Below are positions 1 to 64,000 of a DNA stretch of 64,000 nt, piece by piece (within the stretch, counting starts at the first letter, position 1; every line of letters begins with the position of its first letter). Both the position numbers and the translations under genes were made by a program. This DNA comes from an uncultured Muribaculaceae bacterium. GTDB lineage: Bacteria > Bacteroidota > Bacteroidia > Bacteroidales > UBA932. Where the stretch lies: positions 758 through 64,757 of the forward strand of contig CAYGGD010000001.1 in the NCBI GenBank assembly GCA_964349315.1, read 5' to 3'. The notes under the pieces are model-generated. The model saw only the letters and a list, made by a program, of their open reading frames with translations, searched no databases and was not told where the DNA came from.

Positions 1-1
1 T

Positions 2-691
2 GATATTGCTGCAAAACGAATAGCCTGGGGAAAATGCATTAATGCCGGACAAACCTGTATCGCACCCGACTATCTTTTTGTTCATGAGTCGGTGAAAGCG
101 GCATTTGTCGAAAAAATTAAAGAAAGTATAGCCAAAATGTATGGCGAAGATATTAAAAGTAGCCCTTTTTATCCGAGAATTGTAAACGAAAATGCTTTTA
201 AGAGATTATCAGCCCTTTTGGATGAGGGAACAATTTGCTATGGAGGTGAAACAGATATCTCTGACCTGTATATTTCGCCATCAATTATTGAGAATCTTAC
301 TTTTGAATCATCTGCTATGCAGGAGGAAATTTTTGGACCTCTCCTTCCTCTGTTCTCTTTCAGCGAAATTTCAGAGGTGTTAAAATATATTAACTCCGGA
401 GAAAAACCTTTAGCACTCTATTATTTTGGCAAAAGTGAAATCGCAAAAGAGGTTCTGTTAAAAATATCCTCGGGAGGGGCATGTATAAACGACACCATAA
501 TGCACGTTTCTAATCACAATCTCCCTTTTGGAGGTATTGGGAACAGCGGAATGGGCAAGTATCACGGCAAACACAGTTTCGACTCTTTTTCCAATATGCG
601 TGCAGTAGTGTGCACTCCTACCAGAGTTGACTTTCCGTTTAAATATCCTCCCTACAAATACTACAGTTTTATTAAACGCTTTTTTAGCTAA
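2..691 (+). CDS. Aldehyde dehydrogenase (ALDH3/CalB-like), 5' end outside window
   Basis: Frame is open from position 2 (DIAAKRIAWGKCINAGQTCIAPDY, with the catalytic Cys), also EEIFGP and PFGGIGNSGMGKYHG. The ORF-track start at 92 is internal. Confidence 0.92.
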   Translation, partial: DIAAKRIAWGKCINAGQTCIAPDYLFVHESVKAAFVEKIKESIAKMYGEDIKSSPFYPRIVNENAFKRLSALLDEGTICYGGETDISDLYISPSIIENLTFESSAMQEEIFGPLLPLFSFSEISEVLKYINSGEKPLALYYFGKSEIAKEVLLKISSGGACINDTIMHVSNHNLPFGGIGNSGMGKYHGKHSFDSFSNMRAVVCTPTRVDFPFKYPPYKYYSFIKRFFS

Positions 692-702
692 AAGCAACTT
701 TT

Positions 703-733
703 TTTGGTATTTTAAAAAACATCCCTACCTTTG
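703..733 (+). promoter_or_regulatory. Bacteroidota housekeeping promoter for the TetR operon
   Basis: TTTG (703-706), 19-nt spacer, TACCTTTG (726-733); matches the TTTG-N19-21-TAnnTTTG consensus. Confidence 0.8.
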
Positions 734-749
734 ACTGACCGTTCAGTCA
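732..749. promoter_or_regulatory. Palindromic operator, likely TetR autoregulatory site
   Basis: TGACTGA-CCGT-TCAGTCA, a perfect 7-bp inverted repeat overlapping the -7 box and the predicted transcription start. Confidence 0.75.
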
Positions 750-772
750 TTTTTTTTGAACAATTTAATAGT

Positions 773-1318
773 ATGTTAATAGAGAATACAAAAAATAAAA
801 TCATGGATGCAGCTCTGGAGTTGTTTGCCAATAAAGGATTTCACACAACTACTGTTAGTGATATTGCAAAAAAGGCCGGAGTATCAAAAGGGTTGATGTA
901 TAACTATTTCAGAAGTAAAGAAGAGCTGCTGAAAGAGATAATAATGTCAGGGGTAAACAGCACAATGCAATTTCTGGACAAAAACAGAGATGGTGTACTA
1001 ACCAAAGAAGAACTGTTATACTTTATTAAACAGTCGCTAAAGACGATACAAACGAATCGTACATTATGGAAGCTTTACTACACAATTATATACCAACCTG
1101 CAGTAATGTCAATTGTAGAAAAAGAGCTTTACAAAACCTATGAGAGCTATGTGAAGATGGTTCTGAGCTATTTTGAGTCGCAGGGAGCCGAAGATCCGGT
1201 TAATGAGATGCGTTTTCTTAGTGCTATGCTGGATGGTGTTGCGCTGGGCTACCTTATGACAGAGATGGAGTATCCCCTAGATAAATTAGAAGAGAAAATT
1301 TTAAAACTATATTCCTGA
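773..1318 (+). CDS. TetR/AcrR-family regulator with an internal EF-hand-like loop
   Basis: HTH: IMDAALELFANKGFHTTTVSDIAKKAGVSKGLMYNYFRSKEEL. DKNRDGVLTKEE at 977-1012. ATG 773 preferred because TTG 731 lies inside the promoter box. Confidence 0.92.
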   Translation: MLIENTKNKIMDAALELFANKGFHTTTVSDIAKKAGVSKGLMYNYFRSKEELLKEIIMSGVNSTMQFLDKNRDGVLTKEELLYFIKQSLKTIQTNRTLWKLYYTIIYQPAVMSIVEKELYKTYESYVKMVLSYFESQGAEDPVNEMRFLSAMLDGVALGYLMTEMEYPLDKLEEKILKLYS

Positions 1319-1331
1319 AAAAATTAGTGTT

Positions 1332-2075
1332 ATGAAAAAATTGTTAACATTCGCTTTTCTCCTTTCCTACTCTGTGCTCGCTGCTCAGGACGCCACAGAA
1401 ATAATAAGAAAAGCAGACGATAAGTGGAGTGGCGAAATATCAAGTCAAAGCCAAATGACAATGACAATAATCCGGCCTTCGTGGGAACGGACTATTGAAT
1501 TCAAAAGCTGGAGCAAAGGAAGAGATATGGCAATGACATTAATCACTGCTCCTGCGCGGGAGAGAGGTCAGGCTTTTCTGAAGCGAAATAAAGAGATGTG
1601 GAACTGGATGCCCTCTATAGAGAGGATGGTTAAGTTACCCCCATCAATGATGGCAGACGGGTGGATGGGGTCTGACTACACAAACGACGATATTCTTAAC
1701 GAATCGTCGATGGTTACAGACTATACACACACCCTCATGAGATCAGAAAAAATTGATGGTGCAGACTGCTGGGTTATAGAACTCATACCCCATGAAGATG
1801 CTGCCGTTGTTTGGGGTAAAATAATCAAATGGATTGATAAAAAAGAGTATATACAATATCGTTCAGAATACTTCGACGAAGAGGACTTCCTGATTAAAAC
1901 CGAAATTGCCTCTGAGATAAAAACTATGGATGGAAGGGTTATCCCCACAATAATTGAGGTTATTCCGGCAGAGAAGAGAAACCAGAAAACCGTTATTACA
2001 CTCAAGGATATTAAGTTTAACATCCCAATAGAAGACTCTTTCTTTTCGCAACAGAACATGAGAAGAGTGCGATAA
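1332..2075 (+). CDS. LolA-like outer membrane lipoprotein-sorting family protein
   Basis: Signal peptide MKKLLTFAFLLSYSVLAAQ; family-typical GQAFLK..KEMWNWMP and WMGSDYTNDD segments; precedes ABC genes. Confidence 0.8.
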   Translation: MKKLLTFAFLLSYSVLAAQDATEIIRKADDKWSGEISSQSQMTMTIIRPSWERTIEFKSWSKGRDMAMTLITAPARERGQAFLKRNKEMWNWMPSIERMVKLPPSMMADGWMGSDYTNDDILNESSMVTDYTHTLMRSEKIDGADCWVIELIPHEDAAVVWGKIIKWIDKKEYIQYRSEYFDEEDFLIKTEIASEIKTMDGRVIPTIIEVIPAEKRNQKTVITLKDIKFNIPIEDSFFSQQNMRRVR

Positions 2076-2092
2076 CAGTAAATCTATACAAT

Positions 2093-3307
2093 ATGAACTA
2101 CATTAAACTTTCGTGGAGAAACCTCTGGAGAAATAAAAGAAGAACCCTGATTACGGTTGCAAGTATCTTTTTCGGGGTTGTTCTCTCTACTCTGATGAGT
2201 TCTATGATGAATGGAACCTACCAGAATATGATTGATATGATGGTTAAGCTCTCTACAGGGTACATTCAGGTTCAGGATCCCGAATTTAAGGAGACCCGGT
2301 CCGTAAACAATGTTTTTTACCCCGAATCAGCTATGATTCAGGGCATAAAAGATATCCCTCAGGTTACGGTAGTAACCGAACGGATTGAATCTTTTGCCCT
2401 TTTATCCTCCGGGGCAAATACAAGGGGCGGTGCAGTTATAGGATTCGAACCACAATACGACGGCGAAACCTCAAACTTGCGCAACTGGGTAAAAGAGGGC
2501 TCTTTTCTGCAACCCGGCGACAACGGAGTTCTGGTTACGGCCAATATTGCAAAAAGCTTAAATCTCGGGGTAAACGACACAATTATACTAATAAGCCAGG
2601 GGTATCGGGGGGTATCTGCCGCCGGACTCTATCAGGTTAAGGGTATTCTCGAGTTTAGTACCCCACAGCTCAATAATCTCGGAGTTTTCATGGATATCGC
2701 AGAGGCACGGTCTTTTTTTCACACAGATGAAATGATTACCTCTCTTATGATAATGGTCAGCGACTATACTCATGTAAACAGAGTACACCGATCAATAGAA
2801 CCGCTTACCGGAGATTTGCTTGTAAGAGACTGGACAGAACTTAATCCCGAACTGGTAAACTTTATCGAGGGAGACAGAGCTGGAGGGAATTTGATGATTG
2901 GTATTTTATATGTTGTTATTGCTTTCGGAATTTTCGGAACTATAATAATGCTTGTAGCCGAAAGAAAAAAGGAGATGGCTGTAATGACAGCGGTTGGTAT
3001 GAGAAAATACAAGCTTGCACTAATGTTTTTTATAGAGACATTGCTTATTGGAATTACAGGTGTGTTATCTGGTTTTGCTGCAAGTGTACCTATAATAGCA
3101 GCCCTGGTGAAAAACCCTGTTGCACTTCCCGACAATGTGGCCGATGCGTATCTCCAATATGGATTCGACCCATATATGTTTTTTAGTGCCTCTCCATCGG
3201 TATTTATTAATCAGGTTGTTATTGTTTTTATCATAACAATGATAATATCTGTTTACCCGATAATTAAAATAAAAAAATTGTCGGTTGCCGGCTCTTTAAA
3301 ATCGTAA
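2093..3307 (+). CDS. ABC transporter permease (LolC/E, MacB/FtsX family)
   Basis: LSWRNLWRNKRRTLIT N-terminus, one TM, large periplasmic domain, three C-terminal TMs; ERKKEMAVMTAVG motif. Confidence 0.9.
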   Translation: MNYIKLSWRNLWRNKRRTLITVASIFFGVVLSTLMSSMMNGTYQNMIDMMVKLSTGYIQVQDPEFKETRSVNNVFYPESAMIQGIKDIPQVTVVTERIESFALLSSGANTRGGAVIGFEPQYDGETSNLRNWVKEGSFLQPGDNGVLVTANIAKSLNLGVNDTIILISQGYRGVSAAGLYQVKGILEFSTPQLNNLGVFMDIAEARSFFHTDEMITSLMIMVSDYTHVNRVHRSIEPLTGDLLVRDWTELNPELVNFIEGDRAGGNLMIGILYVVIAFGIFGTIIMLVAERKKEMAVMTAVGMRKYKLALMFFIETLLIGITGVLSGFAASVPIIAALVKNPVALPDNVADAYLQYGFDPYMFFSASPSVFINQVVIVFIITMIISVYPIIKIKKLSVAGSLKS

Positions 3308-3324
3308 TTTAAAACCTCTACAAA

Positions 3325-4545
3325 ATGATTTATTCTGTATCGTGGCGCAATGTATGGAGAAATAAAACCCGAAGTATGGTTATTATAACCGCTGTTGGGT
3401 TGGGAATATTTGCCGGGGTATACACAATTGCCTTTATGTTTGGCATGGTAAACCAACGCATTGAGACAGTAATCTCCACTGAAATCTCTCATATTCAAAT
3501 TCATACGCCTAAATATTTAGAAACAACTGAAATAAACGACTTTATTAGTGGTACCGATAATGTTGTGAGTCATATTCAGAGCAACCCAAATGTGGCGGCA
3601 GTATCGTCAAGGATAATCAGCAACTGTATGATAGCTTCGGCCGAGAGTGGGTCAGGAGTACAACTTGTTGGTATAGATCCGGAGAGAGAGATGGAGGTGA
3701 CAAATATTCACTCAAAAATTACCGAGGGTTCTTATTTCGAAGGAGAGTCTGCCAATCAGATAGTGATCGGACAAAAACTGGCCGAAAAGCTAAATGTCGG
3801 AATAAGATCGAGGGTTGTTGTAACCCTTACAGAGTCTGATGGTACAATTACAGGAGGAGCATTCAGGGTTGCCGGCATATTCACCACATCCAATGTCGAT
3901 TTTGACGAAAGCCGGGCCTATGTAAAAACAGAAAGGCTTAAACAGATGCTTCAAACTGAGCCTGATATTGCACACCAAATTGCAGTTTTGCTAACTGAAA
4001 ACGATAAAGAGAAGGAGGTTGCCGATTATATAAAAGCAGGCTTTCCCGAATTAAGCGTAATGACCTGGGACGAAATTCTTCCCGATATGAAAATGATGAA
4101 CGAGTCGATGGCTTTTATGATGTATATAATTGTGGGAATAATTTTACTGGCACTTGGTTTCGGAATTGTAAACACAATGCTTATGGTAATACTCGAAAGG
4201 GTAAAAGAGTTTGGAATGCTTATGGCTGTGGGGATGAGCAAAACCAGAATTTTCTCAATGGTGGTTCTTGAATCAGTATTTCTTTCTTTAACCGGAGGGA
4301 CTGCCGGAATTGTACTGGCTTCGGTTTTAACAGCAATAACTGCTAAAAGTGGACTGAATATGGCCTTTTGGGCCGAAGGATTAAACTCAATGGGATTCGA
4401 TTCGGTAATTTACCCCGAAATTGGAGCAGACTCCTTAATAATTGTTACCCTTCTGGTAATTTTTACCGGAATTGCTGCTGCAATTTACCCGGCAAAAAAA
4501 GCTATTTCGCTTAACCCGGCAGAATCACTTAGGATAGATATGTAA
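3325..4545 (+). CDS. ABC transporter permease (LolC/E, MacB/FtsX family)
   Basis: SWRNVWRNKTRS; ERVKEFGMLMAVG; PAKKAISLNPAESLR C-terminus. Confidence 0.9.
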   Translation: MIYSVSWRNVWRNKTRSMVIITAVGLGIFAGVYTIAFMFGMVNQRIETVISTEISHIQIHTPKYLETTEINDFISGTDNVVSHIQSNPNVAAVSSRIISNCMIASAESGSGVQLVGIDPEREMEVTNIHSKITEGSYFEGESANQIVIGQKLAEKLNVGIRSRVVVTLTESDGTITGGAFRVAGIFTTSNVDFDESRAYVKTERLKQMLQTEPDIAHQIAVLLTENDKEKEVADYIKAGFPELSVMTWDEILPDMKMMNESMAFMMYIIVGIILLALGFGIVNTMLMVILERVKEFGMLMAVGMSKTRIFSMVVLESVFLSLTGGTAGIVLASVLTAITAKSGLNMAFWAEGLNSMGFDSVIYPEIGADSLIIVTLLVIFTGIAAAIYPAKKAISLNPAESLRIDM

Positions 4546-4564
4546 ACCTGTAAAAACAAAATAT

Positions 4565-5251
4565 ATGCAAGTATTGAAACTAAAAGATCTTGTAAAAATT
4601 TACAACGACTCAGAAATAAAGGTCAAAGCAGTTGATAATGTTAATATCAATTTCGACCAGGGAGAATTCTCTGCAATAGTCGGACCTTCGGGAAGTGGAA
4701 AAACCACCCTTCTTAACCTTATCGGAGGTTTAGACTCCATTACTCAGGGCGAAATTATAATAAACGGAACCAATATAGGTGCGCTGAAACCGAGCGAACT
4801 AATAAACTTCCGGCTACTCAATATTGGTTTTGTTTTTCAGGCCTATAATCTTATCCCTGTAATGACAGCCCTTGAGAATGTAGAGTTTATTATGCAACTA
4901 CAGGGAGTAAGTAAAGAACTACGGGAGAAAAGAGCAATGGAGCTGCTTGATGCGGTAGGCTTGGCAGACAGGGCCAACAGCAGACCCGCCAGACTCTCGG
5001 GAGGACAACAGCAAAGAGTAGCAGTTGCAAGGGCTTTGGCCTCTAAGCCTAAGTTTATCCTGGCCGACGAACCCACAGCAAACCTCGACTCCAAATCGGC
5101 AGAATCACTGCTGAATATTATGGAAAAACTCAACCAAGAGGAGAAGATTACATTTATTTTCTCAACCCACGATATGAGAGTTGTAAATAAGGCAAAAAGA
5201 GTAATTACTGTAGAGGACGGACATGTTGTATCTGACAATTGGAAAGCATAA
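4565..5251 (+). CDS. ABC transporter ATP-binding protein (LolD-like)
   Basis: Walker A GPSGSGKT, signature LSGGQQQRV, Walker B ILADEPT, H-loop STHD. Confidence 0.95.
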   Translation: MQVLKLKDLVKIYNDSEIKVKAVDNVNINFDQGEFSAIVGPSGSGKTTLLNLIGGLDSITQGEIIINGTNIGALKPSELINFRLLNIGFVFQAYNLIPVMTALENVEFIMQLQGVSKELREKRAMELLDAVGLADRANSRPARLSGGQQQRVAVARALASKPKFILADEPTANLDSKSAESLLNIMEKLNQEEKITFIFSTHDMRVVNKAKRVITVEDGHVVSDNWKA

Positions 5252-5252
5252 A

Positions 5253-6401
5253 ATGAAACTTATATTAATCATAGTCGCTGCAATTTTGGTTTTACCCGCA
5301 AAAGGGTCTGATCGTATTAAGACCGGAGGGTATGTTAAGTATATGAACTCAGTTATGTTCGGTGAGTATGACTCTCCATGGATGATAGACAACCTTATCC
5401 ATAACCGAATAAATTTCAACTGGTTTGCCGGCGACAATCTCACTTTTAACGCAGGGATGCGTAACAGATTAATATATGGAGATTTTGTCCGTTTTGTGCC
5501 GGAATACGATAAGCTGATATCTCAAGACAACGGCCTTCTCCATTTTTTATCGGCAAAAATCGGCTCTGCCGAATCTTCGGTTCTATTAACCACTTTTGAC
5601 AGGTTTAATTTTGAATATAATAAGGGCAGAACATCAATAACTGCAGGCAGACAAAGAATTAACTGGGGACAATCTTTTGCATGGAACCCAAACGACATAT
5701 TTAATGCCTACTCCTTTTTAGACTTCGACTACGAAGAGCGTTCGGGCAGTGATGCTGTAAGAGTTCGTTTTTTCCCCGATTTCACATCTGTTATAGATGT
5801 TGCAGTTAAAATGGATCGAGAGAATAATATTACAGCAGCAGGGCTATACCGCTTTAACAAATGGGGATATGATATTCAGTTTTTAGCCGGGGTAATTGGG
5901 AATCAAGACTATGTTGCAGGAACAGGACTATCGGGAAGCATCGGCAAAATGGGTGTAACAGGAGAGGCAAGCTACTTTCACCCCAAAAAAAACTACAGGG
6001 ATACAACGGGGATTTTCATGATTAATGCAGGACTAAACTATATGTTTAGCAATTCACTGATGATAAACTTCGAAGCGATTTACAACGGATATTTCCGTCA
6101 CATATCAATGGATAGCTATACTGATATCTACTATTCATCGATGTCGGTAAAAACAATAGCATTCAGCAAGTTCTCATGGTTCGGACAACTTTCATATCCA
6201 TTACACCCTCTGCTTAACGCCTCTCTTGCAACAATGTACCTACCTTCGCTGGGAAACGGTTTCATTGTAATGCCCTCAATTGCATACTCTGCAAGTAATG
6301 ATCTGGAAATATCCCTCCGTGGACAACAATTCAGCGGAGAGTTTGGGGAAATTAGCGAAAAGCTTAATATGCTCTTTTTAAGATTCCGTTACAGCTTTTA
6401 G
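5253..6401 (+). CDS. Predicted outer-membrane beta-barrel protein of unknown function
   Basis: Signal peptide from ATG 5253 (MKLILIIVAAILVLPAKG), amphipathic strands, C-terminal BAM-type LRFRYSF; 1 nt after the ATPase stop. Confidence 0.75.
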   Translation: MKLILIIVAAILVLPAKGSDRIKTGGYVKYMNSVMFGEYDSPWMIDNLIHNRINFNWFAGDNLTFNAGMRNRLIYGDFVRFVPEYDKLISQDNGLLHFLSAKIGSAESSVLLTTFDRFNFEYNKGRTSITAGRQRINWGQSFAWNPNDIFNAYSFLDFDYEERSGSDAVRVRFFPDFTSVIDVAVKMDRENNITAAGLYRFNKWGYDIQFLAGVIGNQDYVAGTGLSGSIGKMGVTGEASYFHPKKNYRDTTGIFMINAGLNYMFSNSLMINFEAIYNGYFRHISMDSYTDIYYSSMSVKTIAFSKFSWFGQLSYPLHPLLNASLATMYLPSLGNGFIVMPSIAYSASNDLEISLRGQQFSGEFGEISEKLNMLFLRFRYSF

Positions 6402-6934
6402 TTTTGCACGGCACTCTCAAGCGATTCAATCAACTCTTTTACCCGAACATCAAGCTGCTCAAAAAATCGTGTTCTGTTATTATTACGACCCTGATTCCAG
6501 TTCTCAATATCGTAGTTTAAAGTAGTTCTGTATGCGTTCTCGCTGTTTGTTAGTGAATATTTAAGTCTGAAACCTGTAATTTCATAGGAAATTCTTGCCC
6601 TGTGCGCAACAATTCTTATCTTTTGCCAAACTTCTACCCTTTCCGTTGTAAAAGCAGTACTAATCCATGAATCTACAAAAAACCCGTCGCCAATAAGTTC
6701 AAAATTGTCAAAATCATCTAATTGCAGTATGTTTTTATCCGACTGATAAGTCATAATAATCCATCTTCTTGCATTTTGATATAAATCTTTCATAGCAACA
6801 CCGGGTGCTTCAATTACTCCGGAATAGGTTACTTTTTCTGCCTTTAACGGCAATATTCCGTCTAAATAATTCTGAGCATTAATTGAAGCTGAAACACTAA
6901 AAATGGTAATCAATAATAAAACAGCTTTTCTCAT
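6398..6934 (-). CDS. Secreted hypothetical protein, DUF4468-like
   Basis: Signal peptide ending INA-Q; VTYSGVIEAPG..KDLYQNARRW pattern resembles DUF4468 proteins. Confidence 0.6.
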   Translation of the reverse strand: MRKAVLLLITIFSVSASINAQNYLDGILPLKAEKVTYSGVIEAPGVAMKDLYQNARRWIIMTYQSDKNILQLDDFDNFELIGDGFFVDSWISTAFTTERVEVWQKIRIVAHRARISYEITGFRLKYSLTNSENAYRTTLNYDIENWNQGRNNNRTRFFEQLDVRVKELIESLESAVQN

Positions 6935-6950
6935 TTTAATGTAATAAGTT

Positions 6951-6958
6951 TATATTTG
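6951..6958 (+). promoter_or_regulatory. -7 promoter box upstream of thyA
   Basis: TATATTTG, 40 nt upstream of the thyA ATG. Confidence 0.55.
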
Positions 6959-6998
6959 TAATTGTATCAATACCCTAAAGTTAGCAATAACATTAATT

Positions 6999-7793
6999 AT
7001 GAAAGAATATATTTCTCTTCTCAACCATATTATAAATAACGGAGCATACAAAAGCGACCGGACAGGAACCGGTACAAAAAGTGTGTTCGGGTACCAAATG
7101 CGCTTTGATCTTTCAAAAGGATTCCCGCTGCTAACTACAAAGAAAGTACACCTCCGGTCTATTATATACGAACTTCTCTGGTTTATCAAGGGTGATACAA
7201 ACATTAAATACCTTAACGATAACGGAGTTACCATCTGGGACGAATGGGCTGATGAGAGTGGTAATCTAGGTCCGGTTTACGGCTCACAATGGCGAAGCTG
7301 GGGCTGTCCCGATGGGATAGTAATTGATCAGCTTTCTTTGTTGATTGAGGGGATAAAAAAAAATCCTGATTCTCGACGTCATATTATAAGTGCTTGGAAT
7401 CCGTGTGAGTTAAATAAAATGGCACTCCCTCCATGCCATACTATGTTCCAATTTTATGTGGCGGACGGTAAACTTAGCTGCCAGCTTTATCAACGAAGCG
7501 CCGATGTATTTCTCGGGGTCCCTTTTAATATTGCTTCGTATGCTCTACTTACAATGATGATCGCCCAGGTTTGTAATTTAAAACCCGGAGAATTTGTTCA
7601 TACATTGGGTGACGCGCATATTTACCAAAACCACTTCGATCAGGTTGCAATTCAGCTTTCAAGGGAACTTCGTCCACTTCCCGTTATGAGAATTGACCCT
7701 GCAGTAAAATCTATTTTCGATTTTAAATTCGAGCATTTCTCGCTTGAGGGATACGACCCTCATCCGGGAATAAAAGCACCAATAGCAGTATAG
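6999..7793 (+). CDS. thyA: Thymidylate synthase
   Basis: DRTGTGT, catalytic [25 protein letters not shown]; 264 aa. Confidence 0.98.
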
Positions 7794-7795
7794 AA

Positions 7796-8305
7796 ATGGA
7801 AAGAGAACCTCTGTTATCAATTATAGTTGCAGTATCAGAAAACAATGCAATAGGACGCGACAACAAACTGCTGTGGCATCTGCCCGACGATCTTAAATAC
7901 TTTAAAAAAACAACATCTGGGAGCACTGTTATCATGGGGCGTAAAACCTGGGAATCTATTGGCCGTCCACTGCCCCAACGACGCAACATTGTAGTTAGCA
8001 GTAAAGCCATTATACCGGGAGTTGAGGTTTACGGTTCGTTATACGAAGCCATTGATGCTGCAAAAGCGAGCTCCTCACCTGACCCCGAAAACCCTGGTGA
8101 AATATTTATTATCGGAGGGGCAGAAATCTATAAACAATCCCTCCCATTTGCCGATAAAATATATCTTACGGTTGTTAACCAAACAATAACCGATGCAGAC
8201 ACTTTTTTCCCGGAAATAGACCATTCACAATGGATTCAAATACATTGTGAGCAAGTAGAATACGGCAAACGACTCGTTCTTGTAAAAAAACAGCCCCTTT
8301 TATAG
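7796..8305 (+). CDS. folA: Dihydrofolate reductase
   Basis: NNAIG..NKLLWHLPDDL, VIMGRKTWESI, LPQRRNIV, FIIGGAEIY, ADTFFP; directly follows thyA. Confidence 0.96.
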   Translation: MEREPLLSIIVAVSENNAIGRDNKLLWHLPDDLKYFKKTTSGSTVIMGRKTWESIGRPLPQRRNIVVSSKAIIPGVEVYGSLYEAIDAAKASSSPDPENPGEIFIIGGAEIYKQSLPFADKIYLTVVNQTITDADTFFPEIDHSQWIQIHCEQVEYGKRLVLVKKQPLL

Positions 8306-8390
8306 AAAGATCTTATATCTGCATAAACAGAGTTGATAGAACAATTCTGTCGATTGTTGTGTTACATTCATATAAGTAAATTATAATGTC

Positions 8391-9098
8391 ATGAGACGAT
8401 TTTTAATCACAGCATTGGTAATTGCATTACCTGTAATGGTTATTGCATTTACAAACAATAATAAAACACAAATGAATATGAAAACACTAAATAAGTTTGA
8501 ATTCCCTCAACTTCCCTATGCTTACGACGCACTTGAGCCATACATCGACAAGATGACTATGGAAATCCACTACAGCAGACACCACAAAGCATATTTCGAC
8601 AATTTTGTTGCTGCCATTAAGGGTACAGCAATGGAAGATATGACAATTGAACAAATTTTTGCCAATATCAGCAAATTTCCTGCTGCTGTAAGAAATAACG
8701 GAGGTGGTTTTTACAATCATGTTATTTACTGGGAAAATATGAAACTGAAGGGAGGCGAGCCGTCATCAAAGCTACTGGAAGCTATTAACAAGACTTTCGG
8801 CTCTATAGACGAACTTAAAAAGCAGTTTTCCGATGCCGGCAAAACCCGTTTCGGCAGTGGTTGGGCCTGGCTTAGCGTTAATGAAAAAGGTGAGCTGTTT
8901 GTCTCTTCCACTCCAAATCAAGACAATCCGCTAATGGATGTTGCCGACAAACAAGGAACTCCAATTTTGGGAATGGATGTATGGGAGCATGCATATTATC
9001 TGAAATATCAAAACAAACGCCCAGACTATGTAGAGGCATTCTGGAGTATTATTAACTGGGAGGTTGTATCGCAGAGATACCAGGAGCTAGTTAAATAG
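8391..9098 (+). CDS. sodA: Mn-type (Mn/Fe family) superoxide dismutase with N-terminal signal-like leader
   Basis: LPYAYDALEP, HYSRHH, NNGGGFYNH, RFGSGWAWL, TPNQDNP, DVWEHAYY. The GGG and Q residues are Mn-type discriminators. Confidence 0.93.
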   Translation: MRRFLITALVIALPVMVIAFTNNNKTQMNMKTLNKFEFPQLPYAYDALEPYIDKMTMEIHYSRHHKAYFDNFVAAIKGTAMEDMTIEQIFANISKFPAAVRNNGGGFYNHVIYWENMKLKGGEPSSKLLEAINKTFGSIDELKKQFSDAGKTRFGSGWAWLSVNEKGELFVSSTPNQDNPLMDVADKQGTPILGMDVWEHAYYLKYQNKRPDYVEAFWSIINWEVVSQRYQELVK

Positions 9099-9107
9099 GA
9101 TTATTAT

Positions 9108-10034
9108 TTAAATAAGATCTTTAATTATATCGGCTGCAGACTCTTCTTGCTTAATCATAGAAGAGATCTGCCCGATTTCCAGTTCTCCCTCTGCAAGATC
9201 GCCTTCGAATATTCCTTTTTTCGATCTTCCCTTTCCCAACAGTGATGTTAACTCTTGTTCGGATGCTCCTCTCATTTCTGCCTGGAGCACCTCATTAAAA
9301 AAGTTATTTTCAGCCATACGGGTAGGGCCTATTCTTTTAAATAACAGCTTGGTGTCACCCTCTTTAAGACCTCTGCAGTACTCTTTAAACAAAGGATGAG
9401 CAGAACTCTCTTTACACAAAGCAAAGCGAGTCCCAATCTGCACTCCTTCGGCACCAAGGGCAAAAGCAGCATTGTAGGAGGCTCTCGAGGCAACTCCTCC
9501 GGCTGCAATAAGCGGTATAGAGATGGCCTCTCTCACCTGAGGTATAAGACAAAATGTGGTGGTCTCCTCTTTTCCGTTGTGTCCCCCAGCTTCAAATCCC
9601 TCTGCAACCACAGCATCTACTCCGGCATCCATACATTTTACAGCAAAAAGCGAACTTGACACAACATGCGCAACCACAATCCCATGTTGTTTAAGGTAGG
9701 ATGTCCATTTTTTAGGACTTCCAGCACTTGTAAAAACCACAGGAACTCGCTCTTCAGTAATTATTTTCATAATTTCCTCTACTTGAGGATATAGCAATGG
9801 CACATTAACCCCAAAAGGAAATAATGCCTGATTATCGCTGTCGGTTAGTGCTTCTCTGCACTTTTGAATATGATATCGCAGATTATCGGGGTGCAAAGAC
9901 CCCGCTCCTATTAAACCGAGGCCTCCGGCCCTGCTAACTGCAGAGGCAAGTTTCCAGCCGCTGCACCAAACCATTCCTCCTTGAATAATCGGATACTCAA
10001 TGCCAAATAGTTTACAAACTCTGTTCTCTTTCAT
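9108..10034 (-). CDS. fabK: FMN-dependent enoyl-ACP reductase II (often auto-annotated nitronate monooxygenase)
   Basis: PIIQGGMVWCSGWKLASAVS, EGFEAGGHNG, GVQIGTRF; closely resembles Porphyromonas gingivalis FabK as recalled. ATG 10034 preferred over TTG 10043, which lies in the promoter box. Confidence 0.85.
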   Translation of the reverse strand: MKENRVCKLFGIEYPIIQGGMVWCSGWKLASAVSRAGGLGLIGAGSLHPDNLRYHIQKCREALTDSDNQALFPFGVNVPLLYPQVEEIMKIITEERVPVVFTSAGSPKKWTSYLKQHGIVVAHVVSSSLFAVKCMDAGVDAVVAEGFEAGGHNGKEETTTFCLIPQVREAISIPLIAAGGVASRASYNAAFALGAEGVQIGTRFALCKESSAHPLFKEYCRGLKEGDTKLLFKRIGPTRMAENNFFNEVLQAEMRGASEQELTSLLGKGRSKKGIFEGDLAEGELEIGQISSMIKQEESAADIIKDLI

Positions 10035-10040
10035 AATTGA

Positions 10041-10048
10041 CAAATTTA
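10041..10048 (-). promoter_or_regulatory. -7 promoter box of fabK
   Basis: TAAATTTG on the minus strand, 6 nt before ATG 10034. Confidence 0.55.
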
Positions 10049-10068
10049 TGTAAAAAGGAACATTTTTT

Positions 10069-10076
10069 TACCTTTG
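10069..10076 (+). promoter_or_regulatory. -7 promoter box of the NSS transporter (divergent from fabK)
   Basis: TACCTTTG, 27 nt upstream of ATG 10104. Confidence 0.6.
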
Positions 10077-10103
10077 TTCAAACTTATATATAAAACTTAA
10101 CCT

Positions 10104-11453
10104 ATGGCAGATTTACAAAGAGACGGCTTCGGCAGCCGGTTTGGGGTTTTGGTGGCAGTAGCCGGTTCGGCAGTTGGTCTTGGTAATTTATGGCGATTTC
10201 CTTATATGGTGGGAAACAACGGTGGTGCCGCCTTTATTATTCTCTATCTCTCTTTTGTTATTTTACTCTGTTTGCCTATAATGTTTTCGGAATTTGTCAT
10301 AGGCCGACGCACTCAGTCCAATGCTTTTGGTGCAATAAAAAAAATCGCCCCCAAATCGGGATGGCTTTCAATAGGGGTTATCAGCGTTGTAGCATCAATT
10401 TCTATTATGTCTTTTTACAGCGTAGTGGGTGGCTGGACCCTGGAGTATATCTTTAAATCTCTATCCCCCTCATTCTTAACATCCGACAGCTCCTCTCTCT
10501 CTCAACAATTCTCTGGTTTTTCGGAGTCGTCGTTTATGCCGGTTGTTATGCACCTGCTTTTTCTGACAATATCGGCACTTATTGTGGTTGCAGGAGTAAA
10601 AAACGGCATCGAAAAGTATTCGAAAATACTGATGCCTGTTCTATTTATTCTCGTTCTTTTGCTGGCAATACGCTCTCTTACGCTCGAAGGGGCATCGGAG
10701 GGTGTGCGTTTTCTCTTTTATCCCGACTTCTCTAAAATTACCGGCGAAACGGCGCTTGCAGCTCTCGGGCAGGCCTTTTTCTCTTTAAGTTTAGGGATGG
10801 GGTGTATCATTACATACGGATCGTATGTAAACAAAAAGGAGAATCTTTTTAAAATATCTTTTATGTCGGCCGCTGCCGATACCGGATTTGCGATATTGGC
10901 AGGGCTTGCCGTTGTTCCTGCAGTATTTGCTTTCGGAATTTCACCTACAGAGGGGCCGAGCCTTGTTTTTATAACCCTACCCCAGGTTTTTGCCCAACTT
11001 CCCTTCGGGTACATAATATCAATTGCCTTCTTCTTTATCCTTTTAATTGCCGCCTTAACCTCATCAATCTCACTTCTCGAAGTTGTGGTGGCCTACTTTA
11101 CCGAAGAGCTTAAATGGAGCAGAAAGCTGGCTGTTGTAGTTACCTTTATGATAATTGGTGTATTCGGTACCTTCAGCTCTCTTTCGCAGGGAATTTTAAG
11201 CGATATTAAACTATTCGGCAAAACCTTTTTCGACTTGTTCGACTACACCTCCTCCAACATCTTGCTACCGGTAGGAGGGCTACTGGTTGTTCTTTTTGCC
11301 GGATGGAGAATGAACCGTTCCGATGTTCTTGACGAGCTCACCAGCGGCGGAACCATCTCCTTAAAAAGAAGTTTATTTAAAGCAATAATGTTTATTATTA
11401 GATATATCGCCCCGATTGCAATTTCAATAGTGCTCCTAAACAGCATTTTGTAA
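10104..11453 (+). CDS. Sodium-dependent transporter, NSS/SNF (LeuT-fold) family
   Basis: AGSAVGLGNLWRFPY, GQAFFSLSLG, EGPSLVFITLP, TSSISLLE; about 11 TM segments. Confidence 0.93.
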   Translation: MADLQRDGFGSRFGVLVAVAGSAVGLGNLWRFPYMVGNNGGAAFIILYLSFVILLCLPIMFSEFVIGRRTQSNAFGAIKKIAPKSGWLSIGVISVVASISIMSFYSVVGGWTLEYIFKSLSPSFLTSDSSSLSQQFSGFSESSFMPVVMHLLFLTISALIVVAGVKNGIEKYSKILMPVLFILVLLLAIRSLTLEGASEGVRFLFYPDFSKITGETALAALGQAFFSLSLGMGCIITYGSYVNKKENLFKISFMSAAADTGFAILAGLAVVPAVFAFGISPTEGPSLVFITLPQVFAQLPFGYIISIAFFFILLIAALTSSISLLEVVVAYFTEELKWSRKLAVVVTFMIIGVFGTFSSLSQGILSDIKLFGKTFFDLFDYTSSNILLPVGGLLVVLFAGWRMNRSDVLDELTSGGTISLKRSLFKAIMFIIRYIAPIAISIVLLNSIL

Positions 11454-11463
11454 AGAGTAACGT

Positions 11464-11730
11464 TTAGCTCTTACTAACAATATACTCTGCAATAGTTCTG
11501 ACAGAGCGGAAAACCTCTTTATTAGCTTTCGGGTCCTCCATTCTGATACCATACTCTCTCTCTAACAGAATCACAAGTTCCAGGGCATCGATTGAATCCA
11601 GACCCAAACCCTCTCCAAACAGAGGGGCGTCAGCATCTATATCTTCAGGAGATATCTCCTCCAGATTGAGGGCTGCAATAATCTGATGTTTAAGCTGATC
11701 AATAATCTGGTCTACAGTCTTTTGTTCCAT
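11464..11730 (-). CDS. Acyl carrier protein (cluster ACP 2)
   Basis: 88 aa, acidic, GLGLDSIDALEL phosphopantetheinylation motif. Confidence 0.92.
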   Translation of the reverse strand: MEQKTVDQIIDQLKHQIIAALNLEEISPEDIDADAPLFGEGLGLDSIDALELVILLEREYGIRMEDPKANKEVFRSVRTIAEYIVSKS

Positions 11731-11754
11731 AATTTCAAGTGTAAAATTATAATA

Positions 11755-13056
11755 TTATTTTGCTGATTTATTTTTATACAACAGTGCTGCAATAAAACAT
11801 ATTACTCCAAAAAGCAGAAGAGCTCCGCCGTAAGGCAGAACAGATATCAGCCCCTCATCTCTTAAAAATATTTGATAAAAACCCGACATTCCCCAGTTAA
11901 GAGGAGATAATTTGCTTATAATCTGCATTAAAGGAGACATAATAAAAATTGGAATCCAGATGCCGCCAATAGCAGCAAAAATCACAACAGATACTGCACC
12001 AAAGACAGATGCCTGCTGATGAGTTCTTGCAATATTGCCTATTGCAATTCCATATCCGATTGCAGCCACCGCGGCCGAGAGAGCCATAAAGATAAGCGCC
12101 GATATTGAGTGCCCGGTTTCAAGAGCCGGAAGACCGATGTAGGGTATCAGGTAAATACCTATAAGCAGCATTATTGCAAACTGTAAAAGAGCTACTATCA
12201 TATACATTAGTGCTTTGCTTAAAAGGTACTCGACATAGGTGCAAGGCATTGTCAAAAGGCGAGTGAAGCTTCCACTCTCCCTCTCTTTAATGATATTTCC
12301 GGCAAGCGACACAACTATAAAGAATACCGCAAAAAGACTCCACGCCGGAATGTTGTGCTGAACAGCATTTGGGACAATATTACTCTCATCCGGAATAGCA
12401 AATTTAGCGTCAACTGTAAACTGCTCACCTGAGAAATTATCTGCAGAAATAACCACCGGAGATAAATCATTAACCTGTGAAGTTATCTCATTCATTATAA
12501 AATCAAATTGAACTTTTTGAGCTTTCTCTTGTATTGTGCTCATAATAAGAGAATAAAAAGACCCGTTTGCTGTCGGATCAACTACAATCGTAAGCTTTAC
12601 ATCCTCTTTAAACGGAGCCCTTTCAATCCCGTTAAAGGCACTCACAACATAACGTTGAACATTCCCCTTTATCATCTCTGTGGCCTCTTCCGGAATAAAT
12701 ATTCCAAGGAGATATTCACTTACAGATATTTTTATCTCCATATCGGATACCGCACTTCCCTCTCCCCTGGTAATCTCAAAAATACCAGAGCTTTCTATCT
12801 CTCGCTCAATAGCCGAGCCCAATTCTCCGGCATCGTTATTAATTAGAAGGAGGGGGATCTTCACCCCCTTTACAACATTGAATGTACTCTCCTGAAGATT
12901 CGCCATTAGAACAACAAGAACAATGGGCATAACAAACATCAGTATAATTCCGCCTATATCCCTCTTAAGCAATATAAAGTCCTTAAGCAGAAGGTATTTC
13001 ATCCTGTATGCAATGTCTGTAAAAGAGCTCTTCTCACTTGTCTTAAATTTACTCAT
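11755..13056 (-). CDS. ABC-2 type exporter permease
   Basis: LMFVMPIVL TM1, periplasmic domain, IIKERESGSFTRLLTMP, C-terminal TMs. Confidence 0.88.
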   Translation of the reverse strand: MSKFKTSEKSSFTDIAYRMKYLLLKDFILLKRDIGGIILMFVMPIVLVVLMANLQESTFNVVKGVKIPLLLINNDAGELGSAIEREIESSGIFEITRGEGSAVSDMEIKISVSEYLLGIFIPEEATEMIKGNVQRYVVSAFNGIERAPFKEDVKLTIVVDPTANGSFYSLIMSTIQEKAQKVQFDFIMNEITSQVNDLSPVVISADNFSGEQFTVDAKFAIPDESNIVPNAVQHNIPAWSLFAVFFIVVSLAGNIIKERESGSFTRLLTMPCTYVEYLLSKALMYMIVALLQFAIMLLIGIYLIPYIGLPALETGHSISALIFMALSAAVAAIGYGIAIGNIARTHQQASVFGAVSVVIFAAIGGIWIPIFIMSPLMQIISKLSPLNWGMSGFYQIFLRDEGLISVLPYGGALLLFGVICFIAALLYKNKSAK

Positions 13057-13816
13057 AAGTATCCCTCATCTGTTTTCCTGTTAATTTAAAATACAGGGCT
13101 TCAAGATTTTTACAATCGGGGTGTTGTTCAGAAAGTTCACAAGGGTTACCCTCCAGTACAACCCTGCCTCCATCCATTAAAGCAATTTTATCACAAATTG
13201 ACTCTGCCTCCTCAAGGTAATGAGATATAAACATCACAGTTGTTCCCTCTCTGTTAATCTTAACAAGCTCTTCAAGAATAAGGTTTCTCGACTGAGCATC
13301 AACCCCAACCGTGGGCTCATCCAGAATAAGAATCTGCGGACGATGCATCATCCCGGCAACTATATTTATTCGCCTCTTCATCCCTCCCGAGTACTCACTG
13401 ACAAGTTTATCTGCACTGTTAGTTAGTCCAAACTGAGCAAGAAGATTTTTTATCCGGAGTTTAAGCTCCCCCTCCCTGATTCCGCAAATGCCACCAATAA
13501 CCCTAAGGTTCTCCCTTCCTGTAAGAGAAGGAAAAAGAGCAATATCCTGCGGAACAAATCCTATTATTTTCTTAATTGAATTTAGTGAGTCTTTTACAGA
13601 GAGTCCGTTGATATTTACATCTCCGCTATCAAAACCTTTAAGGCCGCACATTATTTCAATGGTTGTAGTTTTGCCTGCTCCGTTAGGGGCCACCAAACCA
13701 AAAAGAGAACCCCTTTCTACTCTTAAAAAGAGCGAGTTAAGAGTAGGATTAACCCTTCCTTTATATCTCTTTACAAGTCCTTTGATATCTATTGCATAAA
13801 CTGCACTATCCAACAT
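13049..13816 (-). CDS. ABC exporter ATP-binding protein
   Basis: APNGAGKTT, YSGGMKRR, LILDEPT, ISHYLEE. Confidence 0.93.
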   Translation of the reverse strand: MLDSAVYAIDIKGLVKRYKGRVNPTLNSLFLRVERGSLFGLVAPNGAGKTTTIEIMCGLKGFDSGDVNINGLSVKDSLNSIKKIIGFVPQDIALFPSLTGRENLRVIGGICGIREGELKLRIKNLLAQFGLTNSADKLVSEYSGGMKRRINIVAGMMHRPQILILDEPTVGVDAQSRNLILEELVKINREGTTVMFISHYLEEAESICDKIALMDGGRVVLEGNPCELSEQHPDCKNLEALYFKLTGKQMRDTYE

Positions 13817-13828
13817 GCTCTCTGGTTT

Positions 13829-14857
13829 TTAATTAGTCTGCCTAAATTTGCTTAGTCTGCAATGCTTGGCCAAATCTCTGAAAATTGCCTCCTCTTTATG
13901 GGAGATTGCTATAAGCTTGTCTGCTAACTGGTTGTAAGTGATTGGTTCGGCATCACGCTTTTTTATAAGGCGGGCTGCATTATAGGAGAAGTCCCGCCAC
14001 ATATCACCTGCAATTGTCATCTCTGCAGATAGTTCACGCAACCCCGGGTCATTCATAAATACAGAGGCCTCCTGCAAAAAAGCTGCATAAATAAAGCGGA
14101 ATCCCGCGCCGCCTGTTCCAATCTCTTCGTTCATTCTCACTATTTGCGCCAGATTAAGTGCTGCTCTTTTTGCACCCATTCTGCTCTCCCATTTTCGCAT
14201 CCTCCCAGCAAGAAATCTTATACCCTTTACACCAAACATTGGAATCGGAATTTTAAGCATCCTGTTGCAATTTTTCAAAATTGCCCTGCGAACCGTATCT
14301 GCAGTAACACCGCACTTGCTACTTACATCAGTTATATGGTACATTCTCCCCTTTGGCGGATAAGTACCACTGGCAAAGCGTACAAGCTTAAGCTCTTCAT
14401 AAGTAAGCCTGCACTTATCCACAACAACAGGATCTGATACAGTATAAACATCCCCATCCTTTCCAGTAACGCAGATATTGTGTGCATTAAAATGGAATCT
14501 GTACTCCTTTGGAAAATATGGCAGATGGTAAACACCCACAAGCATGCCAACAGGAATACCTCTTTCCAGCAGAGAATCCAAAACTCGCATAGCTTTTTCC
14601 TTGTCACTAAACTTATACCGCTTAATCTTTATATTTAACAGCGAAAGTACCCTCGAGAAAATATCTCCGGGAAGCGGACGAAAAGAGGTGACAGCCATAC
14701 CATGAAGACGAATAAAGGGCATATGAGCAAAGAAGAGGCCGGAGCCCAGTCCAAAAACCATTGCCTCACTCATCTCAACTCCATAATATCGTAAAAGATT
14801 GCTTACAACACCATTTTCGCAATGACCGGAAGGTTTGTGAATAAAGTCGAGCTGCAT
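13829..14857 (-). CDS. BtrH-like (papain-fold, BtrH_N + DUF4872-type) putative acyltransferase
   Basis: N-terminal GHCENG Cys, FNAHNI His, EEIGTGGAGFRFIY; family typical of flexirubin-type clusters. Confidence 0.75.
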   Translation of the reverse strand: MQLDFIHKPSGHCENGVVSNLLRYYGVEMSEAMVFGLGSGLFFAHMPFIRLHGMAVTSFRPLPGDIFSRVLSLLNIKIKRYKFSDKEKAMRVLDSLLERGIPVGMLVGVYHLPYFPKEYRFHFNAHNICVTGKDGDVYTVSDPVVVDKCRLTYEELKLVRFASGTYPPKGRMYHITDVSSKCGVTADTVRRAILKNCNRMLKIPIPMFGVKGIRFLAGRMRKWESRMGAKRAALNLAQIVRMNEEIGTGGAGFRFIYAAFLQEASVFMNDPGLRELSAEMTIAGDMWRDFSYNAARLIKKRDAEPITYNQLADKLIAISHKEEAIFRDLAKHCRLSKFRQTN

Positions 14858-14858
14858 A

Positions 14859-15263
14859 TTAATCTAAAGAGGTAAGTTGTTCTACACTAATTCCAAGAGC
14901 AGAAGCCATGCGCTTAAGCTGCTGCTCCTGCAATTTGCTGAAATGCTTTGCTTTGCACCATTTTTTAATCTCCCTTTTAGAGAATCCTGAATAGTCCGAT
15001 AAAATCTCAGGAGTCATAATAAGACGGTGAAGATGGTATACCAGAGGGCTTTTGTCACCTGAGAGAACCTCCTTTTTAATCTCTTCGCACTCCTCATAAA
15101 TTGATTCCCATGTAAAATCGAGAGCCACATTCTTAGCATCCCAGCCAACACTAATAATCTGCTTGTAATCACCATTTTCGTCAGTTGCGTAGCAGACATC
15201 CCGAACGCCTGAACTCTCTAATATTTTGCCATCCTGAGGAACCTCATTAACCTTCATAATCAC
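14859..15263 (-). CDS. Conserved hypothetical protein of flexirubin-type clusters with C-terminal Xre-like HTH
   Basis: EVPQD..CYATDENG..SVGW N-terminus; TPEILSDYSGFSKREIKKW and LKRMASALGISVEQL resemble Cro/Xre helices. Confidence 0.6.
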   Translation of the reverse strand: MIMKVNEVPQDGKILESSGVRDVCYATDENGDYKQIISVGWDAKNVALDFTWESIYEECEEIKKEVLSGDKSPLVYHLHRLIMTPEILSDYSGFSKREIKKWCKAKHFSKLQEQQLKRMASALGISVEQLTSLD

Positions 15264-16398
15264 AAACAGTTAGATAAACAAAAGCGTACGAAAATCTTGC
15301 ACTCTCGGGAACCATCACCAAAATTCTCTCTCCCTTATTTAATTTGCCGCTCTTTAACAGTTCGTCAATCATAATAAAGGCAGATGCAGCTGCTATGTTG
15401 CCCACAGCCGGAAGATTGACAAACCATTTCTCTTCAGGAATTGTAAAACCGAGAGAATCTAACTCCGCAAATATTTTTGAACGGAAATACATAGACGAAA
15501 GGTGAGGCAAAAACCAATCTATCTCTTCCGGCTTAAGCGACCTCTTTTGGACCACCTGCTTTAGAAAACGGCCTCCAAGTTTTACAATATTCTCTCCAAG
15601 TAACTTTGTATCTTGCTTTAAAGCAAAGAGAGATCGCCCGGTCCACTCCCCCTCCTCAAAACCACACCATCCGGAGAGCTTACCCTCATTGTTATAATCT
15701 GCGCCCGCATACATACAGGTGGGCATTGTATTAGCGTAAGAGGTTAGCTCAATCCACTCAACCTTTAGAGATAGCCCCGACTCTGCCGGTCTGTTCTTTA
15801 AAAGCAGGGCAGAGGCACCATCCGAAAGCATAAAGCGTAAAAAATCTTTCTCAAAAGCAATTATGGGATCCTTCTCGAGACGCTTTAGACTCTCATACTC
15901 ATCATTAAAAAAGGAGCTCTTCATCCATGCAGAAAACCTTTCCGAAGCAACTGCAACAGCATTTGATTTATCTCCCGATGCAATTGCCATAAAACCATAT
16001 TTGAGCGCATGAATTCCGCTGCAGCAAGAACCTGCAAATGAGACAACCTCTGCATTTGAGTGGCCGCCCATCTCTCCATGAATCTGCACCCCGTGAGAGG
16101 GCATAATCATCTCCTGAGAGGCAGTTCCGGCAGCAAGAAGTTCTATTGTATCTTCGTTAATATCATAATCGTATAGTTTTTCAATGGCAAGTTTTGCCAT
16201 CTCAAACGAAGAATGTGTTACCCTCTGCTCTTTGTCAATTGCATAATAACGTGCCTTAATCTGATTATTCCTTAATATAAGGTTCCGGGCTTTAGAGGGC
16301 TTCCCTCCAATCATACCAAGATAATCCTCAATATGATCATTGCTAATAGGTTCGTTTGGCAAAAAAGAGGAAGATTTGGTTATATATACAGAATTCAT
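15247..16398 (-). CDS. darB: Dialkylresorcinol cyclase, DarB/StlD-type FabH-like ketosynthase
   Basis: Cys-His-Asn triad (GSCCSG, LPHLSS, VGNIAA), MVPESARFS; adjacent to darA. Start ATG 16398 (MNSVYIT). Confidence 0.88.
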   Translation of the reverse strand: MNSVYITKSSSFLPNEPISNDHIEDYLGMIGGKPSKARNLILRNNQIKARYYAIDKEQRVTHSSFEMAKLAIEKLYDYDINEDTIELLAAGTASQEMIMPSHGVQIHGEMGGHSNAEVVSFAGSCCSGIHALKYGFMAIASGDKSNAVAVASERFSAWMKSSFFNDEYESLKRLEKDPIIAFEKDFLRFMLSDGASALLLKNRPAESGLSLKVEWIELTSYANTMPTCMYAGADYNNEGKLSGWCGFEEGEWTGRSLFALKQDTKLLGENIVKLGGRFLKQVVQKRSLKPEEIDWFLPHLSSMYFRSKIFAELDSLGFTIPEEKWFVNLPAVGNIAAASAFIMIDELLKSGKLNKGERILVMVPESARFSYAFVYLTVCDYEG

Positions 16399-16408
16399 AT
16401 CTCTATTA

Positions 16409-17341
16409 TTAACTCTGTGAAAATAAGATTTTTTGGCCAATTTTCCTTAATCCTGCTCTTCTAAATGGGTATGTGAGCATAAAAAAGAGAGAACCAAAAG
16501 GAGAGACAGCAAATATTACAGTATTAAGATAGTATTTAAACAACTTAAGACGAAAAGCTCTGCGGGGATCTCTGTACCCACCTCTTTTAATTACAAACTT
16601 TGCCCACTTTCCCCAAAGGCGATTCCCATTAGACTCTACAAAGTAGAGCCCCGGATGAAACTGAACTAAACCCCTTTCCACTATCTCTCCCTGCAGTGAA
16701 TTCCAGTTGCCGGAGGTTATTGCCTCAAAGATAACGGGAGCTATAGCTGCAACACTCAAGATATCTGCATCAGAAACCCCTGCCTCCGGAAGAAAACGAG
16801 AGGCCCCCTTTTGTCCCTTTATAAGCCAGCGAAACACAGTAAGAACTCCTATAAGATTGTTGTGTCTGTCCTCCAGAGCAATATTCCCGGTCCATCTGCA
16901 TCCATACTCCCTAAGTCTCTTACCAACACTTAAGTGGGCAGATATCCACATATTCCTGGAACCAACAACCGTGAGCACTATTTTTCCTTTGAGGTAGCTA
17001 CCGGTACTACTCTCCCCTAAAAAAGAGGAGAAGGGGATTGAAGGGGCAAGAAACCACGGCTGATAACCCAGAATAATAAGATCTGCATCTATAACATCAG
17101 AAAAATCGACAGGTTCTATCTCAACGGGAATTTCGAGTCTCGATTCAGGAAAGGATTCATAAAAATCCTGTTCACTCCACGGAAATCCAAAAGGGACTTT
17201 TGGTACTATATCTTTATATGTTACTCTGCAACCCATACTCTCAAGAGGTTTTGTCAATGAGTTGAGAATAGAGGTCAGTTGCCCTGTCTGAGAGTAGTGA
17301 AAAACGGCAATGTGCGGTTTTCTGGTATGGGTCGTTGTCAT
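16409..17341 (-). CDS. darA: DarA dialkylresorcinol condensing enzyme/aromatase (flavodoxin-like N-terminus)
   Basis: HYSQTGQL..PFPWS..FPES, YQPWFLAPSIP, RNMWISA, DRHNNL..TVFRWL; directly upstream of darB. Confidence 0.88.
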   Translation of the reverse strand: MTTTHTRKPHIAVFHYSQTGQLTSILNSLTKPLESMGCRVTYKDIVPKVPFGFPWSEQDFYESFPESRLEIPVEIEPVDFSDVIDADLIILGYQPWFLAPSIPFSSFLGESSTGSYLKGKIVLTVVGSRNMWISAHLSVGKRLREYGCRWTGNIALEDRHNNLIGVLTVFRWLIKGQKGASRFLPEAGVSDADILSVAAIAPVIFEAITSGNWNSLQGEIVERGLVQFHPGLYFVESNGNRLWGKWAKFVIKRGGYRDPRRAFRLKLFKYYLNTVIFAVSPFGSLFFMLTYPFRRAGLRKIGQKILFSQS

Positions 17342-17955
17342 AATTGAAACATTGAAGGTGATACTGCAGAGTTAAGTGATAATCCGGAGAATTTGTATAT
17401 TGTATAATCATTGCTCCTCTCCCATAGAGTAAGTTGCTCCAATGAGTAGTCTGAATAGTTTATAACCATCTCTATCCTGATATAAGGAGATTGAGTGTTA
17501 GTTCCCGAAGGTGTAATCTCTACTATATGTGTGTTATCCCTTAACGAGTACGATATAGTGTATCCGGAAGGAATAGACTTGATATCTCCACCTATACAGG
17601 CCTCCATAACGGCAGCAAGATCAGAAATCCCCTTTTGCGATTCAAGTGAAAATGTATTGGTTTTTCCGGCAGATAGTATATAGAGTTTAAGAGGTGTAAT
17701 AACAATTGACATCTCTTTTGGAGATGTGTAGTCAAATCTCATATTGCCACTTCTCTTATAATAGAAAAGACCACTCGACTCAACACTATCATTTAGAATT
17801 GTTATGAACTTTTTCTGAACAAAGTTTCCCGAAACCGACGAAACAGTTTTCGAGTGCTGTGCAAGTGCCAGAAAAAATTCCTTCTCAGATGATCCGTAGA
17901 TAAACCCTGATGAGAGCACAAGAGAGAGCATTATTATAAGCTTATTCATATTCAT
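17338..17955 (-). CDS. LolA-family periplasmic lipid carrier (cluster copy 2)
   Basis: Signal peptide; SGNFVQKKFI..SSGLFYYKRSGNMRFDYTSP, the LolA FxQ / G-x-F / RWxY pattern. Confidence 0.75.
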   Translation of the reverse strand: MNMNKLIIMLSLVLSSGFIYGSSEKEFFLALAQHSKTVSSVSGNFVQKKFITILNDSVESSGLFYYKRSGNMRFDYTSPKEMSIVITPLKLYILSAGKTNTFSLESQKGISDLAAVMEACIGGDIKSIPSGYTISYSLRDNTHIVEITPSGTNTQSPYIRIEMVINYSDYSLEQLTLWERSNDYTIYKFSGLSLNSAVSPSMFQL

Positions 17956-17963
17956 TTATTAAT

Positions 17964-19268
17964 CTAATCTGATTCACGCATATCTATAAACTTAAGGGGC
18001 TTTCTGCTTATCTCCGGTTGAATTGCTTTGGAGAGCAACTCCACCGGCTCAAACCTGATCTCCGGAGCAACCCTTATCCTGGCACGAAAATGTTCTGTAA
18101 TCATCTTCTCAAAAGAGAGCGAAGGATTAACCGCTCCTATCTTAATAAGAATACCATCTGTACCTATTGAGTTTGTATAGATATGTACCTGATAATTAAT
18201 CACCCCCTCAATGTTGTCCAGAATATCATAAAGAGCAGATGGATACAGAGTTGTGCCTTTGTATTTTATCATCTGGCCCTTTCTGCCAACTATTGGACTC
18301 AAACGTGTACTGTAACGCCCGCATCTGCACTGCTCATAAAAGGCCATACAAAGATCTCCGGTTTTAAATCTTACCAGAGGCATCCCTTCGACACCCAGAG
18401 TTGTGATGACAAGTTCTCCTGTCTCACCATCTTTAACTCTGTTTTCATTTTCGTCAAGTATTTCTATAACAACAAGATCGCTCTGATGATGCGCTCCGCA
18501 TAAGTATTCACACTCTGTAAAAGAGCTCTGCATTTCGGTAGAAGCGTAGGTAGAATGAAGTGTGATGTTCGGCCATTTTTGCATAATCTTTTTATTGAGA
18601 GTGTTTTGTGAAAGATCTACCTCCCTTAGTGGCTCTCCTATACAAATCGCTCTCTTTAGTGAAGAGGAGCTGTAATCAATACCGTTTTTCTCCGCAAACT
18701 CAGCCAATTTAATCAAAAAAGAGGGTACTACAATACAAGCAGATGGAGAGTTGCTCTTGATAGAGCTCCACTGAAGCTCCGGAATGCCATTCCCAACTCT
18801 TATTATTCCGGCTCCTAACTCTCTGGCTCCCAAAAAATAGGCAAGACCGGCCATAAATCTTTTATCAATTGTGGTCATTAGCTGAATAACATCTCCCGGC
18901 AAACAACCCGCAGTTGAGAAAGATATCTTTTCGTTGTATGCAAGTCTCTGCAAATCGCTCTCTGTGAGCATAAAATTTACTGGCTCTCCAAGTGTTCCGG
19001 ATGTTGTTACATAATCCATAACCCTCTCCCTTGGCACACATAAGAAATCGTTGTTATAAATCTGAAGATCCGACTTACATGTTGTTGGAATCTTTGTCAA
19101 ATCTTCAACTCCATTTATAGAATTGACATCAACTCCTGACTCCCTAAACAACCTTTTATAGTAGGGAGAGTTTAAAGATACATATTTAAGACTCTCTCTA
19201 AGGGATTCATCCTGAAAGCGTTTAATCTCTTCTATGCTTTTAAACTGAATCAAGGGATCTCTTTTCAT
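17964..19268 (-). CDS. Phenylacetate-CoA ligase (PaaK)-like aryl-acid adenylating enzyme
   Basis: TTSGTLGEP P-loop, YASTE, GELVITTLG..PLVRFKTGD, GTTLYP. Confidence 0.88.
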   Translation of the reverse strand: MKRDPLIQFKSIEEIKRFQDESLRESLKYVSLNSPYYKRLFRESGVDVNSINGVEDLTKIPTTCKSDLQIYNNDFLCVPRERVMDYVTTSGTLGEPVNFMLTESDLQRLAYNEKISFSTAGCLPGDVIQLMTTIDKRFMAGLAYFLGARELGAGIIRVGNGIPELQWSSIKSNSPSACIVVPSFLIKLAEFAEKNGIDYSSSSLKRAICIGEPLREVDLSQNTLNKKIMQKWPNITLHSTYASTEMQSSFTECEYLCGAHHQSDLVVIEILDENENRVKDGETGELVITTLGVEGMPLVRFKTGDLCMAFYEQCRCGRYSTRLSPIVGRKGQMIKYKGTTLYPSALYDILDNIEGVINYQVHIYTNSIGTDGILIKIGAVNPSLSFEKMITEHFRARIRVAPEIRFEPVELLSKAIQPEISRKPLKFIDMRESD

Positions 19269-20956
19269 CTCTTTATAGATTTTAACTTTTTTGCAATTAT
19301 CTCTCTTGTGGCAGGGTAGGGAATTTCTGATTCTAATGCCTGCCCATAATGTTTAGAAGCAAGTGCGGGTTTTCCTATTGCAAGATAGTAGTCGCCCAAT
19401 AACTCGTAAGTATAATAGTAGTGTGGGTTAGTTTTTAAAAAACTCTCTTTAACATCACTGTCAATCACTCTTTTCTCCTTAACGGCATCCCGGATTGATG
19501 TGGCTCTCTCCCTAAACGCTGTTACAAGTGGAACAATTGTAACTATGGCTGAAGAGTCTGCTTCAATAACAAGCTCTTCACTTAAGGCAGATAGAGGAGA
19601 TTTCTCCTGTGTATCTTTAGCCGAGAACAGTCTGCCCAAATCGTATGCCACCATCTTTCCAAGCTGCCAATCAGAAGAGCTCACCCACATAATTAAACTC
19701 TCCGGCTTAAATATCACTGCATGATGGGCAATAAACTGATTGACAGACATCTCATTGGTCAGGCCAATCTCCTTGTTTTCCAATCCTCTGTGATTACGAA
19801 GAGTGGCCGCAGCCTCCGCAGGAGTAACAGGAGTACTCTCTGAAATGAGCTGATTTAGTCTTTTATACCTGTATAATGAGTGACTCCCCTCGATGATTTC
19901 AATAGATTTTCTGTTTTTTGTATCGTTCAAAAACTCATCGGATTGAAAATGGTTGGTGGAAATAATTATATCTCCCTCAACCCTAAAGAGATGTGTGCCG
20001 CCCGGACTCTTCTCTATAATGGCTACCACCCCATCCTTCGCCGAACCAATCATAATAGATTCCGAAACAAATGCATCCATACTTCCGGCAATTTCAAATG
20101 CCTCATCTATTGTAGAAGCATATTGAAGAATCTCTCTTGCTATAATAGAGATAGGTGTTCTAGAAGCTGTCGGAGGCAGGGATTTTGCTGCATTAAGAGT
20201 TACAGTAAGGCCTGTCTCATTCATACCTGAAAGGACTCCAACCATACCAGCCCAGCTTATTGATGCAAAACGGTATCCCTTATCAGGGTATATAAAAGAG
20301 ACAACCTTCTCTTTTGCAAACTCGTCGCCAACATAAAAATCAAAATTTCTACCAATAAGTAGTGATGAGTCAGCTGTTTCTGCACCCCAAACACCAAAAG
20401 AGCTGCACCCAACCAGCATATACTCCTGCATGGCATGGCCAAGATCGTGGGCAGCATGGTAGTTTAGCTGCCTTTCATATGCGCTTCCAATAAAATCAAA
20501 CTCACTGCTGCAGGCAAATGAGGCGGCATAAATCTCCTGCTTATACTCCAGAGGAATGTTTGAAGAGAGATTTCTGTTAAAGATAATTGTAAAGTATTTT
20601 AGAAAGTTGAGATATCTCTCAGATGGTATCATTCGTCTTATCTCGTTAACAAAAGCTTTCTCTTGTCTGTACATCATCTCCCTGCACAACTCCCCCATTG
20701 CAAGACCCCTTTCTGATGGGTTACCCCTGAGATGCAGCTCCCACAGATCTCCAGGGCCCTTTATTAGCACAGACCTCCCAAAAGATTTATACTCATCAGT
20801 CTCCACCAACTCCGGAGTTGCCCCTGACAGAGCGAGTTCCGGAAGTGATCTGTCTGCTGTTTTATACAAAATCACCCCTGTTACAACAATAAGTGTCACA
20901 AATCCGGTAAAAATCAGTAACAGGTATTTTACAACTTTAATTAAAAAAAATTTCAT
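19265..20956 (-). CDS. Peptidase C45 family Ntn-hydrolase/acyltransferase, N-terminally membrane anchored
   Basis: LVG|CSSF Cys nucleophile, GRNFDF, SGMNETGL, TNHF; TPR-like C-terminus. Confidence 0.82.
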   Translation of the reverse strand: MKFFLIKVVKYLLLIFTGFVTLIVVTGVILYKTADRSLPELALSGATPELVETDEYKSFGRSVLIKGPGDLWELHLRGNPSERGLAMGELCREMMYRQEKAFVNEIRRMIPSERYLNFLKYFTIIFNRNLSSNIPLEYKQEIYAASFACSSEFDFIGSAYERQLNYHAAHDLGHAMQEYMLVGCSSFGVWGAETADSSLLIGRNFDFYVGDEFAKEKVVSFIYPDKGYRFASISWAGMVGVLSGMNETGLTVTLNAAKSLPPTASRTPISIIAREILQYASTIDEAFEIAGSMDAFVSESIMIGSAKDGVVAIIEKSPGGTHLFRVEGDIIISTNHFQSDEFLNDTKNRKSIEIIEGSHSLYRYKRLNQLISESTPVTPAEAAATLRNHRGLENKEIGLTNEMSVNQFIAHHAVIFKPESLIMWVSSSDWQLGKMVAYDLGRLFSAKDTQEKSPLSALSEELVIEADSSAIVTIVPLVTAFRERATSIRDAVKEKRVIDSDVKESFLKTNPHYYYTYELLGDYYLAIGKPALASKHYGQALESEIPYPATREIIAKKLKSIKR

Positions 20957-22428
20957 AGCTCTTCTGTAAGTGCATTTGTTCCTATTATTGCAGAACAGGT
21001 TAAAAGTGATGTTACAGTAACACCCATAACACCATGAAAATTGAGACTTTGCCCTGCCAGATAAAGATTTTGCACCTTGGTCCTGGGTGGAATTATTGAA
21101 GACAAAGGGCTGGAGAAATTTTTCATCAATCCATATGCACTCCCTTGGGGAGTTCCGAGATAGTCACGAAAAGTAAGCGGAGAGGCACTGCTGCTGTTTA
21201 GTATTGCTGCCTTAAGACCCGGCAGACGACTATCTGCAAGAGAGATCATCTCGTTACTTACTCTCTCCTTAAACTCTCTGTACTCCTCTCCTCTCATCTC
21301 CACAATCGTATCCGACCACTTCTCTACCTCACTCCACTCCATTTCTCTTACCAAAGTAATCACCTCTGCAAATCCCTGATCATCTACCGGTGGCTGGAAA
21401 GATGCAAGAATGCCATTTTTGAGGGGAGTAGGAGAGTTATTCGGGTTGGATTCGTCTCCAAAAATATAGTGGTTTTCATTCAAATATGGGAAGGTCTCCG
21501 GTTTCATAACCAGATACAGGCAAAAAAGGCCGGGGCTGTTTCTTAAAGAGTTAATCCTGTTACGGTAAACTTTTCTCAAATCGGAATCGGTCCCTAGCAT
21601 AGATATCGACTGGGCAGGATGACAAGTTGATATTACATACTTTCCTTCAACCACCTCTCCATTATCCAGCGTTACTCCCTTAACTGTTTTGTTGTCAATT
21701 ATTATAGATGTACACCTCACCTTTGTCCTAACAACACCTCCTCCCTCACGGATACGACATGTCAAGGCATCGGTAAGTCTGTCTGCCCCTCCACGGAACC
21801 TGTATGCCCCTTCCAGATAGGAGTTTGTGGTTATTGCGTGCAGATAATAAGGGGTCATTGACCTCTCTCCCGAATAGATCAGAGAGTGTCCTGTAAGAAT
21901 CTGTTGTAATCTTCTGTCCGGAATTGTTCTCTCAATCTCTTCAAATGCACTTACAGAGAGCATCTTCATAGCGCTCGCACTGATTCCTCCTCCGTGAATA
22001 GTGCTCTTTAACGAGTTGATACCATTCTCTTTTAGATTATCAGTATAAAGCTCTATCTCATTTTTCATATGTGGAAACTGTGCACTTAGCGATTGCGCAA
22101 AGTTCTCATGTCCCATTGCATATGAGTATTTCTTACCCAAAATATGAATATTTTCGAAACTCTCCTGGTTAAGCCTTACAAGGTCTATATCTTTCCAGAT
22201 ATCCAGATAGCGAAACACCTTATTAAGAAACATACCTTCATCCAAACTACCGACATAATGAATAGATGTGTCTATCTTTTTTCCGTTTCTATAAAAAGGC
22301 TGAAAAAAGCCACCTGTCCGGCCACTCTGCTCCATAACACATACACTCATCCCCTTTTTACAGAGAATAGCCCCACACTGCAGTCCTGCAAGTCCGCCAC
22401 CAATTATTATCACATCATATTTTCTCAT
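20953..22428 (-). CDS. FAD/NAD(P)-dependent oxidoreductase, phytoene desaturase/retinol saturase family
   Basis: IIIGGGLAGL Rossmann motif, DTSIHYVG, SPLTFRDY...GSAYG, NLYLAGQ...HGVMGV. Confidence 0.88.
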   Translation of the reverse strand: MRKYDVIIIGGGLAGLQCGAILCKKGMSVCVMEQSGRTGGFFQPFYRNGKKIDTSIHYVGSLDEGMFLNKVFRYLDIWKDIDLVRLNQESFENIHILGKKYSYAMGHENFAQSLSAQFPHMKNEIELYTDNLKENGINSLKSTIHGGGISASAMKMLSVSAFEEIERTIPDRRLQQILTGHSLIYSGERSMTPYYLHAITTNSYLEGAYRFRGGADRLTDALTCRIREGGGVVRTKVRCTSIIIDNKTVKGVTLDNGEVVEGKYVISTCHPAQSISMLGTDSDLRKVYRNRINSLRNSPGLFCLYLVMKPETFPYLNENHYIFGDESNPNNSPTPLKNGILASFQPPVDDQGFAEVITLVREMEWSEVEKWSDTIVEMRGEEYREFKERVSNEMISLADSRLPGLKAAILNSSSASPLTFRDYLGTPQGSAYGLMKNFSSPLSSIIPPRTKVQNLYLAGQSLNFHGVMGVTVTSLLTCSAIIGTNALTEEL

Positions 22429-22429
22429 C

Positions 22430-25400
22430 TTAAACTCCTGTTTTTGGTCTTAGGATATAAATTGTGTTGGATGTATAAGTATCATTATTCCTAATTTCAA
22501 CCGAACAACCAAATTCTGCTGCAAATGAAAGAATGTCGCTCTTCCCCAAAAAACAGGGAGATTGTGTCGATTTATTAAAATTAAGCAAATTTATTGAAAA
22601 CCACTCAGATAGCTTTGTAATCCTATGTTTTTGAGGCTTTTCACTATCCCCGTCTCTTATAATAATAAAACCGCCCTCTACAGTGCTCTCTATAACCCTT
22701 TTAAGTACTGCTTTTTGGCTCTCCGGTAAAAGATAGTGAAGAGTGTCACAAAGAATAATAACATCACTATCCGGAATAGGAGAGAGAGTAATATCTCCCT
22801 TTATGAATGAGACTCCTTTTGTATAGCAATTTTTTGCCATCTCAATCTTTTCCTGGTCGTAGTCTATCCCCGTTACGACTCTGGCCGGTGATGTCAATTT
22901 TAACATAAAGCAGAGAGGGCCATACCCACAGCCTAAATCTGTCACCCTTGCGTTTAGCGGAATAAGCTTATGAAACATAGAGTATCTACGCTCCATACTT
23001 ATCTTAATTCTCATATACCACTCAAGAACAGGACCCTTAAAAATAAAATTGGCCATTGTGGCAAAGTAAAAGAAGTCATTCTCCGGAGTATCAAACCTCT
23101 CTCTCAATTTTGAGTACTCATCTCTCATTATAGTGTTCACCTGCTTACAAAGAGCACTATACCCACTGAGAGGCCCCCTCTCTTCAAATGTGACTCTCTC
23201 AAGAATCCTGTAACCGATTGTTCCCGGCTTAATATAAAACGGTTGTCTTTTAGAGAGAAGATTGCCGTTCCCATATATTACAACAGGCACAATATCGAGC
23301 GACAACTCCTCGGCAATCTTAAACGCGCCTTTATGAAACCTGTGAATCTTCATATCGGCAGATCTTGTCCCCTCAGGGAATATCAAAACAGAATACCCCT
23401 CGGCTATCTTCTCTTTAATAACTTCCAGATGGTTACTTACCCCATCTTTGTGGTACAGAAACCCGGCATATCTTACAATATGGCCAAAAAACGGAGAATT
23501 CCATACCCAGCTGTTTGTCATCATAACAATCTTAGGATAAAGAGATAGCATCATAAGAATATCAATAAAAGATTGGTGATTTACAACAATAACAGCCGGC
23601 TTGCAGAAATTTTCATTGAAAGGATTTTCTCTAAAGATTCTGACTGTAGGCGATAACCTAACCGGAATAAAGACAACTGCTTTCAATATTTTACGGAAAA
23701 ACAATCTCTTAGACGTTCTCTTAGCTGGCACAAAAGTCAGAATCACAATAAGTACTCCAAGAAGCAAACACCCTAAAGTAAAAACAGAAAAAGTCAACAA
23801 CATTAGCAAAACTCCGGAAAAAGTAACCGGGGTCTGACCCCCATTTGCAGGCGTGGTGATGAGAAAGCGGTATATAATGGGTTGAATTGTGTAAGCTACA
23901 ATCCATACTGTGCACATTCCAAGCACAGAGACCAGCGCAACAGATTGCAGGGCAGGGTGTTGAGCAAAAAGCATTGCTCCCATGCCTATTATTACGGTTA
24001 ATGTAGAGAAAAAGATTGCAAGTTTATGAGACGATAAAGTTTTTGCTCCTCTCTCATATTCCGACGAAAGACCATCCAAAACAAAGATGCTGAAATCATC
24101 TCCTATCCCAAAGATGAACGTGGCAAGAAGAATGTTTACAATGTTAAACGGTATTCCAAAAAGGGACATCAGCCCCAGAATAATAATCCAGCTGACAAAC
24201 ATAGGAAGGAAAGCCAGCAGAGCAAGTTCTACTCTTCCGTAAGATATCAGCAATGTTACAAATACAAGAAGAGAGGATATAAGAAGAATCAGATTGAAAT
24301 CGCTTTTAATCCCATCGGCCCAAAGAGATGAGAAGTGGGCCCTGTCCACAACCACAATGTCGTTGTAAAGCGCAAGCTCTTCGTAAACCTCCTTTTTGTT
24401 CTCATCTTTTATAAAGAGCTGTGAAACAAGCATAACAGTAGCCGAATCACCTTCTATCCACTCCTTTATGGCAGATGGAAGGTGCAGATAGTTCTGTTCA
24501 TTAATATCGGAGCATTGATAATCGCGTGTTATCATGTCGTAAAAACCAACAAACGACTCACTGTTAAGGCCATATTTCTCGGCACTCTTCTCCAGAGATG
24601 AGATAACCTGTTCTCTTTTACCGTTACCCCAGAACTCACGCCATTTATCGAGCCGTTCTCTCTGCAGCATCAGCGGTGGCAACAAACCGGAGAGTGATGC
24701 GCTTCGCTCTACAGTCCCCTTATTTATATAAGAGTTAATGAGAGAGTCGCTGACACGGTAACTCCCGGCTGCCTTATCAAAGCTCTCACCGGTTGAGAGA
24801 AGCAGAACTCTTGATTCATCTCCTCCAAACAGATAGTCAAACCTTTCTGAGGTGTAAATATGCTCTTTGGGTTCAATGCTCAACTTAAGCATATCACTCT
24901 CAAAGCGCACCTTTGGTGACATCACCACCCCGACAATAAAAAGAGCAGCAATGGCAAAGATCAGCCACCTCCTCTTCTCAAACTCCTGAGAGCTGAATCT
25001 CTCCAGCCAAAGATTAACCTGCCCGACAGAACGCACCTCTCTTATTTTAAGCATATGAGGCAGATAGATTAAAGAGAAGAGAGTAGTACCTATAAGGGTA
25101 AGAGCCGAAAAAAGTCCAAAATCTCTTAGAAGAGTAGATTGAGTAAACTGTAACCCGGCAAAGGCACCAATAGTTGTAAAGCTGCCAACAGTAAGGGGAT
25201 AGGCAAGATCTTTAAGCAACTGCTCAATAGAGCTTACATGACGCAGGTGAGACACAATATGTATAGAGTAGCTGAGAGCTATGCCCAGCACAGCAGCACC
25301 CGCTCCGATAGCTATTGCTGAAACCCCGTCTTTTCCTGACATAAAGGCAAGAGCAAAAAGAGCACCGAATACAGCAGGAACAAGAAGAAGAAAAATGCTT

Positions 25401-26269
25401 CGAATGTCACGAAAGGTAAAAGCAAAGAGAGTAGCAATTATTAAAATGGCAATAGAGAGGGTTATATAAGTATCTTTTTTTATAGTTTCGGCATTATAGA
25501 CTCCCACAATCGGCCCCCCCATACTGCTTATCTTTATATCAGGGGCAAGTTCTGCAAACTCATCTTTTAAGTTGCCAAGAATAGAGGCAAGCTCTCTGTT
25601 TCTCCCACTCTCTCCACTTCCCGATTGTGGAGTAATTATGTACAAAAGAGTTGACTTATCCTGAGAAAAGATATAGTCGTCAACCATTCTGAACTGCATT
25701 CCCATTCTGAGAGAGTCATAGACAGAAAGAAAGCGTGTTCCAATATTTAGGGGATCACGGGCAAAGTGAGTAGAAAATGCTCCGCCTGCAGGAGAGAGCA
25801 GCAGAGAGAGAGCCCCCTTTACCATACCGTCGATAGCTTGGGGCGTAACAGCAGAGTCAAGCCGCAAGTAGTCTTCTCTCTCCAAAAAGATTGGCAGATT
25901 ATTGTATATATAGGATATACTCTTATCCAGTTCATCCGAATCCACTGTAAGCCGACTATTTTTGATAAGCGACTCACCTGCCCGTTTCATCAGCTCCTGG
26001 TCAAAAAGATTTGCAACCTCAATCACTCTCTCTGCATCACCATTTAACTCAAAGAGAGTAACAATCCTATCCTTGGCGCTAAGTCCTGAAAAGAGAGCGG
26101 AAACTCTTCCCCCCTCTTCGCTATCCGGAAAGAATCTCGTCGGATCCTCAACAAGCCTTACCCTTACTGCGAAAAACAGAAGCAGAGTTGTAATTAAACA
26201 CAGTGATCCCCATAAAAGAGCCCTTCTGTTATTGAGATATCTGTATATGGTTATAAATAGTTTTGACAT
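22430..26269 (-). CDS. Fusion: MMPL/RND exporter + PlsC-type acyltransferase + class I SAM methyltransferase
   Basis: Two MMPL halves (GLSVDYSIH-like ALSYSIH, GIGDDFSIF), NHQSFID and FPEGTRS (PlsC), VTDLGCGYG and DVIILCDTLHYL (MTase). Confidence 0.88.
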   Translation of the reverse strand: MSKLFITIYRYLNNRRALLWGSLCLITTLLLFFAVRVRLVEDPTRFFPDSEEGGRVSALFSGLSAKDRIVTLFELNGDAERVIEVANLFDQELMKRAGESLIKNSRLTVDSDELDKSISYIYNNLPIFLEREDYLRLDSAVTPQAIDGMVKGALSLLLSPAGGAFSTHFARDPLNIGTRFLSVYDSLRMGMQFRMVDDYIFSQDKSTLLYIITPQSGSGESGRNRELASILGNLKDEFAELAPDIKISSMGGPIVGVYNAETIKKDTYITLSIAILIIATLFAFTFRDIRSIFLLLVPAVFGALFALAFMSGKDGVSAIAIGAGAAVLGIALSYSIHIVSHLRHVSSIEQLLKDLAYPLTVGSFTTIGAFAGLQFTQSTLLRDFGLFSALTLIGTTLFSLIYLPHMLKIREVRSVGQVNLWLERFSSQEFEKRRWLIFAIAALFIVGVVMSPKVRFESDMLKLSIEPKEHIYTSERFDYLFGGDESRVLLLSTGESFDKAAGSYRVSDSLINSYINKGTVERSASLSGLLPPLMLQRERLDKWREFWGNGKREQVISSLEKSAEKYGLNSESFVGFYDMITRDYQCSDINEQNYLHLPSAIKEWIEGDSATVMLVSQLFIKDENKKEVYEELALYNDIVVVDRAHFSSLWADGIKSDFNLILLISSLLVFVTLLISYGRVELALLAFLPMFVSWIIILGLMSLFGIPFNIVNILLATFIFGIGDDFSIFVLDGLSSEYERGAKTLSSHKLAIFFSTLTVIIGMGAMLFAQHPALQSVALVSVLGMCTVWIVAYTIQPIIYRFLITTPANGGQTPVTFSGVLLMLLTFSVFTLGCLLLGVLIVILTFVPAKRTSKRLFFRKILKAVVFIPVRLSPTVRIFRENPFNENFCKPAVIVVNHQSFIDILMMLSLYPKIVMMTNSWVWNSPFFGHIVRYAGFLYHKDGVSNHLEVIKEKIAEGYSVLIFPEGTRSADMKIHRFHKGAFKIAEELSLDIVPVVIYGNGNLLSKRQPFYIKPGTIGYRILERVTFEERGPLSGYSALCKQVNTIMRDEYSKLRERFDTPENDFFYFATMANFIFKGPVLEWYMRIKISMERRYSMFHKLIPLNARVTDLGCGYGPLCFMLKLTSPARVVTGIDYDQEKIEMAKNCYTKGVSFIKGDITLSPIPDSDVIILCDTLHYLLPESQKAVLKRVIESTVEGGFIIIRDGDSEKPQKHRITKLSEWFSINLLNFNKSTQSPCFLGKSDILSFAAEFGCSVEIRNNDTYTSNTIYILRPKTGV

Positions 26270-26274
26270 CACAC

Positions 26275-27813
26275 TTATCTCCCTTTTCTGAACAGTTTAA
26301 GAAGAATAAAAGATATCAGCCACCCTGCAAGCCCTGCAATAGTAGCAAAAACAATACTTCCTGTAATATATTGGATTAGACTTTCAGATACTGAGGAGAG
26401 AGAGAGAGACGAAGGGATAATAGCTATCGGCTCTCCCAGGATAAGAGCCCCAACCGCAAAACTTACATAAAGAATAAACGGAATCATTGGCGGAATACTA
26501 ATATTTGACGAAACAAGAACAATAACTTTATTCAACTTAAGAAGATGTGCCACAGCAACGGATGTAATCATCTGGTACCCCCACAAAGGAGATATGCCAA
26601 AGAACAGACCCAACCCTACAGATTTAGCTATCTTACCATTACTTTCTACCGATTCAGTAATATATCTTTTTATAAAAATTTTCAGATTATCGCGGCTAAA
26701 CCAGCGGAAAAATGTGATTGGCCACCACCATAATAGTGCAATAAAAACCAGAAAAGTGTTGAGCAGAGATATTCTTGTAAAATCAAGAATAGGTTTGAAG
26801 TGAGAGTTTCTCTCCTCTTTTGGAGGATAATAAACCCTAACAGGTATGTTTTTAACCTTTATACCCCTCCATGCAGCCCTTACAAGAACCTCTAATTCAA
26901 ATTCATATCTGCCGGTTATCCCGTTTTTTTTGCCCATTTTTTTTAGTGGGTATATCCGGAAACCGCTCTGAGTATCCTCTAAAGAGATGCCAGTCTCTAT
27001 CCGGAACCAGAAATTAGAGAACTTATTGGCAAAAGTGTTCTTTCCAGGCATATTTTTACACCCCAACTCTCTTGATCCAACCCATAGAGTATCCGGTTCT
27101 CTTATCGCAGCATCAATAAGAATATCTATCTCCGATGCAAAATGTTGCCCGTCTGAATCAATAGTAACTACATAATCGAACCCCGACTTTGCAGCAAATG
27201 AAAAGCCGGTTTTAAGTGCAGCCCCTTTCCCCATGTTTTTTTTATGAGTTAAGATTGTCAGTCCTTTATGCCCGTCAAGGGCTGTCCGGGAGAGAATCTC
27301 TGCCGTAGAATCGGTCGAACCGTCGTTAACAACCACAATATTTTCACAAATCTCACTCACACCTTTTATAACCTCCTCAAGAGTGGCTGCATTGTTATAT
27401 GTAGGAATTAAAACTATATAATTTAGCTTTTTACACTTTCTGTCAATAGAGATTGTCCCTTTTAGTTTTAGAATAGACCTGCCCTCACAAAGAATCTCAG
27501 CCACTACATCAGCCTCACCCTCCGGGTTGCTTGGTTTCAAGCAAATTACAGCATTTAACAAACTCTCTTGCACAGGATTAACCATACCTGTAAACTTACA
27601 CTGCATAATTTTACACAAATGCACCTCACTGCCAACCATAAGTGAGAGAGACTCTCTTATGATCTCAATTGAGCAGACACCGGGAAGCACCGGCTGACCC
27701 GGAAAATGGCCATGAAAAATTTCACTCTCGCTATTAATGGCAATCTCGAAGAGAGAGTTTCCTTTGGAGTCTTTTCCCTTAAATTCAATAGTATAGAGGT
27801 TCATCTTACTCAT
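26275..27813 (-). CDS. Fusion: ApeI/FabZ-type dehydratase + GT2 glycosyltransferase + DUF2062 membrane domain
   Basis: IFHGHFPGQPVLPGV (dehydratase); LIPTYNNA, NDGSTD, TIDSDGQH, DTQSGFRIY (GT2); GLFFGISPLWGYQ and SNISIPPMIP (DUF2062). Confidence 0.85.
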   Translation of the reverse strand: MSKMNLYTIEFKGKDSKGNSLFEIAINSESEIFHGHFPGQPVLPGVCSIEIIRESLSLMVGSEVHLCKIMQCKFTGMVNPVQESLLNAVICLKPSNPEGEADVVAEILCEGRSILKLKGTISIDRKCKKLNYIVLIPTYNNAATLEEVIKGVSEICENIVVVNDGSTDSTAEILSRTALDGHKGLTILTHKKNMGKGAALKTGFSFAAKSGFDYVVTIDSDGQHFASEIDILIDAAIREPDTLWVGSRELGCKNMPGKNTFANKFSNFWFRIETGISLEDTQSGFRIYPLKKMGKKNGITGRYEFELEVLVRAAWRGIKVKNIPVRVYYPPKEERNSHFKPILDFTRISLLNTFLVFIALLWWWPITFFRWFSRDNLKIFIKRYITESVESNGKIAKSVGLGLFFGISPLWGYQMITSVAVAHLLKLNKVIVLVSSNISIPPMIPFILYVSFAVGALILGEPIAIIPSSLSLSSVSESLIQYITGSIVFATIAGLAGWLISFILLKLFRKGR

Positions 27814-28384
27814 TGGAGAGGTAGTTTGTTTTTTCCAGTTTTATAGAGAGTTTAAGTCCGGGATGGTCCATAAATATCTGGTTAGGATAGCCATCTGAAA
27901 AGTCACTGAATTTCATAATTGTTGCAGTGATTCCTCTGCCCCTTTTAAGAGCATTAATCCTTGATTCAGATCCAAACAAAAACTTAACACCCCTACCGGC
28001 ATATGGATTAAAGAGAGTTTCAAAATCTCTTTTTAGCAGATTTAATATCCGCTTACGGTTAAGCTGCTCAATAGAGTAGTTAAGTTTAAGAGCACTTTCT
28101 GTTAACTCGAAATCCATCAGTGTCATTCCAAAGTGAGTTGTCATTATTATCCTCCTGTGATTTGACTCCGAAACCACAATAATCAACATCCCTGAAACAT
28201 CTTTCCCTTTGTGCGACAGAACAAAATCGAAAGTACTTACAGATGGCAGAGTGTCATACAACATAATCTTTTCACCTTTAGCAAAAGGAGATTCTGAATA
28301 TCTGACACCACCCTTAAGCCCGGGATAGCAACTGCTCAGAAAAAGAGTAAATGTTATTACACTAATTAACCCGGAAAACCTCAT
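27806..28384 (-). CDS. Lipoprotein, possibly LolB-like/DUF3261-like
   Basis: Lipobox LSSC at residue 19; beta-rich SGMLII..RIIMTTHFGMTLMDFEL; directly downstream of a LolA gene. Confidence 0.55.
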   Translation of the reverse strand: MRFSGLISVITFTLFLSSCYPGLKGGVRYSESPFAKGEKIMLYDTLPSVSTFDFVLSHKGKDVSGMLIIVVSESNHRRIIMTTHFGMTLMDFELTESALKLNYSIEQLNRKRILNLLKRDFETLFNPYAGRGVKFLFGSESRINALKRGRGITATIMKFSDFSDGYPNQIFMDHPGLKLSIKLEKTNYLSNE

Positions 28385-29003
28385 CTTTAATTACAATATT
28401 GCGCTTTTGATTACTAAAAACATACTCTGTATACCCTCCGGACCCCTCCTCAATCAACAACCTCTCAATCTCTGCACTTGTCGAATCGAAGGTTATGGTA
28501 ATTTTGCTTATAATGGCCAAAAGCTGCCTGTTAACCGGAGTTACAGCAACTATTACCTTATCCGGCAAAGAGAAGAACTCTACCCCGTAGGAGTTACTCC
28601 TGGCTGAGAGTCTGCCTAAAAATGATGCAGAAATTAGTCCTCTGACCTCTTCCATAACAGGATTATTTTTAAGATCCATAGTGTTATCACTCCCTTCGGA
28701 TACTACTCTTAATTTATTTCCATTGATTATCATTTGATAATCTGCCGGTTCTCTGTATAAAAAAGCAATCTTATCTTCCCTTTTATAAAGGAAAACCCCT
28801 TTTGAAATCATCTTGTTCTTTAACATCGGGATGCTCTTCTCCTGAGTAAAGGCTGCACTTAAGCTCTCTGTTCCGGAAGCAACCTGCGTAAGAAGCTTGT
28901 TAAACTCCTCTCTCTCATTAGCAGGCAAAGTAACGCTCTGAGAAAAAGCAATTTGCACTCCAAACAACAATGTAAGTATCCCAATAAAAATTCTTTTTTT
29001 CAT
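28362..29003 (-). CDS. LolA-family periplasmic lipid carrier (cluster copy 1)
   Basis: Signal peptide ending AFS-Q; SAAFTQEKSIPML..SKGVFLYKREDKIAFLYREP. Confidence 0.8.
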   Translation of the reverse strand: MKKRIFIGILTLLFGVQIAFSQSVTLPANEREEFNKLLTQVASGTESLSAAFTQEKSIPMLKNKMISKGVFLYKREDKIAFLYREPADYQMIINGNKLRVVSEGSDNTMDLKNNPVMEEVRGLISASFLGRLSARSNSYGVEFFSLPDKVIVAVTPVNRQLLAIISKITITFDSTSAEIERLLIEEGSGGYTEYVFSNQKRNIVIKDEVFRVN

Positions 29004-29668
29004 TTTAAAACCGTTGTATTTAACCTCCTGATTTTAATCGTCTCCAAAACCCCCTCCACAACCTCCACAGAGCCAGGCAACGAGTCGTGAAGCAAAATTA
29101 TTCCCCCGGGAGATAGTCTCTTTTCTACCCTCTTAATAATGTTTCTTTTAGATTTTATAATAGTATCAAAGCTTCTTATACTCCAGCCTACACATACCAG
29201 ACCCATCTCTCTTACCGCTTTTGCAATATTGGGGTTGGTAACTCCGTATGGAGGGCGAAACAGTATCACCTCCCGGCCCGAGATCTCCTCAAGCACCTCA
29301 CGGCATCTTGTTAAATCTGCCTTAACTCTCTCTGCCGATAATAGTGTAAACTCAGGCGTGTGATTCATAGAATGAATCCCAATAGTATGACCCTCATCTG
29401 CAACTCTCTTTACCACCTCTGGGTTGGCAACAGCTCTCTCCCCAATCATAAAGAAGAGAGCTTTAACGCCTCTCTTTGCAAGCAAATCCAGCACCTTACC
29501 TGTATAAATAGGATGGGGACCATCGTCAAAGGTAATCATAACCTCCTCTTTTGAACCGGGCAATCTGTTTACCGATCGCAAATAGAGGTTCCACCCGATG
29601 TTAAGAGATCCGGCAAAAAGTACCGTTAAAGAAATCAGTACAACTATTATGATTAACACTATTATCAA
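29000..29668 (-). CDS. Polysaccharide deacetylase (NodB/CE4), N-terminally membrane anchored
   Basis: All five CE4 motifs: TFDDGP, HSMNH, FRPPYG, GWSIRSFD, LLHD. Confidence 0.9.
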   Translation of the reverse strand: MIIVLIIIVVLISLTVLFAGSLNIGWNLYLRSVNRLPGSKEEVMITFDDGPHPIYTGKVLDLLAKRGVKALFFMIGERAVANPEVVKRVADEGHTIGIHSMNHTPEFTLLSAERVKADLTRCREVLEEISGREVILFRPPYGVTNPNIAKAVREMGLVCVGWSIRSFDTIIKSKRNIIKRVEKRLSPGGIILLHDSLPGSVEVVEGVLETIKIRRLNTTVLK

Positions 29669-29699
29669 AATATCTCTCTGTTAAAATTATGCCTTCTGA

Positions 29700-30620
29700 C
29701 TATCTCTGAATTATCATCAGCGATGCTGCCTCGTTAAGATAACTGTTTATTATTAGTACATACTCTCCTATCTCTGAATTTGACAACAGATTTACTCCCC
29801 TCCAGAGTCCATAGGCAGCCGAGGTGGGATACTCTCCGCAGCAGAGTTTATAATACTCTGTATCTATTTTCATATCTTCGAAATAGCTGCATAAAGAGTC
29901 TCTCCCGCAAACAACTGCCCTCAATCGGCTAAACGATAGTCCACAGCTCTGCAGTAACTCTTCGCTTTTTTTAATAATCTCGTTATCAGATAAATTTCTC
30001 CTCAATATTTCCAACGCCACAATCTTTCCCATTGATCTCTCTGCTTTCGCAGGTGAAAGAACAAAAAAAGTAGATCCCTCTCCTCTGATATGTTTTCTCC
30101 ATATACCCATTCTATTAAGAAGATTCTCTTTAGTGGGTGTTAGCTCATCAAACCCACCAGCAAGGATTCGCTCTCTTCCCTCCACTGCAAGCATAGAGGC
30201 ATCAATAATTGCAGCTTCGAATGACCCTCCACCGTGTACAAATGTGTTGTTATAGTGGTTATCGCTCAATATAAGTGCAATCTGAGACCCAATCGTATTG
30301 GAGGTGCTCTGGATAAAGGATGCGGGATTAAGCATCCGCTCGTTGTTATCCAAAATAGAGATCAGAAACTTCTCTGTATCTGCAAGACAACCCCATCCTG
30401 TTGCGGTAACAATTGCATCAATTTTATTGTTCCCGGAACTCTCTAATGCCATTAGGGCAGATGATATTCCCATACGATTTATTCTGCTCATTCTTCTTCT
30501 TACTCCGGCATCAGGAATATAGAGCTTATAGTCCGGCTCCGGTTGCAAGAGTCTCTCCTGAGCTGAACCACTAAAATTTATAGTGGCCATACCATTAATA
30601 TAGAGATTCATGCCTTTCAT
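29700..30620 (-). CDS. Chain-length factor (non-catalytic ketosynthase partner)
   Basis: RRMSRINRMG, ATGWGCL, NPASFIQSTSNTIGSQIAL; no catalytic Cys motif; follows a KS. Confidence 0.85.
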   Translation of the reverse strand: MKGMNLYINGMATINFSGSAQERLLQPEPDYKLYIPDAGVRRRMSRINRMGISSALMALESSGNNKIDAIVTATGWGCLADTEKFLISILDNNERMLNPASFIQSTSNTIGSQIALILSDNHYNNTFVHGGGSFEAAIIDASMLAVEGRERILAGGFDELTPTKENLLNRMGIWRKHIRGEGSTFFVLSPAKAERSMGKIVALEILRRNLSDNEIIKKSEELLQSCGLSFSRLRAVVCGRDSLCSYFEDMKIDTEYYKLCCGEYPTSAAYGLWRGVNLLSNSEIGEYVLIINSYLNEAASLMIIQR

Positions 30621-31822
30621 ATTAAACTCCTTTTATCCTGTTTAAATATTATAGATGAGCAGTTTCCTCCAAAACCGAATGAGTTTGTCAGAACCGCCTT
30701 CATCCCCTCCATTTTTGTAACCTCGGTAACCGGAACCATTCCCGGAACCTCCTCGATACTCTCTTTAAAATTTAAATTAGGCCAATGGTATCCCTGAGTT
30801 AAGCTAAGAATAGCAAAGACAGACTCCACTCCTCCGGCAGCACCAAGCGTATGTCCGGTAAAACCCTTTGTAGAGCTAAAAGGGGGTATATCTCCGTTAA
30901 AGAGTCTGTTTATCGCTACTCCTTCCGAAGCGTCGTTGTTGGGAGTTCCGGTGCCGTGAACATTTATATAATTTATATCACTGATCTTTAAACCACTCAT
31001 CTCCAGAGCCCCACTCATTGCCATATACGATCCGGTGCCATCTGCAGAAGAGGCTGTTTGATGAAAAGCGTCGTTAGCATTGGCGTATCCTCCTATAAAA
31101 CAGTACCTTCGATGAGTCTTAACATTTGCAGAGTGAAGAAAAATATATCCCGCACCCTCTCCAAGATTGAGACCGCATCTGGAAGCATCAAAAGGGCGGC
31201 ATTGCTCTCTATCAAGAATACCCAAAGAGGAGAAGCCGTTAACGGTAAAACGGCATAATGAGTCGGTACCTCCGGCAATTACAGCGTCTAAAAGCCCGGC
31301 CTTAATCATCCTTGCCCCCATCATTATTGCATTGTTGGCAGATGAACAAGCTGTATTTATGGTGGTTACGAAACTCTCTATACCCAATTTTTCTGCGATA
31401 AACTGTGTTGATGCTCCACAATCGTGACCCATAAGTTGTCTTAATCTTCCTCCGTTGCTGTCTTTAATGTAATGACTGTAAAAGTTCTCACTAATATCCA
31501 TCCCCCCTACAGATGTTGCAGATATAAAACCTATCCTGAGTCCTTTAATGTTTACACCGGAATCTTCTAATGCCTCAGCAGCAGCGAGAAGCCCCAGCAA
31601 AGTGGTTCTGGAATACTCTCTGCCTCCGTTGAGCCCTGCCAAAACGGCAAGCTCCCGGTTGGAGTGATTTACCTCCCCAACTATAACATCGTGACTGGTC
31701 TCAAACAGCGTAAGAGGGCCAAGGGCTGTCTCTCCGGCCATAAGCCCGCGTAACTGCGCAGCTTTCCCGACTCCCATAGCTGTAATTGCCCCAAGGCCGC
31801 CAACATAAACTTCTTTAGTCAT
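30617..31822 (-). CDS. Beta-ketoacyl-ACP synthase (polyene KS-alpha)
   Basis: TACSS, HGTGT, GHTLGA triad; NSFGFGG. Confidence 0.93.
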   Translation of the reverse strand: MTKEVYVGGLGAITAMGVGKAAQLRGLMAGETALGPLTLFETSHDVIVGEVNHSNRELAVLAGLNGGREYSRTTLLGLLAAAEALEDSGVNIKGLRIGFISATSVGGMDISENFYSHYIKDSNGGRLRQLMGHDCGASTQFIAEKLGIESFVTTINTACSSANNAIMMGARMIKAGLLDAVIAGGTDSLCRFTVNGFSSLGILDREQCRPFDASRCGLNLGEGAGYIFLHSANVKTHRRYCFIGGYANANDAFHQTASSADGTGSYMAMSGALEMSGLKISDINYINVHGTGTPNNDASEGVAINRLFNGDIPPFSSTKGFTGHTLGAAGGVESVFAILSLTQGYHWPNLNFKESIEEVPGMVPVTEVTKMEGMKAVLTNSFGFGGNCSSIIFKQDKRSLI

Positions 31823-31823
31823 A

Positions 31824-33575
31824 TCAATCTCTTTTACAGAGTTTAAGATCTATATCATATCTCCCTTTAAAAAATTCACACCATCCAATAACAGCCACCT
31901 TAACTGTGCTGTCTCCTGCTAAAATCATAAGTTCTTCCATAGTCTCGCTCCTTCGCTCCGATGTTGTAACAAAAAAAGTATTCTCCCCTTGGAACTTAAA
32001 TCGAATTGCAGACTCTCCCATAAGTATATTGGGCAGAGTATATACAAATATTGCAGGACTAACACTAGTATCCCCTTTTGTCAATATCTCATTCTGGTGA
32101 CGGATATCGGTATCGAGTGATGAGGAGCTGTTCGCTATAAAGAATCCGTAATCAAAGGGATTTCTGTTCTCTTCCATCTCATAATCCTTCAACAGAGAAG
32201 CTGTTGCTATAACACCGGCTTTTGAGAGATTGTCCATTTTAAAAAACTTTATGTCTTTCATTTCAAGCTCTTTATACTTAGCCCTTATCACACTGTCAAA
32301 ATCTCCCTCTCCCTTTAAAACAAAACGAGAGAGCTGTTGCCACTCATTTTCTGAATCTCTCCTGCCTTTGCCATAATGGGTAGTTCCCTTGATAGAGGCA
32401 GACTCCTTTGCAAATACAATTGCCGCATTACATCCGCCAAACCCGGATGCACTCTTAAGGCACCTGCTTAACTCCATCGGAGCATCTTTTGATGTTACTT
32501 GTAGTTTCATCGGAACTCCCGGTTCTTGATACCCCATTGTACCCAGGAGCCGTGAGTTTCTTATCTGCCAAAAAGAGGCGACTGATTCAACAACTCCGGA
32601 GGCTCCGAGAGTATGCCCCCAATATGGTTTAAGGCTCTGTACGGGAACACTGTTTAACGACGCCAGATGGATTGCTTTTGACTCCATCTCATCGTTATAA
32701 GTTGTTGATGTTCCGTGAGCATTAATAAAACTAATGTGAGAGGCAGATAGTCGGGCGCACTCAAGAGCTCGCAGCATGGCTGTCCCAAGCCCGTCACCTG
32801 TGCGTGAGGGGGCAGAGAGGTGGTTAGCGTCGTTAGTTACTGCTCCTCCCTCTATTACAATAGGATCAAAATCTTTTGCATACTCTCTTTTATTGGATAG
32901 AATAACAACTCCTACCGCCTCGCCCAAAGAGAGACCATCTCTTGATGCGTCATAAGGTCTGCAGATAGTCGGACTAATCGAGTGAAAGGCCTCAAAACCA
33001 CTTACAACAAACTTTGTCATTTCATCGGCTCCAACCACTATCACATTGTCGCAGCGAGAGTTTTCAATTAACCGCGCAGCTGTAATCAAGGCATTTACCC
33101 CTGATATACATGCATTTGAAAGAACAAGAGGAGTGCTTTTTAATCCAAGGTAGCGGTTAATACGCTCTGCCGACTCTCCTGGAAAGAGCTCCGCAGGCAA
33201 ATCTGCTTCGCCATCCTTAATAAGAGAGATATTTGCCTTTGTTGTGGCATATACTAATCTTGTGTTCTCTTTAATAAGAGTATCCAGTGACACTCCGCAT
33301 ACAAGTGCTGCATCTTCAACAGCAAAGATAATTCGCCTCTCAAGAGTTGTAAACGAAAGTAATAGCTCATTAACTATACGGGCATCCTCTGATACTCTTG
33401 CTCCGTTAAAGGGAACAGAATATATATCAGAATTATCTACCCTCTTTATTGCAGACACATTGTCTGATACCCTATTCATATTCTCCTTGGTGGAGAACCC
33501 CAGAGGTGAGTATATGGAGTCTGCAACTACATAAACCCTCTCTCTTACTTTATCAGTTTCCATTTTTTCTGCCAT
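31824..33575 (-). CDS. Ketosynthase fused to a C-terminal CLF-like domain
   Basis: NACIS, HGTST, GHTLGA, SASGFGG in the first ~390 aa; C-terminal FFKMDNLSK..SPAIFVYTLPNI CLF-like domain. Confidence 0.87.
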   Translation of the reverse strand: MAEKMETDKVRERVYVVADSIYSPLGFSTKENMNRVSDNVSAIKRVDNSDIYSVPFNGARVSEDARIVNELLLSFTTLERRIIFAVEDAALVCGVSLDTLIKENTRLVYATTKANISLIKDGEADLPAELFPGESAERINRYLGLKSTPLVLSNACISGVNALITAARLIENSRCDNVIVVGADEMTKFVVSGFEAFHSISPTICRPYDASRDGLSLGEAVGVVILSNKREYAKDFDPIVIEGGAVTNDANHLSAPSRTGDGLGTAMLRALECARLSASHISFINAHGTSTTYNDEMESKAIHLASLNSVPVQSLKPYWGHTLGASGVVESVASFWQIRNSRLLGTMGYQEPGVPMKLQVTSKDAPMELSRCLKSASGFGGCNAAIVFAKESASIKGTTHYGKGRRDSENEWQQLSRFVLKGEGDFDSVIRAKYKELEMKDIKFFKMDNLSKAGVIATASLLKDYEMEENRNPFDYGFFIANSSSSLDTDIRHQNEILTKGDTSVSPAIFVYTLPNILMGESAIRFKFQGENTFFVTTSERRSETMEELMILAGDSTVKVAVIGWCEFFKGRYDIDLKLCKRD

Positions 33576-33991
33576 TCTGTATAAAACTCAGGATTATTCC
33601 ACTCCAGCTCACCATTCGGGTTGAGAAAAACCTGCAGAGAGTAGCCGGTAGCAACAAGAGTGCTGTCACTCTCTCTGTAGATATCATATTCGAAGCGTAT
33701 TTTTGCCGCCGGTAAAAAAATATACTTTGTCTCCACAACTGCAATTTCACCGTATGTGAGCGGTTTTAGATAACTACAGTGCAGATCCACAATAGGGGCT
33801 GTGTAACCTGCTCCATAGATATCCAGATACCCAATTCCAAATCTCCTTCCAAAGGCCTCTCTGCCATCTTCAAAATACTTTACATAGTTCCCATGCCAGA
33901 CAATATTCATTGAGTCCACATCGGAAAAACGAACCTTAACGCTCTCCCTGTGAACAAGTGCCGCCTCTCTTAAACCTCTTCTCTTTCTCAT
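33545..33991 (-). CDS. Acyl-CoA/ACP thioesterase (4-HBT/YbgC hotdog fold)
   Basis: VRFSDVDSMNIVWHGNYVKYFEDGRE. Confidence 0.9.
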   Translation of the reverse strand: MRKRRGLREAALVHRESVKVRFSDVDSMNIVWHGNYVKYFEDGREAFGRRFGIGYLDIYGAGYTAPIVDLHCSYLKPLTYGEIAVVETKYIFLPAAKIRFEYDIYRESDSTLVATGYSLQVFLNPNGELEWNNPEFYTEWQKKWKLIK

Positions 33992-34007
33992 ATGATAAAC
34001 TCCTAAA

Positions 34008-34463
34008 CTATTTTTGTAAAAAAATCTTCAGTTCGGCTGAGGCAGCTTTTCTCTCTCCACAATAGAGAACAGCCTCAACAAGAGATATATCCCCAAACTC
34101 TCCCAACTCTCTTATATGAGTAATAATCTCTTTACCCACAAGTGGAAACTCTGTTATCACAAACTTAGATACCGCACCAATGAAACCCACAGGTACACTC
34201 TCACCTCTGCTTATAAATTTATATCCTGTTACTGCAGCTGCAGATTGAGCCATATTCTCTATTACTCCGGGTTCGGTCAAACAAATATCATCAGCTCCGG
34301 AAACAGACTTGGTAAAGAGTGTTTCTGCAACCGGAGTAAAACCGGTAACCTGATTACCATCTATCTCTCCGTAGTAACTCTCCACAAAAACAAAAGGCGC
34401 TCTCTGGGGAATCAGCTTCAATATCTCCTCCCCGGTAACTATGGCTTTCTCAAGTACTCCCAT
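34008..34463 (-). CDS. Hotdog-fold dehydratase partner (ApeP-like)
   Basis: LIPQRAPFVFV, VIENMAQSAAA, VGFIGAV. Confidence 0.8.
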   Translation of the reverse strand: MGVLEKAIVTGEEILKLIPQRAPFVFVESYYGEIDGNQVTGFTPVAETLFTKSVSGADDICLTEPGVIENMAQSAAAVTGYKFISRGESVPVGFIGAVSKFVITEFPLVGKEIITHIRELGEFGDISLVEAVLYCGERKAASAELKIFLQK

Positions 34464-35833
34464 ATTAAACCTTTTTTCTTTTTTAAAACTCTGATTCTGT
34501 CTATATCTGCCGATAAAGGGTCATCCGGAAAAATCCATGCTTTTCCGGTCTCTTTTGCCATCTCCCTGCACCTCTCCAGCGAAAAGTCCTTAGCCAGATA
34601 GTAGGTGGGATCGAGAAGCGAGTCTTCTGCAGATATCGTTCCATCCTCAATTGCCATTCTGTGCAATGGCGTACCCGGATATATCCTCATACCAATATAT
34701 GGGAAAAATACCGAATATCGAATTTTTTTTGAGTTCTCCATTGTCTCTCTGAGCGTCTTCTCTGTCTCACCAATTCCTCCTAATATAAGAAAATGAGCAT
34801 AAAAAATATTGTATTTAAACGCCCTGTGTGAGTTGAGCAACACATCTTCTATGGTAAAATTTTTGCCGTAACGCTGCATCTGTTCTGAACACAGAGACTC
34901 TGTTCCAAATTCTATGTGCTTAAGCCCTGCTCTTTGAAAGAGTGCAAGCAGATCGTCGGTTAGGTTATGGGGAGAGAAGTATGCACCCCAATTGATTTTT
35001 ATCCCGCTTTTAATGATTTTCTCTGCAAGTTGGGCATTGTAACTGTTGTGTATATTAAACACCGAATCTGTAAAAAAGACATAGTTTATCCCCTTATCTC
35101 TGCACAGCCTCTCAAGCGTACCAACAATAAGGTCTGTATCGAGAGTTCTCACACATCTTCCGTCAATTATCGGGTATGAGCAATAAATACAGTTATAGCA
35201 GCACCCTCTTTTTGTCTGAATATTCAACATACCACTACTCTCCCAGTAGAAGTCCGATAGCTTCTCGTCAAACTGCAAATTGAGGTTGTTGAGATATTTG
35301 GTATGAGGATTAACTACCAAACCTCCTGTCTCTTTAGATATAAGCCCCTCTATTTTACTATAATCATTAATCTTATCCTGGCTGCCATCTGCTACATAAT
35401 TGTTAAGGGCAAGTATCAACTGGCGCAGACTCTCCTCCCCCTCCCCTGTAATTCCATAATCGGGGCTCAGCAGTTGAAATAACTTTTCGGGAAAGATTGA
35501 GAAGCCGGCACCACCCATTATTACAGGCGCGTTTGTGCTTGCTCTCACAGCATCCATTATTTCTGAGTATCCGGGAATAAAACTAGTCATGTCCAGAGAG
35601 TTGGCTCCATCGATATTTCTTATCGAAACTCCAACCCAGTCCGGCGAATACTCCTTTATCTCAGTCTCAAGCTCAGAAACCGTTATCAGGTTCATATCTG
35701 ATATCTTAACATCCAGCCAATCTATTTTACTTAATAGATATGTCTTAAGATAAGAGAGGCCCAGGGGATACACCGGACAGGGGTCTGCAAGTCTGTTTGC
35801 AGATATCAGCAGAAATTTTTTCTCTCTTCTCAT
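34439..35833 (-). CDS. B12-binding radical SAM protein (lipid-biosynthesis-associated class)
   Basis: N-terminal cobalamin-binding domain (PVYPLGLSYL, GVSIRNID), CCYNCIYC containing CxxxCxxC, FGTES, RIYPGTPL. ATG 35833 overlaps the upstream TGA (ATGA). Confidence 0.9.
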   Translation of the reverse strand: MRREKKFLLISANRLADPCPVYPLGLSYLKTYLLSKIDWLDVKISDMNLITVSELETEIKEYSPDWVGVSIRNIDGANSLDMTSFIPGYSEIMDAVRASTNAPVIMGGAGFSIFPEKLFQLLSPDYGITGEGEESLRQLILALNNYVADGSQDKINDYSKIEGLISKETGGLVVNPHTKYLNNLNLQFDEKLSDFYWESSGMLNIQTKRGCCYNCIYCSYPIIDGRCVRTLDTDLIVGTLERLCRDKGINYVFFTDSVFNIHNSYNAQLAEKIIKSGIKINWGAYFSPHNLTDDLLALFQRAGLKHIEFGTESLCSEQMQRYGKNFTIEDVLLNSHRAFKYNIFYAHFLILGGIGETEKTLRETMENSKKIRYSVFFPYIGMRIYPGTPLHRMAIEDGTISAEDSLLDPTYYLAKDFSLERCREMAKETGKAWIFPDDPLSADIDRIRVLKKKKGLIWEYLRKP

Positions 35834-36729
35834 TTCCAAAACTTATAATAATTATACCACTGCTCAGGTGCTGTTTTTACAACTCTCTCAAGACCTTTTA
35901 CATAAGTTTCCAAAATAGTGTTCTCCCTTTTTTCAGATGCAAATGCTGACTCCTTTTTGCAGAGCTCGAAATGGAACAGATATCTCTTGTAACCTGTCCT
36001 GATTGCATAATAGAAAACAACAGGTACATCAAAACGGGCTGCAATTACAAACGGACCAATGGGAAACATAGCTTTTGATCCCATAAAATCCATCTCTGCA
36101 CCTCTGCCTCCGGTGTTAATCCGGTCTCCTTGAATAGCAATATACGCTCCCTCTTCAAGAGCATCTCTTATCTCAAAGATGTGTGAGAGAGAATCCTCCT
36201 TAACAGGAATCACAGTAAAAGTTTCTACCCTTTTTTGAGCCTCAAGTATCTGTTTGATCTTCTGATACTCAGAATCTACCATCACTACCCGCATCTTCTT
36301 TCCGTATTTACCAAAATATGGAGCGCCAATTTCCCAGTTTCCAAAATGGGCACCTAAAATAACAGCACCTGTGCTGCTGTTAAGTACATCTTTGACCTCG
36401 CCGGGTTCGTGAAAATCAAATTTAAACTGCTCATACAATCCGGCAGAAGCAGCCGTCTTGTCTATTAGAGCAACCCCTAAATTAAAAAAGCTTTTATAGA
36501 TGAAAACCAATGAAGAGAGAACACCTTTTCCAAGAATCTTACGTGAATAGAACCAGACAGATGCAGTTGCTCCGGGGGCGAAAGGGATATAATAGATAAC
36601 GACAAATGACAACAGCACATATGCCATTGTCACCCCTAAATACTTGATGATAAATACGAATGTGAGATATCCGGCGGCTCCTCCCCTCGATTTACCACTC
36701 CACTCATTTTGGGGTCTCCTTTTTTTCAT
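35830..36729 (-). CDS. LpxL/LPLAT-family acyltransferase
   Basis: WSGKSRGG N-terminus, GAHFGNWE (H-x4-E), IQGDR, FMGSKAMFPIGPF, PEQWYNYY. Confidence 0.88.
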   Translation of the reverse strand: MKKRRPQNEWSGKSRGGAAGYLTFVFIIKYLGVTMAYVLLSFVVIYYIPFAPGATASVWFYSRKILGKGVLSSLVFIYKSFFNLGVALIDKTAASAGLYEQFKFDFHEPGEVKDVLNSSTGAVILGAHFGNWEIGAPYFGKYGKKMRVVMVDSEYQKIKQILEAQKRVETFTVIPVKEDSLSHIFEIRDALEEGAYIAIQGDRINTGGRGAEMDFMGSKAMFPIGPFVIAARFDVPVVFYYAIRTGYKRYLFHFELCKKESAFASEKRENTILETYVKGLERVVKTAPEQWYNYYKFWK

Positions 36730-36967
36730 CTAAGCGAGAATTGATAAAGTGATAAAAGTCATTAAACGTTTTAATGCCTGTAAAATCCTTTGCAACAACA
36801 GTAAATCCGAAATTATGCTCAATAAGAACCACCATATCTACCAGATCAAGACTATCCAGATTAAGTGTTTCCATTAAAGGTGCATCAGGTTGAATCATAT
36901 CTGCATCAACCTCAAATTCATCTGCAAGGACTGTGTTGATTTTTTGAATAAGTGCGGTATCAATCAT
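36704..36967 (-). CDS. Acyl carrier protein (cluster ACP 1)
   Basis: 87 aa, acidic, LNLDSLDLVD motif. Confidence 0.92.
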   Translation of the reverse strand: MIDTALIQKINTVLADEFEVDADMIQPDAPLMETLNLDSLDLVDMVVLIEHNFGFTVVAKDFTGIKTFNDFYHFINSRLDEKKETPK

Positions 36968-36973
36968 AATATT

Positions 36974-38206
36974 TTAATAACTATTTGTATCAATATCTTT
37001 TAGAATCAGTGTAGAGTTTGTGCCCCCAAAACCAAAAGAATTAGAGAGTAAATGATCAAACTTAAAGTCGACAAGTTTATTTGATATTCTGAGTCTTGAT
37101 GAGGCTTCGTCAGCTTTGTTATAGTTTATTGTAGGAGCAATAAATGAGTTTTTCATCATAAGAACAGAATAGACAATCTCGCTTGCACCTGCCATCCACA
37201 TCTCATGTCCGGTAAGACTTTTGGTTGATCCTACATATGGTTTGTGATCTCCGAAGACTTCGTCAATTGCCAGAGCTTCGTTAAAATCACCAATCGGAGT
37301 CGATGTCGCATGGGCATTGATATAACCAATATCTTCTCTCCTGACTCCCGCCAAATCGAGAGCCATTAATAAAGATCGCTTTGGACCTTCAATATTTGGC
37401 ACAGAAATATGGTCTCCGTTTGACGAAAAACCATAAGACAATATCTCGGCTAAAATTGGAGCCCCCCTCTTTATCGCAGATTCGTAACTCTCCAGAATTA
37501 CTGTTGCAGCTCCTCCGCTGGGAACAAGTCCATCTCTGTCGGCGTCAAAGGGCCTTGATGCCTCCAAAGGAGAGTCGTTTCTTACCGAGAAGGCGTTCAA
37601 ACCATCAAAACTGGAAACAGCATACTTGTTCACCTCCTGAGCTCCTCCGCAAATAATACACTCCTGAAGACCATTCTTTATCATCATAAAAGCCATTCCT
37701 ATTGAGTGTGAACCACTTGCACAAGCTCCTGCAATAGTCAGGTTAATACCCTTAAGTCTGAATATTACAGAAAGATTCATTGTTACTGTCGAGTTCATAG
37801 ACTGAAAAACAGAGCCCGACCCAACCAATGTAGTATTCTTCTTTTCTCTTATTAAATCGACCCCCTCAACTACGGCAAGAGCACTGCTGTCATTCCCGTA
37901 CAAAATTCCAACCTCACGACTATCCAGAAAATTATCATTTATGCCCGCATTATTAAGTGCCTCTGCTGTTGCAACATACGCATAGGCCGCCTCCTGTGAC
38001 ATTGATATTCTCTTCCGTCTGTCAAGCACCTTTGTAAGATTAGGTTTGGGCAGAATACCCGTAAGGGATGAGCGAAATCCAAACTCAGCTCTCTCCGGAT
38101 CTATTCCTATTCCGGATTTTCCCTGTTTAAGAGAATCAAGAACATCATTTAAATTTTGTCCGATACATGAGTAGATTCCCATGCCTGTAATAACCACTCT
38201 GGCCAT
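36974..38206 (-). CDS. Beta-ketoacyl-ACP synthase (FabB/FabF-like)
   Basis: GACASG, HATST, TGHEMW, NSFGFGG. Confidence 0.92.
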   Translation of the reverse strand: MARVVITGMGIYSCIGQNLNDVLDSLKQGKSGIGIDPERAEFGFRSSLTGILPKPNLTKVLDRRKRISMSQEAAYAYVATAEALNNAGINDNFLDSREVGILYGNDSSALAVVEGVDLIREKKNTTLVGSGSVFQSMNSTVTMNLSVIFRLKGINLTIAGACASGSHSIGMAFMMIKNGLQECIICGGAQEVNKYAVSSFDGLNAFSVRNDSPLEASRPFDADRDGLVPSGGAATVILESYESAIKRGAPILAEILSYGFSSNGDHISVPNIEGPKRSLLMALDLAGVRREDIGYINAHATSTPIGDFNEALAIDEVFGDHKPYVGSTKSLTGHEMWMAGASEIVYSVLMMKNSFIAPTINYNKADEASSRLRISNKLVDFKFDHLLSNSFGFGGTNSTLILKDIDTNSY

Positions 38207-38234
38207 AAACTATTTATTTCTCTTATATATTTAG

Positions 38235-38963
38235 TTATGTATAAAGTCCTCCGTTTACAGATATCACCTCTCCTGTAATATAGGATGCCTCCTTTGAGGC
38301 AAGGAAAGCAACAACAGCCGCAACCTCTTCCGGCTTTCCAAATCTCTCCATAGGTATCTGCTTTCTGAGTACAGACTCATCCAGGTCGCTTGTCATATCA
38401 CTAATGATAAACCCTGGTGCCACTGCATTCACAGTAATACCCTTCTTTGCCACCTCTTGCGCTAACGCTTTTGTTGCAGCAATGACCCCCCCTTTGGATG
38501 CGGAGTAGTTTGTCTGTCCGGGAAGCCCCTTTATTCCTGATAGTGAAACTATATTTATTATCCTTCCAAATCTCTTTACAATCATATCCTTCAGAAGTGG
38601 TCTGGTAACATAGAACATTCCGCTAAGGTTTGTCTCAATAACACTGTGCCACTCAGACTCCTCCATCCACATCATCAGGTTATCACTGCGTATTCCTGCA
38701 TTGTTCACAACAATTTCAATATACTCTCCGGGGTTAGCCTCGCTCCACCCCTTTATAGCAGCCTCGGTTTGTTCTCTGTCCGAAACATCAAATTTAACGA
38801 GAGTTGATAAACCACCCGCTTGAGAAATAAGCTCAGCGCACTCCTCTGCAGCAATATCGTTAGATTTGTAGTTAATAAGAGTGTGATAACCCATAGCGGC
38901 GAGCTTTATAGCAACCGCCCTTCCAATACCTCTGCCTGCACCCGTAACTAAAGCGTATTTCAT
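38235..38963 (-). CDS. fabG: 3-oxoacyl-ACP reductase (cluster ketoreductase)
   Basis: TGAGRGIG, VNNAG, NYSASK (YxxxK), NAVAPG. Confidence 0.92.
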   Translation of the reverse strand: MKYALVTGAGRGIGRAVAIKLAAMGYHTLINYKSNDIAAEECAELISQAGGLSTLVKFDVSDREQTEAAIKGWSEANPGEYIEIVVNNAGIRSDNLMMWMEESEWHSVIETNLSGMFYVTRPLLKDMIVKRFGRIINIVSLSGIKGLPGQTNYSASKGGVIAATKALAQEVAKKGITVNAVAPGFIISDMTSDLDESVLRKQIPMERFGKPEEVAAVVAFLASKEASYITGEVISVNGGLYT

Positions 38964-38978
38964 TATAATACCTTTTTA

Positions 38979-40502
38979 TTATTTTGTATTTTTCAAGAAA
39001 TTTACAATAGCTTCAATCTCTTTATATTTAGGAGTATCGTCAGAAAATTTCGGAAAAAATTCTCTAATGGCAAAGTAGATCTCCTGACTCTCTTGTGAGA
39101 TTTCATTCTCTATGCCGAGATAATCTATCGCCTGTAAGAGCGCCATAAAGTGAATTGCCATAACCTGATACCCATTCTCAATTACTTTGGCGGCCATAAG
39201 TGCCGAATTTGTACCCATACTTACGATATCCTGGTTATCGTTATTGTTTGGGATTGAGTGGACATAAACAGAGTTTGAGAGAGTCTGAGACTCTGCTGTG
39301 GTGGATGTTGCAGTAAATTGTGCTGCCTGTAGCCCATAGTTAAGACCAAGTACCCCAAGATTTACAAACGGGGGTAGAATCCCGTTTATTTTATCGTGAA
39401 ACAGATAGTTTAGCTGCCTTTCGGTTAACATGGTAAGCTTTGTAATTGCAATTTTTAGCTTATCCATCTCAAAACTGACATAATCGCCGTGAAAATTACC
39501 TCCGTGATAGATATTTTGAGTTTCAGGGTCAACAACCGGATTGTCACATACACTGTTAAACTCCCTCTCAACCACGTCTTTAGCATTGCAAAGAGTATCA
39601 TAAACCGGCCCCAGAATCTGAGGAACGCATCTTAATGAGTAGTATCCCTGTACCTTTTCTTTAAAGATTCGGCTATTGTTACTCCCGTTATAAAGATCAG
39701 ATTCTCTTTTCTTTAATCTGGAAGATGTAGCGAATATCTCTCTCATCTGAGCAGCGATATAGAGCTGACCACTATGTGGCCTGCTATCCATAAGCGGTTC
39801 AGAAACAAAATCGTCATAGGAAAAGGCAATCTCATTCATCATCGCAGATGCCAGGGTTGCCCACTTAATTAGTTGTTGAGAGAAGTGGATATTTACAGCC
39901 GCTATTCCGGTCATTACACTGGTTCCGTTGGCAATGGCGAGCCCCTCTCTTATGTAAATCTCAAGTGGTTTTAAATTGCATTCCTTCAACACCTCTTTGG
40001 TCTCTCTCAACTCCCCTTTATAAAATACTTCTCCCTCTCCAATAAGTGCAAGCCCTATATGTGCCATCTGAACCAAATCTCCACTTGCCCCCACTCCTCC
40101 GTGCTCTGGAATCAGAGGACAGATATCATTGTTAAGGAAAGCAACAAGGAGATCACAAAGTTCTTTGTTCACCCCGGACTTACCCTTGAGAAAGTTTGAA
40201 AGTCTTGCAAGCATGGCAGCCCGAACATAAACAAGAGGTAACGCGTCTCCTGCACCACAAGCATGAGAACGAATAATATTGTACTGAAGGGATTTGAGTT
40301 GCTCATCCTCAACACGAAACTGGGCCATTGGTCCAAATCCGGTATTAATACCGTAAATCACCTTCTTCTTTGAGAAACTCTCGAGAAAATCATAACACTC
40401 AACAACCTTTTTCCGGACAGATTTATCAATAGAGATTCTCTCTATATTCAAAACAATCGAAGTTATATCTTGATAAGATAAATTAAGGCCTAATTCTATC
40501 AC
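38979..40502 (-). CDS. MIO-dependent aromatic amino acid ammonia-lyase, probable tyrosine ammonia-lyase (FlxA/FjTAL-like)
   Basis: YGINTGFG, GVGASGD (ASG forms MIO), NGTS, YSLRC, HGGNFHG, NNDNQDIVSMG. First gene of the cluster. GTG 40502 preferred because the longer ORF runs through the promoter and terminator. Confidence 0.88.
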   Translation of the reverse strand: MIELGLNLSYQDITSIVLNIERISIDKSVRKKVVECYDFLESFSKKKVIYGINTGFGPMAQFRVEDEQLKSLQYNIIRSHACGAGDALPLVYVRAAMLARLSNFLKGKSGVNKELCDLLVAFLNNDICPLIPEHGGVGASGDLVQMAHIGLALIGEGEVFYKGELRETKEVLKECNLKPLEIYIREGLAIANGTSVMTGIAAVNIHFSQQLIKWATLASAMMNEIAFSYDDFVSEPLMDSRPHSGQLYIAAQMREIFATSSRLKKRESDLYNGSNNSRIFKEKVQGYYSLRCVPQILGPVYDTLCNAKDVVEREFNSVCDNPVVDPETQNIYHGGNFHGDYVSFEMDKLKIAITKLTMLTERQLNYLFHDKINGILPPFVNLGVLGLNYGLQAAQFTATSTTAESQTLSNSVYVHSIPNNNDNQDIVSMGTNSALMAAKVIENGYQVMAIHFMALLQAIDYLGIENEISQESQEIYFAIREFFPKFSDDTPKYKEIEAIVNFLKNTK

Positions 40503-40526
40503 AATTAAAATTTTCCAAACAATTCG

Positions 40527-40555
40527 CAAAGATAGAAAAAAAAATGCCCTGACAA
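40527..40555 (-). promoter_or_regulatory. Promoter of the APE-DAR cluster
   Basis: TTG (40555-40553), 18-nt spacer, TATCTTTG (40534-40527), 24 nt before GTG 40502. Confidence 0.65.
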
Positions 40556-40588
40556 CATTATGTTTCCAGTACAAATGTATTCAGGGCA
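40536..40588 (-). terminator. Intrinsic terminator downstream of the 40612-41067 gene
   Basis: Minus strand: TGCCCTGAATACATT...AATGTTGTCAGGGCA stem (15 bp, 2 mismatches) followed by 9 T. Confidence 0.75.
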
Positions 40589-40611
40589 ATGGAAAAATAT
40601 CTTTTATCTCT

Positions 40612-41067
40612 CTATCTCTGACATTTTTTGAGATACTTTGCCAATCTTTTTGCTCTCTCGCCGGAGAACTCTATAAAATCTGAGGTATCTTCGTATTTAT
40701 GAGGAACAAATTTAAGCAACTTGACTACTGCAAACTCCTCATCTTTGGTCATCATTACATCAAGACGGCCGCTTCCGTAGTCATTGAAGTAGATAATCAG
40801 AGTATTCTCATCAATCTCACCTCTCAAGATGTTTTCAAGGGCCGAAATGTTATCCTTATCGAAGTAGAAAGAGCTCCTTTTCACCGGGCTACCTGTCGGG
40901 TTATAAACTTCGTGTTTTATTCTGAATGCAAATAGTACCATTGCCAACAATATCAACAATATACCTGTAGACAGATCGGCAGAGATAAATGCAATAACAG
41001 AAATTGCGGCAATCAAAAAAGAGAGAACCAGTACTTTAATATTAACCTTTTTTATAATCGTATCCAT
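40612..41067 (-). CDS. Conserved hypothetical membrane protein (two N-terminal TMs)
   Basis: Two hydrophobic helices then VYNPTGS and KFVPHKYE; A-rich start context; followed by a terminator. Confidence 0.7.
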   Translation of the reverse strand: MDTIIKKVNIKVLVLSFLIAAISVIAFISADLSTGILLILLAMVLFAFRIKHEVYNPTGSPVKRSSFYFDKDNISALENILRGEIDENTLIIYFNDYGSGRLDVMMTKDEEFAVVKLLKFVPHKYEDTSDFIEFSGERAKRLAKYLKKCQR

Positions 41068-41168
41068 ATTTTTAGTTTTGTATGATTTTAGTTAAGATTA
41101 GATGTGTGCATAGCACAACACCCTGTATCGTTATCAGATACAGAATCATGTTCTTCCTAAAAAGAGGG

Positions 41169-41558
41169 CTAAACGATTATCTCTCTCAGATTATACACAA
41201 AGTAACTCTTACTGTATGTGAAGAAATGTGCTACTCCTTTCTCATTGTGTCCGGGCGTGTTAGCATACCTCTGCTCTAAAAGTCTCTCTCTAAAAAGTGA
41301 GAAGTGAGCATTTTTCCCCGATTTGCAATTGAAATAGTGAAAAGAGTAAGAGAGTCTGCTAAAAGGAATTACAGCCAAAATAGGCGTGGATTCCGAGAGG
41401 GTATATGAAAATTGGTTATTGAGAGGTGGTATTTGAGTATTTTTAGTCTTTGAACCCATCGAGAAATCGAGTAAAGCAAAGATAGTTACAATAGATAGCA
41501 ATGTAACCAGGCCAGTGAGTCCCACTAATCTCTTATTCAATCTATATACTCTTTTCAT
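41169..41558 (-). CDS. Hypothetical protein with a single N-terminal TM segment
   Basis: ATG preceded by TTG-N19-TACCTTCG promoter-like element; LVGLTGLVTLLSIVTIFALL helix; no recognisable family. Confidence 0.4.
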   Translation of the reverse strand: MKRVYRLNKRLVGLTGLVTLLSIVTIFALLDFSMGSKTKNTQIPPLNNQFSYTLSESTPILAVIPFSRLSYSFHYFNCKSGKNAHFSLFRERLLEQRYANTPGHNEKGVAHFFTYSKSYFVYNLREIIV

Positions 41559-41567
41559 TTGAAGGCC

Positions 41568-41597
41568 CGAAGGTAGCTATAATTGTATAATTAGCAA
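41568..41597 (-). promoter_or_regulatory. Promoter-like element upstream of the 41558 ORF
   Basis: TTG (41597-41595), 19-nt spacer, TACCTTCG (41575-41568; one mismatch to consensus). Confidence 0.45.
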
Positions 41598-41611
41598 GAG
41601 CATCTAAAACA

Positions 41612-42268
41612 CTAGGCAACAAGATCTGAGTTGCCTGAGAGGGTGAAGCTATCATTACGGTGCTCTCTCTCGTCAAGACCAATTCGTCTGAACACATCTG
41701 CCCAGTTTTCTACATCGGCATACCTCTTCACAAGAGGGTTCTCAACTTTTTGATTCTCCCACTCCGGATTATCTGAAACCATACCTGCATAAACATGCTC
41801 TGCATGGTCTTCAAACTCACCGTTAAAATGGAATGCCCCTTTTATGTTAATCCGGGCTATAATTTTTGCAATAATAATGTAGGTTAAAACAAAAAAGGCC
41901 GTAAAGAATGGCTTTAAATACCAGGCCTCTTCTATACCATCTTCTTTCATCTTTTCATTAATCACCTGAAGATGATCGAATTCGTTATCCTGAGCATGGC
42001 GGCTCCAATCAATTACCCCCTCGGCACTCGCCACCTTGTCCAGATTGCGGAAAGAGCGGGTTATATTTCTATACTTCCTGATTTCCCATTCGCGGTAAGG
42101 TATAGATGCAAGAATCTCCAAAAGCATTGCTTTTGACAGAGTGTTCTTCTTTCCTGTAACTAAATCCATCGAAAAGAAGAAGAATTGTGCGGCAAAACTA
42201 TATTTTAATCTTGGACGCGAAAGAGTTGCCATCTGTTCTGATCTTAGATCTGCTTGTTGTTTTTCCAT
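41612..42268 (-). CDS. Alternative oxidase/PTOX-like di-iron carboxylate protein
   Basis: LEILASIPY (E51), NEFDHL (E96/H99), FEDHAEHVY (E153, Y160), DEREH (E200/H203); hydrophobic stretch at residues 121-137. Confidence 0.78.
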   Translation of the reverse strand: MEKQQADLRSEQMATLSRPRLKYSFAAQFFFFSMDLVTGKKNTLSKAMLLEILASIPYREWEIRKYRNITRSFRNLDKVASAEGVIDWSRHAQDNEFDHLQVINEKMKEDGIEEAWYLKPFFTAFFVLTYIIIAKIIARINIKGAFHFNGEFEDHAEHVYAGMVSDNPEWENQKVENPLVKRYADVENWADVFRRIGLDEREHRNDSFTLSGNSDLVA

Positions 42269-44754
42269 ATACGTTTATAGTTAATTAGTTGTCCTGTAAT
42301 TGCGGCAATGGTCAATACCAAAAGGATGCCTGAAATTATTCTTGACATAAGCTCCCCTTTTGTAAAAGAATCTGGTTTAAACTCAAACTCAATTATGTTG
42401 TTTCCGGGGGGAACCTTTAATCCCCTTAAAACATAGTTTACACGAATAATCTCTGAAGAAACTCCGTTTACTTTGGCTTTCCAGCCGGCCGGGTAGTAAA
42501 TCTCACTGAAAACCGCAATTCTGGGCACTTCCGAATTGTAGCTGTAAACCAATTTGTTTGGCTCATAACTGACAAGCTCAATCCCCTCTTTGGCAGAGAG
42601 GGAATCAGCAGAGATTCCGGTAATTGCGTCGGCAAACTGAGAGTGAACAACCGCTGTGTTGTTTAAGTTCAATCCTCTGTTTACATCCAGCATTTCAATC
42701 TCCTGAGTGAGACTCTCCACCATATGGACATTGGTGACAAACCAGCTGTTTCCGAAAGCGTAAGTGTTAACCAGTGGCGGATTGTCCGGAGCAATTACGA
42801 TGTACCTGGTGTTAAGCATATTTAAAACCGGGTAAAAACCAAGGGCCTCCTGTGCCTGTTCAATAGTATTGACATCTGACAAATCCTGTGCTAGTGCACC
42901 TATTTCAGAGGTGATATGACGGTCTATAATATCCTGGTAAATCTGAAGTTTTGCAGGACTATAACCCCCGATTGTTTTATGGTGATAGCTGGTATGGGAG
43001 TCGTTAAAGGTATTAACGAATAAATCTAAAACCCTGTAATTAGGGTCTTTATCCTCCTTAATAGCAATATCTACAGGCCTTAGAGAATACTGATTTTCAA
43101 ACTCTGTACGCCTTACAAAATGTGTATCGTTCAAATAGCGTTTTCCTACAACCCATAAATCTAATATAATCAATAGCGCGACAGCTCCATACATCAGCTC
43201 TCTTTTGAGCTTTCCTTTAAATGAAAACCAAACCACACCGGCCGCAATTACAATAAAAGCAAGCGAACGTAAAGCATCTGCTCTTAAAAGAGCGATTCTG
43301 TCTGCTACAAGCGATTGTCTTAGTATGTCGGGCATTCTGGAATCGGCCTGAGATACAAACGAGCCGGCAAGAGAGGGTATAAGTGCAAAGAGAACGCAAA
43401 AACCTGCAGTGAGAGCCAATGCGACAGTAATCCCTTTTTTAAAATCTTTTTTAACGAATTCTCTCTCTTTACCACTTATTTTGTCCAGGACTAAAATTGC
43501 AAGGAGAGGTATGGTTATCTGAAGTATAACCAGAATCATCGACACCGTACGAAACTTGCTGTAAAGTGGAACATTTTTAAAGAAAAACTCTGTTAAAAAG
43601 AGCAGGTTCGATCCCCACGAGAGCAATACCGCCAGCAGTGAGACACCTGCAACCCACCATTTCAAGGGACCTTTGAGCAGAGCTAATCCCAGAACGAAAA
43701 GGAATACCGATATAGCCCCCATATACATCGGGCCTGCCGTAAAGGGCTGCGGCCCCCAGTACAGCGGCAATTGCCTGATAATTTGATCGGCCCCCCGGTA
43801 ACCTTCTGAGGTGAGCGCTCTGTATGTTTCGGAATCTCTTGAAAGTTTGCCTCCTGAGGCACCTCCGTTAAAGTTGGGAATCATAAGATTTGGCATCTCT
43901 TCGGGGCTGTACGACCAACTGGTGGCGTATGATATATCAAGGCCCCGCTGATCTTTTCCCTGTTCAAGTGCCAGCTCCGAGCCACCTCTCATGGTATATT
44001 TGGAATATTCGTAAGTTGGCCAAAGATGATTTACATTTACTGCAATACCGAGTAGCCCCGCAACCAGAAGCATAGCCGATTTTTTTATAAAAAGAGGCAG
44101 GCATCTCTTTTTTACAGCTGTGTACAATTCTGCAATGGCAAAGGCAACCACAATCATAGCCAAATAGTAGGTTATTTGTGGATGATTTGCCTTTATCTGA
44201 AAACTTAATGCAAATGCAAAAAGAACTGAACCCAAAATGCAATTTTTTCGATACGCATAGGTAATTGCAGCCAACACCCATGGCATAAAGGCAATAGCTA
44301 CCATCTTGGAGTTATGTCCCACCTGTATGATTTGCATATTGTATGAGCAAAAAGTGATAGCAAATGCACCTATTGCCGATAGCCATACATTTACTCCAAA
44401 GGCAAGAAAAAGCAAGAAAGCGCCAACCAAACTTATCAGCAGATAGCTTGGCGGACGGGTTCCCGATAGTTTGTGGATCAGCTTGTAAAAATAGTCGGTG
44501 TAGTCTCCCTGATAAATGACAGATATCGCAGTTGCCGGCATCCCTCCAAACATAGAATTTGTCCATAATGTCGGATCTTTCCCGGGGTTGGCCTCATTAT
44601 ACTCGATAATTTCATTTGCCATACCTCTCCAGGCAGCTATATCCGACTGGTTTACAACTTTATTGCTTAAAACCTGAGGTGTAAAAAGATAGGCCACCAC
44701 ATAAAACAGTGCAATAATTACAACATATGGCCAGTATTTTTTTAACGCTTCCAT
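42244..44754 (-). CDS. YfhO-family (GT-C fold) membrane glycosyltransferase
   Basis: LWTNSMFGGMP, ANHPQITYY, FTAGPMY, GGYSPAK, VFSEIYYPAGWKA; polytopic, 836 aa. Confidence 0.85.
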   Translation of the reverse strand: MEALKKYWPYVVIIALFYVVAYLFTPQVLSNKVVNQSDIAAWRGMANEIIEYNEANPGKDPTLWTNSMFGGMPATAISVIYQGDYTDYFYKLIHKLSGTRPPSYLLISLVGAFLLFLAFGVNVWLSAIGAFAITFCSYNMQIIQVGHNSKMVAIAFMPWVLAAITYAYRKNCILGSVLFAFALSFQIKANHPQITYYLAMIVVAFAIAELYTAVKKRCLPLFIKKSAMLLVAGLLGIAVNVNHLWPTYEYSKYTMRGGSELALEQGKDQRGLDISYATSWSYSPEEMPNLMIPNFNGGASGGKLSRDSETYRALTSEGYRGADQIIRQLPLYWGPQPFTAGPMYMGAISVFLFVLGLALLKGPLKWWVAGVSLLAVLLSWGSNLLFLTEFFFKNVPLYSKFRTVSMILVILQITIPLLAILVLDKISGKEREFVKKDFKKGITVALALTAGFCVLFALIPSLAGSFVSQADSRMPDILRQSLVADRIALLRADALRSLAFIVIAAGVVWFSFKGKLKRELMYGAVALLIILDLWVVGKRYLNDTHFVRRTEFENQYSLRPVDIAIKEDKDPNYRVLDLFVNTFNDSHTSYHHKTIGGYSPAKLQIYQDIIDRHITSEIGALAQDLSDVNTIEQAQEALGFYPVLNMLNTRYIVIAPDNPPLVNTYAFGNSWFVTNVHMVESLTQEIEMLDVNRGLNLNNTAVVHSQFADAITGISADSLSAKEGIELVSYEPNKLVYSYNSEVPRIAVFSEIYYPAGWKAKVNGVSSEIIRVNYVLRGLKVPPGNNIIEFEFKPDSFTKGELMSRIISGILLVLTIAAITGQLINYKRIWKNNKQI

Positions 44755-46043
44755 TATTTATTCTCTTTATTATTTACAATCCTGTCTAAAATTGAAGCCA
44801 TTCCGGCTGTAAGCTCCCTTCTCGAATATTTTTCTATATCTCCTTTTATCGACACCAATTTTCCATCAAGGTACCTCTGATACATTTCTCCTATCCACTC
44901 TCTGACACCATCGCGGTTATTGTAAGCAAACATCTTTCCGTGCCCGCTCTCATCCAAAGCTGTGTCCATATCGCCACCTTTTGGGCCAAATCCCAGAATT
45001 GGTCTGCCTGCGGCAAGGTACTCAAAAAATTTTCCTGTCATTATTCCGGCAGACTCCGGCTCCTCACCTCCTGCAAGCAACAGGAGTGCTCCCTTTTTTT
45101 GATAACCTACTACCTGCTCGTGCGAAAGATATCCTTGCTGCTGCAAATAAGGGCTTAATGATTTTTCTTTAATATTCTGAGTAATTGAAGAGTCGATATT
45201 GCCAATTAGGCAAATCTTTAAGTCTTTTGCAAACACCTCATTTTTACTGCACATTTCTGATAGCACATCCCAAAGAATAACGGGATTCTGAGTCTTAACA
45301 AAGAGCCCGGTATACACTATAGAAAAAGAGTTTACCGGCTCACTACTCTGCGTATCAAAATCGGAAGTATCGTATCCATTGGTAATGACATCTACTTTAT
45401 CTCTCCATTGCTGTAGCTCTTTTGCAATTGTGGAGGAAACAGTAACTACTGCATCGGCACCGGCAACTACTCTGCGCTCAAGGCGGGCAAGTATTCTTTT
45501 AACAATACTGGTGTAACCCATGTACTTAAAATTATACATTTTAGTCCAAGGATCTCTGAAATCGGCCAGCCATGGGATACCTGAATCTCTGGACAGTTTT
45601 TCTGCTATTAAATGCATCGAGTGGGGAGGTCCTGTACTGACAACTGCGTCTATCCTGTTATTTATTAGATAGCTCTTGAGGTACCGGACCGAAGGTTTAA
45701 TCCAGAATTTTTTGGGATCTGGAATAAAAAAGTTGCTGCGGATAAAAAGTGAGAGGTACCCTGTATCGCTGATAAAACCTGGTTTAAGAGTCTCTCCTTT
45801 TTTCCCTTTTATAAATTTATAAAGAGAGTAGGGTTCGAAAATTGCTCTTTTAATAACCTCTATCCCCTCCGGAATCTCCTTTTCAAGAGAGCTGTCAACT
45901 GCCATAAACTCTGGATTAGCAGGGGTGTACACTATTGGCTCGTAGCCAAACTCCCTTAGGTATTTGACAAATTTAAGCCACCTTTGCACTCCGGATCCAC
46001 CCGAAGGGGGCCAGTAATAGGTTATTATAAGAACTCTTTTCAT
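44754..46043 (-). CDS. Glycosyltransferase family 4
   Basis: ITYYWPPSGGSGVQRWLKF, STGPPHSMH, DFRDPW, GKFFEYLAAGRPIL. Confidence 0.9.
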   Translation of the reverse strand: MKRVLIITYYWPPSGGSGVQRWLKFVKYLREFGYEPIVYTPANPEFMAVDSSLEKEIPEGIEVIKRAIFEPYSLYKFIKGKKGETLKPGFISDTGYLSLFIRSNFFIPDPKKFWIKPSVRYLKSYLINNRIDAVVSTGPPHSMHLIAEKLSRDSGIPWLADFRDPWTKMYNFKYMGYTSIVKRILARLERRVVAGADAVVTVSSTIAKELQQWRDKVDVITNGYDTSDFDTQSSEPVNSFSIVYTGLFVKTQNPVILWDVLSEMCSKNEVFAKDLKICLIGNIDSSITQNIKEKSLSPYLQQQGYLSHEQVVGYQKKGALLLLAGGEEPESAGIMTGKFFEYLAAGRPILGFGPKGGDMDTALDESGHGKMFAYNNRDGVREWIGEMYQRYLDGKLVSIKGDIEKYSRRELTAGMASILDRIVNNKENK

Positions 46044-46046
46044 TAA

Positions 46047-47237
46047 TTACTTAACAAAAACATCGTAAAGAGCACGGATAACATTGCCCTGAATTTCGGT
46101 GAACCCCTCTGTGTAAACCGGCTCACATCCGTTTGTCATCATAACGAAACCAAACTTTTTATCAGGTTCAAAAAACATTGCGCTAAAGAGTCCGTAGGCC
46201 GATCCTGTGTGTCCCACCATCGTTTCGCCCGGAATAAGTGTTGTTGTAGTTCTTAGAGCAAGTGCATAAAAGTTGCCTTCGCTCATTTCGGCAACAGGAG
46301 TCTGCATAAGCTTAGAACTCTCTTCCGAGATAATTCTTACCCCTGTAGCAGGATCTTGTCCGTAGTACATATGCATTGTCATATATTTTGCAAGATCATG
46401 TGCAGAGATTTTCATACCACCCGTTGGAGAAAACAGAGGTGTGCTGTACCCCATAACATAACCCGACTCAATATCAGCAGCACGACTGGCGTAGGCAGCA
46501 GGTTGCTCTGTAAATACCCTTTCTGCTCCCTCAGTTGTATCTGTTGCTACCAGCGAATAGAGCGGAACATATTTGGATGCGTCCAGAGAATCTACATTAA
46601 AACTGGCAGTTAGTCCGAGAGGTTTAAGCACTACATCGGCCACGTAATTATCGAACCTTACACCGGAAAATTTTTCTACAATGGCTCCGATTGTATTAAA
46701 GCCGAGATTGCAATATTGGTATTTTGATCCCGGCTCATATTGGTTGTAACATTTTCCAAAGTCAGGGTTGGTTGCCGGATTCAATACATTCAGATTAAAA
46801 TAACCCTGAGTATCGTTCATGCTTGATGTATGAGAAAGCAACATTTTAAGAGTAATAACCGTTTCGGGAAATTCCGGATTTCGTACAGTGAACCCTACAA
46901 GGTCGCTGACATCACTGTTCAAATCGACTATCCCTTGTTCAACAAGAGTCATAAGAGCCACTGTTGTAAACGACTTTGAGATTGAGGCAATCCTGAAAAT
47001 ATCATCTTTTGCCAGAAGAGTTTGTTGCTCAATATTTTTGTAGCCGAAACTTTCACTGAAAATAATTTCGCCATCTTTAACCACCGCCAGGGCCAGACCA
47101 ACGGCTCCGGTCTGTTCCATAATCTGGTTTATTTGCTCTCTGGCAATATCCTCTTTTGAGGGTTTATTACAAGCTAAAATCATTGTTGCAACTAATAAAA
47201 ATGAGATAATTTGCTTTAGTTTGAATCCGGTTTTCAT
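46047..47237 (-). CDS. Serine hydrolase, beta-lactamase/class C-like family; lipoprotein
   Basis: Lipobox ILAC; SISK (SxxK), YCN (YxN), HTG motifs. Confidence 0.88.
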   Translation of the reverse strand: MKTGFKLKQIISFLLVATMILACNKPSKEDIAREQINQIMEQTGAVGLALAVVKDGEIIFSESFGYKNIEQQTLLAKDDIFRIASISKSFTTVALMTLVEQGIVDLNSDVSDLVGFTVRNPEFPETVITLKMLLSHTSSMNDTQGYFNLNVLNPATNPDFGKCYNQYEPGSKYQYCNLGFNTIGAIVEKFSGVRFDNYVADVVLKPLGLTASFNVDSLDASKYVPLYSLVATDTTEGAERVFTEQPAAYASRAADIESGYVMGYSTPLFSPTGGMKISAHDLAKYMTMHMYYGQDPATGVRIISEESSKLMQTPVAEMSEGNFYALALRTTTTLIPGETMVGHTGSAYGLFSAMFFEPDKKFGFVMMTNGCEPVYTEGFTEIQGNVIRALYDVFVK

Positions 47238-47265
47238 AATAGTTTAAATTTAAGAGGTCATTATA

Positions 47266-47273
47266 CAAAGATA
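47266..47273 (-). promoter_or_regulatory. -7 box for the hydrolase-GT4-YfhO-AOX operon
   Basis: TATCTTTG on the minus strand, 28 nt before ATG 47237. Confidence 0.6.
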
Positions 47274-47295
47274 GGGTTTTGAACCAAAATATATC

Positions 47296-47303
47296 TATTT
47301 TTG
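47296..47303 (+). promoter_or_regulatory. -7 box of mutS
   Basis: TATTTTTG-CATAG-ATG. Confidence 0.6.
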
Positions 47304-47308
47304 CATAG

Positions 47309-49879
47309 ATGAACAGCAATAAAAAAATAGCGGAAACACCTCTTATGCGTCAATACTTTTCCATTAAGGCAAAGCACCCTGACGCAATTTTGCTGTTCCG
47401 CGTCGGTGATTTTTACGAAACCTTTGGTGAGGATGCAATAACCGCCTCAAAAGTACTGGGGATTGTTCTGACAAAACGGGCCAATGGAGCTGCCTCGTCG
47501 GTTGAGCTTGCAGGGTTTCCTCATCACTCCATAGACAGCTATCTGCCAAAACTGGTTCGTAGCGGATATAAGGTTGCCATTTGCGACCAGCTGGAAGATC
47601 CTAAACTCACAAAAACGATTGTAAAGAGGGGAATAACCGAGCTTGTAACACCGGGGGTTGCCTACAACGACCAACTCTTAAACAACAAGGAAAACAACTT
47701 TCTTTGCGCAATATGTTTTTTTAATGAAAATGCAGGTATTGCCTTTTTAGATATCTCAACCGGGTTTTTTAAAGTTGCAACGGGATCGCACAATTATATA
47801 GAGCTGCTGCTTGCCAGTATGAATCCAAAGGAGTTACTTATCGAACGCTCTTTAAAAAAGGGATTTGAACAAAAATTCGGAACAGAATACTATTTAACTC
47901 TTATCGATGAATGGGCCTTTGCTCCTGCTGCTGCCGAAGAGAAGCTTAAAGAACATTTTGGTACAAATTCGCTCAAAGGTTTCGGTATAGAGAATATGCC
48001 ACTGGCAGTAACTGCCGCCGGAGCCATTCTCTTTTACCTTCAGCTTACCCGCCACGAAGGTCTCAACCACCTTACCTCTATTTCCAGAATTGACGAAAGC
48101 GACTATGTGTGGATTGATAAATTCACATTCCGCAACCTCGAAGTTTTTTCGGGATATCAGGATGGAGCCGCCTCACTTATCTCCACCATTGACCGTTGCT
48201 GCACTCCGATGGGGGCAAGAATGCTTCGCAACTGGCTTGCTCTTCCTGTTAAAAATATTGATGAACTGGAAATACGGCACTCAATTGTAGACTCTTTGTT
48301 ACAGAATCAAAACCTGACAGATACTCTGCGCAACCATCTCAGTGAAATTGGCGATATGGAAAGGGTGGTATCGAAAGCTGCTGCCGGAAGAATATCTCCC
48401 AGGGAGGCAGTTATGCTAAAAAAAGGGTTAAGTAATATAGCCCCCGTAAAAGAGCTCTGCAACACCGTTAGTAACCATCTCTCCAATCTAGCAAAGGAGC
48501 TGGACTGCTGTGATAAACTGCTCTCCTCAATGAGCCGTAAGCTGGTAGCCGAACCTGCTGCAATGGTAGGCAAGGGCGACGTTATCGCTTCCGGAGTCAG
48601 CCAGGAGCTGGATAACTTAAGAAAAATTGCACGACACGGCAAGGATATTCTTGCAGAGATTCAGCGCCGCGAGAGCGACAGAACAGGAATAAGCTCTCTG
48701 CGAATAAGCTATAACAATGTTTTCGGTTACTACCTTGAGGTTCGGAATACACATAAAGATAAGGTTCCCGAAGACTGGATCCGCAAACAGACTCTTGTAA
48801 GCGCAGAAAGGTATATCACAGAAGAGCTGAAAGAGTATGAACACAAAATTCTTGGGGCAGAAGAGAAGATCTTAGCCCTTGAGCAGCAGTTATTTCTGGA
48901 AATAATCTCTGAAATACAGGATAGTATCTCTGTTATTCAGAAAAATGCATCTCTTCTGTCGCGGCTAGATTGTCTTGCCGGCTATGCAGTTATTGCAAAA
49001 GAGAAAAAATACTGTAAACCCATATTGAATACAAACACCTCCCTTGTAATTAAAGGGGGTCGCCATCCGGTTATTGAATCACTTATGCCTCCCGGCGAGC
49101 AGTACATTGCAAACGATCTTTCGCTTGACAATAACTCCCAGCAGATTATTATTTTGACAGGTCCGAATATGTCGGGAAAAAGTGCACTACTCAGACAAAC
49201 CGCGCTTATTGTTCTTATGGCTCAAACCGGCTCCTATGTACCTGCATCATCAGCAGAGATCGGTATTGTTGACAAAATTTTTACACGGGTAGGTGCTTCG
49301 GACAATATCTCTAAGGGCGAATCTACATTTATGGTGGAGATGCTCGAAACCTCAACTATTCTCCATAATTTGTCGTCACGATCACTTGTGCTTTTAGATG
49401 AAATAGGCAGAGGAACAAGTACATACGATGGGATGTCCATTGCTTGGGCAATTGTAGAGTATTTACATGAACACCCCGAACACCGGGCAAAAACTCTTTT
49501 TGCAACGCACTATCACGAACTAAACGACCTTGAACAAAAACTGCCAAGAGTAAAAAATTGGCACATATCTGTAAAAGAGGTCGATAAAAATATTATCTTT
49601 CTGCGCAAATTGTGCAGAGGAGGGGTTGCTCACAGCTTCGGAATTCATGTTGCAAGAATGGCCGGTATGCCTCGCGAGGTTGTTACCAGAGCCGAAAGAG
49701 TACTCAAGCAACTTGAGAGCACACCTAAAAATGAAGCAGTACAGCTCTCTTTTTTTCAGTTAGACGACCCTCTTCTTACAACAATCAGAGATGAGCTGCG
49801 CGATCTGGATATAAACACTGTCTCTCCTCTGGATGCATTTGATAAACTTAGAAATTTAAAAAAGAGACTCGGTCTTTAA
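47309..49879 (+). CDS. mutS: DNA mismatch repair protein MutS
   Basis: TPLMRQY, GDFYETF, TGPNMSGKS, DEIGRGTST, FATHYHEL, C-terminal clamp-binding QLSFF. Confidence 0.98.
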   Translation: MNSNKKIAETPLMRQYFSIKAKHPDAILLFRVGDFYETFGEDAITASKVLGIVLTKRANGAASSVELAGFPHHSIDSYLPKLVRSGYKVAICDQLEDPKLTKTIVKRGITELVTPGVAYNDQLLNNKENNFLCAICFFNENAGIAFLDISTGFFKVATGSHNYIELLLASMNPKELLIERSLKKGFEQKFGTEYYLTLIDEWAFAPAAAEEKLKEHFGTNSLKGFGIENMPLAVTAAGAILFYLQLTRHEGLNHLTSISRIDESDYVWIDKFTFRNLEVFSGYQDGAASLISTIDRCCTPMGARMLRNWLALPVKNIDELEIRHSIVDSLLQNQNLTDTLRNHLSEIGDMERVVSKAAAGRISPREAVMLKKGLSNIAPVKELCNTVSNHLSNLAKELDCCDKLLSSMSRKLVAEPAAMVGKGDVIASGVSQELDNLRKIARHGKDILAEIQRRESDRTGISSLRISYNNVFGYYLEVRNTHKDKVPEDWIRKQTLVSAERYITEELKEYEHKILGAEEKILALEQQLFLEIISEIQDSISVIQKNASLLSRLDCLAGYAVIAKEKKYCKPILNTNTSLVIKGGRHPVIESLMPPGEQYIANDLSLDNNSQQIIILTGPNMSGKSALLRQTALIVLMAQTGSYVPASSAEIGIVDKIFTRVGASDNISKGESTFMVEMLETSTILHNLSSRSLVLLDEIGRGTSTYDGMSIAWAIVEYLHEHPEHRAKTLFATHYHELNDLEQKLPRVKNWHISVKEVDKNIIFLRKLCRGGVAHSFGIHVARMAGMPREVVTRAERVLKQLESTPKNEAVQLSFFQLDDPLLTTIRDELRDLDINTVSPLDAFDKLRNLKKRLGL

Positions 49880-49883
49880 TAAA

Positions 49884-51128
49884 ATGATTTTCAAGCTAGT
49901 TACAGAGAGCATAATTTTTGCTTTCGGCTCTTTAAAGGGCGATAAATTCAGAACCTTTTTATCACTGTTTGGTGTAACAATAGGTATTTTCTCTATCGTA
50001 ACCGTTTTTACGGCTATTGATGCCCTCCGCTCTAATGTAGAGAGCGGACTCAACAGCTTTGGCTCAAACACGGTTTACATACAAGAGTTTCCATTTGCCC
50101 CCGAAGAGGGCGAAGAATACAAATGGTGGGAGTTTCGTACAAGACCAACTCCCAAATACGAAGAGTACCTCTTTTTGCGCAATAATTCCAAGCATGCCGG
50201 GGCAGTTGCCTTTGTTACATTTACAAACATCACAGCAAAATACAAAAGGTACTCATTTAACGACGGATTTATCACTGCCGCAACCTACGAGTGGAACAAT
50301 CTTGCAAATGTCGATCTTGAATCGGGAAGGTATTTTTCTATTTACGAAACACAAACTTCTATTCCTGTTGCAATTCTAGGACACTCGGTAGCAGATAATC
50401 TCTTTTTTGGAGAGGAGCCGGTTAACAAAATTATTAAACTTGGTAACAATAATGTACGGGTTATTGGTGTAATGAAAAAAGCGGGAGAGAGCATCGTTAA
50501 CATTTTTGATACCGATAACTCTATCTTGATTCCTTACAGTTATGCAGGGACACTTTTTAATACCAAAAGCAGTTCGGCGCTTATTTGCATTAAACCAAAT
50601 GACAGTGCAGGCAGAGAAGAGTTTATACAAGAGATCCGGCTTCTTATGAGGGCCATCCGCCGCCTTAAACCCAAGCAAAAAGATAATTTTGCCGTTAACG
50701 AAATGACCTTCCTTTTAGATTCCACTAAACAGATTTTTGCCGGAATATCTCTTGCAGGCTGGATAATAGGGGGATTCTCCATACTAATAGGCGGTTTTGG
50801 AATTGCAAATATTATGTTTGTTTCGGTAAAAGAGAGAACAAACCTTATAGGTATACAAAAAGCTTTGGGAGCCAAAAAATACACCATTCTAACCCAGTTT
50901 TTGGCAGAAGCTGCTGTTTTGGCCCTTTTGGGAGGCATATTCGGAATTTTGTTTGTGGTTCTTGTGGTGGCAACTCTCGGGGGAAACGAGGCATTTCCTA
51001 TGCAACTCAGCGTCTACAATATAATAAGAGGGCTGACTATTGCATCGGTAATTGGAATTGTATCAGGATTTATCCCCGCCTACACCGCCTCTAACCTGAA
51101 TCCGGTAGAGGCAATTAACTCGAAATAA
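49884..51128 (+). CDS. MacB/FtsX-family ABC permease, no adjacent ATPase
   Basis: RTFLSLFGVTIGIFSI, GGFGIANIMFVSVKERT..IGIQKALGA, PAYTASNLNPVEAI. Confidence 0.9.
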   Translation: MIFKLVTESIIFAFGSLKGDKFRTFLSLFGVTIGIFSIVTVFTAIDALRSNVESGLNSFGSNTVYIQEFPFAPEEGEEYKWWEFRTRPTPKYEEYLFLRNNSKHAGAVAFVTFTNITAKYKRYSFNDGFITAATYEWNNLANVDLESGRYFSIYETQTSIPVAILGHSVADNLFFGEEPVNKIIKLGNNNVRVIGVMKKAGESIVNIFDTDNSILIPYSYAGTLFNTKSSSALICIKPNDSAGREEFIQEIRLLMRAIRRLKPKQKDNFAVNEMTFLLDSTKQIFAGISLAGWIIGGFSILIGGFGIANIMFVSVKERTNLIGIQKALGAKKYTILTQFLAEAAVLALLGGIFGILFVVLVVATLGGNEAFPMQLSVYNIIRGLTIASVIGIVSGFIPAYTASNLNPVEAINSK

Positions 51129-51891
51129 GCTTAGTAAGCTCAACAAACTCCTCAACAGAGAGCTGTTCAGGCCTCTTGTCAAACAGATAGCTTGTGGTAA
51201 CTCCCTCTCCTGCTGTTATTGGCTTAATAGAGTTTCTTATGGTTTTCCTTCGTTGATTAAAAGTAGTTTTAACCACTCTTTTAAAAAGCTGCTCATCGCA
51301 TCCCAGTTCAACCCTGCTGTTTTTAGTCAATCGAATCACCGCCGACTTTACCTTTGGAGGGGGAATAAAAGAGTTTTCGTGCACTGTAAACATATACTCT
51401 ATGTTGTACCACACTTGAAGTAAAACTGATAGAATTCCGTAATTTTTGTTCCCGGGAGGAGATGCAAGCCGTTCTGCCACTTCTTTTTGAAGCATCCCCA
51501 CAATTACCGGAATCTTCTCTTTGTAATCCAGTGCCTTAAAGAAAATTTGTGAGGATATGTTGTAGGGAAAATTTCCAATCAGCATAAACTCTCCCTCAAA
51601 TAAATCATTCAAATCCATTTTTAGAAAATCGCCCTCGACAAGAGTACTTCCCAGGTTTGGATAGTGAACTCTCAGATACTGTACAGACTCTGAGTCAATT
51701 TCGACAAGTTTTAAGTTAATTGCCGGTTTCTGAACAAGGTACTGAGTCAGCACCCCAGTTCCCGGGCCCACTTCTAAAACGGCGGCCGACTCTCCTTGCT
51801 CCGGCAGCTTAAGCATATCTACTATTTTGGCAGCTATTTCGTTATCTTTCAAAAAATGCTGTCCCAGTGCTTTTTTCGCTCTTACATACAT
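51115..51891 (-). CDS. rsmA: 16S rRNA m6,2A1518/1519 dimethyltransferase
   Basis: KKALGQHFL, LEVGPGTG, GNFPYNIS, PPPKVKS, FNQRRKT. Confidence 0.97.
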   Translation of the reverse strand: MYVRAKKALGQHFLKDNEIAAKIVDMLKLPEQGESAAVLEVGPGTGVLTQYLVQKPAINLKLVEIDSESVQYLRVHYPNLGSTLVEGDFLKMDLNDLFEGEFMLIGNFPYNISSQIFFKALDYKEKIPVIVGMLQKEVAERLASPPGNKNYGILSVLLQVWYNIEYMFTVHENSFIPPPKVKSAVIRLTKNSRVELGCDEQLFKRVVKTTFNQRRKTIRNSIKPITAGEGVTTSYLFDKRPEQLSVEEFVELTKLISS

Positions 51892-51895
51892 TCTG

Positions 51896-51903
51896 CAAAG
51901 TTA
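51896..51903 (-). promoter_or_regulatory. -7 box of rsmA
   Basis: TAACTTTG-CAGA-ATG on the minus strand. Confidence 0.65.
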
Positions 51904-51909
51904 CTAAAA

Positions 51910-52881
51910 TTACCAGTTTCTGTAGATTTTTACTATTACGGGCAAATGATCGCTTAATCCGCCATGGTATCTTGGCCCGATATAGGTCCTTTTTGGTCTG
52001 TAGCCGGTAAAGTTTCTGTCACGCTCAAGCAATGCAGAATGAGAAATAATTTTAAAACTCCAGATATCGACTGAAACCGGCTCATCTGCATTTAGCATAT
52101 TTGGACTGACGAGAATCTGGTCTATAAGCTCCCATACTCCACGATACTTAATTGTTCCCTCTCTTTTAGGTATCCGGGCACTTAAATTTATAAACATAGC
52201 GAACCTCTTCATAATTTCAGAGTCCGGAGTGTCGTTAAAATCGCCTGCAATAATTACATTAGCCCTTGAATTGCTTAACAGTATGGAATCACACACATAC
52301 AACAGGGCATCGGCAGCAGCCCCTCTTTTGGGAGCCGACTCCTTCTCTCCCCCATATTTAGATGGCCAATGGTTAATAAAAAGGTGCAGAGTGTCTAAAC
52401 GGTGCAGAACACCCTTTGTATAAAGAATATCTCTTAATTGAACAGAGTCGTGGCTAACGCTCAGGTATTTTGTTTCCAACGGATAAAAATGGTCTTTGCG
52501 GTAGAGCAGAGCAACATCAATGCCCCTCCTGTCCGGTGAATCCTTATGCAGAATTCTGTAATTACCGTATGTAAGCGGTGTTTCATAAATCAGTTGATTT
52601 AACACATACCTGTTTTCTATTTCGGCAAGGGCAATAAAGGCGGGTAACTCTCCATTTGTGACATCAATTATTGTCCCGGCAATGCCGTCTCTCTTTTTAA
52701 CAAATCGCTTTCTTGTCCATCGGTTTGTCCCTTGTGGCGTAAACTGATCATCTTCCTTATCGGGGTCGTTTCTTGTATCAAAAAAATTCTCCACATTCCA
52801 AAAAAACAAAGTGTAACCCTCCTGAGCAAACAAAAGAGTGCAAAAAACAGAGAATAACAGCAACAGCAGATATCTTTTCAT
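51910..52881 (-). CDS. Secreted endonuclease/exonuclease/phosphatase (EEP) family protein
   Basis: Signal peptide; WNVENFFD, LAEIEN, NHWPS, GDFND, SDHLPV. Confidence 0.88.
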   Translation of the reverse strand: MKRYLLLLLFSVFCTLLFAQEGYTLFFWNVENFFDTRNDPDKEDDQFTPQGTNRWTRKRFVKKRDGIAGTIIDVTNGELPAFIALAEIENRYVLNQLIYETPLTYGNYRILHKDSPDRRGIDVALLYRKDHFYPLETKYLSVSHDSVQLRDILYTKGVLHRLDTLHLFINHWPSKYGGEKESAPKRGAAADALLYVCDSILLSNSRANVIIAGDFNDTPDSEIMKRFAMFINLSARIPKREGTIKYRGVWELIDQILVSPNMLNADEPVSVDIWSFKIISHSALLERDRNFTGYRPKRTYIGPRYHGGLSDHLPVIVKIYRNW

Positions 52882-52888
52882 TTTTTCT

Positions 52889-52896
52889 CAAACTTA
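52889..52896 (-). promoter_or_regulatory. -7 box of the EEP gene
   Basis: TAAGTTTG-AGAAAAA-ATG on the minus strand. Confidence 0.55.
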
Positions 52897-52989
52897 CCAC
52901 ACTGAGTTTAATTACAGATATTCCGAAAAAATAATTATCTTATATTCAGTATAAAATATATGTTTTTAGATTTATCCCCCTTTTTTTGC

Positions 52990-52997
52990 TAATTTCG
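52990..52997 (+). promoter_or_regulatory. -7 box variant of ychF
   Basis: TAATTTCG followed by CAC, 27 nt before ATG 53025. Confidence 0.45.
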
Positions 52998-53024
52998 CAC
53001 CCTCAAAAATTAAAAGAAAAAAAA

Positions 53025-54128
53025 ATGGCACTTCAATGTGGAATAGTGGGGCTCCCCAATGTAGGTAAATCGACACTATTTAATTGCATAAGCTCGGGTA
53101 AAGCACAATCGGCAAATTTCCCTTTTTGTACAATAGAACCTAACATCGGATCGACAGTGGTTCCCGATGAGCGGTTACAGGTACTGGAAAAGCTTGTTAA
53201 GCCTCAAAGAGTAATACCGGCAACTGTAGAAATAGTTGACATTGCAGGGCTTGTAAAAGGGGCAAGCAAAGGAGAGGGGCTCGGGAACCAGTTTCTGGGT
53301 AATATCCGTGAAACTGACGCCATTATTCATCTCCTCCGGTGTTTTGACGACCCCAACATAGTTCATGTCGACGGCTCGGTAGACCCCGTTAGAGACAAAG
53401 AGATAATAGACACAGAACTTCAGATAAAAGACCTTGATAGTGTAGAAAGCAGAATTACTAAAGTTTACAAACAGGCCCAGACAGGCGGTGACAAAGCTGC
53501 AAAGAGGATGCTGGATATACTTGTTCGCTATAAAGAGGCACTTGTTCAGGGGAAATCGGCACGAACCGTTAAGTTCGACAATGCCGAAGATGCAAAAATG
53601 GCCAAAGAGCTGTTTCTTTTAACCAATAAGCCTGTTTTGTATGTATGCAATGTCGATGAAAAATCGGCAACCAGTGGAAATGACTATGTAAATCAGGTGA
53701 AGGAGGCCATCAAGGACGAAGATGCCGAAATGCTGGTGGTTGCTGCAAAGATAGAGTCTGAAATTGCCGAACTGGATACTTTTGAAGAGAGGGAGATGTT
53801 CCTTAACGAAATAGGTCTCAGCTCTTCGGGTGTTTCACGCCTTATCAGAAGCGCCTACTCACTTTTAAATCTCGAAACCTATTTTACTGCAGGTCCGCAG
53901 GAGGTAAGAGCATGGACATTTCCCAAAGGAATAAAAGCACCTCAGGCAGCCGGTATTATTCATACCGATTTCGAAAAAGGGTTTATCCGGGCAGAGGTTA
54001 TCAAGTACTCCGACTATGTGAAATATAAAAGTGAACCCGCCTGCAAAGAGGCGGGTAAAATGTCGGTTGAAGGGAAAGAATATATAGTTCAGGATGGCGA
54101 CATTATGCATTTTCGCTTTAATGTCTGA
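53025..54128 (+). CDS. ychF: Redox-regulated ATPase YchF
   Basis: GIVGLPNVGKST, NFPFCTIEPN, DIAGLVKGASKGEGLGNQFL, IHTDFEKGFI; start ATG 53025. Confidence 0.97.
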   Translation: MALQCGIVGLPNVGKSTLFNCISSGKAQSANFPFCTIEPNIGSTVVPDERLQVLEKLVKPQRVIPATVEIVDIAGLVKGASKGEGLGNQFLGNIRETDAIIHLLRCFDDPNIVHVDGSVDPVRDKEIIDTELQIKDLDSVESRITKVYKQAQTGGDKAAKRMLDILVRYKEALVQGKSARTVKFDNAEDAKMAKELFLLTNKPVLYVCNVDEKSATSGNDYVNQVKEAIKDEDAEMLVVAAKIESEIAELDTFEEREMFLNEIGLSSSGVSRLIRSAYSLLNLETYFTAGPQEVRAWTFPKGIKAPQAAGIIHTDFEKGFIRAEVIKYSDYVKYKSEPACKEAGKMSVEGKEYIVQDGDIMHFRFNV

Positions 54129-54136
54129 TTCCCTCT

Positions 54137-56236
54137 CTAAAAGAATTTAGCCCTGTTATCTTTAACTCCTGCTTTTTTCTCAAAAATAGAAGGGAGCATC
54201 TGAATCTGGAATGCGAATGACTGGTTCTGGCGATTTTTTGCATCATCCTCAGTGAAAAACGAACCGGTTTCTCTTGAGGTAACCTCAAACATATAAACTC
54301 CTATTGTACCTGCTACAGGACCGTAAAGAGTGTTAAGGTCAGCTCCTGCAACCGATCCGATAAATTTAGGATCGAAACTCTGAGCTCCCGGAGATCCGAA
54401 AGATACTCCTGATTGTCTGCTTACAGTGGTGCCCAATTTATCTGCAATCTCTTCCAGATTAGTTAGTCCAGCTATCTGCTCTCTTACGGTCGCTGCCAAC
54501 TTATCATTGGCCTTCTCTCTTCTGATTTGTGCAGCGATTTCCTTTTCAAGAGCATCCATAGATGGAATTCCTGCCTCTCTAACCTCGGTTAAAGCAACAA
54601 CAAAGAAATACTTATTCTCCAGAGAAATAATCTGCGAAACCTCACCTTTTTTGGCTTGATATGCCCAACGGACAATCTCTCTTGCATTGCTGAAATTTGC
54701 AATGTTTCTTGCTCTTTCAGTAATATTATAAGCCGGCATAGGATAAAGATTCATTTCTGCCGTAACTTTGTGGAAGTTCTCAATTTTTCCGTCAGATCTT
54801 GAAGCTACCTCATTTGCTTTGCCGTAATAGTTTTGGAATGTCTCCCTGCTGGCAATTGCTGCTTTTTCGAGAACAGCAATCTGAACCTTTTTCATTGGCC
54901 TTGTCCTCTCTTTAATATTTAAAATGTGTAGACCATAGGTTGTCTCAAGTTTAAATGGACGACCAACAGGCGCCACAAAACAGGTATCAAAACCTGGTAT
55001 CATATTTTCCTGACTCATCCATCCAAGATCGCCGGGCATCATATTTGGGTTTTGATCCAGAGAGTTATCAGCTGCCAGTTGTGCAAAATCGGCACCCCTT
55101 TGTAACAGGGTTATAAGACTGTCTGCCTGAGCATTCGATCCCACTCTGTCCATATTGGGGAGCAAAATATGCTGAATATAAACTGAATCAGGCATCTGCT
55201 TAATAGAGTTGATTCTCGCAGCGCGGAAAACATCACCATCCTTGAAAGGTTCCAATACATCGGCATATGTTGCTCTGAAAGCAAAACTGTCCAGTTTAGG
55301 AGAAACAGAAGCCATCTCTCCCTGCTTGTAGTAGTAAGTATCAAGAGGTTTGTCAGAGTTTCTGGCAAGGAAATTTCTTATATTTGCTGTAGAAGAAAAC
55401 TCGTTCATTAAATCTTCGATTTCCTGCTCTGCAGCTGCTACATCTTCGAGTGAAGGAACTACCTCTACAACCACATACTCTATATCTCTGCCCGCAGACT
55501 GCTCAAATGAGTGCTTGTGCCTGTTGTAATAATCTCTAACCTCCTGTTTTGTAACTGTTATGGTTGTATCCTCTGCAAAACTGTAGGGCTGAACAACAAA
55601 AGAGACCTCAGAGGTAATATTGTTATCCATAACTGCTCTTCTTAATTGAACAGGATTTTTAATATTACTTTTTGCCAAAAGACTTACGTATTTGCCAACC
55701 ATTTGGTCTACTACCATGTTTTTCTCCAGATAATCCCAGTAAGTGGCTAGATTCCCGGTGTTATCCATAGGAATTGCCCTTATAAACTGAACCAGCAGAT
55801 CTCTGTCAAAAACACCATTTTCTCCAATAAAGGCCTGCTCACGGGCAAGCACCTGCGATATCTGAGAACCCTGGCTTAAATCGAAGAGCTCTTCGTCGCC
55901 AACTACAATACCTGCCTCTTTAATTGAAGGAATAATCACATTATCGCTCAAAAGATCCTGCCACGCACTCTGGTTAAGCATCTCTGATGTTTGTTCGTCC
56001 AGAGCAGTTGTTCCGCTAAGTAGCTGGTGAATTCGGTTAAAATACTCTACTCTTTTTTGAAAATCTTGATAAGATATGGCTTTTCCGTTCATCTCCCCAA
56101 CATCATATTTAGAAGAAAATACAGAAACAGCCGATTGCAATGTGTCTGCGTCGATAATAAATGAAATAAGCGCCAAACCTATAACCGCTGTTATAAAGAC
56201 ACCCATTTTAACGCGGATCTTCTCGAGAACTGCCAT
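54137..56236 (-). CDS. ppiD: PpiD-like periplasmic chaperone (SurA N-terminal + parvulin domain)
   Basis: MAVLEKIR, IGLALISFII TM anchor, QHILL..ADFAQLAADNSLD..GDLGW parvulin domain. Confidence 0.85.
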   Translation of the reverse strand: MAVLEKIRVKMGVFITAVIGLALISFIIDADTLQSAVSVFSSKYDVGEMNGKAISYQDFQKRVEYFNRIHQLLSGTTALDEQTSEMLNQSAWQDLLSDNVIIPSIKEAGIVVGDEELFDLSQGSQISQVLAREQAFIGENGVFDRDLLVQFIRAIPMDNTGNLATYWDYLEKNMVVDQMVGKYVSLLAKSNIKNPVQLRRAVMDNNITSEVSFVVQPYSFAEDTTITVTKQEVRDYYNRHKHSFEQSAGRDIEYVVVEVVPSLEDVAAAEQEIEDLMNEFSSTANIRNFLARNSDKPLDTYYYKQGEMASVSPKLDSFAFRATYADVLEPFKDGDVFRAARINSIKQMPDSVYIQHILLPNMDRVGSNAQADSLITLLQRGADFAQLAADNSLDQNPNMMPGDLGWMSQENMIPGFDTCFVAPVGRPFKLETTYGLHILNIKERTRPMKKVQIAVLEKAAIASRETFQNYYGKANEVASRSDGKIENFHKVTAEMNLYPMPAYNITERARNIANFSNAREIVRWAYQAKKGEVSQIISLENKYFFVVALTEVREAGIPSMDALEKEIAAQIRREKANDKLAATVREQIAGLTNLEEIADKLGTTVSRQSGVSFGSPGAQSFDPKFIGSVAGADLNTLYGPVAGTIGVYMFEVTSRETGSFFTEDDAKNRQNQSFAFQIQMLPSIFEKKAGVKDNRAKFF

Positions 56237-56243
56237 TTGATAA

Positions 56244-57395
56244 TTATTTTAATTTGTTTATTTTCTTGTAAGGCGCGAAGATAGTAATTTTTCTCAAAAC
56301 TACACTATCTAAACGATTTGAACTGGTCTTGAGTATGGTGAATTCAAAATCCTGATAATTCAATACATCCCCTTCGTTTGGAATGTTTTCGTGAAACCAG
56401 GTTATAAAACCGCCAAGAGTTTCGTAGTCGTCACTTTCGGGGAGGTCTAAATCGTATGATTTGTTAAGATATTTTATCTCGTGCCGTCCGGAAAGCAGGT
56501 ATTCGTTTTCAGAAATAACTTTTTCGGTAAGCTCCTCGCGATCGAGTTCGTCTGAAATTTCACCGAATATCTCTTCAATTATATCTTCTAAAGTAACTAT
56601 TCCGGCTGTTCCCCCGTATTCGTCGTTAACTACAGCTATAGACCGCTTGTTTTTAATCATTGTGGTAAGCAGGGCTCTGGCTCCCATCTCTTCCGGCACA
56701 TAGTTAATACTCCTTATAAGCTCCTTTATTGGCTTTCCACCGGTAAAAAGGTCCTTTGAATGAATATAGCCGATAATTTTATCAATATTCTGATGGTACA
56801 CCAATATACGAGAGTACTTCGACTCCGCAAAAAGAGATAGTAACTCGTCAATTGATGCAGTGTCCGGGATAGCACAAATTTCTGTTCTCGGAATCATACA
56901 TTCGCGAACTATTACATCCGAAAAGTTAAGAGCATTCTGCAAAAAAACCATCTCGTGGCTCTCCTCCTTTTCGGGAATATGTCTTTCCGGTTCTTTCCCG
57001 GCAAAGGGAGATAGCACAATATAAACCCCTTTGGCAACATAAATAAGATACTCGGTTATAAAATCGGGGCTTGCTGCAGCAACAGCCATTGGCATCAACT
57101 TGGATATTACAAGAACCGACGCAAGGGCAACGGCAATCCCCAAAAAAATATTGGCAAAAACCGATGCAACAGCCATTCCGAATAATACAAGAAATATGTC
57201 AGAGGCAAGCTTAAGTGATAAAATCACCTCTCCCTCTCTATCTAAAAGATATTCGAGAACCTTTGCATATCTTTTTTCCTGCTTTTTATCTACCTCGTAC
57301 CGAAACTTGCTGAATGTTTCAAAAGAGCTTTCAAGGGCAGTAAAAATTGCAATAAATAATAGAGATACTACTGATACAATAATGGCAGATTCCAT
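56244..57395 (-). CDS. CNNM/CorC-type protein (DUF21 + CBS + CorC_HlyC; 'hemolysin family')
   Basis: VRECMIPRTEI, YSRILVY, VNDEYGGTAGIVTLEDIIEEIFGEISDE, YETLGGFI. Confidence 0.88.
   Translation of the reverse strand: MESAIIVSVVSLLFIAIFTALESSFETFSKFRYEVDKKQEKRYAKVLEYLLDREGEVILSLKLASDIFLVLFGMAVASVFANIFLGIAVALASVLVISKLMPMAVAAASPDFITEYLIYVAKGVYIVLSPFAGKEPERHIPEKEESHEMVFLQNALNFSDVIVRECMIPRTEICAIPDTASIDELLSLFAESKYSRILVYHQNIDKIIGYIHSKDLFTGGKPIKELIRSINYVPEEMGARALLTTMIKNKRSIAVVNDEYGGTAGIVTLEDIIEEIFGEISDELDREELTEKVISENEYLLSGRHEIKYLNKSYDLDLPESDDYETLGGFITWFHENIPNEGDVLNYQDFEFTILKTSSNRLDSVVLRKITIFAPYKKINKLK
56276..56283 (-). promoter_or_regulatory. Possible internal -7 box for ppiD within the upstream CDS
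   Basis: TATCTTCG followed by CGCC, 39 nt before the ppiD ATG; encodes the ...TIFAP... tail of the CNNM protein. Confidence 0.45.
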
Positions 57396-57396
57396 A

Positions 57397-58038
57397 TTAC
57401 AAACCTATTTTAAGTAATGGACCTATAAAATTGGCTGTGTCAATATAAGGAATTTCTGTGGAATCTCTGCTTATTATTGCATAACTATCGAATGGCCTTT
57501 TAATTACAGCATTCCTTGCCATGTCGTCCGACTCCATGCCGTAACCCTGCATAAACATATCCGGAGTGGTAAGTTTTACCCAGGTGTGTGTATATATTCT
57601 TTGAGTGTTACGATTCCAGAAAAGAGTGTCTGTCTCCATTTTTTCTCCCTTTATGTAGTTATTGATAACCACATCTCCGTATGCCTCCCATATCTCCTCA
57701 GTCTCCTGTTTAACATGTTTGGCATAATTGGCAACTATTCTAGTTTCCAGCAACCCTTCAGGAGTGAAGCCTCTCAGCTCAATTCCTCCGGGAAATACAT
57801 CGTAAGGAGCATCTGTCTGTGTATATCTCTCCATTAATGGAGCAGTAACAATAAACTCCGCCTCTCTTCCCGAAAACTGAACTAAACTCATCTGCTTTAC
57901 AACTTGAGAGGGCAACTCCTCAACGCCGGAAAGGTCTGTTTTGGGGATATCATCTTTACATGAATAAAGAAGAGTAGCAACCACCAAAGTGACTGCTACC
58001 TTTTTACTGCATATCAATAATAAAGAGGATAACCTCAT
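57397..58038 (-). CDS. lptC: LPS export ABC transporter periplasmic protein LptC
   Basis: N-terminal anchor; FPGGIEL, WEAYGDVVI, METDTLFWN..IYT, GYGMESD; conserved Bacteroidales gene order. Confidence 0.82.
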   Translation of the reverse strand: MRLSSLLLICSKKVAVTLVVATLLYSCKDDIPKTDLSGVEELPSQVVKQMSLVQFSGREAEFIVTAPLMERYTQTDAPYDVFPGGIELRGFTPEGLLETRIVANYAKHVKQETEEIWEAYGDVVINNYIKGEKMETDTLFWNRNTQRIYTHTWVKLTTPDMFMQGYGMESDDMARNAVIKRPFDSYAIISRDSTEIPYIDTANFIGPLLKIGL

Positions 58039-58042
58039 AAAA

Positions 58043-59359
58043 CTATCTTCTGGTTCTGACTGTTGTAACTGCTCTCATACCACCACAATTGACAGTGTAA
58101 GATGCGCCGTCGATAATATCGTACATAAAAGCATCTTCCTGTGCAGGGAAGTACTGCGAGTAGTTAGAGATATATGAATTGGCCTCGTCGGCTACAGAAG
58201 GATCGGCATTTCTGGCTCTGATTAAAAAGTCTACAGCAACCCAGAATTTAGCCCTTGATTCAATTTCGTTACCGGTGCATCTGAGTGAACCCCAAACCAA
58301 ACCAATAATCAGATTAGCCCTTCCGCTTACTGTCGAACTCTTTTCCATCGCTTGTCTTGCTGTTTCGGCTGCTTTTGGAAGATTCTCCAGTTGCATATAG
58401 TAGTTTGCAAGTGTAATTAGCATATTGGCATCCTCTTCGTCTCCCGACTGATCGCTGTCAATTGCCTGTCTGAGCATTTTAATGGCGTTATCCTGATCAC
58501 CTTTGGCTGCATACAGACGATAAAGATTTCTGATATAAACATAGTTGGTTGGATCCATCCTGTAGAGAGTCTCAACAGTTTCGAGGAAAAGCGGATCTGT
58601 TGTACAATCGGCCTCACTAAGCAAACTTACTATTGTAGATACCAAATCTCTGTCGTCCGGTGTTGCTCTGAAGCGAGGAGTAAACAGCTCTACAATATTT
58701 TCACATGTTGCAACACCACTTGCAGCAAACAGATTATCAATATCTCTCTTCACCCTGTCGGCATCCTGATGGTTTGCCTTAAGATGAGCCTCAACAATCG
58801 GGGTAAGCATAGTATAGGTTTCCATAACCTTCTCGGCCGGAACCTCTCCATTGTTAAACATGCTGTTAACTCTCTGCATAGCAATCACCAAAAGAGCAGG
58901 ATCTGTCTTATCTGCGGAAATTTCTATTGCCTCTTTAATGGCTTCGAATATCTTTCTGTCGTCGCTGCCAACATACTCTACCATGTCAATCACCTTAAAG
59001 GTTGATGCCGATATAGCGTGAGAAGGAAAATGTTCAACTCTTAAATCGTACATCAAAAGCAAAGAATCTACTAGAGCATTTTTCAGTTCAGGATTGTCCT
59101 TATTCTGTTCAATAAAATACTTAAAAATTCTTTGTCCATCCACATAAATACCTTGTCTGATTCCCGGAGGACAAACACGGAATGCTTCTCTCCACAAAGG
59201 TGCCGCCTCAGCAAAGTTGTTTTGCCTTATATAATCCGTGTAAAAAGATACACTTCTTTGACATTCCGGACTAGCGCTGGCCAGACCACCTTGGGCATAG
59301 CCACTCGCGGCAACCATAGTTAGGATTGTAGTAATTAATAAAATGCGCGCTTTTTTCAT
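58043..59359 (-). CDS. Exported tetratricopeptide-repeat protein
   Basis: Signal peptide; helical TPR-like repeats; C-terminal YFPAQEDAFM..TTVR pattern. Confidence 0.75.
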   Translation of the reverse strand: MKKARILLITTILTMVAASGYAQGGLASASPECQRSVSFYTDYIRQNNFAEAAPLWREAFRVCPPGIRQGIYVDGQRIFKYFIEQNKDNPELKNALVDSLLLMYDLRVEHFPSHAISASTFKVIDMVEYVGSDDRKIFEAIKEAIEISADKTDPALLVIAMQRVNSMFNNGEVPAEKVMETYTMLTPIVEAHLKANHQDADRVKRDIDNLFAASGVATCENIVELFTPRFRATPDDRDLVSTIVSLLSEADCTTDPLFLETVETLYRMDPTNYVYIRNLYRLYAAKGDQDNAIKMLRQAIDSDQSGDEEDANMLITLANYYMQLENLPKAAETARQAMEKSSTVSGRANLIIGLVWGSLRCTGNEIESRAKFWVAVDFLIRARNADPSVADEANSYISNYSQYFPAQEDAFMYDIIDGASYTVNCGGMRAVTTVRTRR

Positions 59360-59387
59360 AACTATTTTATATTATTGTATCGAGTAA

Positions 59388-60695
59388 TTAATCGTACCTG
59401 TATTTAACAAACCAAATATCGTGCAAAGAAAAGCTTAAGTTAAACATAACGTACCTTTCTCTTACTAGATTATTCTGCAACGAGCCCCTCTGACCCATAT
59501 CTACCGAAAACCCTACTCCGTTATAGAAGCGTAAAATTGGCAAAGTAGCCCCAAAAGTCAAACCCATCGCATTAATCTGTTTGTCTTCTACTTTCATATA
59601 GGTGTTTTCGTAATAAAGACCACCTCTGTAGGTGACTCTTCTTGAGTAATATCTTATGTCGTACCTGTTTGGAATGTACTCAAAACCCAGCTTAAACGAA
59701 TTGCTTACAGAGGGAGTAAAGCTTACCCCCGGTGTAGGTGCAAAAGATACATTGCTCCAGTCTTGTCTTGTGTAATCGATTCCAACCATCCATTTGTCTC
59801 TTTTTCTGAGTGAGAACCCTAACCCGTATTCAGCAGGTATCTCCATAGCGGTGTTTTCGGCAACATGAAAGTACGATGTGTCGCGGTAACCCTGGGCATT
59901 GGTTGCAAAAGCATATCTTGTAAGATCGCCGGAAAGTTTTGAACCAAGTTGCCATGTGGCCCCTGCAGTCAAGCTGAGGTCATCACCTAAATTATTGCTG
60001 TACTGAAGACCTAGCTTACCGGCAAATGAGCCGATTACATAGTCGCTACCAGTATTCAGAGAACGATAACTCTGGTTTGTGGTAAAAATAACATCTGATT
60101 TTCTGTCAATAGTTCCAAAATAGTAAATTCCTTCGGCTCCGATGGAGAAGTTCTTCAGAAACACCATAGATGCACTCAGAAATGCCTTGTTAATTCCACC
60201 TGTACCATATCTCTGATATCGGATATCTCCCATTTCGGTAATTATGGAAGGATCTGTTTCGAAGGCCTCAAATTTATAACCAACACTGCTGTACGGCATC
60301 ACACCAACAGCAAAGGCCGATTTATCGTAAATAGGAAAACTCATAATAAGGTGGTGCATGTTAAAAACATTATATGCCGAGGAGAGATCCTGTACCCCTT
60401 TGTTGTATATGTTCGATTGGTTAACACCAAAATCGAGCATAAAAGAGAGGGTGTCCCTTTCCGAAATAGCTGCCGGATTAAGGATATTGATAAGTCTGTT
60501 TTCTCTCAATCCAATTCCGATACCGCCCATTGCTTTATTAAATGCTGTTCCGGGCCTGTTAATATCACCTACTCCAAAAACCGAGTAAGGGGTATATGTG
60601 CCTAACGCGTCAGTAAGCTGAGCATAAGAGGGCTTTAACACCAAAAGCAGCATAGCTGCTGCTATAAATATTTTAATTCTGTTTCGGTTTTGCAT
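59388..60695 (-). CDS. Outer-membrane beta-barrel protein (FadL/OMPP1-like)
   Basis: Signal peptide from ATG 60695; TPYSVFGVG, NPAAIS, amphipathic strands, WFVKYRYD end. Confidence 0.72.
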   Translation of the reverse strand: MQNRNRIKIFIAAAMLLLVLKPSYAQLTDALGTYTPYSVFGVGDINRPGTAFNKAMGGIGIGLRENRLINILNPAAISERDTLSFMLDFGVNQSNIYNKGVQDLSSAYNVFNMHHLIMSFPIYDKSAFAVGVMPYSSVGYKFEAFETDPSIITEMGDIRYQRYGTGGINKAFLSASMVFLKNFSIGAEGIYYFGTIDRKSDVIFTTNQSYRSLNTGSDYVIGSFAGKLGLQYSNNLGDDLSLTAGATWQLGSKLSGDLTRYAFATNAQGYRDTSYFHVAENTAMEIPAEYGLGFSLRKRDKWMVGIDYTRQDWSNVSFAPTPGVSFTPSVSNSFKLGFEYIPNRYDIRYYSRRVTYRGGLYYENTYMKVEDKQINAMGLTFGATLPILRFYNGVGFSVDMGQRGSLQNNLVRERYVMFNLSFSLHDIWFVKYRYD

Positions 60696-61404
60696 AATTC
60701 TGAGCAACACGGGCCAAACCCATCAATACTAAATTGTAAACTACAAATATGGAACTTTTCAATTTTTCTGCAAAATAAATCGCATCTCCCCCGGTAAAAA
60801 TATAAATATGGTGAGGATACAATTTTATATATCCTTCAACTTCAAAAATCAGTCCTAAAACATCTCCCGACTCAATTGCCTCTATTGTAGTGCCCCCGGA
60901 GGGTAGTACCAAAGATGGATTTTCAACTAATGGAAGTTGTTGAGTATAATCACTTAAGCTCCTAAATCGGCTTCTTAAACCTGGTGAAATATTTCCACCG
61001 GAAAATTCACCTTTCTTAGTTATAAAATCAATAGTCAGAGCTGTTCCAAAATCAAAAATTATAACATCTTTTCCCGGAAAAAGGGCGTTGGCTGCAATTG
61101 CAGAGACAAGTCTGTCAACCCCCAGGGTATCCGGCGTTTTATAAAGATTATCTATAGGCAGCTTTGTCTTGTTGTCAACCAATAATAATTCTGAGCAAAA
61201 GGCCTTGAGGTCAGAAAAATACCCCTTTTCAAATTTCTTAACAGACGAAATTGCAATAATCTCCGGAGCTCTGTTGCTGGTGAGCTCTTTTATAAAGCCC
61301 AAAACATCATCTCCTGAATACCTTACAGATTGCTCCAAAGAGGTACCCGAGGCATAACATGCCTTTACAGAAGAGTTGCCAATATCAACCAAAAGATTTA
61401 CCAC
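60673..61404 (-). CDS. coaX: Type III pantothenate kinase
   Basis: VDIGNSSVK, LGVDR, DFGTALT, GGNISPG, TGGDA; GTG 61404 preferred. Confidence 0.95.
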   Translation of the reverse strand: MVNLLVDIGNSSVKACYASGTSLEQSVRYSGDDVLGFIKELTSNRAPEIIAISSVKKFEKGYFSDLKAFCSELLLVDNKTKLPIDNLYKTPDTLGVDRLVSAIAANALFPGKDVIIFDFGTALTIDFITKKGEFSGGNISPGLRSRFRSLSDYTQQLPLVENPSLVLPSGGTTIEAIESGDVLGLIFEVEGYIKLYPHHIYIFTGGDAIYFAEKLKSSIFVVYNLVLMGLARVAQNYAKPKQN

Positions 61405-61410
61405 GGAGGG

Positions 61411-61418
61411 CAAAGGTA
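61411..61418 (-). promoter_or_regulatory. -7 box of coaX
   Basis: TACCTTTG-CCCTCC-GTG on the minus strand. Confidence 0.6.
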
Positions 61419-61425
61419 AAAAAAA

Positions 61426-63999
61426 TTACAACTTCATCTCCAAAAAAATGTTAAATGCCTGCTCTACACTTGTTACATTTTCTACTGTGATGTACAATTT
61501 CTCTTTTTGCTCTTTTATTCTGAATCTCTTTCTCTGCTGCTGCAAATAAGTAAGAATAGAGGCGAATTTGCCGGAGCTGTAGTATGCCGACATTTGATTG
61601 CTCACAAAATAGGCAATCAGCAACCCATTTTTAAGAATAATCTTTTCGAATCCTAGTTCAATTGCCAGCCACCTTAATCTGACAATATATGTAAGCTGTA
61701 CCGCCTCTGCAGGCAAAGAACCGAAGCGATCTTCCAGCCCCTGTACAAACTTCTCAAGTTCTCCGGGAGCTTTGATGGCATCAAGCTCTTTATATAACCT
61801 GATTTTTTCTGCTATAACCGACACATAATGGTCTGGTATCAATATCTCAAGATCAGTATCTATTGTGCAGTCTGAAACATACTCCTCACTCTCGCGATGG
61901 CCCTCATCCCCAAAGTCTAAGCCCCTTTCTTGTCTGATCTCTGCAAATGCTTCGCCAAGAATCCTCTGATAGGTTTCAAAGCCCATATCAGCTACAAAAC
62001 CACTCTGCTCAGCACCCAGTAAATTTCCTGCCCCTCTTATATCTAAATCCTGCATAGCTATATTAAACCCGCTGCCCAAATCAGAGAATGTTTCAATTGC
62101 TCTTATCCTGCGTCTTGCATCGTCGGAAAGAGACATCATAGAAGGAATTATCAAATAGCAAAAGGCCTTAATATTAGACCTTCCTACCCTTCCTCTCAGC
62201 TGGTGAAGATCGCTCAGACCAAAATTTTGGGCATGATTAATTATAATTGTATTTGCATTTGGAATATCAATACCATTCTCGATAATGGTGGTAGAGATCA
62301 TAACATCATAATCACCCATCATAAAATCGAGAACCGTTTTTTCCAATGAGGTCGAAACCATTTGTCCGTGACCTACACAGGTTTTAACATTAGGACACAA
62401 TCTTTGTACAATATCCTGTACCGATAAAATATCCTCCACTCTGTTATGGACAAAAAACACCTGTCCTCCTCTCTCCACCTCGTAGTTTATTGCATCTCTG
62501 ATTATCTCTTCATTAAAATTAATTACCTCGGTCTGCACCGGAAGACGGTTGGGGGGAGGCGTATTGATAATGGACAGATCCCTTGCTCCCAGGAGAGAAA
62601 ACTGAAGAGTTCTCGGGATAGGAGTTGCCGACAATGTAAGAGTATCCACATTGAGCTTAAGCTTTCTTAACCTCTCCTTTGCTGCAACCCCGAATTTCTG
62701 CTCTTCGTCAATAACAAGAAGACCCAGATCTTTAAACATAATCTCCTTATTAAGAAGTCGGTGTGTTCCTATTATTATATCTGTTTTTCCATTCTTTACA
62801 GACTCCGATATCTCTTTTATCTCCTTTGAGCTTTTCAGTCGGCTAATATATGATATGTTACAAGGGAAGTTTTTTAGTCTTTCACTAAATGTTTTAAAAT
62901 GCTGTAAAGCAAGTATTGTTGTTGGTACCAAAACTGCAACCTGTTTACTGTCGGCAACCGCTTTAAAGGCAGCTCTTATTGCTACCTCCGTTTTTCCGAA
63001 GCCAACATCTCCGCAAATAAGACGATCCATAGGACAATCTCTCTCCATATCCCCTTTAACAGCTGTTGTTGCTCTTACCTGATCGGGGGTGTCTTCATAA
63101 ATAAAAGAGGCCTCCAGCTCTTGCTGCATAAATGAGTCGGCAGAAAAAGCAAAACCTCTTGCATCCCTTCTTTTAGAATAGAGATCAATTAAATCTCGAG
63201 CAATATCTTTTACCTTCGATTTGGTTTGATTTTTGAGCTTTTGCCATGCTCCCGTACCCAGTTTATAAATTTTAGGAGGCTGAGCATCTTTCGATTTATA
63301 ACGGGAAATTCTATGTAGTGCATGAATAGATACAAAAATAACATCACCGTCTCTGTAAATAAGCTTTACTGCCTCTTGTTGCTTGCCATTTACCTCTGTT
63401 TTAAGAAGCCCACCAAACTGCCCCACGCCGTGATCGATATGAACTATATAATCACCTATTTCGTACGAATTAAGCTCATTAATAGTGAGTCTTTCGCTCT
63501 TATCAACTGTTCTGTGCGCCCTTACTCTGTGGTGTCTCTCAAAAATCTGGTGGTCGGTGTACAGAGCTATTTTTGCATTGTGGTCGGTAAATCCTTCGTG
63601 AATAGAGATGGTTTCGGAATCGAACCTGGTGTTGCCAAGCCCCTCCATCGACGAAAAGATGCTTCGTATCCTCTCTATTTGGTTGGGGTTTTCGCTCAAT
63701 ATTGAGACATCGTATCCCTCAGATATTTTCTGTGAAATGTCTTTCGCAAGCAATTCAAAGTTTTTGTTGAAAACCGGCTGAGGTATGGTATGAAACACCA
63801 CTCTCTGCTCCTCTGAAAACTCTCTCGAAACCGGAGCAAACAAAATTGTATGGTTATTGTTACACCCCTTTAAAAAATCATCTGCACTAAAAACTGCCTC
63901 CTCATCTCCCCTATGATTCTCTATAAGCTTCATCTGACCGTAAAAGTAGTCGAAGTCGGTTATCCAGATAGTGATATTATTTCCGGCAAAAGTGAAAAA
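61426..63999 (-). CDS. mfd: Transcription-repair coupling factor, 5' end outside window
   Basis: CarD-like VHIDHGVG, YEDTPDQ, GDVGFGKT, DEEQKFG, SATPIP, QLRGRVGRS, DLDIRGAGNLLG; frame is open to the window end. Confidence 0.97.
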   Translation of the reverse strand, partial: FFTFAGNNITIWITDFDYFYGQMKLIENHRGDEEAVFSADDFLKGCNNNHTILFAPVSREFSEEQRVVFHTIPQPVFNKNFELLAKDISQKISEGYDVSILSENPNQIERIRSIFSSMEGLGNTRFDSETISIHEGFTDHNAKIALYTDHQIFERHHRVRAHRTVDKSERLTINELNSYEIGDYIVHIDHGVGQFGGLLKTEVNGKQQEAVKLIYRDGDVIFVSIHALHRISRYKSKDAQPPKIYKLGTGAWQKLKNQTKSKVKDIARDLIDLYSKRRDARGFAFSADSFMQQELEASFIYEDTPDQVRATTAVKGDMERDCPMDRLICGDVGFGKTEVAIRAAFKAVADSKQVAVLVPTTILALQHFKTFSERLKNFPCNISYISRLKSSKEIKEISESVKNGKTDIIIGTHRLLNKEIMFKDLGLLVIDEEQKFGVAAKERLRKLKLNVDTLTLSATPIPRTLQFSLLGARDLSIINTPPPNRLPVQTEVINFNEEIIRDAINYEVERGGQVFFVHNRVEDILSVQDIVQRLCPNVKTCVGHGQMVSTSLEKTVLDFMMGDYDVMISTTIIENGIDIPNANTIIINHAQNFGLSDLHQLRGRVGRSNIKAFCYLIIPSMMSLSDDARRRIRAIETFSDLGSGFNIAMQDLDIRGAGNLLGAEQSGFVADMGFETYQRILGEAFAEIRQERGLDFGDEGHRESEEYVSDCTIDTDLEILIPDHYVSVIAEKIRLYKELDAIKAPGELEKFVQGLEDRFGSLPAEAVQLTYIVRLRWLAIELGFEKIILKNGLLIAYFVSNQMSAYYSSGKFASILTYLQQQRKRFRIKEQKEKLYITVENVTSVEQAFNIFLEMKL

Positions 64000-64000
64000 A

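Follow-up and report, generated by a model that had tools for sequence, protein, structure and literature searches.

A putative haem-free quinol oxidase from a separate AOX/PTOX-superfamily clade in a probably anaerobic Bacteroidales bacterium

We identified an AOX-like gene in a 64,000-nucleotide stretch of DNA (the window) from an uncultured Bacteroidales bacterium. On sequence grounds, its product belongs to the alternative oxidase/plastoquinol terminal oxidase (AOX/PTOX) superfamily and falls in a separate, uncharacterised clade that is neither canonical AOX nor PTOX. Its most likely function, and one that we regard as moderately probable, would be that of a putative single-subunit, haem-free menaquinol:O2 oxidoreductase for O2 scavenging.

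Motifs and conservation

In the ORF listing of the window, the gene is a single ATG-started ORF with four di-iron motifs:

41612..42268, minus strand: AOX/PTOX-superfamily di-iron carboxylate protein, 218 aa, assigned from PF01786 (30.8 bits), a profile match to trypanosome alternative oxidase (TAO) and an AF2 model
42095..42124, minus strand: motif 1, LLEILASIPY, residues 49-58, with the invariant ligand E51
41969..41992, minus strand: motif 2, QDNEFDHL, residues 93-100, with the invariant ligands E96 and H99; aligns with NERMHL of TAO
41789..41815, minus strand: motif 3, FEDHAEHVY, residues 152-160, with ligand E153 and Y160, both invariant; aligns with LEEEAVITY of TAO, the Tyr in register
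41660..41677, minus strand: motif 4, LDEREH, residues 198-203, with the invariant ligands E200 and H203; aligns with RADEAEH of TAO

A scripted residue check confirmed what the initial annotation had read from the letters, namely six di-iron ligands in order (E51, E96, H99, E153, E200 and H203) and a Tyr seven residues past the third Glu (Y160 after E153), which we take to be the counterpart of TAO Y220. The motifs had also been called PTOX-like, and this description holds up, with cyanophage PTOX reading LE..A..PY, NE..H, E.HA...Y and DE..H, whereas TAO has LEEEA as its third motif. The match of residues and motifs is well beyond chance.

In an alignment of 35 sequences with identity down to 23%, the invariant columns are G39, K46, E51, E96, H99, E153, Y160, E200, H203 and S207, and A54, P57 and Y58 of motif 1 are conserved at 90% or more. 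Because neither the ligands nor Y160 and K46 vary even at this level of identity, and 39 columns are invariant in an alignment of 60 close relatives, the gene appears to be under purifying selection. A decaying, non-functional gene or a chance ORF would fit the rarity of the gene in the order and nothing else that we observed. The frame is intact, GC and GC3 equal those of the neighbouring genes, at least 970 homologous clusters exist, the ligands are invariant and the predicted fold is highly confident. The conservation data already contradict such a reading, whose probability we consider negligible.

Family placement

The protein was first described as AOX/PTOX-like, with ferritin, rubrerythrin and Coq7 as the competing identities, and a comparison of PF01786 with Coq7 and ferritin-like models favours the original description. 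PF01786 (AOX) matched at 30.8 bits (E 2.8e-7), above its gathering score of 22.7, over positions 29-214 of the 216 in the profile, and also matched 28 of the 35 divergent relatives. COQ7 (PF03232) reached 12.7 bits (E 0.097), below its 23.5-bit cut-off, with weak matches in four of the 35 relatives, and the rubrerythrin, ferritin and bacterioferritin Pfam models gave no match at E <= 10. No NCBIfam model matches the protein. A PDB search with the family profile recovered chains of TAO (E 5e-6), and motifs 2-4 as well as the Tyr line up between the two; a single-sequence phmmer search did not recover TAO and returned only chance matches to GST and VgrG.

Similarity to PTOX is more distant. The PHROG PTOX family gave a weak match (E 7.6e-4), and hhalign against phage PTOX placed motifs 1-3 in register (E 3.5e-4, at a probability of only 37%). 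A tblastn search of phage and plasmid records with the window protein found no match; PTOX sequences were reached only via more distant family members, and a phage PTOX query returned only near-identical marine PTOX among the best 120 matches listed. A phylogeny with both AOX and PTOX had been proposed for this protein, and the PTOX part of it was run as a quick tree of the window's clade, uncharacterised relatives, and cyanobacterial and phage PTOX. In this tree, the PTOX sequences form their own clade, which excludes the window's clade (100% SH-aLRT); the long branches that set the PTOX clade off from the window's clade and from the uncharacterised relatives are fully supported. Membership in the PTOX clade is therefore rejected, although the PY and E.HA motif variants are common to both.

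PTOX (IMMUTANS and the cyanobacterial and cyanophage enzymes) otherwise resembles the window protein in its LE..A..PY and E.HA...Y variants and in length, with cyanobacterial plasmid copies of 226-239 aa near the 218 aa found here. The clade differs from PTOX in its hosts, which are non-photosynthetic and without plastoquinone. Canonical AOX was rejected on its motifs, the protein having LEIL, DNEFDHL, FEDHA and LDEREH, not LET, NERMHL, LEEEA and RADEAxH. When 301 genomes around a carrier labelled 'Pseudomonadota' were searched with PF01786, the divergent clade alone was recovered, and no canonical AOX; a similar search of 401 Bacteroidota genomes gave zero matches but also missed the window's own gene, and was discarded as unreliable. 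Our literature search found no paper on this AOX-like clade, and a 2025 survey of oxygen reductases recorded prokaryotic AOX in no phylum other than Pseudomonadota, and PTOX in Cyanobacteria alone (PMC7618691).

Predicted structure

The AF2 model of the protein is of high confidence (pLDDT 94.2, pTM 0.90). In a Foldseek search of the PDB with this model, the best 14 matches were all TAO (probability 1.00, TM 0.66-0.75), followed by the COQ7 structures 7SSS and 7SSP at TM 0.35-0.45; ferritin, Dps and bacterioferritin structures gave E > 0.3 and TM <= 0.47. Identity as a ferritin, rubrerythrin or Coq7 thus fails, since the protein passes the PF01786 threshold and not that of COQ7, and the model matches only TAO well; grouping with any of the three was seen in neither the Pfam nor the fold comparison. 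Each ligand sits in a predicted helix, and four helices give E51, E96-x-x-H99, E153 and E200-x-x-H203. This E / ExxH / E / ExxH arrangement is, as modelled, that by which AOX coordinates its two irons. The predicted structure also has the AOX fold, a four-helix bundle plus two hydrophobic or amphipathic helices, the latter being, from the model and hydropathy:

41849..41911, minus strand: strongly hydrophobic helix, residues 120-140, probably membrane-binding
42155..42196, minus strand: N-terminal hydrophobic helix, residues 25-38, probably a second membrane-binding helix

Helix 120-140 (mean Kyte-Doolittle hydropathy 1.85, 19-residue maximum 2.05) separates the second ligand helix from the third, and its counterpart in the TAO alignment is the hydrophobic segment that follows NERMHL and precedes LEEEA; helix 25-38 has a mean hydropathy of 1.36 and a hydrophobic moment of 0.89. 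Together, they would be available for docking the protein onto one leaflet of the cytoplasmic membrane.

With AOX of mitochondria and Pseudomonadota, for which TAO (PDB 3VV9, 5ZDP and 9KUN) is the structural reference, the window protein shares PF01786, the ligand set, the motif-3 Tyr, the predicted fold, the hydrophobic helix between the second and third ligand helices, and what appears to be a single stand-alone subunit. The two differ in that identity to TAO is only about 15% and TAO has 329 aa versus 218 aa. Their hosts differ as well: AOX is found in ubiquinone-using aerobes, whereas the clade's hosts are Bacteroidota and other non-Pseudomonadota phyla with menaquinone genes, mostly without haem oxidases.

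As an alternative to a terminal oxidase, the protein might use its di-iron site and O2 to hydroxylate or desaturate a quinone or a lipid of the membrane, by Coq7-like chemistry. The demethoxyubiquinone hydroxylase COQ7/Clk-1 is likewise a di-iron carboxylate protein that associates with membranes, folds as a four-helix bundle and carries E and ExxH motifs, hydroxylation is common among such bundles, and some sources label relatives of the window protein 'demethoxyubiquinone hydroxylase'; the sub-threshold COQ7 match, the weak ones in four relatives and the position of COQ7 next after TAO in the fold match point the same way. However, the COQ7 score is far under the cut-off, its TM values of 0.35-0.45 compare with 0.66-0.75 for TAO, the Tyr that aligns with the motif-3 Tyr of TAO is invariant, and at the 81 loci compared, neither a reductase gene nor one of a substrate pathway is a conserved neighbour. 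A ubiquinone pathway is also not expected in the clade's hosts. Of the 50 carriers examined, 43 have the menaquinone methyltransferase MenG/UbiE above its curated cut-off and the other seven have no clear MenG; menaquinone requires no ring hydroxylation. We consider a hydroxylase or desaturase rather unlikely. The lipid hydroxylase, which the initial annotation had offered beside O2 scavenging, is the weaker of its two readings because COQ7 matches the protein only below threshold and resembles it poorly in fold.

Gene neighbourhood

The AOX-like gene lies among same-strand genes, including:

42244..44754, minus strand: gene for a YfhO-like membrane protein, its 3' end overlapping the AOX-like start by 25 nt
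40612..41558, minus strand: two small membrane-anchored ORFs of 129 aa and 151 aa without a Pfam match, between the AOX-like gene and an aromatic amino-acid ammonia-lyase gene

The YfhO-like and AOX-like genes are probably co-transcribed. Their order is kept only at locus L010, that of a 91%-identical relative, and is absent at other loci; the two small ORFs are likewise conserved at L010, at 70% and 95% identity, and do not occur beside other family members. All-against-all clustering of neighbours at 81 loci found no conserved neighbour family outside close relatives, three annotated family contexts are completely different from one another, and in a Pfam scan the tightly adjacent same-strand genes belong to unrelated families (GNAT, VOC, SiaC, FabA, SnoaL and ferredoxin). 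From these comparisons, the AOX-like protein appears to be a stand-alone enzyme without a conserved gene partner. One PTOX-type gene, on a cyanobacterial plasmid, directly adjoins a nitric-oxide reductase gene.

The initial annotation had linked the protein with a polyene cluster and a Mn-SOD in the window, and this link did not survive the comparison of the 81 loci and the three differing contexts. A SOD of the Fe/Mn family is indeed present, 33 kb away; its sequence supports assignment to this family but does not single out Mn. A tailoring or accessory role in the neighbouring pigment cluster of flexirubin/aryl-polyene type, for example in carrier re-oxidation as for PTOX in carotenoid desaturation, would fit the position of the gene, which shares the strand of the ammonia-lyase, FabG and ketosynthase genes and lies upstream of them with two small ORFs in between. 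It would also fit the repetition of this arrangement at L010, and two Omnitrophota copies found directly after a FabA-like gene. Against this, the same-genus genome G145 has ammonia-lyase and FabG-type cluster genes without an AOX-like gene, 79 other loci have no such cluster, and aryl-polyene-type clusters form double bonds by dehydratases, not by quinone-linked desaturases. Since neither the contexts, the 81-locus clustering nor the Pfam scan revealed a conserved operon partner, we reject polyene tailoring as very improbable.

Distribution

The clade spans more than 15 phyla and counts no fewer than 970 protein clusters and no fewer than 568 species genomes; three neighbouring clades are likewise uncharacterised. 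The gene had been described as unexpected in this lineage, which was borne out by its absence from all 150 other sampled genomes of the order, same-genus and same-family genomes included. The family tree clusters strongly by phylum, the Bacteroidota label changing four times versus 20 when shuffled. This clustering speaks against rampant recent transfer between phyla, and the pattern, as far as sequences tell, is that of a family with a scattered presence inside phyla and with transfers from one phylum to another that were either ancient or few.

Host and carrier genomes

As the initial annotation supposed, the host looks anaerobic. We found three PFOR-type enzymes over cut-off and one rubrerythrin in its genome, and no cytochrome bd (CydA/B), haem-copper oxidase (COX1), ALAD or ferrochelatase. 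From this gene content, the host is probably anaerobic and a probable haem auxotroph. Its MAG measures 1.98 Mb at 90.7% completeness, versus 2.7-2.8 Mb in relatives, and the closest carrier, G151, has cytochrome bd; the AOX-like protein may therefore not be the only oxidase of the host. Menaquinol had been named as the electron donor, and this part of the earlier proposal is plausible because the host encodes MqnA-family genes of the futalosine pathway (two over cut-off) and an MqnP-like prenyltransferase.

The clade is found mainly in genomes without haem oxidases, with cytochrome bd in nine of 50 carriers, a haem-copper oxidase in eight and either in 15. ALAD, of the haem pathway, is absent in 28 of the 50, and 24 have neither ALAD nor a haem oxidase. 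Among Bacteroidota-labelled carriers, six of 16 have cytochrome bd versus 113 of the 150 genomes of the order sample (Fisher p 0.003, kin not being independent). With cytochrome bd in nine of 50 carriers and in 113 of the 150, the distributions of the AOX-like gene and cytochrome bd look partly complementary. In these comparisons, only the order sample was filtered at >= 85% completeness, and the 86% recovery of MenG in the 50 carriers is a rough control only.

Proposed function and significance

As a menaquinol:O2 oxidoreductase, the protein would take electrons from menaquinol, apparently made by the host's futalosine route, and reduce O2 to water without proton pumping and without haem. The enzyme would need no partner for this, and the polyene genes next to it have no part in the reaction. 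For a probable haem auxotroph with an oxygen-sensitive metabolism, this would provide cheap removal of intruding O2 together with re-oxidation of the quinone pool. To our knowledge, the characterised AOX and PTOX all use ubiquinol or plastoquinol, and we know of no menaquinol-using member.

Alternatively, the protein may be a quinol-driven detoxifier of H2O2, NO or an organic peroxide, comparable to the rubrerythrins and flavodiiron proteins of anaerobes, with O2 not being the physiological substrate. The distribution bias would be the same as for O2 scavenging, di-iron chemistry is capable of handling peroxide or NO, and the plasmid PTOX-type gene beside a nitric-oxide reductase gene is one case in its favour. 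We nevertheless think it unlikely, as the host already has a rubrerythrin and the architecture of the site, including the Tyr, matches O2-reducing enzymes; we are aware of no AOX or PTOX member that works on peroxide or NO.

The closest functional analogue of the proposed menaquinol oxidase is cytochrome bd, an unrelated protein with the same proposed role as a non-pumping (mena)quinol:O2 oxidoreductase in the survival of anaerobes at low O2. Cytochrome bd requires three haems, consists of two subunits and conserves energy, whereas the AOX-like enzyme would need only iron and would conserve no energy. The tolerance of anaerobes to O2 is usually attributed to cytochrome bd, flavodiiron proteins, rubrerythrins and SOD, and a single-gene, iron-only quinol oxidase would, if confirmed, be a fifth route. 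Many Bacteroidales are unable to make haem. Because such a route works without haem, it could help explain how carriers without cytochrome bd and tetrapyrrole synthesis cope with O2, and the 24 of 50 carriers without haem oxidase and ALAD are of the kind that it could serve.

More tentatively, and at somewhat less than an even chance, the clade may represent an overlooked third branch of the AOX/PTOX superfamily. Its members would be haem-free menaquinol:O2 oxidoreductases and, for many strict anaerobes and haem auxotrophs from more than 15 phyla, the sole O2 reductase. This would overturn the restriction of prokaryotic AOX to Pseudomonadota and of PTOX to Cyanobacteria, and would make the clade a present-day instance of the 'primitive di-iron oxygen scavenger' that has long been proposed, a possible origin of respiratory alternative oxidases. 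With its at least 568 species genomes, the clade lies outside the survey picture (PMC7618691) and could shift when and where di-iron oxidases are thought to have arisen. The hypothesis is directly testable, as the enzyme is small, appears to need no partner, and has a cultured carrier in Natronoflexus pectinivorans DSM 24179, which holds a 61%-identical copy. Many carriers are MAGs, and their record names suggest anoxic habitats.

Sequence and predicted fold

The protein is encoded by the following gene:

41612..42268, minus strand: AOX-like gene, a single ATG-started open reading frame (ORF) of 218 amino acids

Coordinates and residues reported for this ORF in the initial annotation were accurate: a residue-by-residue script check placed the ligands at E51, E96, H99, E153, E200, and H203, with Y160 seven residues past E153, and located the strings LLEILASIPY, QDNEFDHL, FEDHAEHVY, and LDEREH in the protein. 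Across an alignment of 35 relatives with identities down to 23% (A1), the invariant columns are G39, K46, E51, E96, H99, E153, Y160, E200, H203, and S207; seven of these ten are the metal ligands and the tyrosine, and G39, K46, and S207 are the other three. The invariant K46, five residues N-terminal of E51, may be the counterpart of Arg118, which in the trypanosome alternative oxidase (TAO) belongs to the pocket that binds quinol and inhibitors. The GC and GC3 of the gene equal those of its surroundings. Beside this complete ligand set, the chance that the gene is dead seems negligible.

The Pfam AOX model, PF01786, scored 30.8 bits against a gathering threshold of 22.7 and was covered almost entirely, and the COQ7 model remained below threshold (12.7 bits; cut-off 23.5); NCBIfam held no model for the protein. 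A single-sequence search matched no solved structure. The A1 profile matched TAO chains 9M2A, 9KUN, and 3VV9 at E values of 5e-6 to 8e-6, with the NE..H, E...A...Y, and DE..H motifs in register. PF01786 was passed individually by 28 of the 35 relatives; just four touched COQ7, and weakly. An AlphaFold2 model built from a 60-sequence alignment (A2) is all-helical (pLDDT 94.2, pTM 0.90), and its 14 best Foldseek matches in the PDB are TAO chains (probability 1.00, TM 0.66-0.75 on the query), followed by human COQ7 (TM 0.35-0.45), with ferritin, Dps, and bacterioferritin at E > 0.3. Neither Pfam nor Foldseek thus groups the protein with rubrerythrin, ferritin, or Coq7, the outcome that the initial annotation had named as contrary to its reading. 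A Coq7-like hydroxylase, toward which the subthreshold COQ7 score and second-ranked structure would point, is unlikely next to the closer TAO matches. Two hydrophobic helices, at residues 25-38 and at 120-140 (mean hydropathy 1.85), fit an AOX-type monotopic membrane-docking surface in the predicted model, and the latter lines up with a TAO segment, likewise hydrophobic, that lies between ligand helices two and three. In sequence, predicted fold, ligand set, and tyrosine, the protein matches the AOX superfamily.

Relationship to AOX and PTOX

The protein carries FEDHA where AOX has LEEEA, and DNEFDHL where AOX has NERMHL. The variants LE..A..PY and E.HA...Y are common to it and cyanophage PTOX, whose genes were reached via a distant family member and whose sequences were taken from annotated records; describing the motifs as PTOX-like was therefore fair. 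The PHROG PTOX profile matched at E 7.6e-4 and hhalign to phage PTOX gave E 3.5e-4 (probability 37%), and tblastn against all phage and plasmid records returned zero matches. Judged by sequence, kinship to PTOX is remote. We built a quick tree of the core clade (the protein's own branch of the superfamily), other uncharacterized clades, three cyanobacterial plasmid PTOX-type proteins, and three phage PTOX. The six PTOX sequences formed one clade (100% SH-aLRT) set off from all others by long branches, and the core clade was one side of a branch with support 90, nested among other uncharacterized clades. The motif differences from AOX, and the tree of the core clade with PTOX and other uncharacterized clades, indicate that the protein is neither canonical AOX nor PTOX.

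The NCBI pipeline already labels some clade members "alternative oxidase," so assignment to this family has precedent. A literature search found no paper on the core clade, and a 2025 survey describes AOX as confined to Alpha-, Beta-, and Gammaproteobacteria and PTOX to Cyanobacteriota (PMC7618691).

The plasmid PTOX-type "alternative oxidase" genes of Acaryochloris marina pREB1 (L110) and Nostoc sp. UHCC 0926 plasmid pn2 (L109) adjoin redox genes, one a nitric-oxide reductase large subunit and the other a "hexameric tyrosine-coordinated heme protein" and a universal stress protein.

Distribution of the clade

With a cut-off of E <= 0.001, a word-indexed protein search returned at least 970 homologous clusters; the top 120 of these are 54-91% identical, 216-255 amino acids long, and named "alternative oxidase," "ubiquinol oxidase," "demethoxyubiquinone hydroxylase," or "hypothetical" at source. 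The family is compact, since an exhaustive representative search gave just 270 clusters at 50% identity. At least 568 loci were confirmed in GTDB contigs (one genome per species). By record title, carriers among the loci listed include the Bacteroidales Paludibacter, Prolixibacteraceae, Marinilabiliaceae, Tenuifilaceae, and Rikenellaceae, as well as Ignavibacteriales, KSB1, Krumholzibacteriota, Omnitrophota, Planctomycetota, Verrucomicrobiota, Victivallis, Pontiella, Anaerolineae, Syntrophaceae and other "delta" lineages, Chrysiogenales, Gaiellales, Nitrospirota, Neomarinimicrobiota, and "Eubacteriales." Many carrier MAG name tags (soda-lake sediment, Zodletone spring, digesters, groundwater, fen) we take to suggest anoxic habitats; Natronoflexus pectinivorans, Victivallis, and Paludibacter have been described as anaerobes.

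The gene is rare within the host's own order: protein or profile queries found it in none of 150 other sampled genomes, among them G145, of the same genus, and G005, of the same family. An 80-locus tree shows loci grouped by phylum without free mixing, the Bacteroidota label needing 4 changes versus 20 when shuffled and making up 39 of 42 rows in the protein's subclade, where its sister is a 91%-identical copy (locus L010) from the closest carrier genome, G151. A PF01786 search of 401 genomes from the phylum was discarded because it missed the host gene, which a search of the host genome alone had found; searches of large genome sets can evidently miss weak family matches.

Host physiology and proposed function

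The host MAG (1.98 Mb, 204 contigs, N50 15.5 kb) is 90.7% complete by markers and yielded no match to CydA, COX1, ALAD, or ferrochelatase, nor any tblastn hit to CydA and CydB of G145. Its nearest relatives, G151 and G145, have 2.7-2.8 Mb, so these absences are to be read cautiously, and as G151 encodes cytochrome bd, its absence from the host organism is unproven. MqnA-family genes (two over cut-off) and an MqnP-like prenyltransferase are present in the MAG and no MenD over cut-off was found, so the futalosine route is the probable source of menaquinone. The genome also encodes three PFOR-type enzymes over cut-off and a rubrerythrin.

The sole UbiA-family gene found in the host, a 249-amino-acid ORF (L001:1303-2052, contig C10), matches MqnP/UbiA-type models over the first ~180 of ~290 positions, below every cut-off, and may be truncated, frameshifted, or C-terminally divergent.

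Among 50 carriers from many phyla, MenG/UbiE was over cut-off in 43, cytochrome bd present in 9, heme-copper oxidase over cut-off in 8 (either oxidase, 15), and ALAD present in 22; 24 had neither ALAD nor a heme oxidase. The clade thus co-occurs with menaquinone genes and is biased to genomes without heme oxidases or heme synthesis. Cytochrome bd occurred in 6 of 16 Bacteroidota-labeled carriers versus 113 of 150 genomes of the order sample (Fisher p 0.003, kin not being independent), a difference that is suggestive rather than decisive because carrier completeness is unspecified.

The core clade is an uncharacterized clade of the AOX/PTOX superfamily, mostly in genomes without heme oxidases, and its enzyme is probably a heme-free menaquinol oxidase. 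We favor, with some reservation, a host enzyme that would oxidize menaquinol and use its di-iron site to reduce O2 to water, serving as a non-energy-conserving, heme-independent O2 scavenger and quinone-pool valve. A quinol-driven detoxifier of peroxide or NO is quite unlikely beside the match to an oxidase; other readings, including a non-quinol electron donor, share the remaining probability.

Gene neighborhood

At its 3' end, a YfhO-like membrane protein gene shares 25 nt with the AOX-like gene. Other features considered are:

40612-41558, minus strand: two small predicted membrane-anchored ORFs (129 and 151 amino acids), no Pfam match
22430-40574, minus strand: large flexirubin/aryl-polyene-type lipid-pigment cluster, beyond the two small ORFs
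8391-9098, plus strand: superoxide dismutase (SOD), Fe/Mn family by Pfam domains, 235 amino acids

The small ORFs separate the AOX-like gene from the aromatic amino-acid ammonia-lyase gene of the cluster, which also encodes a FabG-type reductase, at least four ketosynthase-type genes, a thioesterase, a B12-binding radical SAM enzyme, a lipid A-type acyltransferase, a polysaccharide deacetylase, LolA-like proteins, and two fusions, FabA-GT2-DUF2062 and a 1280-amino-acid MMPL-acyltransferase-methyltransferase. L010 shows the same gene order, and its small ORFs are 70% and 95% identical to those of the host. In G145, the ammonia-lyase and FabG-type genes occur (~68% identity), and the YfhO-like, AOX-like, and small ORFs are all missing.

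A polyene tailoring enzyme would suit this shared order and is highly improbable in view of other loci. Three annotated contexts have unrelated neighbors (TauE and CDGSH; DnaJ; a lipase with a Por-tail protein), genes lying close by on the same strand show no common family (GNAT, VOC, SiaC, FabA, SnoaL, ferredoxin), and the small ORFs are missing from the other loci in an 81-locus comparison. Clustering neighbors within 4 kb of those 81 loci gave no recurrent family beyond those common to closely related Paludibacter. The AOX-like gene therefore stands alone, and its adjacency to the polyene cluster is lineage-specific. The initial interpretation is supported in part: AOX/PTOX membership holds, menaquinol oxidase activity is probable, and the functional ties to the polyene cluster and SOD are unsupported. 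The dismutase had been called Mn-SOD: its Fe/Mn family stands, and Mn versus Fe is not callable from Pfam domains.

In two Omnitrophota loci (L061:5511-5951 and L082:5555-5995), the AOX-like gene lies 6-50 nt past the end of a FabA/FabZ-like dehydratase gene that shares its strand. The Pfam domains of the SOD begin at residue 35, leaving an N-terminal extension of ~34 residues that is possibly an export signal.
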